Shown: one piece after another, positions 1-47,112 of the stretch | Layout: each line of letters opens with the position of its first letter | Position numbering within the stretch: position 1 is the stretch's first letter | Virus record (IMG/VR): IMGVR_UViG_2585427763_000004 | Source of the DNA: a virus | Taxonomy: Duplodnaviria; Heunggongvirae; Uroviricota; Caudoviricetes | Direction: 5' to 3' (one strand) | Length of the DNA stretch: 47,112 nucleotides | Notes under the pieces: generated by a model | What the model was told of the DNA's origin: nothing | Databases searched by the model: none | What the model saw: only the letters and a program-made list of their open reading frames with translations | Translations under genes and position numbers: made by a program

Positions 1-1131
1 TCAAATGACCAGTTTTTTCCATTCCTTACCGCGTGCGTCGTTGTAAATATCGGTCATTTTTTGATTCGAATGGCCCAGCAAAATTTTGGTATCAACCCCC
101 TGCTCTCTGAACAATCGCTCTGATAAAGATCTCTGCTCATGGAAAGAGGGTGGGGTGCCATTAGCACGCCAGTTGTAATCCACAGAATCCCGGGCTTTTT
201 TAAATGCAACGGTTAATGTTGCTGGCTTAACCATCCCGCCGCGCTTAGCTGTCCCTTTCGCGTGATGGTGGTGCAATAGCCACGGACTAAGAACGCAATC
301 GCGGCAGGATGACACTACATCATCCAGGGTGAGATTTAATTTATCGCAACGCAGAGCCAGAGGGATGGCAATCCGGGTTCCTGTTTTTTGCTGTTCGACA
401 TGAAGATAACCATCCCGGATATCCGAAAATTGCATTTTGCAAATATCTGAAAGGCGCTGGCCTGTCATCAGTGCCAGCAGCATACCGCGCTGTAAAAAGT
501 AACCATCCTTTTCCGCTGCGTTATAAATCATCATCCACTCATCAAAAGTCAGTCGCTGTCTTGATATCCGCACCTGCGGTTTTTTTGCCGATTCTGCAGG
601 GTTAAAGCCTGGCGGGACATCGCCCGTTTGCTGAGCTTCCCGGAAAACATCGATCAGTACTTTCCTGAAAATTTGTCCCATTCTGTTATGTCCTCTGGCC
701 TTGTACTCTTCCAGTACTGATACCACATCTTTTACGGTTATGGCATCTAACGGTCTGGTGCCAAAACGTTCATCAAATACCCTGAGAGGGGCCGCTTTCT
801 GTTTCAGCGTGTTGAGTTTGATCTCGCCGTTTTCATATCTTTCCTGTTGAATTTTTCTGTAATTATTCAGAAAAATGGTAACGGTTGATGAACCGCCGGT
901 ATCACTAATAATTTTCTCCTGCAGACTGAGCATTTGTTCCATTTGCTGCCGGGCAAGACGGCTGTTCGCTTCTGCTGCAATAGTTTCTGCCAGTTTCTGG
1001 TCAATACTGCCGAGACCGTGATTTTTGCCTGTTATGGGATGCCTGTAACGCCAGTAAACTTTGTTATTTCTTTTGTCAAAATACGGAGATAATCCCGGAA
1101 CATCGGTTTTATATTTTCGCGGGCGCGCCAT
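1..1131 (-). CDS. int: Phage integrase (tyrosine site-specific recombinase)
   Basis: 376-aa ORF from the track. C-terminal region has the recombinase Arg box (QRLSDICKMQFSDI) and the His/Tyr box (LLGHSNQKMTDIYND). Overlaps the downstream excisionase ORF. Stop codon at window positions 1-3, so attL is outside the window. Confidence 0.9.
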   Translation of the reverse strand: MARPRKYKTDVPGLSPYFDKRNNKVYWRYRHPITGKNHGLGSIDQKLAETIAAEANSRLARQQMEQMLSLQEKIISDTGGSSTVTIFLNNYRKIQQERYENGEIKLNTLKQKAAPLRVFDERFGTRPLDAITVKDVVSVLEEYKARGHNRMGQIFRKVLIDVFREAQQTGDVPPGFNPAESAKKPQVRISRQRLTFDEWMMIYNAAEKDGYFLQRGMLLALMTGQRLSDICKMQFSDIRDGYLHVEQQKTGTRIAIPLALRCDKLNLTLDDVVSSCRDCVLSPWLLHHHHAKGTAKRGGMVKPATLTVAFKKARDSVDYNWRANGTPPSFHEQRSLSERLFREQGVDTKILLGHSNQKMTDIYNDARGKEWKKLVI

Positions 1132-1357
1132 CTTCCAGTATCCTCTTCAAAGCAGGGTGATCTGTGGCGATCACCTCCGGCTTGTTTACCATTCCGACAA
1201 AGCGAGCTTGCGGATCCACTCGCCAGCGTCTTCCAACTTTTTTGGGGAGAGGAAATATCATTCCGGCTTTAGCGTATTTACTTAACGTACTCGGAGTTGG
1301 GACCGGTTCACTGAATTCCTCTTTTGCCCACTCAGTGAGCAGAATAAGTCTTGCCAT
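1109..1357 (-). CDS. xis: Excisionase / recombination directionality factor
   Basis: 82-aa ORF immediately upstream of int and overlapping its start by about 22 nt, the classic xis-int arrangement. Small basic protein. Family assignment is by position and size, not by search. Confidence 0.65.
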   Translation of the reverse strand: MARLILLTEWAKEEFSEPVPTPSTLSKYAKAGMIFPLPKKVGRRWRVDPQARFVGMVNKPEVIATDHPALKRILEDGAPAKI

Positions 1358-1421
1358 GGGCGTCGTTCGCTAATCATGGTCGCCGCCACTATAGTTGGTG
1401 GGCAACGACCGGGGTTGAACA

Positions 1422-3896
1422 TTAAAAATCAGCCTGACTCGGGATCAGTTTTTGCCAGATAACTGAAACGTATTTTGCCTGGTAACGGGCGTCATCAAGT
1501 GCATTATGGCGCTCACCTTCGAATGGAATAGCCGTTCTGGCATCGAAGTCTATGGCTTTCCCCAGCTCAACGATTGTGCGTACATCGCGATCGTTGTAGT
1601 AACGCCACGGGTAGGGGATCCCCTGCCGTTCGTATGAACGGCGCAAAATCGTGTTGTCGAAGTTGGCTCCATTTCCCCAAACCTGAACAAAAAATTCACC
1701 GGAGTTTTCGTCGATAAATTCCCGCAATTGTAACAGTGCATCATCTAACGGGATTTCATCGGTCATAATGGCAGATTGCGCTTCGCGTGATTGCTTAAGC
1801 CACCATTTAATGGTGTCCCGATCAATGACTCCGCCAGCAGTTTCCAGATCGATAGTCTTACTAAATTCCGGTCCCATATCTCCGGTTTGCGGATCGAAAA
1901 ATATTGCACCTATTGAGATGATCGGGGCATCAGGATTTTTTCCCATGGTTTCAAGGTCGATCATTAGATGGTCACACGTCCTGCTGGTGGATGTGATTTC
2001 TTGATGACCGTTCACCTTAATTGAGTGATCTGCCGTCTCGCCAGTTTCATTATCGCTATCGTGATGCTGATTGCCGTCAGTGTTCTCCTTGTGTGGATGT
2101 TCAGCGCCTTCCATTTCCTCCGGATCATCTTCCTGAACTTCAACCTGATACTCTTCATCGAATGTTTCCTGGTATGTTGCGTCGCCCATCACCGCGCCAC
2201 AATCAGGGCAGTTGCCGCCGCCGGTCTGACCGCAGGCGGTGCAGACTTTTTCCACTTCCTGTTGCGCCACTGGTTCAGGCTGTTTCGTTTCTGGCTCGTT
2301 TTGTAACGCATTTGGGCTGTTTTGTTCCGCTTTCTGGCCGTTCTGTTCCGTTTCTTGCTGGTTCTGATTCACTGAATCGCGGGTTTCAATCCCCTTCACC
2401 CATTTCGGATCATTCGGGTCGCTAATCCCTGCAACAAATTCACCACGTGATACAGCAAGCAACTTATTGGCGTCAGGCTGGCTGATATTGGCTGCCTGCA
2501 TAATTTTGTTTACTTCGTCAGCGGTAACTTTTACCGGCTCTGGTTGTGCGATCGTGTCAGATGCACCAGTATTTTGTTGTGAACCTGAGTACGTGCCGTT
2601 TTTACGTGCGAAGTATTCCTCTTTTGTGATTTCCGTAGCTCCCAGGGCCAGTGCTTTTTCCAGACCAGAAAGTTTGTTTGCGCGACCGTATTTTTCGCCG
2701 TCCTTATCGGTGAAAAGGAAGTAGAACGGTCCCTCACGCTCTACAGATGGTTCGTCTTCCACTTCGCATTCGTTTTTTTCGTTGTCCGGCATTGCCGTTT
2801 CCACTGCATCAGTTTCTGGTACTGGTGACGGGAGAGTACCAGCTGTGCCCTGATTTGTTCCTTCGTCATCTTCAAACACGCCCTTGGTAGTCAGGTATTC
2901 AGTGATGTATTTGTTCAGTGCTACGGGATCTTTGTGAATGTCGATCGGACGCTCACGGACAAGGCCAAAAATAGTCTGACGGTCGTAGCGAACGGCATCG
3001 GGTTGTTTGCGCATTGATGCGGAAATGCGCTTCCAGTCTTCGCGATCTTTGTCGATAACTTCATTTTTTGCCCAGCGATGGATGCTGCCGTCAATGTTTC
3101 CGGTATCAATATCGCCAGGCCAGAGAGCGTAGGCCAGTTCTTCATCCAGCGTTTTCCATGTCTGCTTGTATTCGCGACAAATGGCGGCAGTGACTGGGTT
3201 GATTTTTCCTGCTGAGTTTTCAGTGTTCTGTTGATTGACTCTGGCGCTGGCGAGATCAACAACAGACGTGTATTTTCCAGTCTCTTTGCGCTCTGCGTCC
3301 TGCCGTTTTTTCCAGTTACGTAATTCAGCCTGAATTTCGGGCCATTTGGCACCCGGATTACATTTGTGTTTAACCCATCCGATAGCGAACAGTTTGCGTT
3401 CCGGATACATAGCGTTAATTTCAGGCGTTTTCATCAGTGCTTCAACGATATGCCCGTCAAAGGTAGCAACGTCTTCCTGCAGTAATTCCTGCGCGTCAAT
3501 CGCCATATCAACGGTGATGTTTTCACATGTACCGAACTTAACCAGGACCGCGTTCTGTACTTCAAGGGACAGCTTGTCAAAATTGACGTTCATCGGATCG
3601 GATTCTGGTTCGACCGGAATAAAGGAAGCGGATTCCTCATCCCAGCGGTTTTCCTGCATATATTCAGCATCCCAGGAATCGAGGGCAGGGCGGGGTATAC
3701 CGGGTTTATCCTCGCAGACAAGAAATTTATAAGCGCAGTCCTGAGCAGCCGGATAATGTTCCAGGAATTGCCAGTGAAATTTTGCGCGGGCGCGACGTTC
3801 ATCACCGGCTTCAATGGCAGTGGCTACAGCGACGGCACCTTCTTCCTTTATTGCCTGTTCGTCCGGAATGGCGGCGCAAATAAAGACTTTACTCAT
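1422..3896 (-). CDS. Large exonuclease (annotated in related prophages as exodeoxyribonuclease VIII-like) with C-terminal DnaQ-like DEDDh 3'-5' exonuclease domain
   Basis: 824-aa ORF. C-terminal about 180 aa carries motifs DLETMG (Exo I), WGNGANFD (Exo II) and HNALDDARYQ (Exo III). Central CxxC...CxxC element (CTACGQTGGGNCPDCG) and a Q/E/N-rich acidic linker. Sits in the lambda exo/bet position. Confidence 0.7.
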   Translation of the reverse strand: MSKVFICAAIPDEQAIKEEGAVAVATAIEAGDERRARAKFHWQFLEHYPAAQDCAYKFLVCEDKPGIPRPALDSWDAEYMQENRWDEESASFIPVEPESDPMNVNFDKLSLEVQNAVLVKFGTCENITVDMAIDAQELLQEDVATFDGHIVEALMKTPEINAMYPERKLFAIGWVKHKCNPGAKWPEIQAELRNWKKRQDAERKETGKYTSVVDLASARVNQQNTENSAGKINPVTAAICREYKQTWKTLDEELAYALWPGDIDTGNIDGSIHRWAKNEVIDKDREDWKRISASMRKQPDAVRYDRQTIFGLVRERPIDIHKDPVALNKYITEYLTTKGVFEDDEGTNQGTAGTLPSPVPETDAVETAMPDNEKNECEVEDEPSVEREGPFYFLFTDKDGEKYGRANKLSGLEKALALGATEITKEEYFARKNGTYSGSQQNTGASDTIAQPEPVKVTADEVNKIMQAANISQPDANKLLAVSRGEFVAGISDPNDPKWVKGIETRDSVNQNQQETEQNGQKAEQNSPNALQNEPETKQPEPVAQQEVEKVCTACGQTGGGNCPDCGAVMGDATYQETFDEEYQVEVQEDDPEEMEGAEHPHKENTDGNQHHDSDNETGETADHSIKVNGHQEITSTSRTCDHLMIDLETMGKNPDAPIISIGAIFFDPQTGDMGPEFSKTIDLETAGGVIDRDTIKWWLKQSREAQSAIMTDEIPLDDALLQLREFIDENSGEFFVQVWGNGANFDNTILRRSYERQGIPYPWRYYNDRDVRTIVELGKAIDFDARTAIPFEGERHNALDDARYQAKYVSVIWQKLIPSQADF

Positions 3897-3975
3897 TTTG
3901 TTTTACCTCATTACAGATTTAAGGGTGAACAAATCCCTGCCATTGCTGGCATATAAAAATGAAACTGGATATTAA

Positions 3976-4185
3976 TTACGGCGCTGTTTTTAATCCTGCC
4001 GGGATTTCGTTATTGTCCATGTGAATAACTTTATCGACCGGATAACAGTTGCCGGGAATTTTCTGTTCCGCTGCGGCAGCCATGCATTCTTTCATTGAGT
4101 TGTACATGCCGGTGATTGCATCAAGCGACTCACCAGTATTGAGATGTACAGTCAGAATGAGTACGAATAATGTGTTCATCGCCAC
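3976..4185 (-). CDS. Small hypothetical protein with hydrophobic N-terminus (DUF1482-like, tentative)
   Basis: 69-aa ORF in the early-left operon. N-terminal hydrophobic stretch LFVLILTVHL. Family name recalled from memory, unverified. Confidence 0.4.
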   Translation of the reverse strand: MAMNTLFVLILTVHLNTGESLDAITGMYNSMKECMAAAAEQKIPGNCYPVDKVIHMDNNEIPAGLKTAP

Positions 4186-4364
4186 TCTCCGAAAATACCG
4201 AGTTTAAGAAGGGCAATTCTGGAGAGTATGGAATTGTCATTCAGCAGGTAGGGTTCATATTTTCTCATATTGATTGCATCCTCGGTGAAATCCCTGTTAC
4301 TGAGCAGAACACCAATATTAAAGCACCCGTCAGACGTATTAACGTTTGGTAGTGACGTTTCCAT
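4176..4364 (-). CDS. Hypothetical small protein (kil-like position)
   Basis: 62-aa ORF overlapping the upstream gene end. No recognisable motif. Called from ORF context only. Confidence 0.3.
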   Translation of the reverse strand: METSLPNVNTSDGCFNIGVLLSNRDFTEDAINMRKYEPYLLNDNSILSRIALLKLGIFGEWR

Positions 4365-4374
4365 TATCGCGTCC

Positions 4375-4932
4375 TCAACAATGAATTTTTAGCAATTGCT
4401 CCACAGTCATATTTTTAATTGCGCTCCGGTTTACAAGAGTCCATCCTTGTTTCTCCAGATAAAACCGGAAGGTATCCAGGGTGCAGACCATTGCGCCGTC
4501 AGGAACGGTTTCAGTGAATTTGATATTGCCGTGTTCGTCGAGACGGATAACCAGGGTGCGTCCGTCCCCGTGAATCATTTTGTCGGGAGACGGGGCGTTA
4601 TTCTGGCGCAGTTCTGCTTCCATGCGGTCGAACTCAGCAATGTATGCCTCTTTAAATGCAGCGGCTTTTTTGCCAGTGAAGCCCATCACCAGGAAAACGA
4701 AGCCGTTTTTGGTGATTTGGTACATTGGGAGTTTGCGCCCGGTTGAGTCGGTGTATTCGCTCGACACAAAATTGTGCTCAGTGAATTTTGCTGAACAGTC
4801 CAGATTGCGAATTTTATCCAACACTCGTTCGTGGCGTTTGCCAAAGAACTCGGCGATCGCAACAGACGTAGTGACAGCGCGACCATTTTCGATGGTTACG
4901 TCAGGGTGAGAAAGGGTAAGGATAGTAGCCAT
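4375..4932 (-). CDS. Phage regulatory protein, Rha family
   Basis: The track ORF runs 4375..5229. The Rha-like core (TTSVAIAEFFGKRHERVLDKIRNL) begins near an internal Met whose ATG is at 4932-4930, preceded by GGAGG (minus-strand sense). A rho-independent terminator for the minus strand lies at 5102-5124 inside the longer ORF, so the short start is preferred. Confidence 0.6.
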   Translation of the reverse strand: MATILTLSHPDVTIENGRAVTTSVAIAEFFGKRHERVLDKIRNLDCSAKFTEHNFVSSEYTDSTGRKLPMYQITKNGFVFLVMGFTGKKAAAFKEAYIAEFDRMEAELRQNNAPSPDKMIHGDGRTLVIRLDEHGNIKFTETVPDGAMVCTLDTFRFYLEKQGWTLVNRSAIKNMTVEQLLKIHC

Positions 4933-5101
4933 GATGGCAGCCTCCGCGATGAATTTGATTAACTCACCACCGAGGTTTTCCACGACCATAAGGGTGGTGA
5001 GACGTACAGGGGTGGAAATACCGGTCATCACGGAACCCGGCCAGCCTTGCGGCTGCCCTGCACGCCCCACCATAATGCGAATGTGGCTGTGCTTAACGCA
5101 T

Positions 5102-5124
5102 AAAAAAACCGCCTGAGCGCGGTT
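5102..5124 (-). terminator. Rho-independent terminator (minus-strand transcription)
   Basis: Plus-strand sequence AAAAAAACCGCctgagcGCGGTT. On the minus strand this reads stem AACCGC / GCGGTT followed by a U7 run. Confidence 0.45.
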
Positions 5125-5775
5125 ATGCGCCGTGAATGATTTCGGGTTTCCACGCCCGGCACCCGTTTTATGAGGTGCAGGTGCACTATAATTCCACCCG
5201 TTCTGGTTTTCAATAGCTACATTCAACATTTTCTCTACCTTTCATCACCGAAGTGAACTTTGTTGATGCGGTGCCTGGTGCCTCCAGGTGACGTTAACCA
5301 GTTAACAATTAACGTCGGATACAGAGCATTCCCGTTACGCCCGTAAAAGACCGCTTGTTTTAACTGTTCCGCGTGCGCTGAGCCGCATTCACCGCATCAC
5401 AAAATTCACTTTAAAAAGGGCGGCAGAGCAGTCACGGAGTAGAACTGATACCGCCAAAAGTCACCAGAAAATTGATAACAGAGGGCGTTGCAGCGGAGTT
5501 GTCACTTAAGCGTATGGTCAACCTGACAACCCGGTGTCCTCAACGGGGGAAGGAATAACCCCGCCATACTTACCGCCGCGCCATTTCGCGGATTGCCACA
5601 ACCGGAAGCGCACGATCGAATTAAATTTAACGACGACCTATACAGAGAGACTAACTTCTCCGGGCGCTTTCGTGTTATGCCCTGACTTTTCAGGGATATA
5701 TCCTTTTCAGTAAACTGTCAGTGCCGGATTCTTATCCGTGTCCGGCGCACGCACTCTACCTCACCTGTGAATAAA

Positions 5776-6162
5776 TTAATGATTAATTGATATTTTGTTG
5801 TTTGATTCAACTTTCCCATCGGATGTGTGATGCTTTAAATCACAGGAATTAATACTGCTCGCTGTAAAATGATTTTCAAGGGGAGCTATTCGAATCCCTT
5901 TCTTTTTCATTAACAAGCCAAATCCTTTATTAATGATGTCCATTAATTCCAGGAAGTATTTTTCATGTAAATCCTGGTTATCAGAGAGCTGCTTCTCTTC
6001 GTACAGACCGATAAAGGCACGACGCACGTTACCGGATATAGTATCGATGGTTTCTTTTTCTACGGTACTCAGGTCAAGAGTCGCCAGTTGAGAGCGAACC
6101 ACATTCGATGCCATTTCCTGGAATGGTACTGGTAAATCTTTAAATTCCATCGTCAACCTCAT
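5776..6162 (-). CDS. Hypothetical protein (early-left operon)
   Basis: 128-aa ORF. Its start overlaps the stop of the upstream 50-aa ORF (TGATG-type coupling). An alternative start at MEFK, 12 nt downstream, is possible. Confidence 0.45.
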   Translation of the reverse strand: MRLTMEFKDLPVPFQEMASNVVRSQLATLDLSTVEKETIDTISGNVRRAFIGLYEEKQLSDNQDLHEKYFLELMDIINKGFGLLMKKKGIRIAPLENHFTASSINSCDLKHHTSDGKVESNNKISINH

Positions 6163-6314
6163 CAGTCAGTGTTTCTGGTTAACCAGCGACGCGCGCCAGC
6201 TTCAGTTTTAAACGTTTTGCTTCTGGTATACGTCATCGCGGTAAACGTGCCGTCCTGGTTGGGAAACACGCCGTACACCAGAGATTCGTTGTTGCCAAGA
6301 TCGATAGTATCCAT
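6162..6314 (-). CDS. Hypothetical small protein (50 aa)
   Basis: Not in the track (<60 aa). Found by manual translation: ATG at 6314-6312 preceded by GAGG, product MDTIDLGNNESLVYGVFPNQDGTFTAMTYTRSKTFKTEAGARRWLTRNTD, stop overlapping the next ATG. Confidence 0.35.
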   Translation of the reverse strand: MDTIDLGNNESLVYGVFPNQDGTFTAMTYTRSKTFKTEAGARRWLTRNTD

Positions 6315-6567
6315 GCTGACCTCATTTCCCCTTAACGCCGGGTGGCGGAACTAAAACCTACAGCGCCGTGCTGTTCTTGATAGAAATATTAGTAACGCGG
6401 ATATTTTAAGTCAACAGTATGGCGTATGATATTTTTGATTTGGTAACTATGTAAATGTTTTTTCAAGGGAAAAATATTAGTTATACAGCTGATTTGCAGA
6501 AGTTATGGCACAAAAAAACCAACTAAGACGTCGGTTTTTTTGTTGTGGATGGGGTAGTGAGCGGTGG

Positions 6568-7029
6568 CTACTGGTTACGTTTCTTTAGTGCCAGCATGTT
6601 CTCGAAGGCTTCCTCGTAGAGCTTGTTTAGTCCACGTAGCTGGTTAAGGAGTTTGGCTTTTTCTGACGCAGGTAGAATCTCGAAGAGGTTAAGTAACTCT
6701 GCCTGTTCTTCATTGACCAGCCTCCATCCTTTGCCTGAAAAGTTATCATCATAAGTATCTGATGATCTTACATAATTCATTAAGTCTTTAAGGTCTTCTC
6801 GAATGTCCTCTGGTTTTACCTTTAACAGAGCCGCAAATTTTAGCGCAGCGTCGGTATTTACCGGTATCTTGCCGTTCAGATACTGGCTAACGGTGCCTTG
6901 AGATTCGAATCCCAACAACTCAGCCGCCAGCTCTTGAGTCAGCTTCAGCTCTTTTTTTCTTGCATTCCATGCGGCTTTTAAATTCTTGCTCGCTTCTGGA
7001 GTTGCAATCACTTCGCGTGTTTTTTTCAT
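6568..7029 (-). CDS. Prophage repressor, HTH XRE/CI-type, without S24 peptidase domain
   Basis: 153-aa ORF with an N-terminal helix-turn-helix (LTQELAAELLGFESQGTVSQYLNGK). Divergently oriented to a Cro-like gene. No Ala-Gly/Ser-Lys autocleavage module visible. Confidence 0.75.
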   Translation of the reverse strand: MKKTREVIATPEASKNLKAAWNARKKELKLTQELAAELLGFESQGTVSQYLNGKIPVNTDAALKFAALLKVKPEDIREDLKDLMNYVRSSDTYDDNFSGKGWRLVNEEQAELLNLFEILPASEKAKLLNQLRGLNKLYEEAFENMLALKKRNQ

Positions 7030-7136
7030 ACATAGAGTTTATTTGTTTTACCAATATTATCAAAGATAGCCTGGCTATTGATCTTTAAAATTAGCGGGGC
7101 TAATATTTGCTCGAGGCATAACGTAGAAGGTTGGCT
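7030..7136. promoter_or_regulatory. Divergent promoter/operator region of the immunity switch
   Basis: 107-bp intergenic region between the divergent repressor and cro-like genes. Two palindromes with the same half-site: ATAGCCtGGCTAT (7066-7078) and TTAGCgggGCTAA (7091-7103), i.e. TAGC-N3-GCTA, centres 25 bp apart. Confidence 0.5.
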
Positions 7137-7412
7137 ATGAACTTAAGAGACTATTTAAAAGAGAAACATATCACCCAGCTACAGTTTGGGAAGCTAACGG
7201 GTTTATCTCAGGTGCATGTAAGTCGAGTGCTGGGGGGCTATGAAAGATTCAGCCCTGAAAAAGCATTACGTGTTGCTGAAGTAACGAATTTCGAGGTTAC
7301 ACCTCATGAACTCCGGCCTGATATTTACCCGAATCCAACCGACGGCTTACCTGTTGGATTCAAGGCTAACACACCAAATGCATCGGAGTTGATTCATGAA
7401 AATCAGGCATGA
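7137..7412 (+). CDS. Cro-like HTH regulator (YdaS-like)
   Basis: Track ORF begins at a TTG at 7131. The ATG at 7137 is preceded by GAAGG. HTH segment QLQFGKLTGLSQVHVSRVLGG. Divergent to the repressor. Confidence 0.7.
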   Translation: MNLRDYLKEKHITQLQFGKLTGLSQVHVSRVLGGYERFSPEKALRVAEVTNFEVTPHELRPDIYPNPTDGLPVGFKANTPNASELIHENQA

Positions 7413-7821
7413 GCACATCCGCATGGCGATGAATGCCTGGGCGCATCCGGACGGTGAAAAAGTTCCGGCAGCTGAAATAACCCGGGCTTATTTTGAGCTT
7501 GGTATGACGTTCCCGGAATTATATGACGACAGCCATCCGGAAGCCCTGGCTCGCAATACCCAGAAAATTTTCCGCTGGGTGGAGAAAGACACTCCTGATG
7601 CGGTTAAAAAAATTCAGGCGTTGTTACCAGCGATCGAAAAAGCAATGCCGCCTCTGCTGGTGGCCCGAATGCGCAGCCACAGTTCAGCTTATTTTCGGGA
7701 GCTGGTGGAGACGCGGGAACGACTGGTGAGAGACGCTGATGATTTTGTCGCAGTGGCGATCGCTGGTTTCAACCAGATGAATCGTGGTGGCCCGGCGGGA
7801 AATATTGTGGTTGTGCATTGA
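7396..7821 (+). CDS. YdaT-like protein (CII-like regulator family of Rac-type prophages)
   Basis: 141-aa ORF overlapping the 3' end of the cro-like gene. Sequence resembles Rac YdaT as recalled from memory. Assignment not verified by search. Confidence 0.55.
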   Translation: MKIRHEHIRMAMNAWAHPDGEKVPAAEITRAYFELGMTFPELYDDSHPEALARNTQKIFRWVEKDTPDAVKKIQALLPAIEKAMPPLLVARMRSHSSAYFRELVETRERLVRDADDFVAVAIAGFNQMNRGGPAGNIVVVH

Positions 7822-7892
7822 CTGACAATATTCATACCGGATCGCTTCCGGTAATTCGTGAGTAAAAAGATTCGGTATCAGAAGAGGTGAGT

Positions 7893-8933
7893 ATGGCTAA
7901 TGCCTGGCTCAGGTTATGGCATGACATGCCAAATGATCCTAAGTGGCGAACAATTTCCAGGGTGTCAGGACAGCCAATTGCAACAGTGATGGCGGTGTAT
8001 ATCCACCTTCTGGTGAGCGCGTCACGAAATGTCACGACATGTCACGGCGTGTCACTACGTGGTCACATTGATGTCACGACGGAAGATTTAGCAAGTGCGC
8101 TTGATGTGACGGAAGAAGTAATTGATTCAATTTTACAGGCAATGCAGGGGCGGGTACTTGATGGAGATTTAATCACCGGATGGGAAAAACGCCAGGTACT
8201 GAAAGAGGACAATGGCAACGTTTCACAAACCGCGAAATCCCCGGCAGAGCGCAAGAGAGCGCAGCGCGAGAGGGAAAAATTACGAAAACAGAATGAGGGG
8301 TGTCACGACGAGTCACGCATATGTCACGACATGTCACGACGAGTCACGACAGATAAAGATACAGATAAAGAATTAAACCCCACACATAACGCGCACGTGC
8401 GCGAGAGTGCTCCGACCAGTGAGTCGAGTGGTACGCCGTTGCAGGCAGCAGAACCTGCATCCCTGGATGGACTGAGCGAACCCATCGGGAAATTTCCGAT
8501 GGTCGATGACTGGCATCCGTCGCCGGATTTTCGACGACGGGCTGCGTTGTGGGGGATGGCTTTGCCGGAGCCGGAATTTACACCTGCTGAACTTGCCGCT
8601 TTCCGGGACTACTGGGCAGCGGAGGGGAAAGTTTTCACGCAGGTTCAGTGGGAGCAGAAATTCGCCCGTCACGTAAATCACGTCAGGGCGCAGGTTAAGC
8701 CAGTCAGCAAGGGGGTAAACCATGCAGCAGCACCAGGTGGCACCGCATCACGGGCAGTTCAGGAAATTCGGGCAGCACGTGAGCAGTGGGAACGTGAAAA
8801 CGGATTTATCAGCGACGGAAACGGTCTGGAAGCTGTGGGAACTCATGGGGGAGGTTTATTCGAACCGCTGGACCCAGAAGAACGGGGCCGCACCTTCGAA
8901 GCTCTGGATTGCACAGATTGGCGCGATGACTGA
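7893..8933 (+). CDS. Replication initiation protein (lambda O analogue; DnaT-like C-terminal domain suspected)
   Basis: ATG at 7893 preceded by GAAGAGG. Sits upstream of a P-like gene. Contains two in-frame arrays of TGTCACGAC-like iterons, as the lambda O gene contains ori. The last about 210 nt overlap the P-like ORF in another frame. Confidence 0.6.
   Translation: MANAWLRLWHDMPNDPKWRTISRVSGQPIATVMAVYIHLLVSASRNVTTCHGVSLRGHIDVTTEDLASALDVTEEVIDSILQAMQGRVLDGDLITGWEKRQVLKEDNGNVSQTAKSPAERKRAQREREKLRKQNEGCHDESRICHDMSRRVTTDKDTDKELNPTHNAHVRESAPTSESSGTPLQAAEPASLDGLSEPIGKFPMVDDWHPSPDFRRRAALWGMALPEPEFTPAELAAFRDYWAAEGKVFTQVQWEQKFARHVNHVRAQVKPVSKGVNHAAAPGGTASRAVQEIRAAREQWERENGFISDGNGLEAVGTHGGGLFEPLDPEERGRTFEALDCTDWRDD
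8020..8080 (+). repeat. Iteron array 1 (six direct GTCAC-containing repeats at about 10-11 bp spacing), candidate ori
   Basis: Read directly: GTCACgaaat GTCACgacat GTCACggcgt GTCACtacgt gGTCACattgat GTCACgac. An inverted GTGAC copy follows near 8106. Confidence 0.6.
8301..8350 (+). repeat. Iteron array 2 (five TGTCACGAC-like direct repeats) followed by an AT-rich tract
   Basis: Read directly: tGTCACgacg aGTCACgcat atGTCACgac atGTCACgac gaGTCACgac, then AGATAAAGATACAGATAAAGAATTAAA. Confidence 0.6.
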
Positions 8934-9387
8934 GCAGCAAATCCGACAGGTCTGCCGCCAGTGCATGGACCGCTGCCGGGCGGGTGAAACATGGCCTCCG
9001 GACCTGGCTGAGTTTGTGGCGCTGATTTCGGAGAGCGGAGCCAATCCATTCGGTCTGACGGTGGATGCTGTGATGGAGGAGTACCGCCGCTGGCGCAATG
9101 AGTCCTGGCGATATGACGGAAGTGATAAGTACCCGTGGCCTCAGCCTGTGCTGTATCACATTTGCCTTGAGATGCGTTCAAAGGGGATTGAGCGCCAGAT
9201 GACCGAAGGGGAATTAAAACGGCTTGCAGAACGGCAGCTGACGAAATGGGCAAAGCATGTTAGTAACGGCCTGAGCGTTCCGCCAGTCCGGCGACAACTG
9301 GCGGCACCCAAACGCCCGTCGGGGCCAACGCCAATTGAGTTGCTGAAACAGGAATATGAACGCCGGAAAGCGGCTGGGTTTGTCTGA
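8722..9387 (+). CDS. Replication protein P-like (DnaB helicase loader)
   Basis: 221-aa ORF. ATG at 8722 preceded by GGGGG at a 6-nt spacer. Central and C-terminal region aligns by eye with lambda P (YPWPQPVLYHICLEMRSKG versus lambda YPWKSNAHYWLVTNLY). In-frame alternative starts exist at 8845 and 8926. Confidence 0.7.
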   Translation: MQQHQVAPHHGQFRKFGQHVSSGNVKTDLSATETVWKLWELMGEVYSNRWTQKNGAAPSKLWIAQIGAMTEQQIRQVCRQCMDRCRAGETWPPDLAEFVALISESGANPFGLTVDAVMEEYRRWRNESWRYDGSDKYPWPQPVLYHICLEMRSKGIERQMTEGELKRLAERQLTKWAKHVSNGLSVPPVRRQLAAPKRPSGPTPIELLKQEYERRKAAGFV

Positions 9388-9419
9388 GTTGAGAAGTAAT
9401 TTTTACCGGGAGGAAATTT

Positions 9420-10172
9420 ATGGAGACTGTTTTTGACGCACTGAAAGCGATGGGAAAAGCCACGTCGGTAGAGCTGGCTGCGCGACTTGATATCAGTCGT
9501 GAAGAAGTGCTGAACGAACTATGGGAACTGAAAAAGGCTGGTTTCGTTGATAAAAGCGCGTACACCTGGCGTGTGGCTGATAACAACGTTCAGCAGGAAC
9601 AGCCAGCGCAGGCAGAACTGCCGGAAGAAACCACCACAGCAACAGTAGCGAAAATCTCAGAGTGCGATTTAACCGCAACGATTGAACAACGCGGACCACA
9701 AACGGCGGATGAACTGGCTACGTTTTTCGGCATCACATCACGCAAAGTGGCTTCAACGCTGGCAATGGCAATCAGTAAAGGTCGTCTGATTCGCGTTAAT
9801 CAGAACGGTAAATTTCGTTACTGCATGCCGGGCGATAATTTACCAGCAGAGCCGAAAGCTGCATCGGTAGCGGAAACTGATGGTAAAGCCTTTCCTCAGC
9901 CAGCCGGTGTTGCGTTACCAGTACTGGAAGCTGCAACACAGGAAGATATTAAAACCGAAACTGTGGCGGACATTGTGCAGTCGTTGCCATCGTTTACTGA
10001 AACGCAAGCGGATAACCTGATTTTACCATCGCTGCATATAGCAAATCGTGAACTGCGTCGGGCGAAAAGTCATGTCCAGAAGTGGGAACGAGTCTGCACC
10101 GCGCTGCGGGAGCTGAACAAGCACCGGGATATTCTTCGGGATATTACCGCGACCGGAGAGCTGCAGCGGTGA
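9420..10172 (+). CDS. Hypothetical protein with N-terminal winged-helix-like segment (DUF1627-like, tentative)
   Basis: 250-aa ORF in the nin-equivalent region. N-terminus [29 protein letters not shown] looks like a wHTH. Family name from memory. Confidence 0.5.
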
Positions 10173-10486
10173 GTGGCTGGAAGAAGTGGTACGAGGCTGA
10201 AATCATGATACTCCGGCAGTGTGCGGGAACGATGACGGTCGAAAGCATTGGGAGGCTGACCGGTCGTACAGGTGATGCTGTCAGAACGAAAGCGCGGGAA
10301 CTGGGTGTCAGCCTGATGTTACGGGGTGATTATCACCAGTCAACAAAATATCCGCAGAGTGATATTGAACTGGCGCGACAGCTGCATCAGCGTGGCGTAC
10401 CCAGGAGAGAAATCGCCAGAAAATTTGGAATGCCGTTGCGCACAGTGAATAACTACGTTTATTTCGACAGGAGAGTTCAGGAGTGA
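10169..10486 (+). CDS. Hypothetical HTH-containing protein
   Basis: Track ORF 10082..10486. Preferred start is the GTG at 10169 overlapping the upstream stop (GTGA). C-terminal HTH-like segment [19 protein letters not shown]. Confidence 0.4.
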
Positions 10487-10488
10487 GG

Positions 10489-10779
10489 GTGAGAGTTTAT
10501 ATTGCCGGTCCAATGACCGGGTATAAAAATTTCAACCGTGAGGCGTTCCACAAGGCGGAAGAGGAACTGAAACGGGAAGGGCATACAGTCTTGAACCCGG
10601 CAGTACTTCCGGATGGGCTGACACAGCCGCACTACATGGATATTTGCATGGCAATGATTCGTTGTGTGGATGCGATTTACATGCTGAAAGGCTGGCAGCG
10701 GTCAGCAGGTGCTAAGGCAGAACTGGCGCTGGCGGAGAAACTGGGGCATGCAGTTATTTTCCAGGAGGAGGTACAGTGA
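10489..10779 (+). CDS. DUF4406 / nucleoside 2-deoxyribosyltransferase-like protein
   Basis: N-terminal YIAGPMTG motif and a Rossmann-like pattern typical of the family. Track start is the GTG at 10483; the GTG at 10489 has better spacing from CAGGAG. Confidence 0.55.
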   Translation: MRVYIAGPMTGYKNFNREAFHKAEEELKREGHTVLNPAVLPDGLTQPHYMDICMAMIRCVDAIYMLKGWQRSAGAKAELALAEKLGHAVIFQEEVQ

Positions 10780-11051
10780 ATATCGACGCAACAATGACGA
10801 TTGGTACGGCCCTCAATACGGGGTTGGCGCTTCTTGGTTGGTGCTACATCATGTTCTGCTCATGGCGGTGGCTGTCACTGATGTTACTGAAAGAATGGAA
10901 TAAACGCTGTAAACAGACGCAGCGGCAGAAGGCAATGAATGCGTTTTTTGAGACCTTCGATATTGACAGTATAGAACCAGGAGAGCCAGCTCGCGTGATT
11001 AGCAGAGGTGACGTTGTAATTCTTGTATACCGGAGTGAAGAGAAAGCATAA
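10776..11051 (+). CDS. Small hypothetical membrane protein
   Basis: 91-aa ORF. GTG start overlaps the upstream stop. One hydrophobic helix (LALLGWCYIMFCSW). Confidence 0.4.
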   Translation: MNIDATMTIGTALNTGLALLGWCYIMFCSWRWLSLMLLKEWNKRCKQTQRQKAMNAFFETFDIDSIEPGEPARVISRGDVVILVYRSEEKA

Positions 11052-11156
11052 TCCAAATCTGAATAATTAAATCCAGCACTGTAAATAAAATTTAATCCTT
11101 AACCGGAGGGATTTCTGCACCCTCAGAACATCAGGAGGCCGCCTGAAAGGGCGGTA

Positions 11157-11579
11157 ATGAAAATGACTGAATTAACAAAAGAACAATTAATCGAAGAAGC
11201 CAAATTAAAAATAGCGATTACGAAATGCCACCCCAATTCAGGGATGGCGCGAGTAGAGGGCGAGTTATTCAAAATTGCACTGGCATCGCTGGAAGCAGAG
11301 CCGATAGCGTGGCGATATCGCTACGTGAAAAAAGGTGTTATGGACTCTCAGGGGGAGTTGTGGGTTGGTGACTGGAAATATGTACCGAAAAAAGAGGATT
11401 GTAACGACAGGCCGAACTATGAAATTCAGGCCTTATTCACTGCCCCACCAGTCCCGGTTACATCAGAAGAACTGGTTAAAGCTGTGCACTTTTATGAACA
11501 ACTAAAACGCGAAAATCCACCAGCATCCGGCAACCAGATTAATGGGTTAACTATGCCGGTTAAACGACCAGCCGACTGA
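11157..11579 (+). CDS. Hypothetical protein
   Basis: 140-aa ORF with a plausible RBS context. No motif recognised. Confidence 0.45.
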   Translation: MKMTELTKEQLIEEAKLKIAITKCHPNSGMARVEGELFKIALASLEAEPIAWRYRYVKKGVMDSQGELWVGDWKYVPKKEDCNDRPNYEIQALFTAPPVPVTSEELVKAVHFYEQLKRENPPASGNQINGLTMPVKRPAD

Positions 11580-11790
11580 AAAACGGAAACCTGATTACAG
11601 ATTCCCAGATAAGGCAATGAGCTACCTGGCGTAGAGTGGGCTGATAAGTATGGGGAATGTTTTACGATGAATATTTAGACTAAAGAGTTTGTAACGCTAT
11701 GTAAGTGATTTTTTCTGGTTTAGATATTTATATGTCCGGCCAAATTGAGGTGTGTTTAAATGTAATTGCACATTGATTGTAGGGGGAATA

Positions 11791-11970
11791 ATGAAAAACG
11801 CATTGCAGTTTTTGTTTGTTGCGTTCTGGTTGTTCGCATCATGTATGCCCATCATCTTCACAGCAAGGTATATGGAAAAAATTGATGTTTTGATATTAAT
11901 GTTTGGACATATAAATGCCCTTTTTTTAGGGGTGTTCATGGCGGTCACGTGCATTGAATACTGGCGGTAA
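11791..11970 (+). CDS. Small hydrophobic protein (2 predicted TM helices) in an AT-rich island
   Basis: Track ORF 11752..11970. Internal ATG at 11791 is preceded by AGGGGGA. Product MKNALQFLFVAFWLFASCMPIIF... Low-GC context. Confidence 0.3.
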   Translation: MKNALQFLFVAFWLFASCMPIIFTARYMEKIDVLILMFGHINALFLGVFMAVTCIEYWR

Positions 11971-12229
11971 ATACAGCGAACGCTATTGGTTTAGTTGGAT
12001 ATTTACTGTGCCGGACAAAAACGGTTTGCAGGGAAATCTTAGTTAAGTAGAATGACTGTGGGTGCTTGAGGCTATCTGTCTCAGGCATGAACACCAAAAG
12101 GCAGATAGAGAAAAGCCCCAGTTAACATTACGCGTCCTGCAAGACGCTTAACATTAATCTGAGGCCATATCTATGCTCTACACACGTAGGTTAGCCTCTT
12201 ACGTGCCGAAAGGCAAGGAGAAGCAGGCT

Positions 12230-12385
12230 ATGAAGCAGCAAAAGGCGATGCTAATCGCCCTGATCGTCATCTGTTTAACCGTCATAGTGACGGCACTGGT
12301 AACGAGGAAAGACCTCTGCGAGGTACGAATCCGAACCGGCCAGACGGAGGTCGCTGTCTTCACAGCTTACGAACCTGAGGAGTAA
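12230..12385 (+). CDS. hok: Hok/Gef-family type I toxin
   Basis: 51-aa product MKQQKAMLIALIVICLTVIVTALVTRKDLCEVRIRTGQTEVAVFTAYEPEE. It has the family pattern: TM helix, then LTRK-x-LCE[IV]R ... E-V-A-x-F-x-AYE. A longer upstream in-frame reading frame starts at 12173. A terminator follows. Confidence 0.75.
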   Translation: MKQQKAMLIALIVICLTVIVTALVTRKDLCEVRIRTGQTEVAVFTAYEPEE

Positions 12386-12453
12386 GAGACCGGGCGGGGG
12401 AGAAATCCCTCGCCACCTCTGATGTGTCAGGCATCCTCAACGCACCCGCACTT

Positions 12454-12480
12454 AACCCGCTTCGGCGGGGTTTTGTTTTT
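12454..12480 (+). terminator. Rho-independent terminator at the hok mRNA 3' end
   Basis: AACCCGCttcgGCGGGGTTTTGTTTTT: GC stem, tetraloop, U-run. Confidence 0.7.
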
Positions 12481-12604
12481 ATTTTCAACGCGTTTGAAGT
12501 TTTAGATGGTGCCGGAATAGAATCAAAAATACTTAAGTAGCGCGCAGGGAGAAGAGGGATGGACCCCGAAGGGGAAGAGCTATTTATCTGGAAGGATTCT
12601 GAAG

Positions 12605-12778
12605 ATGAAAATCGAAGAATTACGTGAAATTTTTAGTGAAGATGGCCTCTATGCTGTGCGCGTTGAGAATGGGGGTATTACCTACACAGCGTTAATTCCT
12701 GATGATCATGTAGTGTTATCTGTTGAGGCATTCATTGAATACTTGGAAAGACTCGGTTTCAAGGTAGTTCGGGAATAA
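12605..12778 (+). CDS. Hypothetical small protein (57 aa)
   Basis: Below the track cutoff; manual translation gives MKIEELREIFSEDGLYAVRVENGGITYTALIPDDHVVLSVEAFIEYLERLGFKVVRE, stop TAA at 12776-12778. Coding-like composition. Confidence 0.35.
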   Translation: MKIEELREIFSEDGLYAVRVENGGITYTALIPDDHVVLSVEAFIEYLERLGFKVVRE

Positions 12779-12837
12779 GTTATAATACGTGAGCCAGCCT
12801 GAACAACTGGCAACCTGCAGCGCCATTGGAGATGACA

Positions 12838-13110
12838 ATGGCGCATAATTTCAAATTTCGCAATTCTGATTCTGCCTTTGCCAGCAGGCACGGGTGGCGT
12901 TCTCACGCATTCAAATATGACTGGTATCAGCACGATCCCTGTACTGAAGAACAGGCCGAATGGCTGATTCATAACTACCGCAGACGTGGATATGAGTTTA
13001 GGAAAGCCCTCACCCTCGATTATCGTCACTGGATAATCTACGTCAGACTCCCTTATTCCGAACGCCCACCGCGTCCGTCCCGCACATTCCAGCAACGCAT
13101 CTGGAGGTAA
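12838..13110 (+). CDS. Hypothetical protein
   Basis: Track ORF 12826..13110. The ATG at 12838 is preceded by GGAG. Product about 90 aa, basic and Trp/Tyr-rich. Confidence 0.4.
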   Translation: MAHNFKFRNSDSAFASRHGWRSHAFKYDWYQHDPCTEEQAEWLIHNYRRRGYEFRKALTLDYRHWIIYVRLPYSERPPRPSRTFQQRIWR

Positions 13111-13111
13111 C

Positions 13112-14158
13112 GTGCGGGTATTACTTCGACCTGTTCTGGTACCGGAACTCGGGCTGGTGATCGTTAAGCCGGGCCGTGAATCCATGCCGGTATTCCACAA
13201 TACCCGGGTACTGGTGGAGCCGGAACCGAAAAGCATGCGTAATCTGCCGTCCGGGGTCGTTCCTGCCGTTCGCCAGCCGCTGGCGGAGGATAAATCATTA
13301 CTGCCATTTTTCAGCGACGAACGAGTGATTCGTGCTGCTGGTGGCGCTGGCGCATTGTCTGACTGGTTACTGCGCCATGTTAAATCCTGCCAGTGGCCAC
13401 ACGGCGATTATCACCACAGTGAAACCGTCATTCACCGTTATGGTACCGGCGCAATGGTGTTGTGCTGGCACTGCGACAACCAGCTGCGCGACCAGACCTC
13501 CGAATCACTCGGGCAACTTGCTCACCAAAACCTGTCTGCATGGATGATTGACGTCATACGCCATGCAATGAATGGCTCGCAGGAACGGGAATTATCGCTG
13601 GCTGAATTATCCTGGTGGGCGGTCCGCAATCAGGTGGCGGACGCGCTACCGGAAGCGGTATTACGTCGTTCGCTGGGGTTGCGTGCGGAAAAAATCCGCT
13701 CAATGTACCGTGAAAGCGACATCGTACCGGGAGAGCAGACCGCCACCAGCATACTGAAGCAGCGCACAAAAAATCTTGCGCCGCTGCCTCACGCCCACCA
13801 GCAAACCCCGCCACAGGAAGAGACGGTGGTCAGCATTGCCGTTGATCCTGAGTCTCCGGAATCTTTCATGAAACGACCTAAACGTCGCCGCTGGGTTAAC
13901 GAGAAATACACACGCTGGGTGAAGACACAGCCGTGTGCGTGTTGTGGTAAGCCAGCCGACGATCCCCATCACCTGATTGGTCATGGTCAGGGCGGAATGG
14001 GGACAAAATCTCACGATATTTTCACGCTACCGTTGTGTCGGGAGCATCACAACGAGCTTCATGCGGATCCTCTGGCGTTCGAAGAAAAGCATGGTTCTCA
14101 GGTTGATTTAATTTTTCGTTTTCTTGATCACGCCTTTGCAACTGGCGTGCTTGGGTAA
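13112..14158 (+). CDS. DUF968 (YdfU-like) protein with C-terminal HNH/zinc-ribbon-like motif
   Basis: 348-aa ORF. GTG start preceded by GGAGG. C-terminal CACCGKPADDPHHLIGHGQGGMGTKSHDIFTLPLCREHHNELH resembles an HNH-type metal-binding motif. Neighbours a hok gene as in the Qin prophage (recalled). Confidence 0.55.
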   Translation: MRVLLRPVLVPELGLVIVKPGRESMPVFHNTRVLVEPEPKSMRNLPSGVVPAVRQPLAEDKSLLPFFSDERVIRAAGGAGALSDWLLRHVKSCQWPHGDYHHSETVIHRYGTGAMVLCWHCDNQLRDQTSESLGQLAHQNLSAWMIDVIRHAMNGSQERELSLAELSWWAVRNQVADALPEAVLRRSLGLRAEKIRSMYRESDIVPGEQTATSILKQRTKNLAPLPHAHQQTPPQEETVVSIAVDPESPESFMKRPKRRRWVNEKYTRWVKTQPCACCGKPADDPHHLIGHGQGGMGTKSHDIFTLPLCREHHNELHADPLAFEEKHGSQVDLIFRFLDHAFATGVLG

Positions 14159-14170
14159 AAGAGGTGACTG

Positions 14171-14545
14171 ATGCTCATAGATTTGGTTTTACCTTACCCG
14201 CCGACGGTGAACACTTACTGGCGACGCCGTGGCAGCACATATTTTGTATCAAAAGCCGGGGAGCGTTATCGCCGGGCAGTGGCGCTTATTGTTCGCCAGC
14301 AGCGGCTGAAATTAAGCCTGTCCGGAAGGCTGGCGATAAAGGTGATTGCAGAGCCACCGGATAAGCGTCGTCGCGACCTGGACAATATCCTGAAAGCACC
14401 GCTGGATGCGCTGACGCATGCGGGAGTGTTAATGGACGATGAGCAGTTTGATGAAATCAATATCGTTCGTGGTCAGCCAGTATCTGGTGGACGTATGGGG
14501 GTGAAGATTTACCCCATAATGCATGAAGAGCAGGTCAAAAAATGA
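14171..14545 (+). CDS. rusA: Crossover junction endodeoxyribonuclease RusA (Holliday junction resolvase)
   Basis: 124-aa ORF. Sequence matches the RusA family as recalled (PPTVNTYW ... DLDN ... DDEQF). RBS AAGAGG. Directly upstream of Q as in lambdoid nin regions. Confidence 0.9.
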   Translation: MLIDLVLPYPPTVNTYWRRRGSTYFVSKAGERYRRAVALIVRQQRLKLSLSGRLAIKVIAEPPDKRRRDLDNILKAPLDALTHAGVLMDDEQFDEINIVRGQPVSGGRMGVKIYPIMHEEQVKK

Positions 14546-15363
14546 AACTGGAAGATTTACCGAAATACTACTCCCCAAAATCCCCTGGCCTGACCGATGC
14601 ATCGGCCTCAACGTCAAAAGATGCGCTGAGTATCACTGATGTGATGGCCGCGCAGGGCATGACACAGAATCGGGCTGAGATGGGGTTTTCTGCGTTCCTG
14701 GGGAAAATGGGCATCAGTATGAATGACAGGGCGCGGGCAACAGAATTACTGGCAGATTATGCACTCAGTCGGTGCGATCGTGTGGCGGCGTTGAGAAAAC
14801 TTCCGGCAGAAATAAAACCGGTAGTGATGCGCATTATGGCTTCGTATGCGTTTGAAGATTATGCCCGTAGCGCGGCGAGCAAAAAACAGTGCCCCTGCTG
14901 TCACGGAAAAAAATTTATTGAAAGCGAGGTTTTTACAAACAAGATCCAGTATCCGGATGGTAAGCCACCAGTGTGGGCAAAGTGCACAAAAGGCGTGTAT
15001 CCGTCTTACTGGGAAGAATGGAAAAAAGTCAGGGAGGTGGTAAAAGTTGCCTGTCCGGAGTGTGGCGGAAAGGGTGAGGTTTCCACCGCCTGTAAGGATT
15101 GCCGTGGGCGTGGTGTCGCCATTCATCGTGAAGAGTCGGTAAAACGTGGTATGCCTGTTATCAGAGATTGCCAGCGTTGTGGTGGTCGTGGCTGTGAAAG
15201 GCTGCCATCAACGGAGGCATTTAATGCCATATGCAAAGTGACGAGTGCTATCACGCTTGATACGTGGAAAAAATCAGTGAAACGCTTTTACGATACGTTG
15301 GTGGTTCGGTTTGACATTGAAGAGGCATGGGCGGAGCGGCAGTTAAAGAGGGTAACGCGATAG
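14542..15363 (+). CDS. Q: Late-gene antitermination protein Q
   Basis: 273-aa ORF immediately upstream of a PR'-like promoter and tR'-like terminator. Carries four CxxCxGxG-type zinc-binding repeats (CPCCHGKK, CPECGGKGE, CKDCRGRGV, CQRCGGRGC). Confidence 0.75.
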   Translation: MKLEDLPKYYSPKSPGLTDASASTSKDALSITDVMAAQGMTQNRAEMGFSAFLGKMGISMNDRARATELLADYALSRCDRVAALRKLPAEIKPVVMRIMASYAFEDYARSAASKKQCPCCHGKKFIESEVFTNKIQYPDGKPPVWAKCTKGVYPSYWEEWKKVREVVKVACPECGGKGEVSTACKDCRGRGVAIHREESVKRGMPVIRDCQRCGGRGCERLPSTEAFNAICKVTSAITLDTWKKSVKRFYDTLVVRFDIEEAWAERQLKRVTR

Positions 15364-15368
15364 TGTTG

Positions 15369-15396
15369 TTGATTTTTCCCGAATCTGTGGTAAATT
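15369..15396 (+). promoter_or_regulatory. Late promoter PR'-like (-35 TTGATT, -10 TAAATT)
   Basis: TTGATT at 15369-15374 and TAAATT at 15391-15396, 16-nt spacer. Downstream GGTAAATTTG...AACGATGGG resembles the lambda PR' region as recalled. Confidence 0.55.
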
Positions 15397-15444
15397 TGCT
15401 CTAACGATGGGCGTTTTATGCCTGACGTTAGAAGATTTTTTACA

Positions 15445-15468
15445 CCCCGCCGCCTGGCGGGTTTTTTA
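15445..15468 (+). terminator. tR'-like rho-independent terminator (end of short Q-modified leader transcript)
   Basis: CCCGCCgcctGGCGGG followed by TTTTTT, about 50 nt downstream of the PR'-like -10. Confidence 0.6.
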
Positions 15469-15589
15469 TGACTGAAATCGCGTCAGTACAGTAAACGCGC
15501 TGGTGGCGGTGAATACCTGTCTTTCAGCTTGCTGGCTTTTTCGACAAGAGTTATTGGTGTGTCACGTTAACCGGAAAAGGGAAAAAGAC

Positions 15590-15787
15590 ATGCTAAAACA
15601 GCAGGATATGACAGAAACCGCCAGAGTGGTGTTTAATGAATTAAGCGTTACCGAACCGGCGACAGTCGGGGAGATAGCGCAGAATACTTACCTTTCACGC
15701 GAACGCTGCCAGTTAATACTGACCCAGCTGGTTATGGCGGGTCTGGCAGACTATCAGTTCGGTTGTTACAGACGCCTTCCGCAGTGA
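15590..15787 (+). CDS. Small winged-helix-like hypothetical protein
   Basis: Track ORF 15503..15787. The ATG at 15590 is preceded by an AAGGGAAAAAG purine-rich tract. 65-aa product with an HTH-like segment (ATVGEIAQNTYLSRERCQLILTQL). Confidence 0.4.
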   Translation: MLKQQDMTETARVVFNELSVTEPATVGEIAQNTYLSRERCQLILTQLVMAGLADYQFGCYRRLPQ

Positions 15788-15798
15788 AGGCTTTTTTA
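15774..15798 (+). terminator. Rho-independent terminator
   Basis: GCCTTCcgcagtGAAGGC followed by TTTTTTATT. Overlaps the stop codon of the upstream small ORF. Confidence 0.55.
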
Positions 15799-15937
15799 TT
15801 TGTGGTAAATGGGCGGCTGGTGGGGGTTAGGGGCACCCACCAGCCATCTGCTCATGCGTTGGGTTCACAAGCAAACCTCAGGCCCACTGCTTTGCGCAAA
15901 AGCAGAATGAGCCTATCAGAGACAGGCTTAATGATCC

Positions 15938-16987
15938 ATGCTTAATACTGTAAAAATATCCAGTTGTGAGTTAATCAACGCCGACTGCCTGGAATTTATC
16001 CGGTCGTTACCCGAAAATTCTGTTGACCTGATAGTCACGGACCCGCCGTACTTTAAAGTGAAGCCTGAGGGCTGGGATAACCAGTGGAAGGGCGACGATG
16101 ATTACCTGAAGTGGCTGGACCAGTGTCTGGCGCAGTTCTGGCGGGTGCTGAAACCTGTCGGAAGTCTTTACCTGTTCTGTGGTCATCGCCTGGCATCTGA
16201 TATCGAAATCATGATGCGTGAACGCTTCAGTGTGCTGAACCATATTATCTGGGCGAAGCCGTCCGGACGCTGGAACGGATGCAACAAGGAAAGCCTGCGG
16301 GCGTATTTCCCCGCCACAGAGCGCATTCTGTTCGCGGAACATTATCAGGGGCCGTATCGTCCGAAAGATGCCGGGTATGCGGCGAAGGGCAGTGCACTGA
16401 AACAGCATGTGATGGCCCCGCTGATTTCTTACTTTCGTGATGCGCGCGCGGCCCTGGGGATAACGGCAAAACAGATTGCAGATGCCACAGGAAAGAAAAA
16501 CATGGTGTCGCACTGGTTCAGTGCCAGTCAGTGGCAGCTACCGAACGAAAGCGATTATCTGAAATTACAGTCGCTGTTTGCCCGGGTGGCAGAAGAGAAA
16601 CATCAGCGCGGTGAACTGGAAAAGCCCCACCACCAGCTGGTGGATACGTATACGTCACTGAACCGGCAGTATGTGGAGCTGCAGAGTGAATATAAGCATC
16701 TGCGGCGGTATTTTGGTGTGACGGCGCAGGTGCCGTACACGGATGTGTGGACACATAAACCGGTGCAGTTCTATCCCGGGAAACATCCGTGCGAAAAACC
16801 GGCAGAAATGCTGCAGCAGATAATCAGCGCAAGCAGTCGTCCGGGTGACCTGGTTGCAGATTTTTTTATGGGCTCAGGTTCAACGGTAAAAGCTGCACTG
16901 GCGCTCGGGCGTCGTGCGATTGGCGTTGAACTGGAGACCGGACGTTTTGAGCAGACAGTCAGGGAAGTTCAGGATTTAATCGTTTGA
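15938..16987 (+). CDS. DNA methyltransferase (N6-adenine/N4-cytosine class, beta-type motif order)
   Basis: 349-aa ORF. DPPY catalytic motif near the N-terminus (VTDPPYF) and the AdoMet-binding FxGxG motif near the C-terminus (DFFMGSGST). No adjacent restriction endonuclease gene. Confidence 0.85.
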   Translation: MLNTVKISSCELINADCLEFIRSLPENSVDLIVTDPPYFKVKPEGWDNQWKGDDDYLKWLDQCLAQFWRVLKPVGSLYLFCGHRLASDIEIMMRERFSVLNHIIWAKPSGRWNGCNKESLRAYFPATERILFAEHYQGPYRPKDAGYAAKGSALKQHVMAPLISYFRDARAALGITAKQIADATGKKNMVSHWFSASQWQLPNESDYLKLQSLFARVAEEKHQRGELEKPHHQLVDTYTSLNRQYVELQSEYKHLRRYFGVTAQVPYTDVWTHKPVQFYPGKHPCEKPAEMLQQIISASSRPGDLVADFFMGSGSTVKAALALGRRAIGVELETGRFEQTVREVQDLIV

Positions 16988-17036
16988 AACGGATGAGATT
17001 GCAGAATTAATTACGCACCATTATTATTCTGCTTCC

Positions 17037-17112
17037 GGCCCTTTAGCTCAGTGGTGAGAGCGAGCGACTCATAATCGCCAGGTCGCTGGTTCAAATCCAG
17101 CAAGGGCCACCA
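17037..17112 (+). tRNA. tRNA with CAU anticodon (Met or lysidine-modified Ile2; ileZ-like of lambdoid/Stx phages)
   Basis: 76-nt cloverleaf folded by hand. Acceptor GGCCCTT/AAGGGCC, D-arm GCTC..GAGC, anticodon loop CUCAUAA, T-arm GCTGG-TTCAAAT-CCAGC, 3' ACCA. Confidence 0.85.
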
Positions 17113-17212
17113 TCACAAACCGCCATTAGCTTATCAGGAAGAGCAGACGACACGATAACAGGGTTGTTGGTGCGGGGGCGGGTCCCCGATGACGGTCCAT
17201 TATCGGTATTCA

Positions 17213-17289
17213 GCGTTGTTAGCTCAGCCGGACAGAGCAATTGCCTTCTAAGCAATCGGTCACTGGTTCGAATCCAGTACAGCGCGCCA
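17213..17289 (+). tRNA. tRNA-Arg (anticodon UCU)
   Basis: 77-nt cloverleaf folded by hand. Acceptor GCGTTGT/ACAGCGC (one G-U), anticodon stem ATTGC/GCAAT with loop CUUCUAA, T-loop TTCGAAT, 3' GCCA. Confidence 0.85.
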
Positions 17290-17396
17290 TATTCATTCTT
17301 CCAGATTCCTTTCGGCAGAGCCTTATACTGAAATATACCTGGCTCAGGATATTGTTGAAAATATTATATGTTTGTCAAAAATAAAAGTTCTGTTAA

Positions 17397-17753
17397 GTGT
17401 TGATTGAGTGTTTGTTATACGGTCTAATGGTTTTTTCAGCATTAAATATTTATCATTCATATGGTGTGGGTAGAGTGAATATTGATGAGGCGTCGGGGTG
17501 TTTCATCCTTAGGCAGCGTATTGATATAGTCAATGCAGAACGAGCAAAGGCCTTCAGCCGTTTGACAGTTTTGTTCTGTACTCCTGATCGTCTTTCGGGA
17601 AGAGACGTTATTATTCTGAATAGTGATGCTATACAGAGGGTTTGCGATGAGTTCATGGTGGCTAATTCAGAATTATTTGCTCTTGTTCAGGAGTACAACA
17701 GAATAGCCAGGACCTGTGGTATGGATGAACTTCGGATTACTCATCTGGGGTAG
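17397..17753 (+). CDS. Hypothetical protein (AT-rich cargo region)
   Basis: 118-aa ORF in a low-GC segment downstream of the tRNAs. Start codon uncertain (track uses GTG). No motif recognised. Confidence 0.3.
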   Translation: MLIECLLYGLMVFSALNIYHSYGVGRVNIDEASGCFILRQRIDIVNAERAKAFSRLTVLFCTPDRLSGRDVIILNSDAIQRVCDEFMVANSELFALVQEYNRIARTCGMDELRITHLG

Positions 17754-18146
17754 ATACATATCTGGATTATCACCGGTTACGGTAAAAAGTGATTGCTTAC
17801 TGTTTTTGTGAATGGCATTGCAGCAGCCGGATAATGTCAGTGCTGGCTGACGGTGTGCTGGTGGCGGGTGTGGTGGTTGCTGCTTTCCCGTTGCTGAAAA
17901 AGAAAACGCCAGACTGTTAGCCGGGTATCAGTTAGCGGGAGAAATTTTTAAATACTTCACAATTCAGGCGGTTGACTGTTGTCTGGTTTGCGGGGAGTTT
18001 GTTAAAAGAAACTGGCATGGTGAATCCCCCTGTGCGGAGGGGCAATCAGCGAGTAGGTATATGGGATAATCGCGGATTCAGGTGCTGGTACTGAATTCAC
18101 CGGGAGGCACCCGGCACCATGCAATGGCACATAGCGCCACTCTCCA

Positions 18147-18175
18147 GCCCCTCTCCGGAGGGGCTGTTTATATTG
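18147..18175 (+). terminator. Rho-independent terminator
   Basis: Perfect 7-bp stem GCCCCTC tccg GAGGGGC followed by TGTTTATATTGATTTT. Confidence 0.55.
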
Positions 18176-18200
18176 ATTTTGTCAGATGTGAGTAAACTCC

Positions 18201-18536
18201 TTATGGACTTTGTTGTTTTAGCCCATAAGGACATATTTGCAGAGTGCAACGGTTATTAAAGCATTCATTCAATACGTTATCTGTATTTGTAGGGCATTCC
18301 TGGCTGTTTTTGATTAAATTCCAGAATGTTTTATTGAATGGTACTACGTTGTAAATGGTTACAGGCAGCACTTTGTTATTGAGCATGATGCCTGTGTGAG
18401 TCAGTGTAAATATACTTTCAGGAGGTAAGAAAGCATCCGATTGATACCAGATTATTAATTTTATTTTACTCCATATGACTGAAAAAGATATTCCGCATGA
18501 TGGCTGGATAACTGTATCAATCACAATCCACTTCAT
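18201..18536 (-). CDS. Hypothetical Cys-containing protein (AT-rich, opposite strand to late operon)
   Basis: 111-aa ORF, low GC. C-terminal cysteine cluster [27 protein letters not shown] long open frame in AT-rich DNA is unlikely by chance. Confidence 0.35.
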
Positions 18537-18796
18537 TTAGTTTCCTTGTTTATGCCTTGCTGGTGATGTTCTGAAAAGTATAAATGATATTTTTGATTGT
18601 AAACCATAGAGCAGAATTATTTTTCTGATGTTGTTTATTGTTTATTTAAATGCAGGGTGGTTTATATCTCGTCTTGTAGTTTATCCATGCATATCTGCTT
18701 GATGATGAGGTTTTTAATTAAGGTATGGTTTTGTGTTTTTTCTGTATTACATGTCAGGTATTTTAAAGAATCATTTTTCAGATGGTGGAAAGAACC

Positions 18797-20650
18797 ATGG
18801 CATTTAAACACTATGATGTTGTCAGGGCGGCGTCGCCGTCAGATCTTGCGGAAAAGCTGACACATAAACTGAAAGAGGGCTGGCAGCCGTTTGGTAGTCC
18901 GGTGGCCATAACCCCTTATACCCTGATGCAGGCGATTGCAGCAGAAGGTGATGTGGTCGTCAGTGGTGCAACTGAGCCGGAGTGGTACTACGTCATCGTA
19001 CTGGCCGGGCAGTCCAATGCCATGGCTTACGGTGAAGGGCTTCCGCTTCCGGATTCATACGATGCGCCCCATCCGCGCATTAAGCAACTGGCCCGTCGTA
19101 ACACAGTGACTCCCGGTGGTGAAGTATGCGTATTTAACGACATCATTCCTGCTGACCATTGTCTGCATGATGTTCAGGATATGAGTACGATTAACCATCC
19201 CCGGGCTGACCTGAGCAAAGGGCAGTACGGCTGTGTCGGACAGGGCTTACATATTGCCAAAAAACTGCTTCCGTATATCCCTAATAACGCGGGGATCCTG
19301 CTGGTACCATGCTGTCGTGGTGGTTCGGCATTCACCCAGGGCACGGAGGGGACATTCAGCGAGTCCACGGGGGCCAGTCAGGATTCGGCTCGCTGGGGAG
19401 TGGGTAAGCCGTTATATCAGGATCTGCTTTTCCGCACGAAGGCAGCATTGCAGAAAAACCCGAAAAACGTTTTGCTGGCGATATGCTGGATGCAGGGGGA
19501 ATTCGATATGACGAATGCCAGTTACGCCCAGCAGCCAGCAGCATTTCTTGCAATGGTACAGCAGTTCCGTGCTGACCTTGCCGGGCTGGCGGCGCAGTGT
19601 CACGGTGGAAGTCCGGCATCAGTCCCCTGGATTTGTGGCGACACGACATACGCGTGGAAACAAGAACACGGTACGCAATATGAAGTGGTATATGGTGCAT
19701 ATAAAGGTAAAGAATCCCAGCAGATTTATTTTGTTCCCTTTATGACCGATGGTAGCGGAGTTAATACACCGACAAACAACCCGTCAGAAGATCCTGATAT
19801 TGTCGGGTCTGGTTATTACGGTTCGGCATCCCGAACGAACAAAAACTGGGTATCATCAAATCGCCCGACGCATTTCAGCTCATGGGCGCGTCGTGGCATT
19901 ATTCCCGATCGTATGGCAACCGCTATTCTGAACGCAGCCGGGCGCACCTCAGCCTTCATCAGTGGTAAGGCACCGGAAATCAAACCCTCGCCCGGCGGCG
20001 ACACGCCATCGGGTCCGTCTGCAGATACGTCCGTTCGCACAATCTCCCTGCTGCCGACAGCCGGAGAGGCTGCTGCGCAGGGCTGGAGCATTAAGAATGG
20101 CGGAATTCAGTTGTCAGATGGTGTATTTAAGATCACCAAGCAGAGCAATAAAGCCTGGTCCCTGACGCGCCCGGTGGATGACGCAGTCTCCCTGCTGACA
20201 CGGGGTGGCAGACTGAGCTGTAAGTTTCGACTGTCAGGCGCACTGACCAACAACCAGTTCGGTCTGGGAATTTATCTGTATACCGATGTAGCGTTACCTG
20301 ACGTCGTGGCGATGACCGGGACTGGTAACCCGTTCCTGATGTCGTTCTTCACCCAGACCACAGACGGCAAACTGAATCTGATGCATCACAAGAAAGCCGG
20401 AAACACAAAGTTGGGCGAGTTCGGGAATTACAGTAACGACTGGCAGACGCTGGAGCTGGTGTTCACCGCCGGCAGTGCCACGGTTACTCCGAAACTGAAT
20501 GGAGTGGCTGGCCCGGCATTCCAGGTCATAAAAGACAGTCTGACAGTGGGACTAAATGCACTGACGCTGACGGATATTACCAAAAATGCAACGTATGGCG
20601 TTGAGATAGAAAGTCTGGTGCTGGAGATAAATGCACCGGCATCATCATAA
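18797..20650 (+). CDS. nanS: NanS-p-like sialate 9-O-acetylesterase (DUF1737 N-terminal domain + SASA/SGNH esterase domain)
   Basis: Track ORF 18782..20650; the ATG at 18797 gives [21 protein letters not shown] (DUF1737-like). Esterase block [17 protein letters not shown] with the GQSN motif. Occupies the slot downstream of tRNAs/stx in Stx-type phages (recalled). Confidence 0.7.
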
Positions 20651-20799
20651 AAAGTGAGCCAGTCAAATGGAAGGTATCGTTAAACTCACCGGTAGTGTCA
20701 GTGGGTCGTCTGAGACGCCTGCATGAGTTATCAGAGCCATCAGTACTTAACTGGTGGCTTTTTTATTGTTGTCAGCTTCCGGATAACGGGAGACGGGGT

Positions 20800-21015
20800 A
20801 TGTACCAGATGGAAAAAATCACAACAGGTGTGTCATACACCACGTCAGCGGTGGGAACGGGCTACTGGTTCCTGCAGTTGCTGGACAGGGTTTCCCCGTC
20901 TCAGTGGGCGGCAATAGGCGTGCTGGGGAGTCTGCTGTTTGGGCTGCTGACATATCTGACTAACCTGTATTTCAAAATCAGAGAGGACCGTCGTAAGGCT
21001 GCACGGGGAGAGTAA
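20800..21015 (+). CDS. S: Pinholin, S21-like class II holin
   Basis: 71-aa product [71 protein letters not shown] is near-identical over most of its length to phage 21 S as recalled. Dual-start motif M-Y-Q-M. RBS GGAG. Confidence 0.8.
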
Positions 21016-21019
21016 TTCA

Positions 21020-21334
21020 ATGACTCAAAACTATAAACTGATTGTGAAAGGGATCCGCAATTTTGAGAATAAAGTTACGGTAACTTTAGCGTTACGGGAC
21101 AAAAAACGCTTTGACGGTGAAATTTTTGACCTGGACATCTCGCTGGACCGTGTTGAAGGTGCCGCGCTGGAGTTTTATGAGGCAGCAGCCAGAAGGAGCA
21201 TCAGACAGGTCTTCCTGGATGTTGCTGCCGGGTTATGTGAAGGGGACGAGCTGTTGCCAGAAACGCGCCCCTGTTCAGAGGCGCGGTATACCATAAAAAT
21301 TAACAGTTCTGATAACTCGATTACGGGTTGTTAG
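21020..21334 (+). CDS. Hypothetical protein inserted between holin and endolysin
   Basis: 104-aa ORF with an RBS-like GGGGAGAG upstream. No motif recognised. Its position inside the lysis cassette is atypical for lambda. Confidence 0.45.
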   Translation: MTQNYKLIVKGIRNFENKVTVTLALRDKKRFDGEIFDLDISLDRVEGAALEFYEAAARRSIRQVFLDVAAGLCEGDELLPETRPCSEARYTIKINSSDNSITGC

Positions 21335-21389
21335 CTTTTTGCAGTTGGCTTTCCAGTATCTTTCATTGGTAGCATCCTGATAAATATCC

Positions 21390-21923
21390 ATGAGCGCAAA
21401 AATCAAATACGGCCTGTCAGCTGCTGTTCTGGCGCTGATTGCTGCAGGCGCGTCTGCTCCTCAGATACTTGACCAGTTTCTGGACGAAAAAGAGGGTAAC
21501 CACACAACGGCATACCGCGATGGTTCCGGCATCTGGACCATCTGTCGGGGGGCCACGATGGTGGATGGAAAACCCGTTTTTCCCGGTATGAAACTGTCGA
21601 AGGAAAAATGCGACCAGGTCAACGCCATTGAGCGTGATAAGGCGCTGGCATGGGTGGAGAAAAACATCAAAGTGCCATTGAGCGAACCCCAGAAAGCGGG
21701 GATCGCGTCATTCTGTCCGTACAACATTGGTCCCGGTAAGTGTTTCCCGTCGACGTTTTATAAACGAATTAATGCAGGTGATCGCAGGGGAGCGTGTGAG
21801 GCGATTCGCTGGTGGATTAAGGACGGTGGCAGAGACTGCCGTATTCGTTCAAACAACTGCTACGGTCAGGTATCCCGTCGTGACCAGGAGAGCGCGCTGG
21901 CGTGCTGGGGTATCGACAGATAA
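21390..21923 (+). CDS. R: SAR endolysin (GH24 T4-type lysozyme with N-terminal signal-anchor-release domain)
   Basis: 177-aa ORF. N-terminal weakly hydrophobic Gly/Ala-rich segment GLSAAVLALIAAGASA. Catalytic E-x8-D-x5-T pattern (EGNHTTAYRDGSGIWT). Pairs with a pinholin as in phage 21. Confidence 0.85.
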   Translation: MSAKIKYGLSAAVLALIAAGASAPQILDQFLDEKEGNHTTAYRDGSGIWTICRGATMVDGKPVFPGMKLSKEKCDQVNAIERDKALAWVEKNIKVPLSEPQKAGIASFCPYNIGPGKCFPSTFYKRINAGDRRGACEAIRWWIKDGGRDCRIRSNNCYGQVSRRDQESALACWGIDR

Positions 21924-22013
21924 GCAGAATATTTTGCTGAAAAATAAGGCATGGCCACGCGGGCGGATAACATGAAATCCTGCGAAGTGGCGAAACGTAA
22001 GTGAATAAAAGTA

Positions 22014-22050
22014 AAAACCCCGTTTGTTGGCACCAAGCGGGGTTTTGTGT
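22014..22050 (+). terminator. Possible rho-independent terminator
   Basis: AAAACCCCG ... CGGGGTTTTGTGTTT with a long loop. Weaker than the other terminators called. Confidence 0.35.
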
Positions 22051-22121
22051 TTCCTGACTCCGGAAAAGTCAAAGGAGAAAGTGTGTTTGATTTTAGCAAA
22101 CTGATTCGGGAGATTCGAGTG

Positions 22122-22220
22122 ATGGCTGAAAAATTATCCACCTGGAAGTTCATTCTTATCTGGCTGGTGTTTGTGATTATGGCCTCCGGTTATTTCATCG
22201 GTCAGATACGCTGGTGGTGA
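22122..22220 (+). CDS. Possible small membrane peptide (32 aa)
   Basis: Manual translation: [32 protein letters not shown], stop 2 nt before the Rz ATG, RBS-like GGGAG upstream. Could be spurious. Confidence 0.25.
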
Positions 22221-22221
22221 A

Positions 22222-22686
22222 ATGAACCGCGTACTGTGCGTGGTCATCATTGCCCTGCTGGTGGCCTGTGGTGCGCTTAGTCTGGGGCTGAATCATTACC
22301 GTGATAACGCCATTACCTACAAAGCCCAGCGCGACAAAAATGTCAGAGAACTGAAGCTGGCGAACGCGGCAATTACTGACATGCAGATGCGTCAGCGTGA
22401 TGTTGCTGCGCTCGATGCAAAATACACGAAGGAGTTAGCTGATGCGAAAGCTGAAAATGATGCTCTGCGTGATGATGTTGCCGCTGGTCGTCGTCGGTTG
22501 CACATCAAAGCAGTCTGTCAGTCAGTGCGTGAAGCCACCACCGCCTCCGGCGTGGATAATGCAGCCTCCCCCCGACTGGCAGACACCGCTGAACGGGATT
22601 ATTTCACCCTCAGAGCGCGACTGATAATAATGCAAAAACAACTTGAAGGGGCACAGCTATACATTCGAGAGCAATGCCTCAGATAA
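22222..22686 (+). CDS. Rz: Rz i-spanin (inner-membrane spanin subunit)
   Basis: 154-aa ORF. N-terminal TM helix, coiled-coil-like periplasmic domain. Contains an embedded +1-frame lipoprotein ORF (Rz1). Confidence 0.8.
22442..22624 (+). CDS. Rz1: Rz1 o-spanin (outer-membrane lipoprotein), embedded in Rz
   Basis: 60-aa ORF wholly within Rz in another frame. Lipobox LVVVGC, proline-rich mature part ([16 protein letters not shown]). True start may be an internal Met. Confidence 0.7.
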
Positions 22687-22993
22687 AAACCGGCCAAGGA
22701 TAATCCGCTGAAGATTCGCCGGTGGCTAAAGTGTGCCAAGAGTTCAATTTACGCAATTACTCCTGTCGATGCTATGCACCGTCTTTGTGAAGTCAATGGA
22801 TACCTGATTTATTTCTGTGCGCTGTATCGTCGCTGTACTCTTGCATTAATTATGACTGTAGCCTGACGGGGAACTCCTTCTGCACAAGTGTGGGGGAATA
22901 ATCAAAAACGATGCACACCGGGGTTACCGGGTACACATATTTCATCATGCCAGCGAGTCCGGTTCTGGTACGGAAGAAACCGGACGTTATGAT

Positions 22994-23404
22994 TTAGTGC
23001 GGAAATATTTGTGTAGTGTTCTGAATGTTCTCAGTAAAGAGTAATGAATTATCAAAGGTATAGTAATATCTTTTGTTTTCGTGGATATTTGTAATCCATC
23101 TGAAAACCCCTGCTGTAGCAAGATTTTTCCTGTATTCGTAAAATGATAACTCTCCTGATTTGAATCCTTTTAAGGTGGCTTCTATAAGGCATTTATTTTT
23201 TGAAAATCTTACATTTACAACCTTACCCTGTCCTTTTATTAAAACCGTATTATCGTTTTCAAGAACAAGATGAATATTCTCTGTGGCTAAATAGTAAATG
23301 TAATGTGAGACATTGTGACGTTTTAGTTCAGAATAAAACCAGTGATAGTTTAAATTATTTCGCACTTTATCGAATATTTGTTTAAAAATGGCAACCTGAG
23401 CCAT
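22994..23404 (-). CDS. Hypothetical protein (low-GC moron; YbcV/DUF1398-like position, tentative)
   Basis: Track ORF 22994..23419; likely start at MAQVAIFKQ (136 aa). AT-rich. Occupies the bor/ybcV slot between the lysis genes and cos. Confidence 0.4.
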
Positions 23405-23461
23405 TGTAGTACCTTCCATGTGATATGAGGGGGCGTAGTCTGCACGATTATCTAAATTGCT

Positions 23462-23695
23462 TCAATCTGGTCTGACCTGTTTTCTGAGCAATTCAGTAAT
23501 GTCACTCTTTTCTTTGTTTGCTTCAGGCGAAACTCTTTTTTCTGAGCACAGTCTCCGGCGGCAGGCTTCAATGACCCAGGCTGAGAAATTCCCGGACCCT
23601 TTTTGAACAAGAGCGATGTTAATTTGTTCAATCATTTGGTTAGGAAAGCGGATGTTGCGGGTTGTTGTTCTGCGGGTTCTGTTCTTCGTTGACAT
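23462..23695 (-). CDS. Ribbon-helix-helix (Arc/CopG-like) DNA-binding protein
   Basis: 77-aa ORF. RHH-like segment RNIRFPNQMIEQINIALVQKGSGNFSAWVIEACRRRL. Immediately upstream, on the same strand, of the 136-aa ORF. Confidence 0.45.
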   Translation of the reverse strand: MSTKNRTRRTTTRNIRFPNQMIEQINIALVQKGSGNFSAWVIEACRRRLCSEKRVSPEANKEKSDITELLRKQVRPD

Positions 23696-23894
23696 GAGGT
23701 TGCCCTGTATTCAGTGTCGCTGATTTGTATTGTCTGAAGTTGTTTTTACGTTAGGTTGATGCAGATCAATTAATACGATACCTGCGTCATAATTGATTAT
23801 TTGACGTGGTTTGATGGCCTCCACGCACGTTGTGATATGTAGATGATAATCATTATCGCTTTACGGGTCCTTTCCGGTGATCCGACAGGTTACG

Positions 23895-23906
23895 GGGCGG
23901 CGACCT
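23895..23906 (+). other. cos: cosN cohesive-end site (12-nt GGGCGGCGACCT identical to phage lambda)
   Basis: Exact 12-mer GGGCGGCGACCT, followed by CGCGCGTTTTCACTATTTATGA, closely resembling the lambda left end as recalled. About 215 bp upstream of the terminase small-subunit gene. Confidence 0.8.
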
Positions 23907-24122
23907 CGCGCGTTTTCACTATTTATGAGATTTTTTGAGGGGGTGGTTGTTGTTTAATTGTTTGGTATATCTAATTGATAAGTAAGGTGAAAATAAAATA
24001 AATACAACAACCTTACGATGTGTTTTGATGTCGTCAATGCGAAAAATGTCAATGATATCAAATGGTTTTGCAAAAACACATGGTTGTTGTTTCGCTTTTT
24101 ATCGATGACTTATGGAGAGGAG

Positions 24123-24629
24123 ATGGCCTTTTTATTGAATAAAAGTGATATGGCCTCCTCCATCGGTATCTCTGTTCAGGCATTTGATAAATGGGGCGTT
24201 CCTCCTGTTGAACGTCGGGGGAGGGAAGTTTTATATGACGTTAAAACTGTACTGGAGATAGATCGCGAGCGGCGACAACACAATCAGAGAACACCTGATG
24301 ACGGGGGAGAACTGGAGGAAAGGCTGCTTCGGGCCAGAGCTGAACTGACAGAAGAACAGGCTGTAGCTCAAAAACTTAAAAATCAGGTAACCGAAGGTAA
24401 GCTCATCGATTCAGACTTCTGCGTTTTCGCCCTCAGCAAACTGGCGATGGCATTGTCCAGTACGCTTGATTCCATTCCGTTATCCATGCAGCGACAGTTC
24501 CCGGATTTAACGCCACGTCATATTGACCATCTGAAAACCCTTATTGCAAAGGGCGCAAATCAGTGTGCGCGGGCAGGGGATAAATTACCGGATTTGCTGG
24601 ATGAATATATCAGAGCAACAACTGAATAA
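24123..24629 (+). CDS. nu1: Terminase small subunit (Nu1-like)
   Basis: Track ORF 24018..24629. The ATG at 24123 is preceded by GGAGAGG. Aligns by eye with lambda Nu1 (EVLYD..., FCVFALSKLAMALSSTLDSIPLSMQRQFPDL). Confidence 0.85.
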   Translation: MAFLLNKSDMASSIGISVQAFDKWGVPPVERRGREVLYDVKTVLEIDRERRQHNQRTPDDGGELEERLLRARAELTEEQAVAQKLKNQVTEGKLIDSDFCVFALSKLAMALSSTLDSIPLSMQRQFPDLTPRHIDHLKTLIAKGANQCARAGDKLPDLLDEYIRATTE

Positions 24630-26529
24630 TATGGTGGCCGCCGTTTCGGTTGCGCTGCAGCCTCTGGTCAGGGTTGTACCGATGACGGCAGTTGAATGGG
24701 CTGACCAGTATTATTATCTGCCGAAAGAATCCTCATACGGTGACGGCGAATGGAAAACGCTGCCGTTCCAGATCGCCATCATGAACAGTATGGGGAATGA
24801 TCAGATCCGCACTGTTAATCTGATTAAATCTGCCCGTGTTGGCTATACAAAGATGTTGCTGGGAGTCGCCGGGTATTTTATTGAGCATAAATCCCGAAAC
24901 AGTCTGCTTTTTCAGCCCACGGATTCTGCCGCTGAAGATTTTATGAAGTCTCACGTGGAGGCGACGATTCGGGACGTGCCATGCCTGAAAGATCTTTCCC
25001 CGTGGCTGGGTCGTAAACATCGTGACAATACTCTCACTCTGAAACGCTTTTCATCGGGGGTGGGCTTCTGGTGCCTGGGTGGTGCGGCAGCAAAAAACTA
25101 CCGTGAAAAATCCGTGGACGTGGTCTGCTATGACGAACTTTCCTCGTTCGAGCCGGATGTCGAAAAAGAGGGCTCGCCAACCCTGCTGGGGGATAAGCGT
25201 ATTGAGGGCTCGGTATGGCCAAAATCCATTCGCGGCTCGACGCCTAAAATAAAAGGCTCCTGCCAGATCGAAAAAGCGGCCAACGAGTCGGCGCATTTCA
25301 TGCGTTTTTATGTGCCCTGCCCGCACTGTGGGGAGGCGCAGTATCTGAAATTTGGCGATGAGTCCACGCCTTTTGGCCTTAAATGGGAGAAGGACAGCCC
25401 CGAAAGCGTTTTCTACCTTTGTGAACATCATGGCTGCGTGATCCATCAGTCTGAGCTTGACCAGAGCAACGGGCGGTGGATCTGCGAAAACACGGGGATG
25501 TGGACCCGCGACGGTCTGACGTTTTTCAGCGCCGCGGATAATGAAATTCCGCCGCCGCGCTCCATCACATTCCATATCTGGACGGCGTACAGTCCGTTCA
25601 CCACCTGGGTACAGATTGTCTATGACTGGCTGGATGCACTGAAAGATCCCAACGGCCTGAAAACCTTTGTGAACACCACGCTGGGCGAGACCTGGGAAGA
25701 GGCCGTGGGCGAAAAACTCGATCACCAGGTACTGATGGATAAGGTTGTTCATTACACGGCGGCGGTGCCTGCCCGGGTGGTTTATCTGACGGCGGGCATT
25801 GACTCGCAGCGAAACCGTTTTGAGATGTATGTCTGGGGATGGGCTCCGGGAGAGGAAGCCTTTCTGGTGGATAAAATCATCATTATGGGACGTCCCGATG
25901 AGGAAGAGACGCTGTTACGTGTGGATGCGGCGATCAACAAAAAATACCGCCATGCGGATGGCACCGAAATGACCATTTCCCGTGTCTGCTGGGACACCGG
26001 GGGGATCGATGGTGAAATCGTCTACCAGAGGTCAAAAAAACACGGTGTTTTCCGTGTGCTGCCGGTAAAAGGCGCGTCTGTCTATGGCAAGCCGGTGATC
26101 ACCATGCCGAAAACCCGCAATCAGCGGGGCGTTTATCTGTGTGAAGTGGGGACGGACACCGCAAAAGAAATTCTCTATGCCCGTATGAAAGCCGAGCCCA
26201 CGCCTGCGGATGAAGCCACGTCGTATGCCATCCGTTTTCCTGATGATCCGGAGATTTTTTCGCAGACAGAGGCGCAGCAACTGGTCGCGGAAGAGCTTGT
26301 GGAGAAGTGGGAAAAAGGAAAGATGCGTCTGCTGTGGGATAACAAAAAGCGGCGTAACGAAGCGCTGGACTGCCTGGTGTATGCCTACGCGGCATTACGT
26401 GTGTCCGTGCAACGCTGGCAGCTTGATCTGGCTGTACTGGCAAAATCCCGGGAAGAAGAGACGACCCGGCCAACCCTTAAAGAACTGGCAGCGAAGCTGT
26501 CCGGAGGAGTGAATGGTTACAGTCGCTGA
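24601..26529 (+). CDS. A: Terminase large subunit (gpA-like)
   Basis: Track ORF 24544..26529. Start at MNISEQQ (24601) matches the lambda A N-terminus MNISNSQ. Extensive identity to lambda A as recalled (TAVEWAD..YYLPKES, KSARVGY.KMLLGV, FVNTTLGETWE). Confidence 0.95.
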   Translation: MNISEQQLNNMVAAVSVALQPLVRVVPMTAVEWADQYYYLPKESSYGDGEWKTLPFQIAIMNSMGNDQIRTVNLIKSARVGYTKMLLGVAGYFIEHKSRNSLLFQPTDSAAEDFMKSHVEATIRDVPCLKDLSPWLGRKHRDNTLTLKRFSSGVGFWCLGGAAAKNYREKSVDVVCYDELSSFEPDVEKEGSPTLLGDKRIEGSVWPKSIRGSTPKIKGSCQIEKAANESAHFMRFYVPCPHCGEAQYLKFGDESTPFGLKWEKDSPESVFYLCEHHGCVIHQSELDQSNGRWICENTGMWTRDGLTFFSAADNEIPPPRSITFHIWTAYSPFTTWVQIVYDWLDALKDPNGLKTFVNTTLGETWEEAVGEKLDHQVLMDKVVHYTAAVPARVVYLTAGIDSQRNRFEMYVWGWAPGEEAFLVDKIIIMGRPDEEETLLRVDAAINKKYRHADGTEMTISRVCWDTGGIDGEIVYQRSKKHGVFRVLPVKGASVYGKPVITMPKTRNQRGVYLCEVGTDTAKEILYARMKAEPTPADEATSYAIRFPDDPEIFSQTEAQQLVAEELVEKWEKGKMRLLWDNKKRRNEALDCLVYAYAALRVSVQRWQLDLAVLAKSREEETTRPTLKELAAKLSGGVNGYSR

Positions 26530-26719
26530 ACTGCAGGCGCTGCGTCAGGCGCGCCTTGATTTATTAACCGGTAAACGGGTGGTGTCTGTCCAGAAAGATG
26601 GTCGCAGAATTGAATATACGGCAGCTTCTCTGGATGAGCTTAACCGGGCGATCAATGATGCGGAGTCGGTACTGGGGACAACCCGCCGTCGCCGTCGTCC
26701 GCTGGGAGTGAGGTTATGA
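26513..26719 (+). CDS. W: Head-tail joining protein gpW
   Basis: 68-aa ORF. LLTGKRVVSVQKDGRRIEYTAASL matches lambda W ([24 protein letters not shown]). RBS GGAGGAG. Confidence 0.85.
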   Translation: MVTVAELQALRQARLDLLTGKRVVSVQKDGRRIEYTAASLDELNRAINDAESVLGTTRRRRRPLGVRL

Positions 26720-28308
26720 AACGAACGCCTGTCCTGATTGATGTGAACGGCGTTCCGCTTCGGGAGAGCCTCAGCTACAACGGTGGCGGTGCAGGATTTG
26801 GCGGGCAAATGGCAGAGTGGTTGCCACCCTCGCAGAGTGCCGATGCGGCCCTGCTGCCCGCGTTGCGTCTGGGGAATGCCCGTGCAGATGATCTGGTGCG
26901 CAATAACGGAATAGCGGCCAATGCGGTGGCCCTGCATAAGGATCACATTGTCGGGCATATGTTTCTTATCAGCTACCGTCCGAACTGGCGCTGGCTGGGG
27001 ATGCGGGAGACCGCGGCAAAAAGTTTTGTCGATGAGGTGGAGGCGGCCTGGTCAGAATACGCAGAAGGGATGTTTGGTGAGATCGACGTGGAAGGGAAAC
27101 GCACGTTTACGGAATTTATCCGTGAAGGTGTGGGCGTTCATGCGTTTAACGGCGAAATCTTTGTGCAGCCGGTCTGGGATACGGAGAGTACGCAACTGTT
27201 TCGTACGCGTTTTAAAGCCGTGAGTCCGAAACGGGTGGACACGCCAGGACACGGTATCGGGAACCGTTTTCTGCGGGCCGGTGTGGAGGTTGATCGATAT
27301 GGCCGTGCCGTTGCGTACCATATCTGTGAGGATGATTTTCCTCGCTCCGGGAGTGGACGATGGGAACGGATCCCGCGTGAACTACCCACCGGGCGTCCGG
27401 CCATGCTGCATATTTTCGAGCCGGTGGAGGACGGGCAGACCCGTGGAGCCAATCAGTTTTACAGCGTTATGGAACGGCTGAAGATGCTGGATTCCCTGCA
27501 GGCAACACAGCTTCAGTCGGCCATAGTGAAGGCGATGTATGCAGCGACGATTGAAAGTGACCTTGATACCGAAAAGGCCTTTGAATATATCGCCGGTGCG
27601 CCGCAGGGGCAGAAGGATAATCCGCTTATTAATATTCTGGATAAGTTCTCCACCTGGTATGACACGAATAGCGTGACGCTGGGCGGTGTCAAAATTCCGC
27701 ACCTTTTCCCCGGTGATGATCTGAAACTTCAGACCGCGCAGGATTCAGACAATGGATTTTCGGCGCTTGAACAGGCGCTGCTGCGGTATATCGCCGCCGG
27801 TCTTGGCGTTTCCTACGAACAGTTGTCCCGTGATTACTCGAAGGTCAGTTACTCAAGTGCCCGCGCATCCGCCAATGAGTCGTGGCGCTATTTTATGGGG
27901 CGGCGAAAATTTATTGCGTCCCGGCTGGCCACGCAGATGTTTTCCTGCTGGCTGGAAGAGGCACTTCTTCGGGGGATTATTCGTCCGCCACGGGCACGTT
28001 TTGATTTTTATCAGGCGCGATCAGCCTGGTCACGGGCTGAGTGGATTGGAGCCGGAAGAATGGCCATTGACGGGCTCAAGGAGGTTCAGGAATCAGTGAT
28101 GCGCATTGAGGCCGGACTGAGCACGTATGAGAAAGAGCTGGCGCTGATGGGCGAGGATTATCAGGACATTTTCCGCCAGCAGGTCAGGGAATCTGCAGAG
28201 CGGGAAAAAGCCGGACTCTCACGTCCGGTGTGGATAGCGCAGGCGTATCAGCAGCAGATAGCGGAGAGTCGCAGGCCGGAAGAGGAGACAACACCACGTG
28301 AGACGTAA
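26716..28308 (+). CDS. B: Portal protein gpB
   Basis: 530-aa ORF. Strong identity to lambda B as recalled (GNARADDLVRNNG, FEPVEDGQTRGANQFYSVME, LRYIAAGLGVSYEQLSR). Confidence 0.95.
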   Translation: MKRTPVLIDVNGVPLRESLSYNGGGAGFGGQMAEWLPPSQSADAALLPALRLGNARADDLVRNNGIAANAVALHKDHIVGHMFLISYRPNWRWLGMRETAAKSFVDEVEAAWSEYAEGMFGEIDVEGKRTFTEFIREGVGVHAFNGEIFVQPVWDTESTQLFRTRFKAVSPKRVDTPGHGIGNRFLRAGVEVDRYGRAVAYHICEDDFPRSGSGRWERIPRELPTGRPAMLHIFEPVEDGQTRGANQFYSVMERLKMLDSLQATQLQSAIVKAMYAATIESDLDTEKAFEYIAGAPQGQKDNPLINILDKFSTWYDTNSVTLGGVKIPHLFPGDDLKLQTAQDSDNGFSALEQALLRYIAAGLGVSYEQLSRDYSKVSYSSARASANESWRYFMGRRKFIASRLATQMFSCWLEEALLRGIIRPPRARFDFYQARSAWSRAEWIGAGRMAIDGLKEVQESVMRIEAGLSTYEKELALMGEDYQDIFRQQVRESAEREKAGLSRPVWIAQAYQQQIAESRRPEEETTPRET

Positions 28309-29803
28309 TCTTTCACACATTATTGCCGCAGCATTCAATGAACCGCTGCTTCTGGAGCCCGCCTATGCGCGGGTTTTCTTTTGCGCGCTCGGGCGCGAGA
28401 TGGGGGCAGCAAGTCTTTCGGTACCACAACAGCAGGTACAGCTTGATGCTCCCGGAATGCTGGCTGAAACGGACGAGTACATGGCCGGAGGTAAACGACC
28501 GGCCCGTGTTTACCGGGTGGTGAACGGTATTGCGGTACTGCCGGTGAGCGGCACGCTGGTGCACCGGCTGGGGGGGATGCGGCCATTTTCCGGAATGACT
28601 GGCTATGACGGCATTGTCGCCTGTCTTCAGCAGGCAATGGCAGATAGCCAGGTGCGGGGCATACTGCTGGACATTGACAGTCCGGGCGGGCAGGCCGCCG
28701 GCGCGTTTGACTGCGCTGACATGATTTACCGCCTCCGTCAGCAGAAGCCGGTCTGGGCACTGTGCAATGACACGGCCTGTTCTGCAGCCATGCTGCTGGC
28801 GTCGGCCTGCTCCCGACGGCTGGTTACCCAGACATCCCGTATCGGCTCCATTGGCGTGATGATGAGCCATGTCAGCTATGCCGGTCATCTGGCGCAGGCC
28901 GGTGTGGATATCACGCTGATTTATGCCGGGGCGCACAAGGTGGATGGCAATCAGTTTGAAGCGTTGCCGGCAGAGGTTCGCCAGGATATGCAGCAGCGGA
29001 TTGATGCGGCGCACCGGATGTTTGCCGAAAAAGTGGCGATGTATACCGGGTTGTCTGTGGATGCGGTCACGGGAACAGAGGCCGCCGTTTTTGAAGGTCA
29101 GTCCGGCATTGAGGCCGGGCTGGCGGATGAATTAATCAATGCGTCGGATGCCATCAGTGTGATGGCCACGGCGCTGAACAGTAATGTCAGAGGAGGCACT
29201 ATGCCGCAATTAACTGCAACGGAAGCCGCCGTGCAGGAGAACCAGCGAGTGATGGGGATCCTGACATGCCAGGAAGCGAAAGGACGTGAACAGCTTGCCA
29301 CGATGCTGGCAGGGCAACAGGGCATGAGCGTTGAACAGGCCCGGGCTATTCTGGCCGCGGCGGCACCGCAGCAGCCGGTGGCATCCGCGCAGAGTGAAGC
29401 CGATCGCATTATGGCGTGTGAAGAAGCGAACGGTCGTGAACAACTGGCAGTAACGCTGGCGGCGATGCCGGAGATGACGGTGGAAAAAGCCCGCCCGATC
29501 CTGGCTGCTTCACCGCAGGCGAATGCCGGACCATCACTCCGTGATCAGATCATGGCACTGGATGAGGCAAAAGGGGCTGAGGCGCAGGCTGAACAGCTGG
29601 CTGCCTGCCCGGGAATGACCGTGGAGAGCGCCCGGGCTGTGCTGGCTGCGGGCTCAGGTAAGGCAGAACCGGTCTCTGCATCCACAACCGCCCTGTTTGA
29701 ACATTTCATGGCGAACCATTCACCGGCTGCGGTCCAGGGGGGCGTGTCACAGGCGTCAGAAGACGGTGATGCGGACGTGAAAATGCTCATGGCCATGCCA
29801 TGA
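28298..29803 (+). CDS. C: Prohead protease / minor capsid protein gpC (S49 family) with C-terminal scaffold domain
   Basis: 501-aa ORF with GTG start. N-terminal half matches lambda C (AFNEPLLLEPAYARVFFCAL, GIAVLPVSGTLV). C-terminal part is Nu3-like. Confidence 0.9.
   Translation: MRRNLSHIIAAAFNEPLLLEPAYARVFFCALGREMGAASLSVPQQQVQLDAPGMLAETDEYMAGGKRPARVYRVVNGIAVLPVSGTLVHRLGGMRPFSGMTGYDGIVACLQQAMADSQVRGILLDIDSPGGQAAGAFDCADMIYRLRQQKPVWALCNDTACSAAMLLASACSRRLVTQTSRIGSIGVMMSHVSYAGHLAQAGVDITLIYAGAHKVDGNQFEALPAEVRQDMQQRIDAAHRMFAEKVAMYTGLSVDAVTGTEAAVFEGQSGIEAGLADELINASDAISVMATALNSNVRGGTMPQLTATEAAVQENQRVMGILTCQEAKGREQLATMLAGQQGMSVEQARAILAAAAPQQPVASAQSEADRIMACEEANGREQLAVTLAAMPEMTVEKARPILAASPQANAGPSLRDQIMALDEAKGAEAQAEQLAACPGMTVESARAVLAAGSGKAEPVSASTTALFEHFMANHSPAAVQGGVSQASEDGDADVKMLMAMP
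29201..29803 (+). CDS. nu3: Nu3-like scaffold protein from an in-frame internal start within C
   Basis: ATG at 29201 in the C frame, preceded by AGGAGG (4-nt spacer). Product begins MPQLTATEAAVQENQRVMGIL, like lambda Nu3 (NSRIMGIL). Contains three tandem about 45-aa repeats. Confidence 0.5.
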   Translation: MPQLTATEAAVQENQRVMGILTCQEAKGREQLATMLAGQQGMSVEQARAILAAAAPQQPVASAQSEADRIMACEEANGREQLAVTLAAMPEMTVEKARPILAASPQANAGPSLRDQIMALDEAKGAEAQAEQLAACPGMTVESARAVLAAGSGKAEPVSASTTALFEHFMANHSPAAVQGGVSQASEDGDADVKMLMAMP

Positions 29804-29839
29804 AGTCAGTGCTGAACATCAATACGAGGTTTTAACAAT

Positions 29840-30187
29840 ATGGTGACGAAAACCATCACTGAACAGCGTGCGGAAGTACGTATTTTTGCCGGTAATGATC
29901 CGGCTCACACCGCCACAGGCAGCAGCGGGATTTCCTCGGCAACACCAGCACTGACACCCCTGATGCTGGATGGGGCCACCGGGAAACTGGTGGTCTGGGA
30001 CGGACAGAAAGCCGGTAGTGCGGTTGGCATACTGGTACTGCCGCTTGAAGGCACAGAGGCGGTGCTGACGTATTACAAGTCGGGGACCTTTGCGACGGAG
30101 GCAATCCGCTGGCCTGAAAGTGTGGATGAACACAAAAAGGCCAACGCCTTTACCGGCAGTGCCCTGAGTCACGCGGCGCTGCCGTAA
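29840..30187 (+). CDS. D: Head decoration protein gpD
   Basis: 115-aa ORF. NDPAHTAT, TPLMLD, VVWDG, AVGIL, YKSGTF match lambda D as recalled. Confidence 0.9.
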   Translation: MVTKTITEQRAEVRIFAGNDPAHTATGSSGISSATPALTPLMLDGATGKLVVWDGQKAGSAVGILVLPLEGTEAVLTYYKSGTFATEAIRWPESVDEHKKANAFTGSALSHAALP

Positions 30188-30244
30188 CACGTTATCAGGC
30201 CACCGCGTTGGCCTGACTGATTTCTTAATGAAAGGAACTGATTT

Positions 30245-31273
30245 ATGGGATTGTTTACGACCCGCCAGTTACTCGGTTATACCGAACAAAAAGTGAAATT
30301 CCGTGCGCTGTTTCTGGAGCTGTTTTTCCGCCGTACGGTGAATTTCCACACCGAAGAGGTGATGCTGGACAAAATTACCGGAAAAACGCCGGTGGCGGCC
30401 TATGTCTCCCCGATCGTTGAAGGAAAAGTGCTTCGCCATCGCGGTGGTGAAACCCGCGTGTTACGTCCGGGCTACGTCAAGCCCAAACACGAATTTAATT
30501 ACCAGCAGGCGGTTGAGCGCCTTCCTGGTGAAGATCCGGCTCAGCTGAACGACCCGGCCTACCGTCGTCTGCGTATCATTACCGATAACCTCAAACAGGA
30601 AGAGCACGCTATTGTCCAGGTGGAAGAAATGCAGGCGGTGAATGCCGTGCTGTATGGCAAATATACGATGGAAGGAGACCAGTTCGAGAAAATTGAAGTC
30701 GATTTTGGCCGATCGACGAAGAATAACATCATACAAGGTAGCGGTAAGGAGTGGTCAAAACAGGATCGTGACACGTTCGACCCGACATATGATATCGACC
30801 TTTTCTGTGATCAGGCCAGTGGTCTTGTGAATATTGCCATTATGGACGGTACCGTCTGGCGTCTGCTGAATGGCTTTAAGCTTTTCCGCGAAAAACTGGA
30901 TACCCGTCGCGGTTCAAATTCACAACTCGAAACGGCAGTGAAAGATCTGGGCGCAGTGGTATCCTTCAAGGGGTATTACGGCGATCTGGCCATTGTGGTA
31001 GCGAAAACGTCTTATGTGGCAGAGGACGGTACCGAAAAACGTTATCTGCCGGAGGGCACGCTGGTGCTGGGGAATACGGCAGCAGAGGGGATTCGTTGCT
31101 ATGGAGCCATTAAGGATGCACAGGCGTTGTCTGAAGGAGTGGTGGCTTCTTCCCGTTACCCGAAACACTGGCTGACCGTGGGCGATCCGTCCTGTGAATT
31201 CACCATGACGCAGTCCGCGCCGCTGATGGTGCTGCCGGATCCGGATGAGTTTGTGGTGGTACAGGTGAAATAA
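30245..31273 (+). CDS. E: Major capsid protein gpE
   Basis: 342-aa ORF. Extensive identity to lambda E as recalled (YVSPIV, PGYVKPKHE, EEMQAV.AVL.GKYTM, KLDTRRGSNS.LETAVKDLG). Confidence 0.95.
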   Translation: MGLFTTRQLLGYTEQKVKFRALFLELFFRRTVNFHTEEVMLDKITGKTPVAAYVSPIVEGKVLRHRGGETRVLRPGYVKPKHEFNYQQAVERLPGEDPAQLNDPAYRRLRIITDNLKQEEHAIVQVEEMQAVNAVLYGKYTMEGDQFEKIEVDFGRSTKNNIIQGSGKEWSKQDRDTFDPTYDIDLFCDQASGLVNIAIMDGTVWRLLNGFKLFREKLDTRRGSNSQLETAVKDLGAVVSFKGYYGDLAIVVAKTSYVAEDGTEKRYLPEGTLVLGNTAAEGIRCYGAIKDAQALSEGVVASSRYPKHWLTVGDPSCEFTMTQSAPLMVLPDPDEFVVVQVK

Positions 31274-31324
31274 TCCGTGAGCGGGGGCGAAATGCCCCCG
31301 TGTTTTTTTCACAGGGAGCTGGAT

Positions 31325-31693
31325 ATGGCAACAAAAGAAGAAAATCAGAAACGTCTTCGTGAACTGGCTGGTCTGCTGGGGCGCGAGGCGGATATGTCGG
31401 GGAGTGCTGCGGATATCGCACAGCGTGTGGCAGAGTGGGAAGAGGAGGTTTGCGCCTCGGAAAATGAAATCGCAGATGTTGATGATACCGTTCATGAGCA
31501 GGCATGCAGGCACACCGGTGAGGATGACGTTGGTATTCTGGAACGTATCAGGCTTCTGAAGTGTTTTTACCTGTGTGGTGTTGACGATGAAACAGGTGGG
31601 CCTGTTGAGCATGTTGATGCTGGCAGAGTAATTCTGATGCCCCCCTCAGTGGCAAAAGACATGGTCAGGAGCGGAGTGGCCGTTTATGCGTGA
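31325..31693 (+). CDS. FI: DNA packaging protein FI
   Basis: Track ORF 31277..31693; likely start at MATKEENQKRL (31325). Acidic protein between E and FII. Assigned by position with weak resemblance to lambda FI. Confidence 0.65.
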   Translation: MATKEENQKRLRELAGLLGREADMSGSAADIAQRVAEWEEEVCASENEIADVDDTVHEQACRHTGEDDVGILERIRLLKCFYLCGVDDETGGPVEHVDAGRVILMPPSVAKDMVRSGVAVYA

Positions 31694-32039
31694 TTTTGAG
31701 AATTCCTTTGATGCTGCCCTTGCCGGGGTGGACAGAACGATTGTTGAAGTGATGGGGCTCTGTGCGCAGTTCACCTCGGGGGCACAGTGTGGCAGCGAAG
31801 TTCAGGGGGTTTTTGACGATCCGGAGTCGCTGGGTTTTGCCGGTGGCGGGGTCCGTATTGAAGGAAGCAGCCCGTCATTATTTGTGCGGACGGATACGGT
31901 GCGTGCCGTGCGGCGTGGTGACACGCTGACCATTAACGGCGAGATGTTCTGGGTGGATCGTGTTTCTCCGGATGACGGGGGAAGCTGTTATCTCTGGCTC
32001 AACCGTGGGCAACCACCCGCTGTTAACCGGCGACGATAA
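31686..32039 (+). CDS. FII: Head-tail connector protein FII
   Basis: 117-aa ORF. GVRIEGSSPSLFVRTD...RRGDTLTI...FWVDRVSPDDGGSC.LWL.RG.PPAVNRRR is near-identical to the lambda FII C-terminus as recalled. Confidence 0.9.
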   Translation: MRDFENSFDAALAGVDRTIVEVMGLCAQFTSGAQCGSEVQGVFDDPESLGFAGGGVRIEGSSPSLFVRTDTVRAVRRGDTLTINGEMFWVDRVSPDDGGSCYLWLNRGQPPAVNRRR

Positions 32040-32054
32040 ACGCAGGGTGAAATT

Positions 32055-32630
32055 ATGGCGATAAAAGGGCTTGATCAGGCGATTGATAATCTGAGCCGGG
32101 TTCGTAAAAACGCCATTCCGGCGGCTTCAGCAATGACGATTAACCGCGTGGCCACAACGGCGATTAATCAGTCTTCATCACAGGTTGCCCGGGAGACAAA
32201 GGTACGCCGGAAACTGGTTAAGGAACGGTCCAGACTGAAACGGGCCACGGTCAGAAATCCGAATGCCAGAATTATCGTTAACCGCGGTGATCTCCCTGTG
32301 ATTAAGCTGGGGATCAGAATGCTGGGGCGTCGTCCGGACAGCATACTCAAAGCCGGTCAGCATCGTTATCAGCGGGCATTTATCCAGCGATTAAATAATG
32401 GGCGCTGGCATGTTATGCAACGTCTTCCTCAGGCCAGATATGAGGAGGGCAATGACGACAAGGGAAGGAAAAAGCGTAATCGCCTTCCCATTCAGGTGGT
32501 GAAAATCCCGATGGCGGCCCCACTGAAACAGGCATTTGATGAGAATGTTGACCGTATCCGGCGTGAACGCCTGCCTAAAGAACTGGCATACGCGCTGAAA
32601 CAACAACTGAGGATTGCGATAAAACGATGA
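32055..32630 (+). CDS. Z: Tail completion protein gpZ
   Basis: 191-aa ORF. N-terminus MAIKGLDQAIDNLSR and C-terminus RIRRERLPKEL match lambda Z as recalled. Confidence 0.9.
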   Translation: MAIKGLDQAIDNLSRVRKNAIPAASAMTINRVATTAINQSSSQVARETKVRRKLVKERSRLKRATVRNPNARIIVNRGDLPVIKLGIRMLGRRPDSILKAGQHRYQRAFIQRLNNGRWHVMQRLPQARYEEGNDDKGRKKRNRLPIQVVKIPMAAPLKQAFDENVDRIRRERLPKELAYALKQQLRIAIKR

Positions 32631-33022
32631 AACACACTGACATTCGTGCCGCAGTGCTGGATGCACTCGAGCAGCATGAACACGGGGCGACGCTGTTTGA
32701 TGGTCGCCCCGTTGTTTTTGACGAAGAGGATTTTCCTGCGATCGCGGTTTATCTGACGGATGCAGAGTATACCGGTGAAGAGCTGGATGCAGATACCTGG
32801 CGGGCCACGCTGCATATTGAGGTGTTTTTACCGGCACAGGTACCGGATTCAGAGCTCGATCAGTGGATGGAAAGCCGGATTTACCCGGCGATGACCGCGA
32901 TCCCGGCACTGGCAGGACTGATTACCACGATGGTTACGCAGGGCTATGAGTATCGTCGTGATGACGATATGGCGTTATGGAGTTCTGCAGATCTGACTTA
33001 TTCCATTACATACGAGATGTGA
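32627..33022 (+). CDS. U: Tail terminator protein gpU
   Basis: 131-aa [18 protein letters not shown]...[24 protein letters not shown] is near-identical to lambda U as recalled. Confidence 0.9.
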
Positions 33023-33029
33023 GGACGAT

Positions 33030-33782
33030 ATGGCAACACCAAATCCTCTTGAGCCGGTAAAAGGTGCCGGTACCACTCTGTGGGTTTACAACGGCAAGGG
33101 TGATGCTTATGCAAACCCGTTGTCAGACGATGACTGGCAGCGACTGGCTAAGGTGAAGGATCTGACGCCGGGCGAGATGACGGCAGAATCCTACGATGAT
33201 AACTACCTGGATGATGAAGACGCGGACTGGACCGCGACCGGGCAGGGGCAGAAATCTGCAGGTGATACCAGTTTTACGCTGGCCTGGAAACCGGGAGAGG
33301 AAGGCCAGAAAGGGCTTATAGGCTGGTTTGAAAGCGGCGATGTCCGGGCCTATAAAATCCGTTTTCCGAATGGCACGGTGGATGTGTTTCGTGGCTGGGT
33401 CAGCAGTATCGGTAAGGCCGTGACGGCGAAAGAAGTGATCACCCGCACGGTGAAAGTCACTAACGTGGGTAAACCTTCTGTAGCGGAAGAACGCAGCAAA
33501 ATTACGCCGGTCAGTGCGATTAAGGTGACGCCGACATCCGGTACGGTGGCAAAAGGGAAAACAACCACCCTGACGGTTTCTTTTGAGCCGGAAAGTGCAA
33601 CCGACAAGACGTTCAGAGCGGTTTCCGCCGATCCGTCGAAAGCCACCATTAGTGTGAAAGATATGACAATTACGGTAAACGGCGTGGCGACAGGTAAGGT
33701 GCAGATCCCTGTGGTGAGCGGAAATGGTCAGTTCGCCGCAGTGGCTGAAGTCACCGTTACTGAAGCGGGCGCTGCAGGGTAA
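33030..33782 (+). CDS. V: Major tail tube protein gpV (with C-terminal Ig-like domain)
   Basis: 250-aa ORF in the V position. C-terminal Big_2-like region ([34 protein letters not shown]). Confidence 0.9.
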
Positions 33783-33795
33783 ACGGAGGTAATAC

Positions 33796-34227
33796 ATGTT
33801 TCTGAAAACAGAACAATTTGAATATAACGGTGTGTCTGTCACGCTTTCCGAATTGTCTGCGCTGCAGCGTATCGAGCATCTTGCCCTCCTGAAACGGCGT
33901 GCAGAACAGGCAGAATCCTGCGGCAACCTGCAGGTAAGCGTGGAAGATCTCGTCAGAACCGGCGCGTTTCTGGTGGCGATGTCCCTGTGGCATAACCATC
34001 CACAGAAAACGCAGTCACCGTCAATGAATGAGGCCGTGATGAAGATAGAGCAGGAAGTGCTCACCACCTGGCCTGCCGATGCCATTGCCCGGGCGGAAGA
34101 CGTGGTGTTGTGCCTGTCCGGGATGATCGAAGCTGTTCGTCCGGATACTGATATTACTGAAGTGGCGAAAAATAACACGCTGACTGATGATGATTTTTCT
34201 GCGGGAAAGTCTTCGACGGCGAGCTGA
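33796..34227 (+). CDS. G: Tail assembly chaperone gpG
   Basis: 143-aa ORF. MFLKTEQFEYNGVSVTLSELSALQRIEHLAL matches lambda G. Slippery heptamer G GGA AAG at 34203-34209 near the 3' end. Confidence 0.9.
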   Translation: MFLKTEQFEYNGVSVTLSELSALQRIEHLALLKRRAEQAESCGNLQVSVEDLVRTGAFLVAMSLWHNHPQKTQSPSMNEAVMKIEQEVLTTWPADAIARAEDVVLCLSGMIEAVRPDTDITEVAKNNTLTDDDFSAGKSSTAS

Positions 34228-34667
34228 ACTTTGCCCTCAGACTGGCGCGTGAGATGGGGAGACCCGACTGGCGCACCATGCTTGCCGGGATGACATCCAC
34301 CGAATATGCCGACTGGCACCGTTTTTACCGCACGCATTATTTTCAGGATACCCAGCTGGATATGCATTTTTCCGGGCTGACGTACGCTGTACTCAGCCTG
34401 TTTTTTTGCGATCCGGATATGCATCCCTCTGATTTCAGTCTGCTTGTCCCCCGGCATGAGGAAGAGCAGGTGGAGAGGCCGGATGAGGACAAAATGCTGA
34501 TGCAGAAAGCGGCAGGACTTGCCGGCGGCGTCCGGTTCGGTGGGGACGGAGGGCGCGATATTTTATCGTCTGCGGATGTGGCGGATGTCATGGTGGATGA
34601 TGCCGCATTAATGATGGCTTCAGCGGGGATTCCGGGAGGTGTGAGATATGTCCCAGCCGGTTGGTGA
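33796..34667 (+). CDS. T: Tail assembly chaperone G-T fusion, produced by programmed -1 ribosomal frameshift at GGGAAAG (34203-34209)
   Basis: The -1 frame from the heptamer reads KVFDGELNFALRLAREMGRPDWRTMLAGM..., continuous with the track ORF 34254..34667 and matching lambda gpT as recalled. Heptamer X XXY YYZ in the G frame. Confidence 0.75.
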
Positions 34668-37221
34668 TCTTGTTATTGACCTTAGTCTGGATGCTGTCCG
34701 TTTCGATGAGCAGATGAGCCGGGTAAGGCGTCATTTTTCAGGTCTGGATACCGACGCCAGAAAAACCGCCAGTGCTGTTGAACAGGGCCTGAGCCGCCAG
34801 GCGCTGGCTGCACAAAAAGCCGGGATTTCCGTCGGGCAGTATAAAGCGGCCATGCGAACCCTGCCCGCACAGTTTACGGATATCGCCACGCAGCTTGCCG
34901 GTGGTCAGAATCCCTGGTTGATCCTGCTGCAACAGGGCGGTCAGGTGAAGGACTCCTTCGGCGGGATGATCCCCATGTTCAGGGGGCTTGCCGGTGCGAT
35001 CACCCTGCCGATGGTCGGGGTCACCTCGCTGGTGGTGGCGACAGGTGCGCTGGCGTACGCCTGGTACCAGGGCGACGCCACGCTTTCAGAATTTAATAAA
35101 ACGCTGGTCCTTTCCGGCAATCAGGCCGGACTGACTGCCGATCGTATGCTGACGCTCTCAAGAGCCGGGCAGGCAGCAGGGCTGACGTTTAACCAGGCGA
35201 GAGAGTCACTGGCAGCCCTGGTGAATGCCGGTGTGCGTGGTGGTGAACAGTTTGATGCCATTAACCAGAGTGTCGCGCGTTTTGCGTCTGCATCCGGTGT
35301 GGAGGTGGATAAAGTCGCTGAAGCCTTCGGGAAGCTGACCACTGACCCGACGTCGGGACTGATGGCGATGGCGCGCCAGTTCCGTAACGTGACGGCAGAG
35401 CAGATTGCGTATGTTGCACAACTGCAGCGTTCCGGAGACGAGGCCGGGGCCTTACAGGCGGCGAACGATATCGCCACGAAAGGCTTTGATGAGCAGACCC
35501 GTCGCCTGAAAGAAAACATGGGAACACTGGAGACCTGGGCGGATAAAACAGGGAAGGCATTCAAATCGATGTGGGATGCCATTCTGGATATCGGTCGTCC
35601 GGAATCCTCAGCGGATATGCTCGCCAGTGCACAGAAGGCATTTGATGAGGCGGATAAAAAATGGCAGTGGTACCAGAGTCGGAGCCAGCGCCGCGGTAAA
35701 ACCTCCTCTTTCCGGGCCAACCTTCAGGGCGCATGGGATGACCGGGAAAATGCCCGTCTGGGTCTGGCAGCGGCAACGCTGCAGTCGGATATGGAAAAAG
35801 CCGGTGAACTGGCGGCAAGGGACAGGGCTGAGCGTGAGTCGTCACAGCTGAAGTATACCGGAGAGGCGCAGAAGGCGTATGAGCGCCTGCTGACGCCACT
35901 GGAGAAATATACCGCCCGGCAGGAAGAGCTGAATAAGGCCCTGAAAGACGGGAAAATCCTGCAGGCGGATTACAACACGCTGATGGCGTCGGCAAAAAAG
36001 GATTATGAGTCGACGCAGAAAAAGCCGTCCGGTGTGAAGGTGTCTGCCGGTGAGCGCCAGGAAGACCAGGCGCATGCAGCCCTGCTGGCGCTTGAAACTG
36101 AGCTCAGGACGCTGGAGAAGCACAGCGGTGCGAATGAAAAAATCAGCCAGCAGCGCCGTGATTTATGGAAAGCGGAAAATCAGTATGTGGTCCTGAAAGA
36201 GGCCGCCACGAAACGGCAGTTATCTGAGCAGGAAAAATCCCTGCTGGCTCATGAGAAAGAGACGCTGGAGTACAAACGCCAGCTGGCTGAGCTGGGAGAC
36301 AAGATTGAACACCAGAAGCGGCTGAATGAGCTGGCACAGCAGGCGGCGCGGTTTGAACAGCAGCAAAGCGCGAAGCAGGCGGCAATCAGCGCAAAAGCCC
36401 GCGGCCTCACCGACCGTCAGGCGCAGCGGGAGTCGGAAGAGCAGCGCCTTCGTGAGGTGTACGGTGATAATCCGGCTGCGCTGGCGAAGGCCACATCTGC
36501 ACTGAAGAACACCTGGTCTGCGGAGGAGCAGCTTCGTGGAAGCTGGATGGCCGGGATGAAGTCCGGCTGGGGAGAGTGGGCGGAAAGTGCGACGGACAGT
36601 TTTTCGCAGGTTAAAAGTGTGGCCACGCAGACCTTTGACGGTATTGCACAGAATATGGCGGCGATGCTGACCGGCAGCGAACAGAACTGGCGCAGCTTCA
36701 CCCGTTCCGTGCTGTCCATGATGACAGAAATTCTGCTTAAGCAGGCAATGGTGGGGATTGTCGGGAGTATCGGCAGCGCCATTGGCGGGGCTGTTGGTGG
36801 CGGCGCATCCGCGTCAGGCGGTACAGCCATTCAGGCCGCTGCGGCGAAATTCCATTTTGCAACCGGAGGATTTACGGGAACCGGCGGCAAATATGAGCCA
36901 GCGGGGATTGTTCACCGTGGTGAATTTGTCTTCACGAAGGAGGCAACCAGCCGGATTGGCGTGGGAAATCTCTACCGGCTGATGCGCGGCTATGCCACCG
37001 GCGGTTATGTCGGTACACAGGGCAGCATGGCGGACAGCCGGTCGCAGGCGTCCGGGACGTTTGAGCAGAATAACCATGTGGTGATTAACAACGACGGCAC
37101 GAACGGTCAGATAGGGCCACAGGCACTGAAGGCTGTTTATGACGTAGCCCGTAAGGCGGCAATGGATGTTGTGACCGGGCAGATGCGCGATGGTGGTCTG
37201 TTCTCCGGAGGTGGACGATGA
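34648..37221 (+). CDS. H: Tail tape measure protein gpH
   Basis: 857-aa ORF. Size and position match lambda H (853 aa). Coiled-coil-rich centre, Gly-rich C-terminal region. Confidence 0.95.
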   Translation: MSQPVGDLVIDLSLDAVRFDEQMSRVRRHFSGLDTDARKTASAVEQGLSRQALAAQKAGISVGQYKAAMRTLPAQFTDIATQLAGGQNPWLILLQQGGQVKDSFGGMIPMFRGLAGAITLPMVGVTSLVVATGALAYAWYQGDATLSEFNKTLVLSGNQAGLTADRMLTLSRAGQAAGLTFNQARESLAALVNAGVRGGEQFDAINQSVARFASASGVEVDKVAEAFGKLTTDPTSGLMAMARQFRNVTAEQIAYVAQLQRSGDEAGALQAANDIATKGFDEQTRRLKENMGTLETWADKTGKAFKSMWDAILDIGRPESSADMLASAQKAFDEADKKWQWYQSRSQRRGKTSSFRANLQGAWDDRENARLGLAAATLQSDMEKAGELAARDRAERESSQLKYTGEAQKAYERLLTPLEKYTARQEELNKALKDGKILQADYNTLMASAKKDYESTQKKPSGVKVSAGERQEDQAHAALLALETELRTLEKHSGANEKISQQRRDLWKAENQYVVLKEAATKRQLSEQEKSLLAHEKETLEYKRQLAELGDKIEHQKRLNELAQQAARFEQQQSAKQAAISAKARGLTDRQAQRESEEQRLREVYGDNPAALAKATSALKNTWSAEEQLRGSWMAGMKSGWGEWAESATDSFSQVKSVATQTFDGIAQNMAAMLTGSEQNWRSFTRSVLSMMTEILLKQAMVGIVGSIGSAIGGAVGGGASASGGTAIQAAAAKFHFATGGFTGTGGKYEPAGIVHRGEFVFTKEATSRIGVGNLYRLMRGYATGGYVGTQGSMADSRSQASGTFEQNNHVVINNDGTNGQIGPQALKAVYDVARKAAMDVVTGQMRDGGLFSGGGR

Positions 37222-37547
37222 AGACCTTCCGCTGGAAAGTGAAACCCGGTATGGATGTGGCTTCGGCCCCTTCCGTAAGAAAGGTGCGCTTTGGTGATGG
37301 CTATTCCCAGCGTGCGCCTGCCGGGCTGAACGCTGACCTGAAAACGTACAGCGTGACGCTTTCTGTCTCCCGCGAGGAGGCCACGGCACTTGAGTCGTTT
37401 CTGGCTGAGCACGGGGGCTGGAAATCCTTTCTGTGGACGCCGCCTTATGAGTGGCGGCAGATAAAGGTGACCTGCGCAAAATGGTCGTCGCGGGTCAGTA
37501 TGCTGCGTGTTGAGTTCAGCGCAGAGTTTGAACAGGTGGTGAACTGA
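37218..37547 (+). CDS. M: Minor tail protein gpM
   Basis: 109-aa ORF overlapping the H stop. Position and size match lambda M. Confidence 0.9.
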   Translation: MKTFRWKVKPGMDVASAPSVRKVRFGDGYSQRAPAGLNADLKTYSVTLSVSREEATALESFLAEHGGWKSFLWTPPYEWRQIKVTCAKWSSRVSMLRVEFSAEFEQVVN

Positions 37548-38245
37548 TGCAGGATATCCAACAGGAAACACTGAATGAATGCACCCGTGCGGAGCAGTCG
37601 GCCAGCGTGGTGCTCTGGGAAATCGATCTGACAGAGGTCGGTGGAGAACGTTATTTTTTCTGTAATGAGCAGAACGAAAAAGGTGAGCCGGTCACCTGGC
37701 AGGGGCGACAGTATCAGCCGTATCCCATTCAGGGGAGTGGTTTTGAACTGAATGGCAAAGGCACCAGTACGCGCCCCACGCTGACGGTTTCTAACCTGTA
37801 CGGTATGGTCACCGGGATGGCGGAAGATCTGCAGAGTCTGGTCGGCGGAACGGTGGTCCGGCGTAAGGTCTACGCCCGTTTTCTGGATGCGGTGAACTTC
37901 GTCAACGGAAACCGTGACGCCGATCCGGAGCAGGAGGTGATCAGCCGCTGGCGCATCGAGCAGTGCAGCGAACTGAGCGCAGTCAGTGCCTCTTTTGTAC
38001 TGTCCACGCCGACGGAAACGGATGGCGCTGTTTTTCCGGGACGTATCATGCTGGCCAACACCTGCACCTGGACCTATCGCGGCGATGAGTGCGGTTATAG
38101 CGGTCCGGCGGTCGCGGATGAATATGATCAGCCGACGTCCGATATCACGAAGGATAAATGCAGCAAATGCCTGAGCGGCTGTAAGTTTCGCAATAACGTC
38201 GGCAACTTTGGCGGCTTCCTTTCCATTAACAAACTTTCGCAGTAA
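37547..38245 (+). CDS. L: Minor tail protein gpL
   Basis: 232-aa ORF. C-terminal cysteine cluster (CSKCLSGC) as in lambda L. Confidence 0.9.
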   Translation: MQDIQQETLNECTRAEQSASVVLWEIDLTEVGGERYFFCNEQNEKGEPVTWQGRQYQPYPIQGSGFELNGKGTSTRPTLTVSNLYGMVTGMAEDLQSLVGGTVVRRKVYARFLDAVNFVNGNRDADPEQEVISRWRIEQCSELSAVSASFVLSTPTETDGAVFPGRIMLANTCTWTYRGDECGYSGPAVADEYDQPTSDITKDKCSKCLSGCKFRNNVGNFGGFLSINKLSQ

Positions 38246-38249
38246 TCCC

Positions 38250-38993
38250 ATGACAGAGACAGAATCAGCGATTCTGGCGCACGCCCGGCGATGTGCGCCA
38301 GCGGAGTCGTGCGGCTTCGTGGTGAGAGCGCCGGAGAGGGAAAGATATTTCCCCTGCGTGAATATCTCCGGTGAGCCGGAGGCGTATTTCCGTATGTCGC
38401 CGGAAGACTGGCTGCAGGCAGAAATGCAGGGTGAGATTGTGGCGCTGGTCCACAGCCACCCCGGTGGTCTGCCCTGGCTGAGTGAGGCCGACCGGCGGCT
38501 GCAGGTGCAGAGCGATTTGCCGTGGTGGCTGGTCTGCCGGGGGGCGATTCACAAGTTCCGCTGTGTGCCGCATCTCACCGGGCGGCGCTTTGAGTACGGG
38601 GTGACGGACTGTTACACACTGTTCCGGGATGCTTACCATCTGGCGGGGATTGAGATGCCGGATTTTCATCGCGGGGATGACTGGTGGCGTCACGGTCAGA
38701 ATCTCTATCTTGACAATATGGAAGCTACTGGTTTTTACCGTGTCGCACTGACAGAGGCGCAGCCGGGCGATGTGCTGCTGTGCTGTTTTGGTTCATCGGT
38801 GCCGAATCACGCCGCCATTTACTGCGGCGACGGTGAGCTGCTGCACCATATTCCTGAACAACTGAGTAAACGAGAGAGGTATACCGACAAATGGCAGCGA
38901 CGCACACACTCCCTCTGGCGTCACCGGGAATGGCACGCATCTGCCTTTACGGGGATTTGCAACGATTTGGCCGCCGCATCGACCTTCGTGTGA
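38250..38993 (+). CDS. K: Tail assembly protein gpK (JAB/MPN + NlpC/P60-like)
   Basis: Track ORF 38208..38993; start at MTETESAIL (38250) matches the lambda K N-terminus. HSHPGG (JAB-type) motif present. Confidence 0.9.
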   Translation: MTETESAILAHARRCAPAESCGFVVRAPERERYFPCVNISGEPEAYFRMSPEDWLQAEMQGEIVALVHSHPGGLPWLSEADRRLQVQSDLPWWLVCRGAIHKFRCVPHLTGRRFEYGVTDCYTLFRDAYHLAGIEMPDFHRGDDWWRHGQNLYLDNMEATGFYRVALTEAQPGDVLLCCFGSSVPNHAAIYCGDGELLHHIPEQLSKRERYTDKWQRRTHSLWRHREWHASAFTGICNDLAAASTFV

Positions 38994-39532
38994 AAACGGG
39001 GGCTGAAGCCATCCGGGCACTGGCCACACAGCTCCCGGCGTTTCGTCAGAAACTGAGCGATGGCTGGTATCAGGTACGGATTGCCGGGCGGGATGCAGGA
39101 GAAACCGAATTATCATCCCGTCTTAATGAGCCGCTGGCAAATGGTGCCGTGATCCACATCGTGCCGCGTCTTGCGGGAGCAAAAAGTGGCGGTGTGTTTC
39201 AGGCGGTGCTGGGTGCGGCGTTGATTGCTACGGCAATCTGGATGCCGGGGATCAGTATCGCTTTCAGTGACATTCTCTTTTCAATGGGTGCGGCGATGAC
39301 GCTTGGTGGTGTGGCGCAGATGCTGGCACCGAAAGCCAGAACTCCCCGTACACAGACAACGGATAACGGCAAACAGAACACCTATTTCTCCTCACTGGAT
39401 AACATGGTTGCCCAGGGCAATGTCCTGCCTGTTCTGTACGGTGAAATGCGCGTGGGGTCACGTGTGGCATCTCAGGAGATCAGCACGGCAGATGAAGGGG
39501 ATGGTGGTCAGGTTGTGGTAATTGGGCGGTAA
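38891..39532 (+). CDS. I: Tail assembly protein gpI
   Basis: 213-aa ORF. N- and C-terminal regions near-identical to lambda I as recalled (MAATHTLPLASPGMARICLYGDLQRFGRRIDL ... TDNGKQNTYFSSLDNMVAQGNVLPVLYGEMRVGSRV). Overlaps the K 3' end as in lambda. Confidence 0.9.
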   Translation: MAATHTLPLASPGMARICLYGDLQRFGRRIDLRVKTGAEAIRALATQLPAFRQKLSDGWYQVRIAGRDAGETELSSRLNEPLANGAVIHIVPRLAGAKSGGVFQAVLGAALIATAIWMPGISIAFSDILFSMGAAMTLGGVAQMLAPKARTPRTQTTDNGKQNTYFSSLDNMVAQGNVLPVLYGEMRVGSRVASQEISTADEGDGGQVVVIGR

Positions 39533-39604
39533 TATTATTTACTCATGTTCTAACTGATTTAATATTTATATCGAACACTGATAATTATTCTATTGGTTAG
39601 CTAT

Positions 39605-39943
39605 ATGAACAAAACGATTTTATTCTGCACGATTATTGCCTTAACAGGATGTAAATCTTTGGATTACGTAAAATCCGGAAAACCTGTAATGGAAGGTAAT
39701 TCATTAAAAAATATTGATGAATTGTCAGGCTGCATATCCAGACAATGGGCTGGTAATGGAACACCTATAACATCCCTTCCTATTGAGAATGGGGTAAGCC
39801 TTTTAGTTCCACAGGCTATGGGGGGATATGATGTTGTGCTTGATATCAAAAAAGCAGGAAATGGCAGTAGTTTTACTCTTTATGAACGTGTACCAGCATT
39901 AACGCCAAAAATTTTTGCTGATAGTGTTAATGCATGTAAATAA
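39605..39943 (+). CDS. Lipoprotein of unknown function (moron between I and J)
   Basis: Track ORF 39593..39943; start at MNKTILFCTIIALTGC (39605) gives a signal peptide plus lipobox LTGC. AT-rich codon usage in a GC-rich tail operon. Flanked by an AT-rich upstream region and a terminator. Confidence 0.6.
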   Translation: MNKTILFCTIIALTGCKSLDYVKSGKPVMEGNSLKNIDELSGCISRQWAGNGTPITSLPIENGVSLLVPQAMGGYDVVLDIKKAGNGSSFTLYERVPALTPKIFADSVNACK

Positions 39944-39968
39944 TAGTTAATCCTGCCGTAACTCATGA

Positions 39969-39994
39969 GCCGCCTTTTGGGCGGCTTTGTTGTT
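39969..39994 (+). terminator. Rho-independent terminator after the lipoprotein gene
   Basis: GCCGCCttttGGGCGGC followed by TTTGTTGTTT. Confidence 0.6.
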
Positions 39995-40009
39995 TATGGA
40001 GTGTGAGGA

Positions 40010-43000
40010 ATGGGTAAAGGAAGCAGTAAGGGGCATACCCCGCGCGAAGCGAGGGACAACCTGAAGTCCACGCAGCTGCTGAGTGTGATCGATGCCATCA
40101 GCGAAGGGCCGGTTGAAGGTCCGGTGAATGGGTTAAAAAGCGTGCTGCTGAACAGTACGCCAGTGCTGGACAGTGAGGGGAATACCAATATCTCCGGTGT
40201 CACGGTGGTGTTCCGGGCAGGTGAGCAGGAGCAGACACCGCCGGAGGGATTTGAATCCTCCGGCTCCGAGACGGTGCTGGGTACGGAAGTGAAGTACGAC
40301 ACGCCGATTACCCGGACCATCACGTCTGCAAACATCGACCGTCTGCGCTTTACCTTCGGTGTGCAGGCACTGGTGGAAACCACCTCAAAGGGGGACCGGA
40401 ATCCGTCGGAAGTCCGCCTGCTGGTTCAGATACAGCGTAACGGTGGCTGGGTGACGGAAAAAGACATCACCATTAAAGGCAAAACCACCTCACAGTATCT
40501 GGCCTCGGTGGTGGTGGGTAACCTGCCGCCGCGCCCGTTCAATATCCGGATGCGCAGGATGACGCCGGACAGCACCACAGACCAGCTGCAGAACAAAACG
40601 CTCTGGTCGTCATACACCGAAATCATCGATGTGAAACAGTGCTACCCGAACACGGCACTGGTCGGCGTACAGGTGGATTCGGAGCAGTTCGGCAGCCAGC
40701 AGGTGAGCCGTAATTATCATCTTCGCGGGCGAATTCTGCAGGTGCCGTCGAACTATAACCCGCAGACGCGACAATACAGCGGTATCTGGGACGGAACGTT
40801 AAAACCGGCATACAGCAACAACATGGCCTGGTGTCTGTGGGATATGCTTACCCATCCGCGCTACGGCATGGGGAAACGTCTTGGTGCGGCGGATGTGGAT
40901 AAATGGGCGCTGTATGTCATCGGCCAGAATTGCGACCAGTCGGTGCCGGATGGCTTTGGTGGCACGGAGCCGCGTATCACCTGTAATGCGTACCTGACCA
41001 CGCAGCGCAAGGCGTGGGATGTGCTCAGTGATTTCTGCTCTGCGATGCGCTGTATGCCGGTATGGAACGGGCAGACGCTGACGTTCGTGCAGGACCGACC
41101 GTCGGATAAGGTGTGGACCTATAACCGCAGTAATGTGGTGATGCCGGATGATGGTGCGCCGTTCCGCTACAGCTTCAGCGCCCTGAAGGACCGCCATAAT
41201 GCCGTTGAGGTGAACTGGATTGACCCGAATAACGGCTGGGAGACGGCGACAGAGCTTGTGGAGGACACGCAGGCCATTGCCCGTTACGGTCGTAACGTCA
41301 CGAAGATGGATGCTTTTGGCTGTACCAGCCGGGGGCAGGCACACCGCGCCGGGCTGTGGCTGATTAAAACAGAACTGCTGGAAACGCAGACCGTGGACTT
41401 CAGCGTGGGTGCCGAAGGGCTTCGCCATGTACCGGGCGATGTCATTGAAATCTGCGATGATGACTATGCCGGTATCCGCACCGGCGGGCGCGTGCTGGCG
41501 GTAAACAGCCAGACCCGGACGCTGACGCTCGACCGTGAAATCACGCTGCCATCTTCCGGCACCACGCTGATAAGCCTGGTTGACGGGCAGGGGAGTCCGG
41601 TCAGCGTGGAGGTTCAGTCCGTCACCGACGGCGTGAAGGTGAAAGTGAGCCGTGTTCCTGACGGCGTTGCTGAATACAGCGTATGGGGGCTGAAGCTGCC
41701 GACGTTGCGCCAGCGCCTGTTCCGCTGCGTGAGTATCCGTGAGAACGACGACGGCACGTATGCCATCACCGCCGTGCAGCATGTACCGGAAAAAGAGGCC
41801 ATCGTGGATAACGGGGCGCACTTTGACGGCGACCAGAGCGGCACGGTAAATGGTGTCACGCCGCCAGCGGTGCAGCACCTGACCGCAGAAGTCACCGCAG
41901 ACAGCGGGGAATACCAGGTGCTGGCCCGCTGGGACACGCCGAAGGTGGTGAAGGGCGTGAGCTTCCTGCTTCGCCTGACCGTGGCAGCGGATGACGGCCG
42001 TGAGCGGCTGGTCAGCACGGCCCGGACGACGGAAACCACTTACCGCTTCACACAACTGGCTCTGGGGAACTACAGGCTGACAGTCCGGGCAGTAAATGCG
42101 TGGGGGCAGCAGGGCGATCCGGCGTCGGTATCGTTCCGGATTGCCGCACCGGCAGCGCCGTCGCGGATTGAGCTGACGCCGGGCTATTTTCAGATAACCG
42201 CCACGCCGCATCTTGCGGTTTATGACCCGACGGTACAGTTTGAGTTCTGGTTCTCGGAAAAGCGGATTGCGGATATCAGGCAGATTGAAACCGCAGCCCG
42301 CTATCTTGGCTCGGCGCTGTACTGGATAGCTGCCAGTATCAATATCAAACCGGGCCATGATTATTATTTTTATATCCGCAGTGTGAATACTGTTGGCAAA
42401 TCGGCATTCGTGGAGGCTGTCGGTCGGGCGAGCGATGATGCGGAAGGTTACCTGGATTTTTTCAAAGGCGAGATAGGGAAAACACATCTGGCCCAGGAGC
42501 TGTGGACGCAGATTGATAACGGTCAGCTTGCGCCTGATCTGGCTGAAATCAGGACGTCCATTACGAATGTCAGCAATGAAATCACGCAGACCGTCAATAA
42601 AAAACTGGAAAATCAGAGCGCGGCAATCCAGCAGATACAGAAAGTTCAGGTTGATACAAATAATAACCTGAACAGCATGTGGGCCGTGAAACTGCAGCAG
42701 ATGAAGGACGGACGCCTTTATATTGCGGGTATCGGAGCCGGTATTGAGAATACGCCAGCAGGTATGCAGAGTCAGGTGCTTCTGGCTGCTGACCGGATTG
42801 CGATGATTAATCCTGCGAATGGCAACACAAAGCCGATGTTTGTTGGTCAGGGCGATCAGATATTCATGAACGAAGTGTTCCTGAAATACCTGACGGCTCC
42901 CACCATTACCAGCGGCGGTAATCCTCCTGCATTTTCCCTGACACCGGACGGAAAGCTGACCGCTAAAAATGCAGATATCAGTGGCAGTGTGAATGCGAAC

Positions 43001-43489
43001 GCCGGTACGCTCAACAACGTTACGATAAATGAAAACTGTCAGATTAAAGGGAAACTGTCAGCCAACCAGATTGAAGGCGATATTGTCAAAACAGTGGGTA
43101 AGGCTTTCCCGCGGGACTCCCGGGCACCGGAGCGGTGGCCATCAGGGACCATTACCGTCAGGATTTATGACGATCAGCCGTTTGACCGGCAGATTGTTAT
43201 TCCGGCGGTGGCATTCAGCGGTGCTAAACATGAGAGAGAGCATACTGATATTTACTCCTCATGCCGCCTGATAGTGAAGAAAAATGGTGCTGAAATTTAT
43301 AACCGTACCGCGCTGGATAATACGCTGATTTACAGTGGTGTTATTGATATGCCAGCTGGTCACGGCCACATGACACTGGAGTTTTCGGTGTCAGCATGGC
43401 TGGTAAATAACTGGTATCCCACAGCAAGTATCAGCGATTTGCTGGTTGTGGTGATGAAGAAAGCCACTGCAGGCATCACGATTAGCTGA
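40010..43489 (+). CDS. J: Tail tip / host specificity protein gpJ
   Basis: 1159-aa ORF. Size and position match lambda J (1132 aa). Fibronectin-III-like central repeats. Confidence 0.95.
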
Positions 43490-43556
43490 ATTTTATAACC
43501 CAGATACGGGCGCCAGAAATGGCGCCTTTTTTATTGCAGAAAAGCGAGAGGTAATT

Positions 43557-44156
43557 ATGCGTAAATTATGTGCTGTTATTTTGTCCGCAGTAGTCTGGCA
43601 GGTCGCCGCTGCTACGCCAGCGAGTGCAGCAGAACATCAGTCCACGCTGAGCGCGGGGTATCTCCATGCCTCGACGAACGTTCCCGGTAGTGATGATCTG
43701 AACGGGATTAACGTGAAATACCGTTATGAGTTTACGGACGCGCTGGGGCTGATTACGTCCTTCAGTTATGCCAATGCTGAGGATGAGCAAAAAACGCGCT
43801 ACAGCGATACCCGCTGGCATGAAGATTCCGTGCGTAACCGCTGGTTCAGCGTGATGGCGGGGCCGTCTGTACGCGTGAATGAATGGTTCAGCGCGTATTC
43901 GATGGCGGGTGTGGCTTACAGCCGTGTGTCGACTTTCTCCGGGGATTATCTCCGCGTAACTGACAACAAGGGGAAAACGCACGATGTGCTGACCGGAAGT
44001 GATGACGGTCGCCACAGCAACACGTCTCTGGCGTGGGGGGCTGGCGTGCAGTTTAACCCGACCGAATCCGTGACCATTGACCTTGCTTATGAAGGTTCCG
44101 GTAGTGGCGACTGGCGATCGGATGCATTTATTGTTGGTATCGGATACCGTTTCTGA
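43557..44156 (+). CDS. lom: Outer membrane protein Lom (Ail/Lom family beta-barrel)
   Basis: 199-aa ORF with signal peptide. GINVKYRYE...SVMAGP...AYEGSGSGDWR.D.FIVG.GY.F matches lambda Lom as recalled. Confidence 0.85.
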   Translation: MRKLCAVILSAVVWQVAAATPASAAEHQSTLSAGYLHASTNVPGSDDLNGINVKYRYEFTDALGLITSFSYANAEDEQKTRYSDTRWHEDSVRNRWFSVMAGPSVRVNEWFSAYSMAGVAYSRVSTFSGDYLRVTDNKGKTHDVLTGSDDGRHSNTSLAWGAGVQFNPTESVTIDLAYEGSGSGDWRSDAFIVGIGYRF

Positions 44157-44261
44157 CAACAGACGCCGATTTATCTTCTGTAAATATTGTTATGATACGC
44201 AGGTTCATCCACCTTATGGGGTGAACTGCGTTTGAGGAAACGTAAAGTTACACTGTCCTGA

Positions 44262-44293
44262 AGCCCGTGGCGTCACTGCTGCGGGCTTTTTTT
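44262..44293 (+). terminator. Rho-independent terminator downstream of lom
   Basis: AGCCCG ... CGGGCT followed by TTTTTTT. Confidence 0.5.
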
Positions 44294-44307
44294 ATTGGTG
44301 GAAAAGT

Positions 44308-47112
44308 ATGACAGTAAAAATTTCTGGCGTGCTTAAAGATGGCACAGGAAAACCAGTACAGAACTGCACCATTGTGCTGAAGGCCAGACGAACCAGCAGC
44401 ACGGTGGTGGTGAACACGGTGGCCTCTGAAAATCCGGATGAAGCCGGACGTTACAGCATGGATGTTGAGCATGGTCAGTACAGCGTCACCCTGCTGGTTG
44501 AAGGTTTTCCGCCTTCACATGCCGGGACCATTACCGTCTATGAAGGTTCCAGACCAGGTACGCTGAATGATTTTCTCGGTGCCATGACGGAGGATGATGT
44601 CCGACCGGAGGCACTGCGCCGCTTTGAGCAGATGGTGGAAGAAGTGTCACGTAACGCCTCCGCGGTTGCACAGAATACGGCAGCCGCGAAAAAATCAGCC
44701 AGCGATGCCAGTGCATCAGCCAGCGAGGCGGTAACTCATGCAACCGATGCTGCAGCCTCAGCACGTGCCGCCAGCACGTCAGCCGGACAGGCCGCGTCGT
44801 CGGCTCAGTCAGCGTCTTCCAGCGCAGGAACGGCATCAACAAAGGCCAGTGAAGCATCGAAAAGTGCTGCTGCTGCAGAGTCCTCAAAAAGCGCGGCAGC
44901 TACCAGTGCCGCTGCGGCGAAAACGTCAGAAACGAATGCGGCAGCGTCACAACAATCAGCAGCCACTTCTGCATCCGCCGCGACCACGAAGGCGTCAGAA
45001 GCAGCCACCTCAGCCCGGGATGCGGCGGCCTCAAAAGAGGCAGCGAAATCATCAGAAACGAACGCATCATCAAGCGCCAGTAGTGCCGCTTCCTCGGCAA
45101 CGGCGGCAGGCAATTCCGCGAAGGCGGCAAAGACGTCTGAGACAAACGCCAGGTCTTCTGAAACGGCAGCGGGACAGAGCGCCTCGGCTGCGGCAGGCTC
45201 AAAAACAGCGGCTGCGTCGTCTGCCAGTGCCGCGTCAACAAGTGCCGGGCAGGCCTCAGCCAGTGCCACCGCCGCCGGAAAATCGGCAGAAAGCGCCGCA
45301 TCATCCGCTTCAACAGCCACAACGAAGGCTGGCAAAGCCACTGAGCAAGCCACTGCAGCAGCGAGGTCTGCTTCTGCAGCAAAAACCTCTGAAACAAATG
45401 CAAAGACTTCAGCAGACAATGCTGCTTCCTCTAAGGCGGCAGCCGCATCGTCAGCCAGTTCAGCGGCGTCATCGGCATCATCTGCGTCTGCTTCAAAAGA
45501 TGAGGCGACCAGACAAGCGTCAGCAGCGAAAGGTAGTGCCACGACAGCAACAATGAAAGCATCAGAGGCAGCTGGTAGTGTGACGGCGGCAGCTCAGAGC
45601 AAAAGTACGGCGGAATCCGCGGCAACGCGCGCCGAGACAGCAGCAAAACGGGCAGAGGATATTGCATCCGCCGTGGCGCTGGAGGATGCGAGCACGACGA
45701 AAAAGGGGATAGTACAGCTCAGCAGTGCGACCAACAGCACTTCCGAGTCACTGGCGGCAACGCCAAAAGCGGTTAAGGCGGTAATGGGTGAAACGAACAA
45801 GAAAGCGCCCTTAAATAGTCCTGCACTGACCGGAACGCCAACAACACCAACTGCGCGACAGGGAACGAATAATACCCAAATCGCAAGCACGGCTTATGTT
45901 ATGGCTGCGATCGCTGCCCTCGTGGACTCGTCGCCTGACGCACTGAATACGCTGAACGAGCTGGCTGCGGCGTTGGGCAACGACCCGAATTTTGCGACCA
46001 CCATGACTAACGCGCTTGCGGGTAAGCAACCGAAAGATGCCACCCTGACGGCGCTGGCCGGGCTTGCTACTGCGGCAGACAGGTTTCCGTATTTTACGGG
46101 GAATGATGTTGCCAGTCTGGCAATCCTGACAAAAGTTGGGCGGGATATTCTTGCGAAATCGACCGTTGCCGCCGTTATCGAATACCTCGGTTTACAGGAA
46201 ACGGTAAACAAGGCTGGTAACGCCGTTCAGCGTTCCGGCGATAAAATGACCGGAGAACTGAAAATTGGCACGGTGAATGCGCTGCGAATTTTCAATGATG
46301 CCTTCGGTCTTATTTTCCGTCGTTCAGAAGATTTTCTTCATTTCATTCCGACGGCTGAAGGACAAGGCGAAAACGGTGATATCGGCCCATTAAGGCCATT
46401 CGCTATAAATCTGAGAACAGGTGCTATATCTGTCAGCCACGGGGCCAAAATTGATGGTGGGCTGGCGCTTGGTACAGATAACGCACTGGGCGGTAATTCC
46501 ATTACTCTCGGAGATAACGACACTGGTATTAAACAGGGCGGCGACGGTGTCCTTTTATTCTATTCAAATGGACAACTGGCATTTGGGCTTCAACCCGCAT
46601 CTGCTGATTTTTATAAGCGGGTTGCATATATTCATCAGGGAATAATTCCTGATGGAAGTGGCGCATTTGCAGACCAGTTGAATAATGCCACCGCGCCTTT
46701 TGTTCAGACGCAGTTTGCCTGGAATCCCACTCCTGGTGGTCATTACGTGCCGATAGTTAAGGGCTTGTCCATTCGCAATGGACAGGGCTATCCCGGCGCG
46801 GTCAGCTTTGGGTATTTACTGACAGAACAGTATGGATTTCCGGTTCCATGTATTCATATGCGTGGCGATGGCGGTAATGATGCTTTATGGCAGTTTAACC
46901 CGAACCATAAATCCTTTATTTCACCGGGTGCTCTTATTGCGGGTGGCGTCCGTTATAACACCGATGGAAATATATTTGGTGGGTGCTGGGGGTCAAACTT
47001 AAATGATTACCTGAATAGTTCTTTTATCAGAAATGTGCGTCTGGGAGGCAGACGTTCTGACACATTATATCGCGGAGGACTTTGCGAACCAGGTAATGGT
47101 CATGTGACAACA
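44308..47112 (+). CDS. stf: Side tail fiber protein (Stf-like), 3'-partial: runs off the window end
   Basis: Not in the track because there is no stop in the window. Manual translation from the ATG at 44308 is open for 935 codons to 47112. N-terminus MTVKISGVLKDGTGKPVQNCTIVLKARR is near-identical to lambda Stf (MAVKISGVLKDGTGKPVQNCTIQLKARR). Ala/Ser-rich SETNA repeat region, then a divergent distal part. Confidence 0.85.
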   Translation, partial: MTVKISGVLKDGTGKPVQNCTIVLKARRTSSTVVVNTVASENPDEAGRYSMDVEHGQYSVTLLVEGFPPSHAGTITVYEGSRPGTLNDFLGAMTEDDVRPEALRRFEQMVEEVSRNASAVAQNTAAAKKSASDASASASEAVTHATDAAASARAASTSAGQAASSAQSASSSAGTASTKASEASKSAAAAESSKSAAATSAAAAKTSETNAAASQQSAATSASAATTKASEAATSARDAAASKEAAKSSETNASSSASSAASSATAAGNSAKAAKTSETNARSSETAAGQSASAAAGSKTAAASSASAASTSAGQASASATAAGKSAESAASSASTATTKAGKATEQATAAARSASAAKTSETNAKTSADNAASSKAAAASSASSAASSASSASASKDEATRQASAAKGSATTATMKASEAAGSVTAAAQSKSTAESAATRAETAAKRAEDIASAVALEDASTTKKGIVQLSSATNSTSESLAATPKAVKAVMGETNKKAPLNSPALTGTPTTPTARQGTNNTQIASTAYVMAAIAALVDSSPDALNTLNELAAALGNDPNFATTMTNALAGKQPKDATLTALAGLATAADRFPYFTGNDVASLAILTKVGRDILAKSTVAAVIEYLGLQETVNKAGNAVQRSGDKMTGELKIGTVNALRIFNDAFGLIFRRSEDFLHFIPTAEGQGENGDIGPLRPFAINLRTGAISVSHGAKIDGGLALGTDNALGGNSITLGDNDTGIKQGGDGVLLFYSNGQLAFGLQPASADFYKRVAYIHQGIIPDGSGAFADQLNNATAPFVQTQFAWNPTPGGHYVPIVKGLSIRNGQGYPGAVSFGYLLTEQYGFPVPCIHMRGDGGNDALWQFNPNHKSFISPGALIAGGVRYNTDGNIFGGCWGSNLNDYLNSSFIRNVRLGGRRSDTLYRGGLCEPGNGHVTT

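What the first reader, a model, noticed from the sequence alone, without database searches (positions are those of the whole stretch)
5776..6314. Translationally coupled 50-aa / 128-aa gene pair in the rex/N position downstream of the repressor
Immediately downstream of the repressor, on the same strand, two ORFs are coupled by overlapping stop and start (TGATG): a 50-aa ORF found only by manual translation and a 128-aa ORF. In lambda this position holds rexAB (exclusion) and then N. Neither product resembles N or Rex as far as I can recall, so this could be an uncharacterised lysogen-expressed module.
Basis: partly seen in the sequence, partly recalled or inferred. Interest (0 to 1): 0.45.

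Follow-up and report, generated by a model that had tools for sequence, protein, structure and literature searches.

The report
First genes of a dicBF-type prophage operon
The two small genes are real, but they are the well-known opening genes (a YdfA-like DUF1391 protein and a common hypothetical protein) of the repressor-controlled dicBF early operon of an E. coli lambdoid prophage. They are not a new lysogen-expressed exclusion module, and what the two proteins do is still unknown.

Summary
Both ORFs exist on the minus strand, and the TGATG overlap is real. ORF1 (6314..6162, 50 aa) is a DUF1391 protein, 90% identical to K-12 YdfA. ORF2 is PHROG 6937, a "hypothetical protein" found in about 930 of 5426 complete E. 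coli genomes. Its conserved start is the ATG at 6150 (124 aa, GAGG Shine-Dalgarno, 11-nt gap), not the overlapping ATG. Both genes are under purifying selection (dN/dS 0.1-0.3).

The pair is separated from the repressor gene by a 253-nt spacer. The spacer holds a terminator hairpin and a TTGACT-17-TAATAT promoter that aligns with K-12 dicBp. Downstream on the same strand lie DicF sRNA, isrK and C4 RNAs, a Rha antirepressor, dicB, DUF1482, a RecE-like exonuclease, xis and int.

So this is the 5' end of a dicBF-type (PL-like) operon. In Qin, that operon is repressed 22-fold by DicA and its transcript is the DicF precursor.

The parts
6162..6314 (-). ORF1, 50 aa: DUF1391 protein, a YdfA/YdaF homolog and first cistron of the operon. 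Shine-Dalgarno GAGG at 6323..6320.
   Evidence: Pfam PF07151 at E 4e-28, 97 bits against a cutoff of 27. PHROG 751. 90% identical to K-12 YdfA. dN/dS 0.09-0.21. AF2 model is beta-beta-beta-alpha, pLDDT 83. RefSeq annotates it as 'DUF1391 family protein'.
5776..6150 (-). ORF2, 124 aa from the conserved MEFKDLP start; the longest ORF starts at 6162 and gives 128 aa. Shine-Dalgarno GAGG at 6160..6157. It is a PHROG 6937 'hypothetical protein' with a conserved N-terminal domain (about residues 1-55) and a variable C-terminus.
   Evidence: PHROG 6937 at E 1.5e-76, with the profile starting at residue 5 of the 128-aa ORF. RefSeq WP_000394557.1 is 124 aa. The NCTC86 homolog starts at the same ATG with no upstream ATG. 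dN/dS 0.21-0.30. AF2 gives three helices plus a disordered tail, pLDDT 62. Only 58 clusters at 50% identity among 1.84 billion proteins.
6386..6414 (-). Candidate PL/dicBp-type promoter: -35 TTGACT (6414..6409), 17-nt spacer, -10 TAATAT (6391..6386). The inferred transcription start is near 6379-6377 (ATCAA).
   Evidence: Consensus scan gives 9 of 12 matches. It aligns base-for-base with K-12 TTGACC-17-TAATCT upstream of ydfA. The same architecture, with the -10 ending 34-39 nt before the conserved leader, appears in about 20 of the 22 different upstream (immunity) sequence types among IMG/VR contigs.
6384..6406 (.). Dyad AAATATTAGTAACGCGGATATTT overlapping the -10: a candidate repressor operator. 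It contains one of three CTAATATTT copies; the others are at 6472..6480 and 7100..7108.
   Evidence: CTAATATTT occurs 3 times in the 47 kb, all in the immunity region, against 0.27 expected; 0 of 100 shuffles reach 3. It is the only match to the dyad pattern in the window. Repressor binding is inferred and was not tested.
6510..6543 (-). Terminator-like hairpin (A7/U7-flanked stem) just after the repressor stop codon.
   Evidence: RNA fold gives -17.6 kcal/mol, z -5.7, with 0 of 200 shuffles as stable. Inverted repeat I1. The G.U pair becomes G-C in NCTC86.
6315..6378 (-). 5' UTR of the operon. It has a small 5'-proximal hairpin (6374..6360) and a conserved leader GTTCCGCCACCCGGCGTTAAGGGGAAATGAGG (from 6351 down to the ATG).
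   Evidence: The leader is nearly invariant across five prophages with different repressors, including a distant one (L014) that was found independently of the pattern. The hairpin sits at the same position with different stem sequences in 7 types.
6568..7029 (-). Prophage repressor, 153 aa, with an HTH_3 domain. It is DicA-like in architecture and has no S24 peptidase domain.
   Evidence: Pfam HTH_3 at 1e-9. NCBIfam DicA model at 1e-8, below its cutoff, spanning residues 18-152. The C-terminal 42 aa are 38% identical to DicA.
5418..5469 (-). DicF sRNA, downstream on the same strand. The pair's mRNA is its presumed precursor.
   Evidence: Rfam RF00039 at 71.5 bits (gathering score 48), E 6e-15. 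The whole 5230-5760 spacer is collinear with the K-12 ydfC-dicF-dicB spacer.
4176..4364 (-). dicB homolog, 62 aa, further down the same operon.
   Evidence: 64% identical to K-12 DicB. RefSeq annotates it as dicB.

Best explanation
The pair forms the two promoter-proximal cistrons of a dicBF-type early-left (PL-like) operon of an intact-looking lambdoid prophage. The prophage is of the type integrated next to ompW in E. coli EcPF7.

Shown by sequence or homology:
- The gene order on the minus strand is: repressor, terminator hairpin, sigma-70 promoter (TTGACT-17-TAATAT), conserved leader, ydfA-like DUF1391 gene, an 11-nt gap with GAGG, the 124-aa MEFKDLP-family gene, about 310 nt of untranslated RNA, DicF, isrK/C4 RNAs with a Rha-type antirepressor, dicB, DUF1482, a RecE-like exonuclease, xis and int.

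Inferred from the experimentally studied Qin and Rac homologs:
- In the lysogen the 153-aa DicA-like repressor occupies operators that overlap this promoter and keeps the operon largely off.
- The repressor lacks a LexA-type cleavage domain, so induction is expected to work through an antirepressor, or by stochastic switching, rather than by RecA-mediated cleavage.
- Once derepressed, one polycistronic RNA is made. ORF1 and ORF2 are translated from it, with ORF2 initiation helped by its closeness to the ORF1 stop codon. RNase E and RNase III cut DicF out of the same RNA.

Best guess, low confidence:
- The two proteins are small, soluble, mildly acidic cytoplasmic early proteins. They are not toxins, N, or Rex.
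- They act as accessory host- or competitor-directed modulators, like other small PL-operon products (Kil, DicB, Ral).
- In ORF2, the conserved N-terminal helical domain would provide a common function or partner, and the swappable C-terminus would provide specificity.
For: Family and identity:
- ORF1 is DUF1391, 90% identical to YdfA.
- DicF scores 71.5 bits and dicB lies downstream on the same strand.
- The UTR containing DicF is collinear with K-12.
- The promoter aligns with K-12 dicBp, and homology to K-12 starts just after it.

Comparative evidence for the promoter, leader and gene order:
- The same promoter-to-leader spacing appears in about 20 of the 22 upstream (immunity) sequence types.
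- The leader is conserved across prophages with different repressors.
- In IMG/VR contigs DicF follows in 19 of 21 informative MEFKDLP-type contigs and 58 of 61 ydfB-type contigs.
- The synteny repressor - DUF1391 - MEFKDLP-family gene - KilR - ExoVIII - int is kept in a prophage where ORF2 is only about 24% identical.

Separation from the repressor gene:
- Terminator hairpin with z -5.7.
- CTAATATTT occurs 3 times, only in the immunity region.

Literature:
- The dicBF transcript initiates upstream of ydfA. DicA represses it 22-fold and Rem derepresses it 165-fold. ydfA mRNA and DicF come from one transcript (PMC10448788).
- ydfABC have unknown function, and inducing the operon without dicF and dicB is not toxic (PMC5069750).
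- Rac ydaF and ydaG rise about 40-fold when racR expression drops (PMC6765115).

Both ORFs are under purifying selection.
Against: - No expression or binding data exist for this particular prophage or its repressor, which shares only its C-terminal 42 aa with DicA.
- The operator assignment is weak. The two perfect TAGC-N3-GCTA palindromes in OR have no counterpart in OL, and the shared CTAATATTT could simply reflect similar -10 regions.
- ORF2 is absent from K-12 Qin and Rac, so nothing experimental bears on it directly.
- dicBp in Qin is leaky (a subpopulation, and stationary phase), so 'silent in the lysogen' is not absolute.
Confidence: 0.85

Rival explanations
1. A rex-like module: the pair is co-transcribed with the repressor in the lysogen and excludes superinfecting phages.
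For: It lies on the same strand as the repressor and directly leftward of it. The dicBF operon as a whole does confer phage exclusion, but through DicB acting on ManYZ (PMC6832061). dicBp is on in a subpopulation of Qin lysogens.
Against: A 253-nt spacer with a stable hairpin and an own promoter aligned to DicA-repressed dicBp lies between them. There is no similarity to RexA, RexB or any PADLOC defence model above noise. The homologous ydfA and ydaF genes are repressed in the lysogen. In K-12 the exclusion phenotype of the operon maps to dicB.
Confidence: 0.07
2. A two-gene toxin-antitoxin or addiction pair, with a small labile protein and a larger partner that are translationally coupled.
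For: The arrangement is tight (11-nt gap or TGATG), the products are small, and it sits in a prophage.
Against: No TA family hit for either protein. ORF1 is followed by ydfB instead of ORF2 in 69 of 104 IMG/VR contigs, and ORF2 follows ydfC in NCTC86, so the two are not obligate partners. Induction of ydfABC without dicF and dicB is not toxic in K-12. The ORF2 C-terminus is freely swapped.
Confidence: 0.03
3. ORF2 is an N-like antiterminator that lets transcription read through the DicF terminator to reach dicB, recE and int.
For: It occupies the N position (an early PL gene), is about the size of N, and a terminator after DicF must be passed to reach downstream genes.
Against: The N-terminus is acidic (MEFKDLPVPFQEM) with no arginine-rich motif, and the pI is 5.9. 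It is absent from Qin and Rac, which still express dicB and kilR. No boxA/boxB-like element was recognised, and Rfam found nothing in 5776-6500. The C-terminus is variable.
Confidence: 0.03
4. The ORFs are not functional proteins, and the region matters only as the RNA leader or precursor of DicF.
For: Neither protein has a known function. ydfABC are dispensable for the known phenotypes of the operon.
Against: dN/dS is 0.09-0.30, with dS up to about 1 for ORF1 against YdaF. Shine-Dalgarno sequences and start codons are conserved. The AF2 model for ORF1 is confident. ORF2 N-domain residues stay invariant down to about 24% identity.
Confidence: 0.03

Closest known systems
dicBF operon of E. coli K-12 cryptic prophage Qin (dicA | dicBp-ydfA-ydfB-ydfC-dicF-dicB-ydfD)
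   Same: The repressor gene is followed on the same strand by a promoter. The first cistron is a DUF1391 protein (90% identical). There is a long UTR carrying DicF (collinear, roughly 90% identical), then dicB and a DUF1482/ydfD-position gene.
   Different: ydfB and ydfC are absent, and a 124-aa MEFKDLP-family gene that Qin lacks follows ydfA. The repressor and operators belong to a different immunity type. An isrK/C4/Rha-antirepressor block is inserted between dicF and dicB. The prophage still has exonuclease, xis, int and structural genes.
Rac prophage early-left region (racR | ydaG-ydaF-[sieB]-kilS-kilR-ydaE-racC-recE)
   Same: A repressor, a gap of about 300 nt, then small ORFs including a DUF1391 protein (YdaF, roughly 80% identical to ORF1), then an sRNA, a division inhibitor and recE. 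ydaF and ydaG are derepressed about 40-fold when racR falls.
   Different: In Rac, DUF1391 is the second gene (after ydaG). There is no MEFKDLP-family gene, and kilR/kilS take the place of dicB/dicF.
Lambda rexA-rexB (the lysogen-expressed exclusion genes downstream of cI)
   Same: Only the position leftward of the repressor on the same strand.
   Different: rexAB are co-transcribed with cI, with no terminator or promoter in between (established knowledge). Here a hairpin and a promoter intervene. There is no sequence or profile similarity.
Lambda N / P22 gene 24 (the first PL gene, an antiterminator)
   Same: The first-genes-after-PL position, and a similar size for ORF2.
   Different: There is no arginine-rich N-terminus, the protein is acidic, and no nut-like element was found.
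PHROG 6937, 1363, 2151 and 9419 (phage ORF families of unknown function)
   Same: ORF2 matches PHROG 6937 end to end. Its first 55-64 residues also match the N-termini of the other three.
   Different: The C-terminal parts are unrelated, with lengths from 58 to 212 aa. None has an assigned function.

Membership tests
dicBF-type early-left operon (Qin-like) | The promoter-proximal cistron encodes a YdfA/DUF1391 protein | tested here: met
   Pfam PF07151 at 97 bits against a cutoff of 27. 90% identity to K-12 YdfA.
dicBF-type early-left operon (Qin-like) | DicF sRNA lies downstream on the same strand within a long untranslated spacer | tested here: met
   Rfam DicF at 71.5 bits against a gathering score of 48, at 5469..5418. 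The spacer is collinear with K-12.
dicBF-type early-left operon (Qin-like) | dicB lies downstream of dicF | tested here: met
   A 62-aa ORF at 4364..4176 is 64% identical to K-12 DicB. RefSeq annotates it as dicB.
dicBF-type early-left operon (Qin-like) | ydfB and ydfC lie between ydfA and dicF | tested here: not met
   Both are absent from the window. They are present in NCTC86, which has the identical repressor. Strain ATCC 8739 is reported to lack ydfB as well, so this feature varies within the family.
dicBF-type early-left operon (Qin-like) | An own promoter lies between the repressor gene and ydfA and is repressed by the adjacent repressor | tested here: inconclusive
   A promoter-like site aligns with K-12 dicBp and is conserved in position across immunity types. 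Candidate operator motifs are present. Repression itself cannot be tested with these tools.
Pfam DUF1391 (PF07151) | Score above Pfam's gathering threshold over the full domain | tested here: met
   97.2 bits, profile positions 1-47 of 48.
Lambda RexAB-type lysogen-expressed exclusion module | Homology to RexA/RexB or another known defence protein | tested here: not met
   No Pfam, NCBIfam or PADLOC hit apart from a noise-level AbiEi match at E 0.004, 15 bits.
Lambda RexAB-type lysogen-expressed exclusion module | Co-transcription with the repressor (no intervening terminator or promoter) | tested here: not met
   A 253-nt spacer holds a hairpin with z -5.7 and a sigma-70-like promoter. This is sequence-level only; transcripts were not measured.
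N-type antiterminators | An N-terminal arginine-rich RNA-binding motif and a cognate nut (boxA/boxB) site in the leader | tested here: not met
   The ORF2 N-terminus is acidic and the pI is 5.9. No Rfam match in the leader. nut was searched for only by eye.
Type II toxin-antitoxin pairs | A recognisable toxin or antitoxin domain and obligate pairing | tested here: not met
   No family hits. ORF1 pairs with ydfB in 69 of 104 contigs and with ORF2-type genes in 27 of 104.
PHROG 6937 | A full-length profile match | tested here: met
   E 1.5e-76, profile positions 1-124 of 124 aligned to residues 5-128 of the long ORF.

The most novel reading that the evidence does not exclude
The MEFKDLP-family proteins (ORF2) would be a polymorphic class of early prophage effectors. 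A conserved two-helix N-terminal domain of about 55 aa would dock to a common partner (possibly the co-encoded DUF1391 protein or a host factor), and interchangeable C-terminal modules (58-212 aa, no known domains) would target different host or rival-phage functions. In that case the DUF1391 + MEFKDLP pair would be an uncharacterised phage-competition or anti-defence cassette switched on with DicF and DicB. A smaller possibility is that the invariant leader GTTCCGCYACCCC.GCGTTAAGGGG, together with the 5' hairpin, is a new cis-regulatory RNA controlling the whole operon.
Probability: 0.12. Interest if true: 0.5.

Novelty: already known. Interest (0 to 1): 0.15.

Why it matters
It matters little as a discovery. 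The locus is identical or nearly identical to annotated loci in hundreds of E. coli genomes, and it belongs to an operon that has been studied since the 1980s.

What this check adds:
- It places the pair correctly, as PL-type early genes and part of the DicF precursor rather than a rex analogue.
- It corrects the ORF2 start codon.
- It shows that about 11% of complete E. coli genomes carry a dicBF operon variant in which ydfB and ydfC are replaced by a member of an uncharacterised, C-terminally polymorphic protein family.

The functions of YdfA/DUF1391 and of this family remain a genuine but modest gap. These are among the most common prophage early genes in E. coli and are co-expressed with DicF and DicB, which affect cell division, metabolism, virulence regulation and phage resistance.

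Tried and rejected
- Pfam, NCBIfam and PADLOC scans of both proteins gave nothing beyond DUF1391.
- Pfam scans of 19 diverse ORF2 relatives, the 212-aa O157 variant and other relatives found no domain.
- A profile HMM search of 1.84 billion representative proteins with the ORF2 alignment found only 58 clusters, all sharing just the N-domain.
- The AF2 model of ORF2 (pLDDT 62) against Foldseek PDB and BFVD gave no hit with E below 0.6.
- BLASTP of ORF2 against YdfB, YdfC, YdaG and DicB showed no relationship.
- The operator search was unrewarding. No 12-18-mer is shared between OL and OR at 1-4 mismatches. The TAGC-N3-GCTA palindromes occur only in OR.
- RNAalifold on the 5' UTRs did not recover the type-specific 5' hairpins, because they do not align.
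- The genome-contig scan with the ORF2 alignment returned only 2 loci, both in E. albertii.
- The hairpin at 6374..6360 was considered as an attenuator. This was rejected as a general feature, because the U-rich tail is not conserved in other immunity types.

Full report
**Observation**

The two ORFs lie on the minus strand: 6314..6162 (50 aa) and 6162..5776 (128 aa). They share base 6162, so the stop TGA and an ATG form TGATG. They lie leftward of an HTH repressor gene (7029..6568), which diverges from a YdaS/Cro-like gene (7131..7412) and a YdaT/CII-like gene (7396..7821). The coordinates and the overlap are therefore correct.

Neither ORF is a chance ORF.
- ORF1 hits Pfam DUF1391 at 97 bits (cutoff 27). 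ORF2 hits PHROG 6937 at E 1.5e-76.
- Nei-Gojobori dN/dS against homologs from other prophages is 0.09-0.21 for ORF1 and 0.21-0.30 for ORF2. dS reaches about 1 for ORF1 against Rac YdaF.

**Start of ORF2**

The PHROG profile begins at residue 5 of the long ORF. RefSeq annotates the identical locus in E. coli EcPF7 as a 124-aa protein (WP_000394557.1), with an 11-nt gap after the DUF1391 gene.

In strain NCTC86 the homolog follows ydfC. It starts at the same MEFKDLP ATG, preceded by ACGAGGCTAATA, which contains no upstream ATG. A GAGG sits 6 nt upstream of the ATG at 6150. The conserved start is therefore 6150.

The TGATG is a property of one recurrent junction allele. It is present in all 27 IMG/VR contigs that have that junction. 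Coupling by proximity remains plausible under either start.

**What surrounds the pair**

An Rfam scan of 3500-8000 finds, on the same strand downstream of ORF2:
- DicF (5469..5418, 71.5 bits against a gathering score of 48),
- a sub-threshold STnc100 match,
- isrK (5178..5102, 67.7 bits),
- a C4 antisense RNA (5077..4990, 81.9 bits).

Further down the strand lie:
- an Ash/Rha antirepressor-type ORF,
- dicB (64% identical to K-12 DicB),
- a DUF1482 gene,
- an 824-aa RecE-like exonuclease.

In the identical EcPF7 locus, xis and int then follow, next to ompW.

ORF1 is 90% identical to K-12 YdfA. The whole stretch 5230-5760 is collinear with the K-12 ydfC-dicF-dicB spacer. This is a dicBF-type operon.

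Strain NCTC86 has an identical repressor protein and an essentially identical repressor-to-ydfA spacer. There the order is ydfA, ydfB, ydfC, a 106-aa ORF2 homolog, then DicF. The window therefore carries a variant in which ydfB and ydfC are missing. K-12 Qin has no trace of ORF2.

**Is the pair transcribed with the repressor?**

Between the repressor stop codon (6568) and the ORF1 ATG (6314) lie 253 nt.
- Just after the repressor gene there is a 14-bp hairpin (6543..6510). Its fold energy is -17.6 kcal/mol, z -5.7, and 0 of 200 shuffles are as stable. Its single G.U pair is G-C in NCTC86.
- Downstream of the hairpin is a sigma-70-like promoter, TTGACT-17-TAATAT (6414..6386).
- In an alignment with K-12 this promoter falls exactly on TTGACC-17-TAATCT upstream of ydfA. 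Sequence homology to K-12 begins just downstream of it.
- I examined 117 IMG/VR contigs that carry the leader and have at least 150 nt upstream of it. They fall into 22 different upstream (immunity) sequence types. About 20 of these show a TTGAC-like -35 and a -10 ending 34-39 nt before the same conserved leader. The exceptions include the large O157-type cluster, which has no obvious promoter in the 90 nt examined.
- The 9-mer CTAATATTT occurs three times in the 47-kb window: twice in this spacer (one copy overlapping the -10 inside a 23-bp dyad) and once in the repressor/cro intergenic region. The expected count is 0.27, and 0 of 100 shuffles reach three.

This is the anatomy of a PL-type promoter with operators. 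Repressor binding itself is inferred, and the operator code could not be solved.

**Experimental anchor from the literature**

- Deleting dicA raises dicBp 22-fold, and the antirepressor Rem raises it 165-fold.
- The promoter also fires spontaneously in a subpopulation and in stationary phase (PMC10448788).
- ydfA, ydfB and ydfC have unknown function.
- Inducing the operon without dicF and dicB is not growth-inhibitory (PMC5069750).
- The phage-exclusion phenotype of the operon maps to DicB acting on ManYZ (PMC6832061).
- In Rac, ydaF (the DUF1391 paralog) and ydaG increase about 40-fold when racR expression falls (PMC6765115 and PMC11014345).

By homology, the pair here is a repressed early-left transcript and not a rex-like lysogenic one.

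**How common is the arrangement?**

- The 141-nt junction ORF1/ORF2 is present at 80% coverage or more in 580 of 5426 complete E. coli genomes. ORF2 itself matches in 928 genomes.
- Among 104 IMG/VR contigs with the leader and DUF1391, 69 continue with ydfB (1-nt gap). Another 27 continue with a MEFKDLP-family gene, always with an 11-nt gap and with product lengths of 58-212 aa.
- DicF follows in 19 of 21 informative contigs of the second class and 58 of 61 of the first.
- Prophages with different repressors keep the same pair with the same 11-nt gap: NS-NP030 has a 129-aa HTH repressor and O157:H7 TT12B has a LexA-family repressor.
- A distant prophage keeps the order repressor, DUF1391, MEFKDLP-family gene (150 aa, about 24% identical), KilR, ExoVIII, int.

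**The proteins**

ORF1:
- The AF2 model is a three-stranded sheet plus a C-terminal helix, pLDDT 83.
- A 19-residue sequence similarity to phage head-decoration proteins (E 0.03) also shows up against the window's own gpD-like gene at 29840..30187 (E 0.012).
- That similarity probably explains the stray 'head-DNA stabilization protein D' annotations in phage records. No structural match to gpD/SHP was found.

ORF2:
- The AF2 model has three helices (8-23, 32-53, 59-83) and a disordered tail, pLDDT 62.
- Foldseek against PDB and BFVD gives nothing.
- A profile search of 1.84 billion representative proteins finds only 58 clusters. They share the N-terminal residues of about 1-55 (invariant M1, L6, P7, Q11, A14, F46) and have unrelated C-termini.
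- No Pfam domain occurs in any variant.
- Both proteins are soluble and mildly acidic.
- Neither has an arginine-rich motif, a TA hit or a defence hit.

**Conclusion**

The pair consists of a ydfA homolog plus a common, unnamed hypothetical gene, at the 5' end of a dicBF-type PL operon.

I am about 85% confident in that placement and in repressor control. The biochemical roles of the two proteins remain unknown. My best guess is that they are accessory early modulators, with ORF2 having a modular, specificity-swapping C-terminus. That guess is weakly supported.

The rex-like, TA-like, N-like and non-coding readings are each unlikely, at 0.07 or below.

Noticed in passing
window 4375-5229 (-), with Rfam hits at 5102-5178, 5139-5191 and 4990-5077: The 284-aa 'Ash + Rha' ORF overlaps three RNA elements: isrK (67.7 bits), a c4-a1b1 target (sub-threshold) and a C4 antisense RNA (81.9 bits). 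The Pfam Phage_ASH match (residues 14-109) therefore sits on RNA genes. An internal ATG at 4931 with a GGAGG 8 nt upstream (MATILTLSHP...) may be the real start of the Rha/antirepressor protein. The block looks like a P1 immI / Gifsy-1 isrK-anrP-type module inserted between dicF and dicB, compared with K-12.
   Followed up: partly
window 6315-6378 (-); loci L003, L005, L006, L014, L016-L135: The ydfA leader GTTCCGCYACCCC.GCGTTAAGGGGAAATGAGG is almost invariant across prophages with different repressors, and is even more conserved than the ORF1 N-terminus in L014. A small hairpin sits at the same place, about 6-22 nt after the presumed start 'ATCAA', in seven immunity types, each with a different stem sequence. 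This could be an mRNA-stabilising or regulatory 5' element. Individual z-scores are modest (-0.4 to -2.5).
   Followed up: partly
window 7066-7078 and 7091-7103: Two perfect 13-bp palindromes, ATAGCCTGGCTAT and TTAGCGGGGCTAA (consensus WTAGC-N3-GCTAW), lie 25 bp apart in the repressor/cro intergenic region. They are the only zero-mismatch matches in 47 kb and have no counterpart in the OL spacer. They may be operators for the repressor, the Cro-like protein or the YdaT-like protein.
   Followed up: partly
window 6165-6314 compared with window 29840-30187: DUF1391 residues 21-44 resemble a segment of the prophage's own gpD/SHP-like head decoration protein (tblastn E 0.012; PDB 1TD0/1TD3 E 0.03). 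Some GenBank phage records label the ydfA homolog 'head-DNA stabilization protein D', which is probably a mis-annotation arising from this short similarity.
   Followed up: partly
protein P0162 (149 aa): One representative protein is a fusion of a YdfC-like N-terminal part to the MEFKDLP N-domain. This is consistent with the ydfC-then-ORF2 gene order seen in NCTC86. It may be a read-through or a frameshift.
   Followed up: no
window 5259-5406 (-): A sub-threshold Rfam match to the Salmonella sRNA STnc100 (35.6 bits against a gathering score of 47) lies immediately downstream of DicF. The stretch is conserved with K-12.
   Followed up: no
window 5776-5990 (C-terminal half of ORF2); L002 4576-4851: Mosaic breakpoints fall inside ORF2, after about codon 53-63 and again near codon 100. 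In NCTC86 the ORF2 tail is replaced, and a 91-aa opposite-strand ORF lies between ORF2 and DicF.
   Followed up: partly
L001 (E. coli EcPF7 chromosome), equivalent to window 1-13000: The window is 99.7% identical over the 1331-nt query (window 5230-6560) to a prophage integrated next to ompW in the uropathogenic isolate EcPF7. The 'PPompW' phages in the phage collection and the Stx2a-converting phage records (which carry PPompW annotations under the match) share only the DicF region, at about 89% identity.
   Followed up: no

What the first reader, a model, noticed from the sequence alone, without database searches (positions are those of the whole stretch)
8011..8360. Two iteron arrays embedded in-frame in the O-like replication initiator gene
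Six GTCAC-containing repeats (8020..8080) and five more (8301..8350), spaced about 10-11 bp apart (one helical turn), lie inside the O-like coding sequence; the second array is followed by an AT-rich tract. This mirrors lambda, where ori iterons lie inside O. The difference is that the repeats are split into two clusters about 280 bp apart, with an inverted GTGAC copy near 8106. The reading frame is preserved through both arrays.
Basis: seen in the sequence. Interest (0 to 1): 0.45.

Follow-up and report, generated by a model that had tools for sequence, protein, structure and literature searches.

The report
Split replication origin inside initiator gene
The two clusters of GTCAC repeats are real and almost certainly binding sites of a prophage replication origin that sits inside the gene of its own initiator protein; the same two-cluster layout is conserved, with matching changes of repeat sequence, in related prophages across the Proteobacteria, but nobody has yet shown binding or replication experimentally.

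Summary
GTCAC occurs on the + strand at 8021, 8031, 8041, 8051, 8062 and 8073, and again at 8302, 8312, 8323, 8333 and 8343. An inverted copy lies at 8106. An AT- and purine-rich tract (8349-8380) follows the second array.

All of this lies in one open frame, 7893..8933. The protein has a DnaD/RepA_N-like winged-helix N-terminal domain, a disordered linker and a DnaT-like ssDNA-binding domain. A lambda-P-like helicase loader follows. The protein is not a lambda O homologue.

Comparative evidence shows selection on the DNA itself:
- In 21 relatives from genomes of 34-69% GC, the codons under array 1 are synonymously frozen, while the rest of the domain is saturated.
- In 35 distinct close relatives, 0 of 30 core positions vary, against 10 of 30 spacer positions.
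- At least four iteron types (GTCACG, CGAACGC, GTAACG, GCAACGC) each occupy both arrays at the same gene positions.
- Only the N-terminal domain always travels with the arrays.

Best reading: an in-gene, iteron-plus-unwinding-element origin of the lambda O, pSK41 Rep and SPP1 gp38 kind. Its added feature is a conserved second array inside the sequence that codes for the DNA-binding domain. The role of that array (enhancer or control) is unresolved. I rate it a new variant of a known kind. No binding or replication has been tested.

The parts
7893..8933 (+). Replication initiator gene (346 aa). It comprises an N-terminal winged-helix domain (aa 1-~135), a disordered linker (aa ~136-200) and a DnaT-like ssDNA-binding domain (aa 201-267).
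8019..8080 (+). Array 1: six direct iterons with core GTCAC(G) at 8021, 8031, 8041, 8051, 8062 and 8073. It codes aa 43-63, the end of helix 1 and the beta segment before helix 2 of the winged helix.
   Evidence: Codons 43-55 are synonymously frozen in 21 distant relatives. In 35 distinct close relatives, 0 of 30 core positions vary against 10 of 30 spacer positions. Most relatives have 4 copies; the window has a 21-nt, 7-codon insertion.
8106..8110 (-). Single inverted iteron core (GTGAC on the + strand), 33 bp after the last copy of array 1. It codes V72-T73.
   Evidence: It is present at the equivalent position (gene nt 193) in most GTCAC-class relatives. The Val codon there is GTG in 18 of 18. 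It is lost or altered in a few close relatives, so support is weaker than for the arrays.
8300..8348 (+). Array 2: five direct iterons with core GTCACG at 8302, 8312, 8323, 8333 and 8343. It codes aa 137-152 of the disordered linker.
   Evidence: Every GTCAC-class relative has 3-6 copies at 10-bp spacing. Compensating 1-nt indels change the peptide but keep the cores.
8349..8380 (+). AT- and purine-rich tract, the candidate DNA unwinding element. It contains two 11-nt repeats ACAGATAAAGA (8349-8359 and 8361-8371) and is translated as DKDTDKE. It is also the mosaic recombination joint.
   Evidence: AT-richest 30-nt window of the gene, 23% GC. The equivalent (GATAAA/GATACA/GAGAAG)n tract abuts array 2 in nearly all 36 relatives examined, even in genomes of 60-69% GC. 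Homology to Evi/Tritos ends here and homology to Rac-SA53/PPompW starts here.
8390..8403 (.). Perfect 14-bp palindrome CGCGCACGTGCGCG just right of the AT tract. Whether it belongs to the origin is uncertain.
   Evidence: It belongs to the C-terminal module shared with Rac-SA53. It is partly deleted in some close relatives.
8845..9387 (+). Lambda-P-like helicase loader gene. The start is ambiguous, 8845 or 8926, and the frame is open from 8722.
   Evidence: Pfam Phage_lambda_P PF06992, E=2.5e-16. phrog_109 'P-like helicase loader', E=6e-64. BLASTP against lambda P, E=6e-7.

Best explanation
The region is the prophage's origin of replication, laid inside the gene of its own initiator.

Inferred mechanism:
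1. The initiator's N-terminal winged-helix domain binds the GTCAC(G) cores. These lie one helical turn apart and all in the same orientation, so bound monomers line up on one face of the DNA.
2. The filament on array 2 (8300-8348) destabilises the adjoining AT/purine-rich tract (8349-8380).
3. The C-terminal DnaT-like domain holds the exposed single strand, contacts the lambda-P-like loader, or both. The loader brings in host DnaB.
4. Array 1 (8019-8080), 229 bp upstream and inside the sequence coding the DNA-binding domain, is a second cluster of sites for the same protein. With its inverted copy at 8106 it most likely pairs with array 2 through protein-protein contacts, looping out the intervening ~230 bp. 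The outcome would be either stimulation of opening or limitation of initiation.

Shown here by computation:
- The repeats exist.
- They are under DNA-level selection.
- They change sequence together in the two arrays.
- They always accompany the N-terminal domain.
- Array 2 always abuts the AT tract.

Inferred only: binding, unwinding, loader recruitment, looping, and whether array 1 acts positively or negatively.
For: 1. Non-random, helically phased clusters.

2. DNA-level selection. In 21 relatives from genomes of 34-69% GC, codons 43-55 are GCG TCA CGn AAT GTC ACG CGn GGT CAC Gnn GAT GTC ACG, with codon entropy of about 0. Invariant residues elsewhere (R7, L8, R19 and others) show 2.0-2.3 bits. 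In 35 distinct close relatives, 0 of 30 core positions vary, against 10 of 30 spacer positions and 24% of positions elsewhere. Array 2 keeps its cores through frame-shifting indel pairs.

3. Matching changes in the two arrays. The GTCACG, CGAACGC, GTAACG(C) and GCAACGC classes, and a CGTCACG variant, each occupy both arrays at about gene nt 130-180 and 355-450. This holds down to 36% protein identity in Ralstonia phage Firinga. Among 150 50%-identity representatives, the peptide signatures of the two regions agree in all but one case where both could be classed.

4. Array 2 is followed directly by the AT-richest, purine-skewed stretch of the gene in nearly all relatives.

5. Within +/-2 kb of 20 GTCAC-class loci, only the N-terminal domain is always present (20/20). 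The YdaT-like and YdaS-like genes are each found in 2/20, the cI-like gene in 0/20, and the DnaT domain and P-like gene in 3/20 each.

6. The domain plan matches known in-gene origins: a DnaD/RepA_N-like winged helix, a disordered linker encoded by array 2 plus the AT tract, and a C-terminal DnaT ssDNA-binding domain 59% identical to the solved one, with a P-like loader next.

7. The mosaic joint falls exactly at the AT tract, as expected if the N-domain and its sites form one specificity module and the C-domain and loader form another.

8. Gene order is cI-like, cro-like, cII-like, initiator, loader, as in lambda.
Against: - No experiment exists. I found no paper on this family's origin.
- Array 1 has no AT-rich tract of its own that is conserved in GC-rich relatives, so it is not a second complete origin. 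Its role is open.
- The distance between the arrays is not held in strict helical phase across relatives. Last-copy to last-copy distances include 249, 258, 261, 267, 270 and 339 bp. This weakens a rigid looping model.
- A few low-GC or distant members (L028, L034, L039, Microcystis phage) lack a recognisable array 1.
- The putative recognition helix (AMQGRVLDG) is almost identical across iteron classes, so how specificity is read is unexplained.
- The AT tract in this window is short, about 30 bp.
- No DnaA or IHF sites are present. That is neutral, since lambda also lacks DnaA dependence.
Confidence: 0.8

Rival explanations
1. Array 2 plus the AT tract is the origin proper. Array 1 is a negative-control locus, not a stimulatory part of the origin. 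It would titrate initiator, pair with array 2 to block it ('handcuffing'), or act as a roadblock that lowers transcription of the initiator and loader genes when initiator is abundant. The plasmid precedents are the second iteron sets incA of P1 and incC of mini-F (from my own knowledge of those plasmids).
For: Array 1 lacks an adjacent conserved AT tract. It lies 130-190 nt into the gene, where bound protein would meet elongating RNA polymerase. Its copy number has grown independently in several lineages: the window (+2), L027, L007, and L014/L025/L029. Such growth is easy for a titration site. Strict helical phasing between the arrays is absent.
Against: Nothing computed here separates positive from negative action. 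A phage that replicates lytically has less obvious need for copy-number control than a plasmid. The position of array 1 is conserved to within 1-2 nt over very deep divergence, which a pure titration sink would not require.
Confidence: 0.35
2. The repeats are sites for some other protein, such as a host factor or the cI-, cro- or cII-like regulators, and have nothing to do with the initiator.
For: No binding data exist. The recognition helix of the N-domain is nearly invariant across iteron classes.
Against: Only the N-terminal domain co-occurs with the arrays in 20 of 20 loci. The upstream regulators and the downstream genes are replaced freely. Different iteron classes occur in the same host genera: Pseudomonas (L010 against L035) and Enterobacter (L029, which has only one GTCAC and carries GTAACG copies, against the GTCAC-type peptide signature NVTRGH of the Enterobacter proteins P0053 and P0055). 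This argues against a host factor. The iteron class tracks class-specific residues in the N-domain, namely the array-1-coded segment and the basic helix ERxRxxRE.
Confidence: 0.05
3. The repeats reflect a repeated peptide, or are neutral by-products of duplication and gene conversion, with no function at the DNA level.
For: The arrays are translated. The 21-nt insertion in array 1 resembles array 2 (90% over 30 nt), so sequence exchange between the arrays probably occurs.
Against: The motif cycles through all three codon phases. Synonymous sites under the cores are frozen across genomes of 34-69% GC, including rare codons such as TCA, GGT and AAT in GC-rich hosts. The array-2 peptide changes by frame shifts while the cores stay.
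Confidence: 0.01
4. The arrays are protein-binding sites for a function other than initiation, such as exclusion of related superinfecting phages by soaking up their initiator, a fork barrier, or a partition-like site.
For: A prophage-borne array of initiator sites could titrate the initiator of an incoming phage of the same class. SPP1 gp38 bound at its second site is proposed to stall forks (PMC6316719).
Against: Direct repeats abutting a purine-rich AT tract, in the linker of an initiator that is followed by a helicase loader, is the signature layout of lambda, pSK41 and SPP1 origins. These other roles could be additional rather than alternative.
Confidence: 0.05

Closest known systems
Phage lambda ori-lambda inside gene O, with P as helicase loader
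   Same: The origin lies inside the initiator gene, at a very similar place: lambda iterons at O nt 349-433, array 2 here at nt 410-456. The iterons are followed by an AT-rich tract and then a palindrome. N-terminal half plus sites form the specificity module, and C-terminal half plus loader form the other module. Gene order is cI-cro-cII-initiator-loader. A true, distant P homologue follows.
   Different: The initiator is not homologous to O. The iterons here are 5-6-bp asymmetric cores every 10-11 bp, all in direct orientation. They are not four 18-bp sites about 20-24 bp apart, which, from my own knowledge, have internal dyad symmetry. A second array plus an inverted copy lies 229 bp upstream inside the DNA-binding-domain coding sequence, which lambda lacks. 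The C-terminal domain is DnaT-like.
RepA_N plasmid initiators (staphylococcal pSK41 Rep)
   Different: There is no sequence-level match: the Pfam scan of the N-domain at E<=10 returned only a Crp-type HTH, not RepA_N. This is a Gram-negative prophage, not a Gram-positive plasmid. The C-domain is DnaT-like and is paired with a lambda-P-like loader. There is an extra array within the N-domain coding region.
Bacillus phage SPP1 replisome organizer gp38 and oriL
   Same: gp38 binds direct repeats of oriL, which lie within gene 38 next to an AT-rich unwinding element. A helicase loader and helicase follow. A second set of gp38 sites exists elsewhere (PMC6316719). PGAP names some members of the present family 'phage replisome organizer', and there are weak PHROG hits to replisome-organizer families.
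   Different: SPP1's second site, oriR, is about 13 kb away and has its own AT-rich region. Here the second array is 229 bp away, inside the same gene, and has none. Homology to gp38 is only weakly supported (PHROG E=4e-5 to 2e-3, and no Pfam Phage_rep_org_N hit).
Iteron plasmids with two iteron sets around the rep gene (P1 incC/incA, mini-F incB/incC); from my own knowledge, not checked here
   Same: There are two clusters of sites for the same initiator. One is next to the unwinding region and the other lies a few hundred bp away. In those plasmids the second set controls copy number by titration and pairing.
   Different: In those plasmids the arrays flank the rep gene. Here both are translated parts of it. 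The initiators are unrelated (RepA/RepE type).
E. coli primosomal protein DnaT
   Same: The C-terminal domain (aa 201-267) matches the solved DnaT ssDNA-binding domain at 50-60% identity.
   Different: Only that domain matches. The NCBIfam DnaT equivalog score is 97 against a cutoff of 201. The N-terminal two-thirds of the protein is unrelated to DnaT.

Membership tests
Lambda O / ori-lambda | Initiator protein homologous to lambda O | tested here: not met
   hhalign of the 77-sequence family profile against lambda O gave probability 0.06%, E=0.73. Pfam scans returned no O-family hit.
Lambda O / ori-lambda | Origin inside the initiator gene: an iteron array followed by an AT-rich tract in the mid-gene linker | tested here: met
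   Array 2 occupies gene nt 410-456, followed by the AT-richest 30 nt of the gene. Lambda's iterons lie at O nt 349-433. Function is not tested.
Lambda O / ori-lambda | Iterons are four 18-bp sites (as annotated in NC_001416), which from my own knowledge have internal dyad symmetry and each bind an O dimer | tested here: not met
   The units here are 10-11 bp with an asymmetric 5-6-bp core, all in direct orientation. Lambda's are annotated as 18-bp sites.
Lambda O / ori-lambda | Partner helicase loader of the lambda P family immediately downstream | tested here: met
   PF06992, E=2.5e-16. BLASTP against lambda P, E=6e-7.
RepA_N / DnaD-like initiators with an in-gene origin (pSK41 type) | N-terminal DnaD-like winged-helix DNA-binding domain | tested here: inconclusive
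RepA_N / DnaD-like initiators with an in-gene origin (pSK41 type) | Initiator sites located centrally in the gene and encoding a linker between two domains | tested here: met
   Array 2 and the AT tract code aa 137-160, inside the segment 136-200 with pLDDT about 50 and no secondary structure. The linker sequence and frame vary freely among relatives. The pSK41 description comes from PMC5703833.
SPP1 gp38-type phage replisome organizer | Sequence membership of the N-terminal organizer domain | tested here: inconclusive
   There are weak PHROG hits to 'replisome organizer' families 4880 (E=3.9e-5) and 5968 (E=2e-3), and to 'DnaD-like helicase loader' 10469 (E=2e-7). There is no Pfam hit at E<=10.
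Iteron-type origin in general | The initiator binds the repeats and opens the adjacent AT-rich DNA | not testable with these tools
   This needs gel-shift or footprinting assays and permanganate probing. The only evidence here is indirect: co-inheritance and matching sequence changes.
Iteron-type origin in general | Repeats conserved as DNA, independently of the coding requirement | tested here: met
   Codon entropy is about 0 under the array-1 cores, against 1-2.4 bits elsewhere. 0 of 30 core positions vary, against 10 of 30 spacer positions.
DnaT (primosomal protein I) | Full-length orthology to DnaT | tested here: not met
   NCBIfam equivalog NF002770 scores 97.4 against a cutoff of 201, and only profile positions 80-166 match.
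DnaT (primosomal protein I) | DnaT C-terminal ssDNA-binding domain | tested here: met

The most novel reading that the evidence does not exclude
Array 1 is not just a spare set of sites. This segment lies between helix 1 and helix 2 of the winged helix. Apart from a basic helix, it is the only part of the domain that differs between iteron classes.

If that segment contributes to sequence recognition, site and reader are physically the same piece of DNA. Exchange between the two arrays, for which there is a hint in the 21-nt insertion, would then spread a new specificity to the origin proper. That would be a built-in route for evolving new, mutually incompatible origin specificities.
Probability: 0.1. 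Interest if true: 0.8.

Novelty: new variant of a known kind. Interest (0 to 1): 0.55.

Why it matters
In-gene origins are textbook for lambda, SPP1 and pSK41. This initiator family, however, appears to have no described origin. It has about 1,700 clusters at 50% identity. DNA matching part of the 7893-9387 fragment (initiator and/or P-like loader gene) occurs in 2,545 of 5,426 complete E. coli genomes, including O157 prophages.

The comparative pattern gives three things:
1. A precise, testable origin map for a common class of enterobacterial, Pseudomonas, Bordetella and Chromobacterium prophages.
2. A natural series of at least four iteron specificities on one protein scaffold, which suits study of how origin specificity and incompatibility evolve.
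3. A clean example of dual coding. A DNA-binding domain tolerates, and has kept over very deep divergence, an array of its own presumed binding sites within its coding sequence.

It also explains why synonymous sites in this gene are frozen, and why recombination between replication modules lands on the AT tract.

Tried and rejected
- **Window-wide enrichment of GTCAC.** There is none (89 against 86). Only the clustering is significant.
- **A possible third cluster at 5431/5460/5501.** Rejected. Spacing is irregular, flanks differ, and two of the three copies lie inside the DicF sRNA gene.
- **Other TGTCACGAC-like clusters in the 47-kb window.** None found.
- **Homology to lambda O.** Rejected.
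- **Pfam assignment of the N-domain.** Nothing usable.
- **DnaA boxes and IHF sites in or between the arrays.** None.
- **Promoter and terminator scan of 6900-9500.** At background level. The only terminator-like hits are the palindrome at 8390-8403, on the minus strand.
- **Array 1 as a second complete origin.** Rejected. The modest AT-richness at 8100-8139 is not conserved in GC-rich relatives.
- **Conserved helical phasing between the arrays.** Not found.
- **Literature searches for this family's origin.** I searched on iterons, replisome organizer, DnaT-like, oriJ, ydaU, GTCACG and the Stx-phage 'Eru' replication modules. Nothing relevant turned up.
- **Rac-SA53 YdaU-type initiator for the same two-array plan.** It has only a 10-bp inverted repeat before the shared AT tract.
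- **Peptide-regex classing of 150 representatives.** Crude. Several apparent mismatches were regex failures rather than real discordance.
Full report
**What is in the sequence**

GTCAC lies on the + strand at 8021, 8031, 8041, 8051, 8062 and 8073 (spacing 10, 10, 10, 11, 11). It recurs at 8302, 8312, 8323, 8333 and 8343 (spacing 10, 11, 10, 10). One inverted copy, GTGAC on the + strand, is at 8106. Most copies extend to GTCACG, often TGTCACGAC.

The motif is not enriched over the whole window: 89 found against 86 expected. Its clustering is extreme. There are 6 copies in 60 bp and 11 in 350 bp. The maxima in 300 Markov-1 randomisations were 3 and 5. No other 5-mer reaches more than 5 copies in 60 bp.

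The G of the core falls in all three codon positions, so this is a DNA repeat and not a peptide repeat. The ORF 7893..8933 is open throughout. Directly after the last copy comes ACAGATAAAGATACAGATAAAGAATTAAAC. This is the AT-richest 30 nt of the gene (23% GC), with 77% purines on the top strand. A perfect palindrome, CGCGCACGTGCGCG, follows at 8390-8403.

**The gene and its neighbours**

The 346-aa product has a C-terminal DnaT ssDNA-binding domain:
- Pfam PF17948, E=1e-17.
- 59% identity to the solved DnaT84-153 structure.
- It is not a full DnaT orthologue.

Its N-terminal 135 residues match PHROG 'replication initiation protein' families and, weakly, 'replisome organizer' and 'DnaD-like' families. 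They match no Pfam family.

The AlphaFold2 model was built on 77 homologues. It gives:
- a confident winged helix (helices 29-45, 63-70 and 74-84, plus a wing);
- a basic helix at 117-135;
- a disordered stretch at 136-200;
- the DnaT domain.

Array 1 codes residues 43-63, the end of helix 1 and the beta segment before helix 2 (pLDDT about 73). Array 2 and the AT tract code residues 137-160 of the disordered linker.

The next gene is a lambda-P-family helicase loader. Upstream lie a cI/DicA-like repressor on the other strand, a YdaS/Cro-like gene and a YdaT-like gene. That is the lambda early-right gene order. The initiator itself is not related to lambda O (hhalign probability 0.06%).

**Selection acts on the DNA**

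A scan of one genome per species returned 47 loci encoding the N-domain, from Enterobacterales, Pseudomonas, Bordetella, Chromobacterium, Aquitalea, Acidovorax, Castellaniella, Pseudothauera, Gilvimarinus, Entomomonas and others.

In about 22 of these loci, from genomes of 34% to 69% GC, the layout is the same:
- GTCAC sits at gene nt 129, 139, 149 and 160.
- GTGAC sits at nt 193.
- A further 3-5 GTCAC copies lie at 10-bp spacing around nt 380-430.
- These always run straight into an (A)GATAAAGATAAAGA-type tract.

In a codon alignment of 21 of these loci, codons 43-55 read GCG TCA CGn AAT GTC ACG CGn GGT CAC Gnn GAT GTC ACG. Codon entropy there is essentially zero, including TCA, GGT and AAT in GC-rich hosts. 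Invariant residues elsewhere in the same domain use their synonymous codons freely, at 1-2.4 bits.

Among 35 distinct close relatives from IMG/VR, none of the 30 core positions of array 1 varies. Ten of 30 spacer positions vary, as do 24% of positions elsewhere.

In array 2, paired 1-nt indels change the peptide (ICHDMSRR, RVTHLSRQ, NVTHMSRR) while the cores stay.

Copy number varies in whole units. Array 1 has 4 or 6 copies and array 2 has 4, 5 or 6. The window's six-copy array 1 is a 21-nt, 7-codon insertion relative to most of the family. That insertion resembles array 2.

**The two arrays change sequence together**

Other branches of the family have no GTCAC. They carry a different short repeat at the same two places:
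- CGAACGC in L032, L033, L035, L037, L038, L040, L045 and L046. An example is nt 131, 141, 151 and 362, 372.
- GTAACG(C) in L007, L025, L029 and L036.
- A CGTCACG variant in L014.
- GCAACGC in Ralstonia phage Firinga, which is only 36% identical, at nt 130, 140, 151, 161, 182 and 401, 411, 421, 431.

In each class array 2 again abuts a purine-rich AT tract, translated as DK, DT or EK repeats.

An exhaustive search found about 1,700 clusters at 50% identity. Among the best 150, the peptide signatures of the two regions agree in class. There is one apparent exception, P0238, apart from cases my crude patterns could not class.

Within +/-2 kb of 20 GTCAC-class loci, the only coding element always present is the N-domain. 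Regulators upstream, and the C-domain and loader downstream, are exchanged freely. Different classes occur in the same host genera. The binder is therefore most simply the N-domain itself, not a host factor or a neighbouring regulator.

The mosaic structure says the same. Window 7893-8371 matches phages Evi and Tritos at 86%. From 8351/8367 onward the window matches Rac-SA53 and PPompW at 94%. The joint falls exactly on the AT tract.

**How it most likely works**

The layout is direct repeats one helical turn apart, then an AT/purine-rich tract, in the linker of an initiator followed by a helicase loader. This is the layout of three known systems:
- ori-lambda, with iterons at O nt 349-433;
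- pSK41 Rep, whose N-domain binds Rep boxes centrally within rep and whose linker is encoded by the origin (PMC5703833);
- SPP1 oriL within gene 38 (PMC6316719).

I therefore read array 2 plus 8349-8380 as the site of initiator loading and DNA opening. The DnaT-like domain and the P-like protein would deliver DnaB.

Array 1 with its inverted copy is a conserved second cluster of sites for the same protein. Its position is conserved to within 1-2 nt across classes, which suggests architecture (pairing or looping with array 2 over about 230 bp) rather than a mere sink. However, the inter-array distance is not held in strict helical phase, and array 1 has no unwinding tract of its own. Whether it stimulates or restrains initiation cannot be decided here.

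None of the binding, opening or looping steps has been tested.

**An unresolved point**

The putative recognition helix (AMQGRVLDG) is nearly identical in all classes. The class-specific parts of the domain are the array-1-coded segment and the basic helix (ERKREQRER, ERAKRWRxAQK or ERxREYRERKK).

One of these presumably reads the variable 5' half of the iteron. All classes share an ACG in the 3' half. I give this reading a low probability, but it is the most novel one not excluded.

**Novelty**

The kind of system is known. The initiator family, its iterons, and above all the conserved second array inside the coding sequence of the DNA-binding domain are, as far as my searches reach, undescribed. 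So is the matched switching of both arrays between at least four sequence classes. I rate it a new variant of a known kind, of moderate interest.

Noticed in passing
window 5000-5469, minus strand: Three Rfam sRNA genes above gathering score: DicF (5418-5469), isrK (5102-5178) and C4 antisense RNA (5000-5077, cut at the search boundary). Two of the three stray GTCAC hits near 5431-5501 lie inside DicF.
   Followed up: partly
window 8722-8933: The lambda-P-like reading frame is open from 8722 and overlaps the end of the initiator gene by up to 212 nt. The true start is ambiguous: 8845 (supported by PHROG and Pfam alignment starts) or 8926 (8-nt overlap, as annotated in Rac-SA53). One PHROG profile (15931) covers both ORFs as if they were fused in some phages.
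   Followed up: partly
window 8390-8403: A perfect 14-bp palindrome, CGCGCACGTGCGCG, lies just right of the AT tract. On the minus strand it is terminator-like. It recalls the palindrome right of lambda's AT-rich region, but it is partly deleted in some close relatives.
   Followed up: partly
window 8349-8371; L002 (Rac-SA53) 2441-2540: The AT tract is a recombination joint shared with an unrelated YdaU-type N-terminal domain in Rac-SA53. That gene has no GTCAC arrays. It has a perfect 10-bp inverted repeat, TGTTCAAACA/TGTTTGAACA, about 30 bp before the same tract, possibly its own initiator site.
   Followed up: partly
window 8029-8058 and 8321-8350: The extra 21 nt that gives array 1 six copies instead of four is 90% identical over 30 nt to part of array 2. 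This hints at sequence exchange between the two arrays, which could keep them matched.
   Followed up: no
L025, L029, L007, L036 (GTAACG-class relatives): GTAACG iterons never sit in the codon phase that would read TAA. Where the 10-11-bp rhythm would require that phase, a copy is skipped and the spacing becomes 21 bp. This is a visible compromise between coding and site spacing.
   Followed up: partly
L041 and L049 (Serratia MAG, Pantoea), gene nt ~320-480: The same N-terminal domain is fused to a different C-terminus (YYVY...GIS.NPWAR motif). It has CTACGTA-type DNA repeats instead of the usual array 2 and AT tract. It may be a different kind of protein built on the same DNA-binding domain.
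   Followed up: no
protein P0238 (50%-identity representative): This is the only apparent class-discordant member among 150. Its array-1 region has the CGAACGC-type peptide (NASERGRT), but its linker has GTCAC-type peptides (SRDVTQSH). It may be a recombinant between specificity classes.
   Followed up: no
window 8212-8376 (+2 frame); protein P0038: A database protein (P0038) equals the initiator N-terminus joined to this alternative frame. It is a frameshifted variant or an assembly error of the same gene.
   Followed up: no
window 9420-10172: Downstream of the loader gene is a 250-aa protein with an N-terminal HTH and a DUF1627 domain (E=1e-96). Its function is unknown. It is apparently part of the same early operon.
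   Followed up: no

What the first reader, a model, noticed from the sequence alone, without database searches (positions are those of the whole stretch)
11580..12500. hok-type type I toxin on an AT-rich island in the nin region
A 51-aa Hok/Gef-family toxin (12230..12385) with the family's 3' terminator sits in a low-GC island. The island also contains a 59-aa two-helix membrane peptide ORF (11791..11970). Hok loci need an antisense Sok RNA and an overlapping mok frame. An in-frame upstream start at 12173 exists, but a Sok promoter cannot be confirmed by eye. In Qin-type prophages hokD neighbours a DUF968 gene, as here.
Basis: partly seen in the sequence, partly recalled or inferred. Interest (0 to 1): 0.45.

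Follow-up and report, generated by a model that had tools for sequence, protein, structure and literature searches.

The report
Intact prophage hok/mok/sok toxin module
This is a complete, ordinary copy of the well-known hok/sok (hokD/hokW-type) RNA-controlled toxin cassette carried by a lambda-like E. coli prophage, so it is already known rather than new.

Summary
Window 12230-12385 (+) encodes a 51-aa Hok/Gef toxin (Pfam E=1.2e-23), annotated hokD in 4939 of 5426 complete E. coli genomes. Unlike the truncated K-12 hokD, this copy keeps the whole regulatory apparatus:
- hok promoter at 12025-12053
- mRNA 5' end (tac) at 12060, which pairs with fbi at 12435-12447
- mok start at 12173, in frame with hok as in mokC and mokW
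- terminator at 12456-12469

It lies on the minus strand at 12181 to about 12111/12105, and its promoter is TTGCCT-17-TAACCT (12216 to 12188). The annotated sokC of K-12 and sokW of phage 933W both map to exactly these coordinates. The promoter stretch is identical to that of 933W. The hokW-sokW of VT2-Sakai/Sp5, a phage with the same-strength match to this window, has been shown experimentally to be a type I toxin-antitoxin.

The hok module itself is 50-54% GC. The AT-rich stretch (about 11672-12040) is a separate upstream module. It carries a 59-aa two-helix ORF that RefSeq does not annotate, that is probably real, and whose function is unknown.

Verdict: already known, low interest. Two minor extras: the Sok recognition tail is hypervariable, and the 59-aa ORF recurs next to hok.

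The parts
12025..12053 (+). hok (mok-hok) mRNA promoter: -35 TTTGCA (12025-12030), 17-nt spacer, -10 TAGAAT (12048-12053). The predicted start site is G at 12060.
   Evidence: Promoter scan, 9/12 match. The -10 aligns with the R1 hok -10 TATGAT at the same 6-nt distance from the mRNA 5' end (the R1 -10 is mutationally defined in PMC9841398). TAGAAT is kept in 64 of 69 distinct modules.
12060..12480 (+). Full-length mok-hok mRNA (about 420 nt): leader, mok/hok coding region, 3' UTR with fbi, and terminator.
   Evidence: Rfam RF01794 covers 12060-12235 at 117 bits against a gathering score of 59. MFE is -168.5 kcal/mol, z=-6.3 against shuffles. In 69 related modules 96% of cells are paired and 26 pairs change on both sides, against 4.4 in shuffles and 5-14 in slid controls. 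Conservation falls off outside about 12040 and 12480.
12060..12072 (+). tac (translational activator element) at the mRNA 5' end, GGGTGCTTGAGGC.
   Evidence: Invariant in 69 of 69 modules. It pairs with fbi in the full-length fold. It switches to ucb when the 3' end is removed in silico.
12078..12083 (+). ucb (upstream complementary box), GTCTCA. It is complementary both to tac (TGAGGC) and to the mok SD region (TGAGGC, 12160-12165).
   Evidence: Read directly from the sequence. In the fold of the 3'-shortened RNA, 12066-12072 pairs with 12078-12084. Assigned by analogy with the R1 model (PMC9841398).
12105..12181 (-). Sok antisense RNA gene ('SokD'). The 5' end is at 12181. The 3' end is at 12111 by the 933W sokW annotation, or 12105 by the K-12 sokC annotation. 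It has a 15-nt single-stranded 5' tail complementary to 12167-12181 (which includes the mok AUG), then a long hairpin and a U tail.
   Evidence: Annotated sokC maps to 12181-12105. Annotated sokW maps to 12181-12111. The fold shows a free 15-nt tail plus a hairpin of -28.7 kcal/mol, z=-4.6. Hairpin pairs covary (helix 5).
12188..12216 (-). Sok promoter: -35 TTGCCT (12216 to 12211), 17-nt spacer, -10 TAACCT (12193 to 12188).
   Evidence: It is positionally homologous to R1 TTGCGC-17-TATCCT (the R1 promoter hexamers are from my own recollection, and PMC9841398 places the Sok promoter mutation inside dcb). The stretch is 100% identical to the same stretch of 933W mokW/sokW. sokW of Sp5 is transcribed from its own promoter (PMC8621323). 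The spacer is 17 nt in 69 of 69 modules. The -35 is TTGCCT or TTGACC. The -10 is TAACCT, TAATCT or (C)AATCT. The simple consensus scan does not call it.
12161..12164 (+). mok Shine-Dalgarno sequence GAGG, 8 nt upstream of the mok ATG.
   Evidence: Read from the sequence. TGAGGC is conserved in 68 of 69 modules.
12173..12385 (+). mok reading frame (70 codons). It is in frame with hok and shares its stop, like mokC and mokW.
   Evidence: ORF list. The mokC ATG and the mokW ATG both map to 12173. The ATG is kept in 69 of 69 modules. It is in frame with hok in 60 and out of frame in 9.
12193..12199 (+). dcb (downstream complementary box), AGCCTCT. It is complementary to the mok SD and overlaps the Sok -10 on the other strand.
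   Evidence: AGCCTCTTAC is conserved from R1 to hokC to this locus. PMC9841398 states that the Sok promoter mutation lies in dcb.
12230..12385 (+). hok toxin gene (HokD type, 51 aa) with SD AAGGAG at 12215-12220. The Tyr47 codon TAC at 12368-12370 sits in a TTACGAA context.
   Evidence: Pfam HOK_GEF E=1.2e-23. Annotated hokD in RefSeq. It differs from HokW at 5 of 51 residues, all within the last 7 (45, 46, 49, 51 plus 44). It is 42% identical to R1 Hok, with LCE and AYE kept.
12435..12447 (+). fbi (fold-back inhibition element), CCTCAA-C-GCACCC. It pairs with tac over 12 bp with one bulged C.
   Evidence: Pairs 12060-12065/12442-12447 and 12066-12071/12435-12440 in the MFE. 99% of cells are paired in 69 modules, but there is almost no variation, so there is no covariation inside this subfamily. 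R1 mRNA makes the same 5'-3' closure with a different sequence.
12456..12480 (+). Intrinsic terminator of the hok mRNA (CCCGC-TTCG-GCGGG plus a T run).
   Evidence: Terminator scan. Four of its 5 stem pairs show changes on both sides (helix 19).
11672..12040 (+). AT-rich module upstream of hok (GC 0.36-0.38). It is a separate recombination unit and contains the hok -35 at its right edge.
   Evidence: Composition. Only 17 of 82 hok loci carry it. It is present in 1568 of 5426 E. coli genomes. Where present, the hok leader follows at a fixed distance in 71 of 73 loci.
11791..11970 (+). 59-aa ORF with two hydrophobic segments. It is probably a real small membrane protein of unknown function and is not a known hok/sok component.
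   Evidence: Intact in 77 of 79 loci. No Pfam or PHROG family. A same-length homologue at 44% identity has 24 invariant positions. Identity by codon position is 0.58, 0.69 and 0.49. Against: all close-range variants change the amino acid, and RefSeq does not annotate it.

Best explanation
Window 12025-12480 is a complete hok/mok/sok type I toxin-antitoxin cassette of the hokD/hokW subfamily. It lies in the early-right ('nin') region of a lambdoid E. coli prophage.

Proposed mechanism, transferred from plasmid R1 hok/sok and from Sp5 hokW-sokW (all steps inferred unless marked as shown):
1. A weak promoter (12025-12053) makes a stable mRNA of about 420 nt starting at 12060.
2. The 5' tac element of this mRNA is clamped to the 3' fbi element (12435-12447). 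The mRNA is therefore neither translated nor bound by Sok.
3. Slow 3' trimming removes fbi. tac then folds onto ucb, and the mok ribosome-binding site (12161-12175) is exposed.
4. Ribosomes starting at mok (12173) are needed for Hok to be made. Here mok is in frame with hok.
5. A short, unstable antisense RNA is made constitutively from the minus-strand promoter at 12216 to 12188. It starts at 12181, and its 15-nt free tail is complementary to the mok start. It pairs with the processed mRNA, blocks mok, and triggers RNase III cleavage.
6. When Sok synthesis stops, for example on loss of the element or on prophage induction, the mRNA reservoir is translated. The 51-aa Hok inserts in the inner membrane and collapses it.

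Shown here: the sequence features, the predicted folds, and coordinate-exact homology to annotated sokC, mokC, sokW and mokW. Not shown here: transcription, processing, toxicity, and the biological role. The role could be prophage maintenance, faster lysis at induction as reported for hokW, or exclusion of other phages.
For: Toxin:
- Pfam HOK_GEF covers the full length, E=1.2e-23.
- RefSeq annotates it as hokD.
- It differs from HokW at 5 of 51 residues.

Leader:
- Rfam RF01794 scores 117 bits over the whole model, on the hok-sense strand, ending at the hok ATG.

Intactness:
- K-12 hokD is homologous only from about 12216 onward. This locus and most relatives keep the 170-nt leader.

Sok:
- Annotated sokC and sokW both map to 12181 to 12105/12111.
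- The predicted RNA has a 15-nt free tail, a hairpin and a U tail.
- The promoter stretch is identical to that of 933W.
- Takada et al. showed that sokW of Sp5 is made from its own promoter and neutralises HokW (PMC8621323).

mok:
- The ATG is conserved in 69 of 69 modules and coincides with mokC and mokW.

RNA switch:
- tac pairs with fbi in the full-length fold.
- tac pairs with ucb once the 3' end is removed.
- R1 mRNA gives the same closure.
- 26 covarying pairs, against 4.4 in shuffles.

Promoter and terminator.
Against: - No expression or toxicity data exist for this copy.
- The Sok -10 (TAACCT) matches the consensus at only 3 of 6 positions, and the generic promoter scan does not call it.
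- The tac-fbi helix is nearly invariant within this subfamily, so it has no covariation support here.
- In the in-silico fold of the shortened RNA, the mok SD stays inside the hairpin instead of pairing with dcb as in the R1 model.
- Chromosomal hok loci tested by others did not give post-segregational killing (as summarised in preprint 10.1101/2025.08.07.668861).
Confidence: 0.9

Rival explanations
1. The cassette is a silent relic. The sequence looks intact, but like the chromosomal hok loci of laboratory strains it no longer kills or stabilises anything. It persists only because it hitch-hikes on the prophage.
For: [quoted passage not shown] Related copies are often destroyed: K-12 hokD lacks its leader, PhiR42_1 has an IS at the hok start, and a decayed hok fragment lies in the ttcA-uspF remnant.
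Against: Every element is intact here. The hok coding sequence is nearly invariant across 68 distinct modules (pi=0.007). The promoters, tac, fbi and mok ATG are conserved. The 93%-identical hokW-sokW is toxic, is neutralised by its Sok, and affects phage release (PMC8621323). R1 hok is toxic from a single chromosomal copy (PMC9841398).
Confidence: 0.15
2. The 59-aa membrane ORF (11791-11970) is a functional third partner of the hok cassette. It could be an immunity or modulator protein, or a second membrane toxin. In that case the unit is larger than classical hok/sok.
For: Wherever the AT-rich module occurs, the hok leader follows at a fixed distance (71 of 73 loci). A homologue at 44% identity in a Rac-type prophage remnant again lies directly upstream of hok-derived sequence. 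The ORF is probably coding.
Against: Most hok modules lack it (65 of 82 loci), including the experimentally functional hokW-sokW, whose upstream sequence differs. The linkage can be explained by shared descent of one recombination block. There is no family assignment. Close-range variation is entirely non-synonymous. In the remnant the ORF survives while hok is dead, so it does not need hok.
Confidence: 0.1
3. The module's main role is defence of the lysogen against other phages by abortive infection or exclusion, not prophage maintenance or help with lysis.
For: R1 hok/sok on a high-copy plasmid reduced T4 plating by 42% (cited in PMC8621323). hok genes are enriched about four-fold in prophages (preprint).
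Against: The same preprint found no enrichment of hok next to defence systems. For the closest characterised relative, the measured effect is on the prophage's own release.
Confidence: 0.2

Closest known systems
mokW/hokW/sokW of Stx2 phages 933W and VT2-Sakai (Sp5)
   Same: 92.8% nucleotide identity over window 12041-12457. Same architecture. mok is in frame with hok. The Sok hairpin and Sok promoter stretch are identical. The annotated sokW, mokW and hokW coordinates map exactly onto 12181-12111, 12173 and 12230. Both lie in lambdoid prophages. The system has been shown experimentally to be a type I TA that speeds phage release (PMC8621323).
   Different: The Sok 5' tail and mok codons 2-5 differ (6 of the first 17 nt of Sok). 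The Hok C-terminus differs (VFTAYEPEE against VFVDYESEK). The sequence downstream of fbi, including the terminator, is unrelated. The location in the phage genome differs: position about 58.4 kb of the 61.7-kb 933W record, against the nin region here.
hokD (relF) of the E. coli K-12 Qin prophage
   Same: Hok protein of the same sequence (coding region invariant in the three-way alignment apart from one synonymous C/T). Same 3' UTR, fbi and terminator. Same downstream neighbours: rem, then a DUF968 gene that is 85% identical.
   Different: K-12 has relBE fused about 14 nt upstream of the hok ATG. It therefore lacks the hok promoter, tac, ucb, the mok start, the Sok gene and most of the Sok promoter. 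The window copy is the intact ancestral form.
hok/mok/sok (parB) of plasmid R1
   Same: The same ordered set of elements: promoter, tac, ucb, Sok hairpin, SDmok, mok ATG, dcb with the Sok -10, Sok -35, SDhok, hok, fbi. These can be aligned column by column. The predicted full-length mRNA makes the same 5'-3' closure. Hok is 42% identical.
   Different: In R1 mok is out of frame with hok; here it is in frame. The Sok hairpin here is longer. The tac and fbi sequences differ (GGCGCUU/AAGCGCC against GGGUGC-UUGAGG/CCUCAA-C-GCACCC). R1 is a plasmid stability locus; this one is prophage-borne.
hokC (gef)/mokC/sokC of the E. coli K-12 chromosome
   Same: mokC is an in-frame N-terminal extension of HokC, as here. 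The annotated sokC maps exactly to the predicted Sok here.
   Different: K-12 hokC has IS186 next to its 3' end, and its alignment with the window breaks down there, so no fbi or terminator could be aligned. It is a chromosomal locus, not a prophage one.

Membership tests
[quoted passage not shown] | Small Hok/Gef toxin ORF of about 50 aa: N-terminal transmembrane helix and a conserved C-terminal part with the L-C-E motif | tested here: met
   Pfam PF01848 matched 1-42/42, E=1.2e-23. The alignment with R1 Hok keeps TRK-LCE-R-R-G-EVA-F-AYE.
[quoted passage not shown] | Long structured hok mRNA leader homologous to other hok leaders | tested here: met
   Rfam RF01794 scores 117 bits (gathering score 59) over positions 1-157/157 at 12060-12235 (+). 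Despite its name, this model matches the hok-sense strand and ends at the hok AUG.
[quoted passage not shown] | Overlapping mok reading frame whose start lies in the Sok target region | tested here: met
   The ATG at 12173 with GAGG 8 nt upstream coincides with the annotated mokC and mokW starts. The ATG is kept in 69 of 69 modules.
[quoted passage not shown] | cis-encoded antisense Sok RNA gene with its own promoter, a single-stranded 5' tail, and a terminator hairpin | tested here: met
   Located by homology at minus strand 12216 to about 12105. Annotated sokC and sokW map here. The fold gives a 15-nt tail, a hairpin and UUUU. The promoter is identical to that of 933W. Transcription itself was not tested.
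[quoted passage not shown] | Long-range tac-fbi pairing that closes the full-length mRNA, and an alternative tac-ucb pairing after 3' trimming | tested here: met
   Tested in silico only. The MFE pairs 12060-12071 with 12435-12447. With the 3' end removed, tac pairs with 12078-12095. There is no covariation in tac-fbi within the subfamily.
[quoted passage not shown] | Hok kills or arrests cells, and Sok neutralises it through RNase III-dependent mRNA decay | not testable with these tools
   Demonstrated for the 93%-identical hokW-sokW (PMC8621323) and for R1 (PMC9841398). Not demonstrated for this copy.
hokD subfamily as named by RefSeq/NCBI | Hok protein sequence equal or nearly equal to K-12 HokD (RelF) | tested here: met
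   The coding region is invariant in the alignment with K-12 hokD apart from one C/T difference at 12251, which is synonymous (CTA/TTA, Leu). RefSeq labels the identical DNA as hokD.

The most novel reading that the evidence does not exclude
The unannotated 59-aa two-helix membrane protein gene (11791-11970) defines a small uncharacterised protein family that travels with hok cassettes. It is found in two lineages at 44% identity, each directly upstream of hok or a hok remnant. It could act with or against Hok at the membrane, for example as a modulator or immunity factor. Separately, the Sok 5' tail and mok start patch (12167-12181) may be under diversifying selection, which would keep co-resident prophage hok/sok copies from cross-reacting.
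Probability: 0.12. Interest if true: 0.45.

Novelty: already known. Interest (0 to 1): 0.12.

Why it matters
It matters little as a discovery. hok/sok is a textbook system. Prophage copies have carried mokW/hokW/sokW annotation in the 933W phage record (AF125520), and the closest relative has been tested experimentally. The practical value is in annotation. RefSeq marks only the hokD coding sequence at this locus, while the mok frame, the Sok RNA gene and the mRNA elements can be placed to the base. This copy, unlike the K-12 reference hokD, is regulatory-complete and therefore potentially active. The 59-aa ORF and the hypervariable Sok tail are cheap leads for anyone studying small membrane proteins or cross-talk between antisense RNAs.

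Tried and rejected
1. The generic sigma-70 scan did not find the Sok promoter. It was placed by homology instead.
2. Covariation support for tac-fbi inside the hokD subfamily failed, because both elements are almost invariant. The single R1 row was mis-registered in the alignment, so R1 was folded separately.
3. The 59-aa ORF has no hit in Pfam or PHROGs.
4. A word-indexed protein search gave only homologues at 75% identity or above. The exhaustive representative search was needed to find the 44% homologue.
5. A genome-contig scan with P0036 returned nothing.
6. I tested whether co-resident hok copies in one genome carry different Sok tails. Only two genome pairs were available, one identical and one different, so the result is uninformative.
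7. Weak Rfam hits in the AT-rich region (ceN65, ceN48, MEG8_3) fall below their gathering scores and come from eukaryotic families, so I dismissed them.
8. The minus-strand 85-aa ORF 11697-11954 and a minus-strand terminator-like hairpin at 11607-11584 were considered and left as probable chance. The number of terminator-like matches equals the shuffle expectation.
9. The idea that hok itself sits in an AT-rich island was rejected.
Full report
**Observation**

The region was read directly and its ORFs listed. ORF 12230-12385 (+) encodes MKQQKAMLIALIVICLTVIVTALVTRKDLCEVRIRTGQTEVAVFTAYEPEE. It matches Pfam HOK_GEF over the whole model (E=1.2e-23, 82.9 bits against a cutoff of 22). The in-frame ATG at 12173 gives a 70-aa frame. 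A GC-rich hairpin plus a T run lies at 12456-12469. The 59-aa ORF at 11791-11970 exists and has two hydrophobic stretches.

The composition profile corrects one point. The AT-rich stretch (GC 0.36-0.38) is 11600-12050. The hok module itself is 50-54% GC.

**Context**

The 921-bp finding matches 4939 of 5426 complete E. coli genomes, and the gene under the match is annotated hokD. In the best-matching genome the neighbours run in this order: YdaS/YdaT, replication genes, DUF1627, DUF4406, DUF4752, hokD, DUF968, RusA, DUF1133, a methyltransferase and tRNAs. This is the early-right region of a lambdoid prophage. The window as a whole also carries DicF, C4, isrK, STnc100 and two tRNAs.

In K-12 Qin the order is relB-relE-hokD-rem-ydfU-ydfT. 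YdfU is 85% identical to the window's DUF968 protein.

**Is the locus complete?**

Aligned with K-12, homology begins only about 14 nt before the hok ATG. Upstream of that point K-12 has relE. The window and a wild strain share a 170-nt leader instead. Rfam RF01794 ('sok') matches 12060-12235 at 117 bits, over the whole model. The match is on the hok-sense strand and ends at the hok AUG. So the model captures the hok mRNA leader, and Sok is complementary to that leader.

I retrieved the R1 parB sequence (100% match to plasmid records), K-12 hokC/mokC/sokC, a phage Rac hok locus and phage 933W mokW/hokW/sokW, and aligned them with the window.

- The annotated sokC maps to minus strand 12181 to 12105, and the annotated sokW to 12181 to 12111.
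- The mokC and mokW start codons both map to 12173.
- The hokC and hokW starts both map to 12230.

The window is 92.8% identical to the 933W and VT2-Sakai locus over 12041-12457.

**Promoters**

The plus-strand scan finds TTTGCA-17-TAGAAT at 12025-12053. This puts the start site at G12060, which is the first base of the Rfam match. The spacing equals that between the mutationally defined R1 -10 (TATGAT; PMC9841398) and the R1 mRNA 5' end.

The Sok promoter is not called by the generic scan. By position it is TTGCCT-17-TAACCT on the minus strand (12216 to 12188). This corresponds to TTGCGC-17-TATCCT in R1. The R1 hexamers are from my own recollection. PMC9841398 confirms that the Sok promoter mutation lies inside dcb, which is where the -10 falls here. 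The stretch 12188-12229 is base-for-base identical to 933W.

For hokW-sokW of Sp5, Takada et al. showed four things (PMC8621323):
- HokW is toxic.
- sokW expressed from its own promoter neutralises it.
- Mutations in the -10 abolish protection.
- sokW RNA is seen on Northern blots and disappears after mitomycin C.

**RNA structure**

The 421-nt transcript folds to -168.5 kcal/mol (z=-6.3). Bases 12060-12071 pair with 12435-12447, which is the tac-fbi closure. R1 mRNA gives the same 5'-3' closure with different sequences. When the 3' 48 nt are removed in silico, tac pairs with 12078-12095 (ucb). This is the switch described for R1 (model as summarised in PMC9841398). In that fold, however, the mok SD remains inside the hairpin and does not pair with dcb.

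The predicted Sok RNA (12181 to 12111) has a free 15-nt 5' tail, a long hairpin and UUUU (z=-4.6).

On an alignment of 69 distinct related modules, the window's MFE structure is 96% paired. It has 26 pairs with changes on both sides, against 4.4 +/- 1.7 in shuffles and 5-14 in slid controls. The informative helices are the 5' stem (A-U to G-C at 12074/12106), the Sok hairpin, a 3' UTR hairpin and the terminator. tac-fbi is almost invariant, so it has no covariation support within this subfamily.

**Population view**

Eighty IMG/VR loci encoding the identical Hok gave 69 distinct modules.
- Three of the 80 lack the leader. At least two of these are the K-12-like relE-fused form.
- The conserved module runs from about 12040 to 12480.
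- tac is invariant. The mok ATG is kept in all 69. The Sok spacer is always 17 nt. The -35 is TTGCCT or TTGACC. The -10 is TAACCT, TAATCT or (C)AATCT.
- mok is in frame with hok in 60 modules and out of frame in 9. Eight of those nine end at a TGA overlapping the hok ATG. The frame relation is therefore not constrained.
- Nucleotide diversity peaks sharply in the Sok 5' tail and mok codons 1-3. For 12167-12181, pi=0.34. It is 0.05 in the Sok promoter and 0.06 in tac-ucb. It is 0.007 in hok, though that value is biased low by how the loci were chosen.

**The AT-rich module and the 59-aa ORF**

Only 17 of 82 hok loci carry the segment 11580-12040. hokW does not have it. Conversely, in 79 IMG/VR loci found through a 30-mer inside the ORF, the hok leader follows at a fixed 88-89 nt in 71 of the 73 loci that have enough downstream sequence. 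The ORF is intact in 77 of the 79. The module occurs in 1568 of 5426 genomes.

The evidence on whether the ORF is a gene is mixed.
- RefSeq does not annotate it, and it has no Pfam or PHROG family.
- All close-range variants change the amino acid (about 10 non-synonymous, 0 synonymous). This gives no sign of purifying selection at that scale.
- An exhaustive search found a 59-aa homologue at 44% identity (P0036/P0046). It has 24 invariant positions clustered in the motifs SCxPII, LMFGHxNAL..GVF and IExWR.
- Identity by codon position is 0.58, 0.69 and 0.49. That pattern favours a real protein.

The homologue lies in a Rac-type prophage remnant between ttcA and uspF, on more than 1000 E. coli contigs. 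It is followed within about 55 nt by a decayed hok fragment that carries a stop codon and has lost the Cys. The linkage to hok is therefore old. It does not show a functional tie.

**Mechanism and role**

The best explanation is the R1 and hokW mechanism mapped onto these coordinates (see the Best explanation section). The identification as a complete hok/mok/sok cassette is very secure.

Activity of this copy, and its role, are inferred. Three roles are possible: prophage maintenance, acceleration of lysis on induction as for hokW, or exclusion of other phages. Against activity, others found that chromosomal hok loci did not perform post-segregational killing (summarised in preprint 10.1101/2025.08.07.668861).

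The same preprint reports that hok genes are about four-fold enriched in prophages. It also reports that hokC, hokD and hokE mRNAs undergo A-to-I recoding of a Tyr codon to Cys. The corresponding codon here is TAC at 12368-12370, in a TTACGAA context.

**Verdict**

The open question about the Sok promoter is resolved by homology. The feature is already known and well characterised, so interest is low. The minor leads are the hok-linked 59-aa membrane ORF and the hypervariable Sok recognition tail.

Noticed in passing
window 12167-12187: The Sok 5' tail, mok codons 1-3 and the Sok discriminator are hypervariable among 68 distinct modules that all encode the identical Hok. There are 18 variants, and pi is 0.34 in the tail against 0.05 in the flanks. 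This fits selection for non-cross-reacting Sok specificities among co-resident prophages, or mosaic recombination.
   Followed up: partly
window 12173-12230, and loci L008, L018, L027, L030, L044, L059, L063, L084: mok is in frame with hok here and in 60 of 69 modules, so translation of mok would itself yield a 70-aa extended Hok. In 8 modules a 1-nt length change puts mok out of frame, and it ends at a TGA overlapping the hok ATG. One module is R1-like.
   Followed up: partly
window 11791-11970; L209:2501-2680; L210:4001-4180: The 59-aa two-helix ORF has a 44%-identical, same-length homologue in a Rac-type prophage remnant between ttcA and uspF, on more than 1000 E. coli contigs. There too it lies directly upstream of a decayed hok fragment. 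RefSeq annotates neither copy in the records inspected.
   Followed up: partly
L009, L015, L016, L031, L037, L040, L051, L052, L069 (about 100-400 nt upstream of the hok leader): A different 27-aa hydrophobic ORF (MTWPEAFTTVGIAMAVALVVYSICRWG and variants) recurs upstream of hok in several otherwise unrelated prophage contexts. It is absent from this window.
   Followed up: no
window 12368-12370: The Tyr47 codon TAC lies in TTACGAA, a context like the TadA target. [quoted passage not shown] HokW keeps the same CTACGAA context.
   Followed up: no
window 12494-12523: A promoter-like site, TTGAAG-18-TAGAAT, lies just after the hok terminator and upstream of the rem-like ORF. It is conserved in K-12 Qin.
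   Followed up: no
window 12605-12778: The rem-like ORF is only 57 aa, against 83 aa for K-12 Rem (PHROG 340 positions 13-68 of 85). The best-matching RefSeq genome marks it as an incomplete pseudogene.
   Followed up: no
window 4990-5469 (-), 17037-17286 (+), 17986-18175 (+): Other RNA genes of the prophage score above their Rfam gathering thresholds: C4 antisense RNA (4990-5077), isrK (5102-5178), DicF (5418-5469), two tRNAs (17037-17109 and 17213-17286) and STnc100 (17986-18175).
   Followed up: no
L088 (phage PhiR42_1, PV340562.1), about 1852 onward: In this ECOR13 phage an insertion sequence (transposase genes) interrupts the locus exactly at the start of the hok coding sequence. The AT-rich module and the leader are left intact. 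This is another example of hok inactivation by an IS.
   Followed up: partly
window 12060-12235: Rfam family RF01794 is named 'sok antitoxin', but it matches the hok-sense strand (the mRNA leader up to the hok AUG). A hit therefore reports the wrong strand for the Sok RNA itself.
   Followed up: yes

What the first reader, a model, noticed from the sequence alone, without database searches (positions are those of the whole stretch)
17290..18780. AT-rich cargo slot at the stx position carries uncharacterised ORFs instead of a toxin
In Stx-converting lambdoid phages the stretch between the late-operon tRNAs and the nanS-p-like gene holds stxAB. Here it is filled by about 1.5 kb of low-GC DNA. 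It contains a 118-aa plus-strand ORF (17397..17753), a possible 28-aa hydrophobic peptide (17834..17920, MSVLADGVLVAGVVVAAFPLLKKKTPDC), a strong terminator (18147..18175) and a 111-aa Cys-containing ORF on the opposite strand (18201..18536). None matched a family I recognise. The location is a known moron hotspot that would be highly expressed from PR' on induction.
Basis: partly seen in the sequence, partly recalled or inferred. Interest (0 to 1): 0.6.

Follow-up and report, generated by a model that had tools for sequence, protein, structure and literature searches.

The report
Known iraL and sRNA prophage locus
The slot where Shiga-toxin phages carry their toxin here holds the already characterised stress-response gene iraL, a known family of phage small RNA, a small membrane peptide and one conserved 92-residue phage protein of unknown function, so it is largely ordinary.

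Summary
The features are at the stated coordinates, but most of them are not uncharacterised.

- **Minus-strand ORF (18201-18536):** this is IraL. It is 100% identical in protein to the CFT073 anti-adaptor that blocks RssB and stabilises RpoS in log phase. Its 5'RACE-mapped leader and promoter are conserved here.
- **"Strong terminator":** this is the 3' end of an STnc100-family sRNA at 17986-18175 (Rfam 132 bits against a threshold of 47). The same sRNA family lies just downstream of stxB in Stx phages.
- **Peptide:** it matches Pfam DUF3927 ("TciB-like").
- **118-aa ORF:** this is the only uncharacterised part. Its conserved core is 92 aa, starting at GTG 17475, and belongs to phrog_2873. 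It is under purifying selection (dN/dS about 0.28). Relatives in Citrobacter, Serratia and Morganella sit at the same place, between Q, methylase or tRNAs and the lysis genes. RefSeq leaves it unannotated.

The slot is 97% identical to the CFT073 potB prophage. It is present whole in 863 of 5426 complete E. coli genomes.

There are two cargo positions. One lies between the tRNAs and the sRNA, and holds stx elsewhere. The other lies between the sRNA and the esterase on the opposite strand, and holds iraL here and AgvB in an Stx1 phage.

Verdict: already known, low interest, with a minor lead in the 92-aa family.

The parts
17037..17112 (+). tRNA with CAT anticodon. ARAGORN calls it Met; PGAP calls the identical gene tRNA-Ile in O104:H4 and CFT073.
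17119..17199 (+). Degenerate relic of the middle tRNA-Arg(TCG). The acceptor and T arms are kept but the anticodon region is scrambled. The gene is intact in the O104:H4 and CFT073 prophages.
   Evidence: alignment against L001; not called by ARAGORN or Rfam
17213..17289 (+). tRNA-Arg (TCT). This is the left border of cargo position A.
17475..17753 (+). Gene for a 92-aa protein of the phrog_2873 family, function unknown. The frame is open from GTG 17397 (118 aa), but the first 26 codons are not conserved in relatives. The predicted fold is a helical hairpin with a short beta-hairpin between the helices.
17789..17920 (+). DUF3927 / TciB-like small hydrophobic peptide. PGAP models 43 aa from GTG 17789. 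The conserved transmembrane core starts at ATG 17834 (28 aa).
17986..18175 (+). STnc100-family sRNA, related to PasD. It includes the intrinsic terminator at 18145-18175. The true 5' end is not mapped here.
   Evidence: PMC5331693; bioRxiv 10.64898/2026.05.13.724894
18201..18536 (-). iraL coding sequence (111 aa). IraL is an RssB anti-adaptor. The protein is 100% identical to CFT073 IraL and 62% identical to K-12 IraM.
   Evidence: PMC4045071
18537..18610 (-). iraL 33-nt leader, with the transcription start at 18569, and its sigma-70 promoter. The -10 is TATACT at 18577-18582 and the -35 is TTTACA at 18598-18603.
   Evidence: 31 of 32 nt match the 5'RACE sequence in PMC4045071; 3 differences in 133 nt against CFT073
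18611..18796 (.). AT-rich spacer (32-35% GC) between the iraL promoter and the esterase start. PGAP places that start at 18797.

Best explanation
Window 17290-18780 is the iraL locus of a Qin/potB-type lambdoid prophage. It is a mosaic of four small, mostly catalogued elements in the late-operon leader. It is not a novel replacement for the toxin.

1. **iraL (minus strand).** It is transcribed from its own sigma-70 promoter in the lysogen. [quoted passage not shown] This was shown for the identical protein in CFT073 and in S. sonnei. For this copy it is inferred from identity.
2. **STnc100/PasD-family sRNA (plus strand).** It ends at the strong intrinsic terminator. Copies in EDL933 are transcribed without induction and one was confirmed by Northern blot. 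The related PasD sRNAs bind Hfq and many mRNAs. The targets of this copy are unknown.
3. **DUF3927 (TciB-like) membrane peptide.**
4. **A 92-aa helical-hairpin protein (phrog_2873).** It is conserved at the head of the late operon in diverged Enterobacterales prophages.

Elements 3 and 4 are on the late strand. They are probably made mainly when Q-modified RNA polymerase from PR' reads through. That polymerase would also read through the sRNA terminator and run antisense across iraL. This last part is inferred from the lambda and Stx-phage model.

The locus has two cargo positions. Position A lies between the tRNAs and the sRNA. It holds stxAB in Stx phages and the 92-aa gene plus DUF3927 here. 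Position B lies between the sRNA and the esterase on the opposite strand. It holds AgvB in an Stx1 phage and iraL here.
For: - **Public annotation:** the slot is 100% identical in O104:H4 and many other genomes, where it is annotated IraM + DUF3927.
- **IraL family match:** NCBIfam IraM at 162 bits against a cutoff of 121. It is 62% identical to K-12 IraM.
- **IraL identity:** the protein is identical to the CFT073 gene (WP_000871291.1) in the potB prophage, and the slot is 97.3% identical overall.
- **IraL promoter:** the leader matches the 5'RACE transcript start at 31 of 32 nt (PMC4045071). The promoter region from -100 to +33 differs at 3 of 133 positions.
- **IraM structure:** a solved IraM structure, 8twd, matches at E 5e-31.
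- **sRNA:** STnc100 at 132.4 bits against a threshold of 47, with the full 206-position model matched. The terminator is found by the scan. The fold has a z-score of -2.2.
- **sRNA in relatives:** the family is expressed and Northern-verified in EDL933 (PMC5331693). It lies 75 nt downstream of stx2B (PMC12370729). It is related to the Hfq-bound PasD (bioRxiv 10.64898/2026.05.13.724894). Copies occupy the same position in L004, L011, L012 and L002.
- **DUF3927:** Pfam E 1.3e-26 and phrog_1470 'TciB-like'. The core has pS 0.60 against pN 0.27 when compared with relatives.
- **92-aa gene, coding signal:** dN/dS is 0.30/1.08 in frame and about 1 in the other frames. Against L009, pS is 0.57 and pN 0.20.
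- **92-aa gene, family:** phrog_2873 at E 2.5e-58. Members are 91-99 aa and range down to 22% identity across genera.
- **92-aa gene, position:** relatives keep the same position between Q, methylase or tRNAs and holin-lysozyme.
- **Position B:** AgvB sits on the minus strand right after STnc100 in phage 75/02 Stx.
Against: - Nothing was measured for this particular copy. Expression of the sRNA, the peptide and the 92-aa protein here is not shown.
- The sRNA's 5' end and promoter are not mapped, and the consensus scan found no convincing promoter for it.
- The start codons of the 92-aa gene and of the peptide rest on comparison only.
- The N-terminal part of the peptide has indels relative to the 50-aa versions in Citrobacter, so it may be a decaying copy.
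- The function of the 92-aa protein stays unknown. Fold searches return only generic helical hairpins.
- One relative sits on a plasmid-like contig away from any lysis genes, so the positional rule is not absolute.
Confidence: 0.88

Rival explanations
1. One reading: the slot carries novel, uncharacterised protein cargo that takes the place of the toxin and is strongly expressed from PR' on induction.
For: The 92-aa gene and the peptide are on the late strand, downstream of Q and a PR'-like region. They occupy exactly the place of stx1AB relative to the STnc100 sRNA. The 92-aa protein has no Pfam, NCBIfam or PADLOC match.
Against: The largest ORF after it is the characterised IraL, on the opposite strand with its own promoter. 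The terminator belongs to a known sRNA. The peptide is in Pfam. The 92-aa family is already catalogued as phrog_2873. The same slot is in CFT073 and in 863 complete genomes.
Confidence: 0.08
2. The 92-aa gene is not cargo at all. It is a conserved core gene at the head of the late operon of many Enterobacterales lambdoid phages, with a role in the phage cycle such as control of lysis timing or late expression. It would act as an oligomeric coiled-coil binder.
For: Relatives at 22-44% identity sit between Q or methylase and holin-lysozyme in Citrobacter, Serratia and Morganella prophages. Length is conserved at 91-99 aa. Selection is purifying. A Shine-Dalgarno sequence precedes the conserved start, and it is AGGAG in L009. 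The model is a confident helical hairpin with pLDDT 84.8.
Against: The gene is absent from lambda-like Stx phages such as 75/02 and from vB_EcoS-640R1, so it is dispensable. Its low GC (37-42%) is typical of accessory moron genes. One homologue is on a plasmid-like contig next to fimbrial genes. No functional or structural link to any lysis or regulatory protein was found.
Confidence: 0.4
3. The 92-aa protein and the DUF3927 peptide work together as an envelope or exclusion ('Tci') module that alters the membrane of the lysogen. In relatives a TerB-like protein lies between them.
For: The order is 92-aa gene, then TerB-like, then DUF3927, then holin in L009 and L010. The 92-aa gene and DUF3927 occur together in 1183 E. 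coli genomes. PHROGs labels the peptide family 'TciB-like inhibition of cell division or resistance to colicin'.
Against: The label is an annotation with no experiment that I could find; the literature search for TciB was empty for this topic. The TerB-like gene is missing here. The Serratia and Morganella loci show no Pfam DUF3927 call next to the gene. There is no PADLOC match.
Confidence: 0.15
4. The plus-strand ORFs are chance open frames in AT-rich non-coding DNA.
For: RefSeq PGAP does not annotate 17397-17753 in O104:H4 or CFT073. The Shine-Dalgarno sequence in this copy is weak. The N-terminus of the peptide is unstable.
Against: In-frame dN/dS is 0.28, against about 1 out of frame. The family spans several genera at a conserved length. 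HMM matches are strong for both ORFs.
Confidence: 0.03

Closest known systems
iraL locus of the E. coli CFT073 potB prophage (Hryckowian et al. 2014, PMC4045071)
   Same: The IraL protein is identical. The order is the same: tRNAs, 92-aa ORF, DUF3927, sRNA, then iraL on the minus strand. Identity is 97.3% over 2 kb. The leader and promoter are conserved.
   Different: In CFT073 an IS200 lies upstream, the middle tRNA-Arg is intact and the downstream esterase is truncated to a DUF1737 fragment. Here the esterase is full length and the middle tRNA is degenerate.
IraM of E. coli K-12 (next to the e14 prophage; PhoP-dependent anti-adaptor; PDB 8twd)
   Same: It is a homologous anti-adaptor, 62% identical with the same length class. 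It is also horizontally acquired and lies near a DUF1398 gene.
   Different: The upstream region and regulation differ. [quoted passage not shown] K-12 has no STnc100 copy beside iraM.
stx locus of Stx-converting phages (e.g. Shigella phage 75/02 Stx)
   Same: The backbone is the same: Q, then cargo, then STnc100 sRNA, then a SASA esterase, then holin-lysozyme.
   Different: Cargo position A holds stx1AB there and the 92-aa gene plus DUF3927 here. The minus-strand position B holds the sRNA AgvB there and iraL here.
STnc100 (RF02076) / PasD prophage sRNAs
   Same: The covariance model matches over its full length, the terminator is present, and the position just upstream of the esterase is the same.
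   Different: No expression, Hfq-binding or target data exist for this copy. The seed regions of STnc100 and PasD differ according to the 2026 preprint.

Membership tests
IraM/IraL RssB anti-adaptors | Sequence match to the curated family model above its cutoff | tested here: met
   NF007393 at 162 bits against a cutoff of 121. PDB IraM 8twd matches at E 4.7e-31.
IraM/IraL RssB anti-adaptors | IraL subtype: identity with the experimentally studied CFT073 protein, as opposed to K-12 IraM | tested here: met
   100% protein identity with the CFT073 gene. Only 62% identity with K-12 IraM.
IraM/IraL RssB anti-adaptors | Own sigma-70 promoter and mapped transcript start | tested here: met
   31 of 32 nt match the 5'RACE sequence. 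The -10 is TATACT and the -35 is TTTACA. There are 3 differences in 133 nt against CFT073.
IraM/IraL RssB anti-adaptors | Binds RssB and stabilises RpoS | not testable with these tools
   Shown for the identical protein in CFT073 and S. sonnei (PMC4045071). Inferred here.
STnc100 sRNA (RF02076) | Covariance-model score above the gathering threshold over the whole model | tested here: met
   132.4 bits against 47, model positions 1-206.
STnc100 sRNA (RF02076) | Intrinsic terminator at the 3' end | tested here: met
   Stem of 9 pairs (7 G-C) at 18145-18166, followed by a T-run.
STnc100 sRNA (RF02076) | Discrete transcript; Hfq binding | not testable with these tools
   Other copies are expressed and Northern-positive in EDL933 (PMC5331693). 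The PasD relatives are Hfq-bound (bioRxiv 10.64898/2026.05.13.724894).
DUF3927 (PF13064) / phrog_1470 TciB-like | HMM match above the gathering score, with a hydrophobic core | tested here: met
   92.7 bits against 25. phrog_1470 at E 1.5e-11. The core is conserved with Citrobacter and shows pS greater than pN.
phrog_2873 (92-aa late-leader protein) | HMM match and conserved length | tested here: met
   E 2.5e-58. Relatives are 91-99 aa.
Stx-converting phage toxin locus | stxA and stxB genes between Q or the tRNAs and the esterase | tested here: not met
   No ORF in the slot matches a toxin family. The identical loci are annotated without stx.
GapR / UPF0335 DNA-binding proteins (considered for the 92-aa protein) | Significant sequence match to the family | tested here: not met
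   Only E 0.04-0.2 to PDB GapR chains, over the first helix. No Pfam hit.
Known anti-phage defence systems (PADLOC) | Match to any defence-protein model | tested here: not met
   No hits for the three proteins or for two relatives.

The most novel reading that the evidence does not exclude
The 92-aa helical-hairpin protein (phrog_2873; 17475-17753) is an unrecognised, widely conserved first gene of the late operon of Enterobacterales lambdoid prophages. RefSeq annotation misses it in more than a thousand complete E. coli genomes. It may have a specific regulatory or host-directed role, for example control of lysis or late expression. It might also act on the envelope together with the neighbouring TerB-like and DUF3927 proteins.
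Probability: 0.25. Interest if true: 0.45.

Novelty: already known. Interest (0 to 1): 0.2.

Why it matters
The practical value is in annotation. The stretch should be labelled as iraL (not iraM and not 'hypothetical'), an STnc100-family sRNA, a DUF3927 peptide and a phrog_2873 gene.

It shows that the late-operon leader of these prophages has two separate cargo positions on opposite strands around a fixed sRNA. The position that carries Shiga toxin in some phages is next to one that carries a regulator of the host general stress response in others. iraL with its promoter is in 1441 of 5426 complete E. coli genomes, so prophage control of RpoS stability is common.

The one open item is the 92-aa protein family. 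It is conserved across genera at a fixed position, yet it has no function and mostly no annotation.

Tried and rejected
- **Profile search against PDB sequences.** It gave marginal GapR/UPF0335 hits (E 0.04-0.2) that Pfam does not support. I rejected this as a family assignment.
- **PADLOC.** No defence-system match.
- **Literature search for 'TciB'.** It returned only unrelated papers. 'DUF3927' returned one incidental mention.
- **STnc100 relic beside K-12 iraM.** I looked for one to link the two loci and found none.
- **Upstream regions of the 92-aa gene.** I aligned them across three loci to find a conserved promoter. Nothing is conserved beyond the ribosome-binding region.
- **Promoter scan of the slot.** It gave no more hits than shuffled sequence (6 against 4.3 +/- 1.8). 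It did not flag the experimentally mapped iraL promoter, so I did not use it to assign promoters.
- **Related-locus scan with the 9-sequence alignment.** The first attempt failed for lack of a conserved stretch. A 5-sequence alignment worked.
- **One script.** It failed to find its anchors, so it aligned the slot against the whole 50-kb CFT073 locus. Only its interior per-feature difference counts are usable.

Full report
**1. Checking the observation**

The coordinates hold.
- ARAGORN finds a tRNA with a CAT anticodon at 17037-17112 and tRNA-Arg(TCT) at 17213-17289.
- The downstream gene has DUF1737, SASA and DUF6645 domains, so it is a nanS-p-type esterase.

The composition is not uniformly low in GC. 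Two AT-rich blocks (37-42% and 32-35% GC) flank a core of about 50% GC at 17800-18250.

**2. What the pieces are**

A megablast against complete E. coli genomes finds the whole 1491-bp stretch at 100% identity in O104:H4 and many other strains. It is found at 80% coverage or more in 863 of 5426 genomes. It is annotated there as 'anti-adapter protein IraM | DUF3927 family protein | hypothetical protein'.

*The 111-aa ORF is IraL.*
- It scores 162 bits against NCBIfam NF007393, whose cutoff is 121.
- It is 62% identical to K-12 IraM and matches the solved IraM structure 8twd at E 5e-31.
- The literature describes IraL, an IraM homologue of UPEC CFT073 that is 58.9% identical to IraM. It lies on the potB island and is transcribed from a sigma-70 promoter. 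[quoted passage not shown]
- I fetched the CFT073 potB prophage. It has the same order: Q, tRNAs, DUF3927, then IraM on the minus strand. It carries the same protein accession as O104:H4.
- The window protein is 100% identical to the CFT073 protein, and 2 kb around it aligns at 97.3%.
- The first 32 nt of the 5'RACE-mapped iraL mRNA match the window at 31 of 32 positions. This puts the transcription start at 18569 on the minus strand, with a 33-nt leader, a -10 of TATACT and a -35 of TTTACA.
- The complementing fragment used in that paper, from -100 to +33, differs at 3 of 133 positions.

*The terminator belongs to an sRNA.*
- Rfam places an STnc100 (RF02076) sRNA at 17986-18175 with 132.4 bits against a gathering score of 47. 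It covers all 206 model positions and includes the hairpin.
- The segment folds better than shuffled sequence, with a z-score of -2.2.
- EDL933 has 11 copies of the family, which are transcribed, and one was confirmed by Northern blot (PMC5331693).
- A copy lies 75 nt downstream of stx2B in Stx2 phages (PMC12370729).
- A 2026 preprint relates STnc100 to the Hfq-bound PasD sRNAs of EPEC, which also sit next to the sialate esterase.

*The peptide is DUF3927.*
- It matches Pfam PF13064 (E 1.3e-26) and phrog_1470, 'TciB-like'.
- Its C-terminal hydrophobic core, MSVLADGVLV..., is conserved with 50-aa versions in Citrobacter and another contig. For this core pS is 0.60 and pN 0.27 in frame, and the relation reverses out of frame.
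- The N-terminal part carries indels relative to those versions, so the start codon (17789 or 17834) is uncertain.

*The plus-strand ORF is a real gene of unknown function.*
- It has no Pfam or NCBIfam match. RefSeq leaves it unannotated in both O104:H4 and CFT073.
- Homologues at 56-62% identity exist.
- Against one of them, dN/dS is 0.30/1.08 in frame and about 1 in the other two frames. There are 43 third-position changes against 25 and 22 at the first two positions. A second comparison agrees.
- Only the last 92 codons, from GTG 17475, are conserved. Relatives start there behind a Shine-Dalgarno sequence, which is AGGAG in L009.
- An exhaustive profile search and a second word-indexed search find a family of 91-99-aa proteins. 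They occur in E. coli, Citrobacter, Salmonella, Serratia, Morganella and Xenorhabdus, at identities down to about 22%. The family is phrog_2873, function unknown.
- AlphaFold gives two long helices (residues 3-35 and 50-81) joined by a short beta-hairpin, with pLDDT 84.8.
- Structure searches return only generic helical hairpins. Weak GapR hits are not supported by Pfam. PADLOC has nothing.

**3. Context and anatomy**

Upstream lie a Q antiterminator (PF03589) and an N6/N4 methylase. Just after Q is a sequence I recognise as resembling lambda PR' with its pause element (GGTAAATTTGCTCTAACGATGGG). A terminator follows at 15446-15461. The promoter identification rests on my memory of lambda, not on a tool.

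The 92-aa family keeps its place in distant prophages.
- Citrobacter L010: tRNAs, 95-aa homologue, TerB-like protein, DUF3927, two holins, endolysin.
- L009: methylase, homologue, TerB-like protein, DUF3927, holin.
- Serratia: Q, homologue, two small ORFs, lysozyme.
- Morganella: Q, methylase, homologue, holin, lysozyme.
- One relative lies on a plasmid-like contig next to fimbrial genes.

The slot itself is mosaic.
- Stx1 phage 75/02: stx1AB, then STnc100, then AgvB on the minus strand, then the esterase.
- Phage vB_EcoS-640R1: a tRNA, two small ORFs and two STnc100 copies, then iraL on the minus strand.
- L004: tRNAs, an STnc100 copy, an AraC-type gene, IS3, a 92-aa homologue, a second STnc100 copy and the esterase.
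- mEp460_ev081: it shares only the left half of the slot.

So the sRNA is a fixed landmark with two cargo positions around it. Position A is on the late strand, between the tRNAs and the sRNA. Position B is on the opposite strand, between the sRNA and the esterase.

In complete E. coli genomes, iraL with its promoter occurs in 1441, the 92-aa gene plus DUF3927 in 1183, and the full combination in 863.

**4. How it most likely works**

*Shown elsewhere for identical or near-identical sequence.* IraL is made from its own promoter in growing lysogens. It protects RpoS from RssB/ClpXP (PMC4045071). An O104:H4 RNA-seq study reports the gene annotated iraM as expressed (PMC12864459). STnc100-family RNAs are made without induction (PMC5331693).

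*Inferred.* On induction, Q-modified polymerase from PR' reads through tR', the methylase and the tRNAs. It then expresses the 92-aa protein and the peptide, ignores the sRNA terminator and crosses iraL in antisense on its way to the esterase and the lysis genes.

The hairpin has a T-run only on the plus strand. The iraL mRNA may therefore extend into the complement of the sRNA. This is speculation.

The function of the 92-aa protein is unknown. My best guess is an oligomeric coiled-coil binder that acts in the late phase.

**5. Comparison, novelty and verdict**

The locus is the published iraL locus. It carries a curated sRNA family, a Pfam DUF and a catalogued phage protein family, and it is identical in hundreds of public genomes. 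It is not a toxin locus, since no stx gene is present.

Novelty: already known. Interest: low (0.2). The remaining lead is the unannotated, positionally conserved 92-aa family.

Noticed in passing
window 17119-17199: The middle tRNA of the late-leader cluster is degenerate here. It is an intact tRNA-Arg(TCG) in the O104:H4 and CFT073 prophages. The acceptor and T arms are kept, but the anticodon region is replaced and 4 nt longer. ARAGORN and Rfam do not call it.
   Followed up: partly
window 15364-15470: Just downstream of Q is a lambda PR'-like -10 and pause sequence (GGTAAATTTGCTCTAACGATGGG). A strong terminator follows (CCCGCCGCCTGGCGGG plus a T-run at 15446-15461). This would give a short PR'-tR' leader RNA like lambda 6S or StxS. 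The identification rests on memory of lambda.
   Followed up: partly
window 18005-18130 (minus strand): RefSeq annotates a partial 'hypothetical protein' pseudogene here in O104:H4 and CFT073. It lies entirely antisense to the STnc100 sRNA and is probably a spurious call. The conserved 92-aa gene at 17475-17753 is left unannotated.
   Followed up: partly
window 22994-23419 (minus strand): A DUF1398 gene (E 3e-43) lies downstream of the lysis cassette. In K-12, iraM is likewise followed by the DUF1398 gene ycgX, with the small genes ymgK and ymgL between them. This hints that the K-12 iraM-ycgX stretch is a remnant of a similar prophage late region. No STnc100 relic was found beside K-12 iraM.
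   Followed up: partly
L011 4166-4225 (Shigella phage 75/02 Stx): The anti-GcvB sRNA AgvB (56.6 bits against a threshold of 56) lies on the minus strand directly after the STnc100 copy and before the esterase. This is the same position and orientation as iraL in the window.
   Followed up: no
L012 3561-3754 and 4030-4218; L004 2344-2556 and 5650-5839: Some related prophages carry two STnc100 copies in the same late leader. In L004 they bracket an AraC-type (HTH_18) gene, an IS3 element and a 92-aa homologue.
   Followed up: no
window 4990-5469 and 12060-12235: Other curated prophage RNAs are in the window: C4 antisense RNA (4990-5077, minus), isrK (5102-5178, minus), DicF (5418-5469, minus) and sok (12060-12235, plus). 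These fit a Qin-like prophage.
   Followed up: no
L009 (JAEWMQ010000075.1, 2736 bases): This contig is labelled as a Bacillota MAG. It carries an enterobacterial lambdoid late-leader segment: methylase, 92-aa homologue, TerB-like protein, DUF3927 and holin. It is probably a binning error.
   Followed up: no
window 18782-18799: The esterase ORF opens at ATG 18782. PGAP and the homologue in L004 start at the second ATG, 18797 (MAFKHYD...). The shorter form is the more likely one.
   Followed up: no

Follow-up and report, generated by a model that had tools for sequence, protein, structure and literature searches.

The open reading frame (ORF) at 21020-21334 (+) of the window, by which we mean the whole 47,112-nucleotide stretch of viral DNA analysed here (IMG/VR record IMGVR_UViG_2585427763_000004), almost certainly belongs to the YdfR/DUF1327 family and is very probably dispensable cargo of the late operon, not a component of the lysis system. 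Gene, family and position are already represented in Pfam, in RefSeq and in the annotation of Escherichia coli K-12: this is an ordinary family member at its canonical genomic position and, with both family and position catalogued, it carries little weight as a discovery. Of 5426 complete E. coli genomes, 4248 (approximately 78%) contain similar DNA, in up to eight places per genome. The overall reading that we favour on balance, with the odds somewhat on its side, is that of a non-essential YdfR accessory protein of the late operon that acts on host RNA metabolism.

The ORF has an ATG start and a TAG stop and encodes 104 amino acids (aa); its translation is the one quoted in the first-pass annotation, which was made by a model from the sequence and its ORF list without database searches. 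The ATG follows the holin stop codon (21013-21015) after a gap of 4 nt, and 55 nt separate the end of the ORF from the start of the SAR lysozyme gene. The Shine-Dalgarno sequence of the ORF, GGGGAGAG at 21005-21012, is embedded in the 3' end of the holin gene. The first-pass description of an ORF with a plausible ribosome binding site between an S21-like pinholin and a SAR lysozyme is thus borne out, both by this site and by the matches of the flanking genes to PF04971 and PF00959 (Table 1). The statement that the product has no transmembrane (TM) segment also stands: the maximum 19-residue Kyte-Doolittle mean is 0.75, compared to 1.70 for the holin and 1.78 for the SAR domain, and hydropathy analysis of the 104-aa protein detects neither a TM segment nor a signal sequence. 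With a GRAVY of -0.27, the product is predicted to be a small, soluble, acidic cytoplasmic protein.

Several lines of evidence indicate that the ORF is a real gene, more than a chance reading frame. Its Pfam match scores 130 bits. Over the first 72 codons, dN/dS is 0.26-0.34 relative to the K-12 and Stx-phage alleles (dS 0.4-1.7); this ratio, together with residues that are invariant across homologues of 25-35% identity, shows that selection acts on the protein. Among 80 close relatives in IMG/VR, the ORF is intact in all 79 evaluable copies, and the gap between holin and ydfR is 4 nt in every relative that has the holin in view. No sigma70-like promoter was found in 20650-21400, so expression of the gene in a lysogen appears unlikely. 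No Rfam family was matched in 20650-22700. A weak terminator-like hairpin at 21309-21334 (+), with 11 pairs (four of them G-C) followed by CTTTTTG, lies at the ydfR stop, which is also the site of a former convergent gene junction (discussed below).

The surrounding genes form a lysis cassette of holin, ydfR, endolysin R and the spanin pair Rz/Rz1 (Table 1). The holin has a Met1/Met4 dual start, and R has a hydrophobic, SAR-like N-terminus whose 19-residue Kyte-Doolittle mean peaks at 1.78 (residue 9). To the 5' side of the cassette are a NanS-p-type sialate esterase gene (18782-20650), two tRNA genes and a Q-like antiterminator, an arrangement that places ydfR inside the late operon.

Table 1. 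Positions of the lysis cassette and its subdivisions in the window, and of convergent partner ORFs and distant DUF1327 homologues at other loci (L numbers).
Feature	Location	Strand	Evidence or context
S21-type class II holin (pinholin type)	window 20800-21015	+	71 aa; PF04971 'Bacteriophage P21 holin S', E 9e-33; phrog_9876 holin
YdfR/DUF1327 gene core, codons 1-74	window 21020-21241	+	PF07041, 130 bits; AlphaFold2; dN/dS
YdfR variable C-terminal tail, residues 75-104 (EGDELLPETRPCSEARYTIKINSSDNSITGC), and TAG stop	window 21242-21334	+	family alignment; low-confidence prediction
Remnant of convergent 79-aa ORF, last 13 codons (LPMKDTGKPTAKS) and stop	window 21331-21374	-	DNA alignment, translations
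Short conserved lysozyme leader (TCCTGATAAATATCC)	window 21375-21389	+	invariant in alignment of window, ST648, L018, L020 and L022
SAR-type endolysin R	window 21390-21923	+	177 aa; PF00959 phage lysozyme, E 2e-24; phrog_7 endolysin
Rz spanin, end of lysis cassette	window 22222-22686	+	PF03245, E 1e-52
Rz1, embedded in Rz	window 22442-22624	+	lipoprotein-like N-terminus
Convergent partner ORF	L003 2638-2952	-	
Convergent partner ORF	L004 2244-2504	-	
Convergent partner ORF	L018 3309-3548	-	
Convergent partner ORF	L008 3273-3821	-	
Convergent partner ORF	L011 335-616	-	
Convergent partner ORF	L014 768-1070	-	
Convergent partner ORF	L016 3282-3506	-	
Distant DUF1327 homologue	L007 446-664		after tape-measure gene
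Distant DUF1327 homologue	L008 3001-3231		between tail genes L and K (L008-L010)
Distant DUF1327 homologue	L012 1094-1312		after tail gene I (L012, L013)
Distant DUF1327 homologue	L016 3001-3285		between tail genes I and J
Distant DUF1327 homologue	L014 529-747		upstream of unrelated holins

The family assignment is based on a match to PF07041 (DUF1327) of 130.3 bits, against a cut-off of 25, that covers model positions 1-90 of 93, and on a match to phrog_2735 (E 1e-54). The Qin prophage of E. coli K-12, in which ydfR lies at L002 3001-3312, has the order essQ-ydfR-rrrQ-rzpQ, which is that of the window (holin-ORF-lysozyme-Rz). The same order is found in E. coli ST648, where the DNA is identical and the gene is annotated by NCBI as a 'DUF1327 domain-containing protein'. 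The gene had been called unknown and free of recognizable motifs at first pass, and its presence between holin and endolysin had been taken as unusual: the Pfam match and the ST648 annotation contradict the former, and the K-12 gene order and the abundance of similar DNA in E. coli the latter. The window protein is 65% identical to K-12 YdfR overall and shares 58 of 72 residues (81%) with it in the core. The family is narrow, with 259 clusters at 90% identity, those with names being from Escherichia, Shigella, and Salmonella, and a profile search of 1.84 billion representatives recovered only 74 family members. Across 25 sequences with identities down to 25%, Y53, E54, and A57 never vary, and conservation of M1, Y5, L7, and G47 is 90% or more; the window protein has all of these residues. 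Of the homology and structure searches suggested in the first-pass annotation, the former thus led to DUF1327/YdfR, while the latter gave nothing: a profile search of PDB chains with the window protein yielded no match below E 0.6, and a BFVD search returned no result. NCBIfam has no model for the protein, and PADLOC-DB 2.0, queried with the protein, long family members and six partner ORFs, gave no match at E ≤ 0.1.

Other features were recorded in the remainder of the window. A 111-aa ORF at 18201-18536 (-), between the tRNA genes and the esterase gene, corresponds to an ST648 gene annotated as anti-adapter protein IraM and is reverse-oriented cargo of the late region. The 298-bp gap between R and Rz (21924-22221) contains a terminator-like hairpin (22014-22046) and a 57-codon GTG ORF whose product has a hydrophobic C-terminus (22047-22220); in Stx phages, this slot holds the ant antirepressor gene. 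A third slot, downstream of Rz, differs in its cargo: the otherwise matching ST648 prophage (L001 7776-9405) has genes for a 'sce7726 family protein' and a 'beta family protein' there, ahead of terminase, and the window has a 141-aa reverse ORF (22994-23419). Rfam matches above the gathering score include STnc100 (17986-18175, +), which ends at a hairpin (18145-18166) and lies upstream of the esterase and lysis genes. The others are, in the order listed, sok antitoxin RNA, C4 antisense RNA, isrK, and DicF, with coordinates 12060-12235 (+), 4990-5077 (-), 5102-5178 (-), and 5418-5469 (-).

The protein can be divided into a conserved core and a variable tail. AlphaFold2, run with a more diverse alignment, gave pLDDT values of 75-93 per 10-residue block over residues 1-70, and the predicted core comprises three antiparallel β-strands (5-14, 18-27, and 33-43) and then a long helix (50-74). 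Confidence is low for the tail (75-104; pLDDT 41-56). An exhaustive search identified stand-alone homologues of 72-76 aa that consist of the core only, as well as one protein with two copies of it. These homologues and the confidently predicted β3-α fold indicate that the conserved functional unit is a β-β-β-helix domain of approximately 72 aa to which variable tails are attached. Past approximately residue 75 the tails are interchangeable, with forms of 103, 104, 114, 116, 161, 176, and 263-287 aa; no Pfam domains were identified in the family tails, and the long members (161-268 aa) score DUF1327 only. The same division is seen in the DNA: homology to other alleles stops at approximately 21271-21321, and a variable segment from there to 21374 separates a conserved left block (holin and ydfR core) from a conserved right block (R leader and R). 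In the Stx1a phage Stx1_14040, an unannotated 233-aa ORF (L005 2254-2955, -) overlaps the 3' end of an annotated 263-aa YdfR-family coding sequence by approximately 250 nt. Read-through into the antisense strand of inserted cargo, not true extension, may account for some of the 'long' forms of YdfR.

Most S21-type cassettes lack the gene. A tblastn search of the phage collection identified 436 records with an S21-type holin, of which 101 have a DUF1327 core and 335 do not. In the Stx2a phage VT2phi_272, it is R that occupies the position at which ydfR begins in the window: its start codon lies 4 nt past the stop of S, and it uses the same embedded GGGGAGAG. Phage cdtI also has its endolysin gene directly after the holin gene. 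Copies of ydfR from Escherichia, Shigella, and Salmonella nearly always occupy the holin-to-lysozyme slot, in tight coupling to the holin, with a Salmonella form located after a holin of a different family, PF16080. None of the distant homologues is in this slot, and these proteins consist of the 72-76-aa core only (except for one of 94 aa); most are located among tail genes (Table 1). The 335 records without the gene, the homologues in tail modules, the PF16080 holin and the lack of a TM segment argue for cargo over a lysis-specific role. Judging from this distribution, the DUF1327 gene appears to be a mobile accessory gene of lambdoid late operons that, in E. coli phages, usually occupies the holin-endolysin slot. 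Of the two roles offered in the first-pass annotation, a lysis regulator finds no support in these data, while a cargo gene riding the late transcript fits both the accessory distribution and the late-operon position. The comparison with related prophages that it had proposed is answered by the 101 S21-type records that carry the insertion and by the intact ORF in the close relatives described above.

Comparison with related loci indicates that the insert was once larger. In L018 (a Salmonella prophage) and in L020 and L022 (metagenomic or assembled contigs), ydfR has the tail found in the window and lies 367-370 nt upstream of R, and the intervening DNA encodes a convergent 79-aa ORF whose stop codon overlaps that of ydfR. 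When aligned to these three loci, both the window and ST648 have a clean deletion of approximately 312 bp with its junction at approximately 21374/21375, and a BLAST block boundary falls at 21374. The sequence that remains in the window on the reverse strand, encoding LPMKDTGKPTAKS and a stop (Table 1), matches the C-terminus of the 79-aa partner, LLPMKDIGKPTETKG and a stop. For relatives in which the protein is 104 aa long and R could be seen, the spacing before R is 55 nt in 50 cases; in 5 others it is 370 nt and includes the 79-aa ORF. The partner-bearing form also occurs in Salmonella with a ydfR that is 66% identical and with a different holin family, which makes deletion in the lineage of the window more parsimonious than insertion elsewhere. 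What the window keeps is one half of a two-gene insert, the convergent 79-aa neighbour having been deleted.

Neighbours of this kind are recurrent. A small convergent ORF (74-182 aa), often with an overlapping 3' end, directly follows the DUF1327 gene at all of the distant loci examined, and is also present in Stx2 phage 86, PhiR12_1, Salmonella, L022, and the 114-aa and 268-aa E. coli forms. In the set of 80 close relatives, such an ORF accompanies all forms in which R is preceded by a gap of at least 340 nt. The partner ORFs are of several types and have no Pfam or PADLOC match, and the 79-aa partner has only 5 clusters among 5.8 billion proteins. In comparisons of partner with partner, the best hhalign probability was 25% and BLASTP E values were 0.001 or greater (using a tiny database); a weak match to phrog_6806, common to two of the ORFs, is the sole link between partners. 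A single conserved partner family was considered and rejected, as the partner types have no homology demonstrable with BLASTP or hhalign. Reverse-oriented cargo tends to adjoin the DUF1327 gene, and a functional link between the two is possible.

Data on RNase E and RNA binding are from a single study of the K-12 protein under overexpression (Göpel et al., RNA Biol 2026, PMC13232886). In that study, a two-hybrid screen picked up a fragment comprising residues 1-72 of YdfR three times, bacterial two-hybrid signals with RNase E 1-597 were obtained both for these residues and for the full-length protein, and Strep-YdfR co-purified Rne 1-598-FLAG together with much DNase-resistant nucleic acid; the authors caution that a contaminant may have retained the RNA in the YdfR preparation (PMC13232886). 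Under standard growth conditions K-12 ydfR is silent; when overexpressed, it altered few transcripts, was not toxic and caused no growth defect (PMC13232886). The fragment that interacts with RNase E is exactly the conserved core, in which the window allele differs at 14 of 72 positions.

A mechanism can be proposed by analogy with the K-12 protein. Based on its anatomy, the gene would be transcribed as part of the Q-dependent late transcript and translated from the Shine-Dalgarno sequence in the holin 3' end, the same site that serves the endolysin in phages without ydfR. The resulting soluble protein, made late, would resemble its K-12 homologue in that its core domain binds RNA as well as the catalytic N-terminal half of host RNase E; it would modulate RNA decay or processing late in infection while taking no part in holin triggering or murein degradation. 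We advance this scheme tentatively, as a possibility that falls somewhat short of an even chance. A more elaborate version, which we consider improbable, has YdfR acting late in infection as a minimal dsRBD-like RNA-binding adaptor for RNase E, bound to its catalytic half, in a family whose function would be linked to convergent transcription: as the gene nearly always faces a small reverse-strand cargo gene with an overlapping 3' end, the protein could direct or deflect cleavage of the sense/antisense RNA pair. If this were true, lysogen-expressed cargo would be silenced, the late messages for R, Rz, and the tail genes would be safeguarded, and the window copy would be an orphan following the loss of its partner.

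Other explanations would place the role of the insert closer to lysis. The protein might be a trans-acting regulator that tunes pinholin triggering or SAR-endolysin release or activation, adding a timing layer over the S21 antiholin. Its slot in E. coli, Shigella, and Salmonella, immediately past the holin stop and with a holin-embedded Shine-Dalgarno sequence, is suggestive of such a role, and a Keio ΔydfR strain is among the hits of the Paradis-Bleau 2014 CPRG envelope-leakiness screen (cited in PMC13232886). We nevertheless find this role unlikely: the protein is soluble and has neither a TM segment nor a signal, whereas pinholins and SAR endolysins are regulated at or in the membrane; the holin already provides its own antiholin via the dual start; and R directly follows S in the 335 S21-type records that lack the gene. 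Distant homologues in tail modules, an association that is independent of holin family and the lack of a growth defect on K-12 overexpression also weigh against it, and we infer that the Keio phenotype may reflect polarity of the kan cassette on rrrQ, the SAR lysozyme gene immediately downstream. The insert could instead act in cis, as a spacer that displaces R from the holin-embedded ribosome binding site and so lowers or uncouples endolysin translation relative to that of the holin, with the protein mattering little. The embedded Shine-Dalgarno sequence belongs to ydfR here and to R in phages without ydfR (compare window 21375-21392 with L023 2005-2025). The R gene of VT2phi_272 uses GGGGAGAG, a site that is taken by ydfR in the window, where R is left with TCCTGATAAATATCC (21375-21389), a leader without an obvious Shine-Dalgarno sequence; the ydfR insert may therefore lower or uncouple endolysin translation. 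As a full explanation this is very unlikely, however, given the evidence from dN/dS and invariant residues for selection on the protein, the existence of homologues where there is no R gene to regulate and the overlap of the K-12 ydfR stop with the rrrQ start, which keeps the coupling in that prophage. An effect on R translation is plausible as a side effect.

YdfR might otherwise function as one half of a two-gene module, working with or against the convergent ORF, for example as a late antagonist of lysogen cargo or as a handler of sense/antisense RNA, and would then be an orphan here. The recurrence of convergent ORFs of 74-182 aa after DUF1327 genes, their presence in every long-gap form among the 80 relatives and the 13-codon remnant in the window are all consistent with a module. 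We give it a small chance, since the partners are of several types without demonstrable homology, the partner-less form is the commonest (50 compared to 5) and stays intact, K-12 and BP-4795 have no partner, and neither gene matches PADLOC. Cargo for defence or anti-defence, such as a superinfection exclusion protein or an inhibitor of host immunity, or a toxin, is a reading that we hold to be very unlikely: there is no PADLOC match, no sigma70-like promoter is found upstream, and fold matches are at noise level. The toxin reading in particular was rejected, as K-12 YdfR is not toxic when overexpressed (PMC13232886).

With these comparisons the question posed by the family is narrower: its functional unit, a 72-aa β3-α core, is also found in tail modules, and the gene is dispensable for S21-type cassettes and recurrently paired with diverse convergent ORFs, one of which was deleted here. 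Together with the 2026 report on RNase E and RNA (PMC13232886), this makes it possible to design specific experiments that ask whether temperate phages adjust the decay of host RNA at late stages of infection.

Among known systems, K-12 YdfR has been placed among RapZ-like proteins that bind the RNase E catalytic half; according to the authors, proteins of this class could regulate the activity of the enzyme, like T4 Srd, or present transcripts to it, like RapZ (PMC13232886); no sequence or fold relationship between YdfR and either protein was found. The predicted β3-α core may also be compared to the dsRNA-binding domain (α-β-β-β-α), but the dsrm profile (PF00035) has no match at E ≤ 0.1 to the window protein or to five family members. 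In contrast to antiholins and lysis regulators of the S21-71 antiholin, T4 RI, or P1 LydB type, YdfR has no membrane or periplasmic targeting and no obligate co-occurrence with holin and endolysin, being present in 101 of 436 S21-type records, in tail modules and next to a PF16080 holin.

Lambdoid 'morons' are accessory genes inserted between conserved late genes, lambda bor and lom being examples. Unlike these, ydfR has no detected promoter of its own and only the weak hairpin at 21309-21334, and apparently depends on the late transcript and on the Shine-Dalgarno sequence within the holin gene; like them, it is present or absent between conserved neighbours, occurs in several late-operon slots and has mosaic boundaries. 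BP-4795 ORF47, orf5 of Stx2-converting phage 86, mEp460, and PhiR12_1 have the same core domain in the slot after an S21-type holin, although the Stx-type core allele (MKKKYELVVKG...) is only approximately 55% identical, the tails vary from 114 to 268 aa, and the next ORF is often on the reverse strand. K-12 YdfR (P76160) of Qin differs from the window protein in its C-terminal tail, which is unrelated from approximately residue 73, and in the overlap of its stop codon with the rrrQ start, where the window has a 55-nt spacer with a reverse-ORF remnant. The two share the DUF1327 domain, the order holin-ydfR-lysozyme-Rz, the 4-nt gap after the holin gene and a nearly equal length (103 aa in K-12 and 104 aa here).
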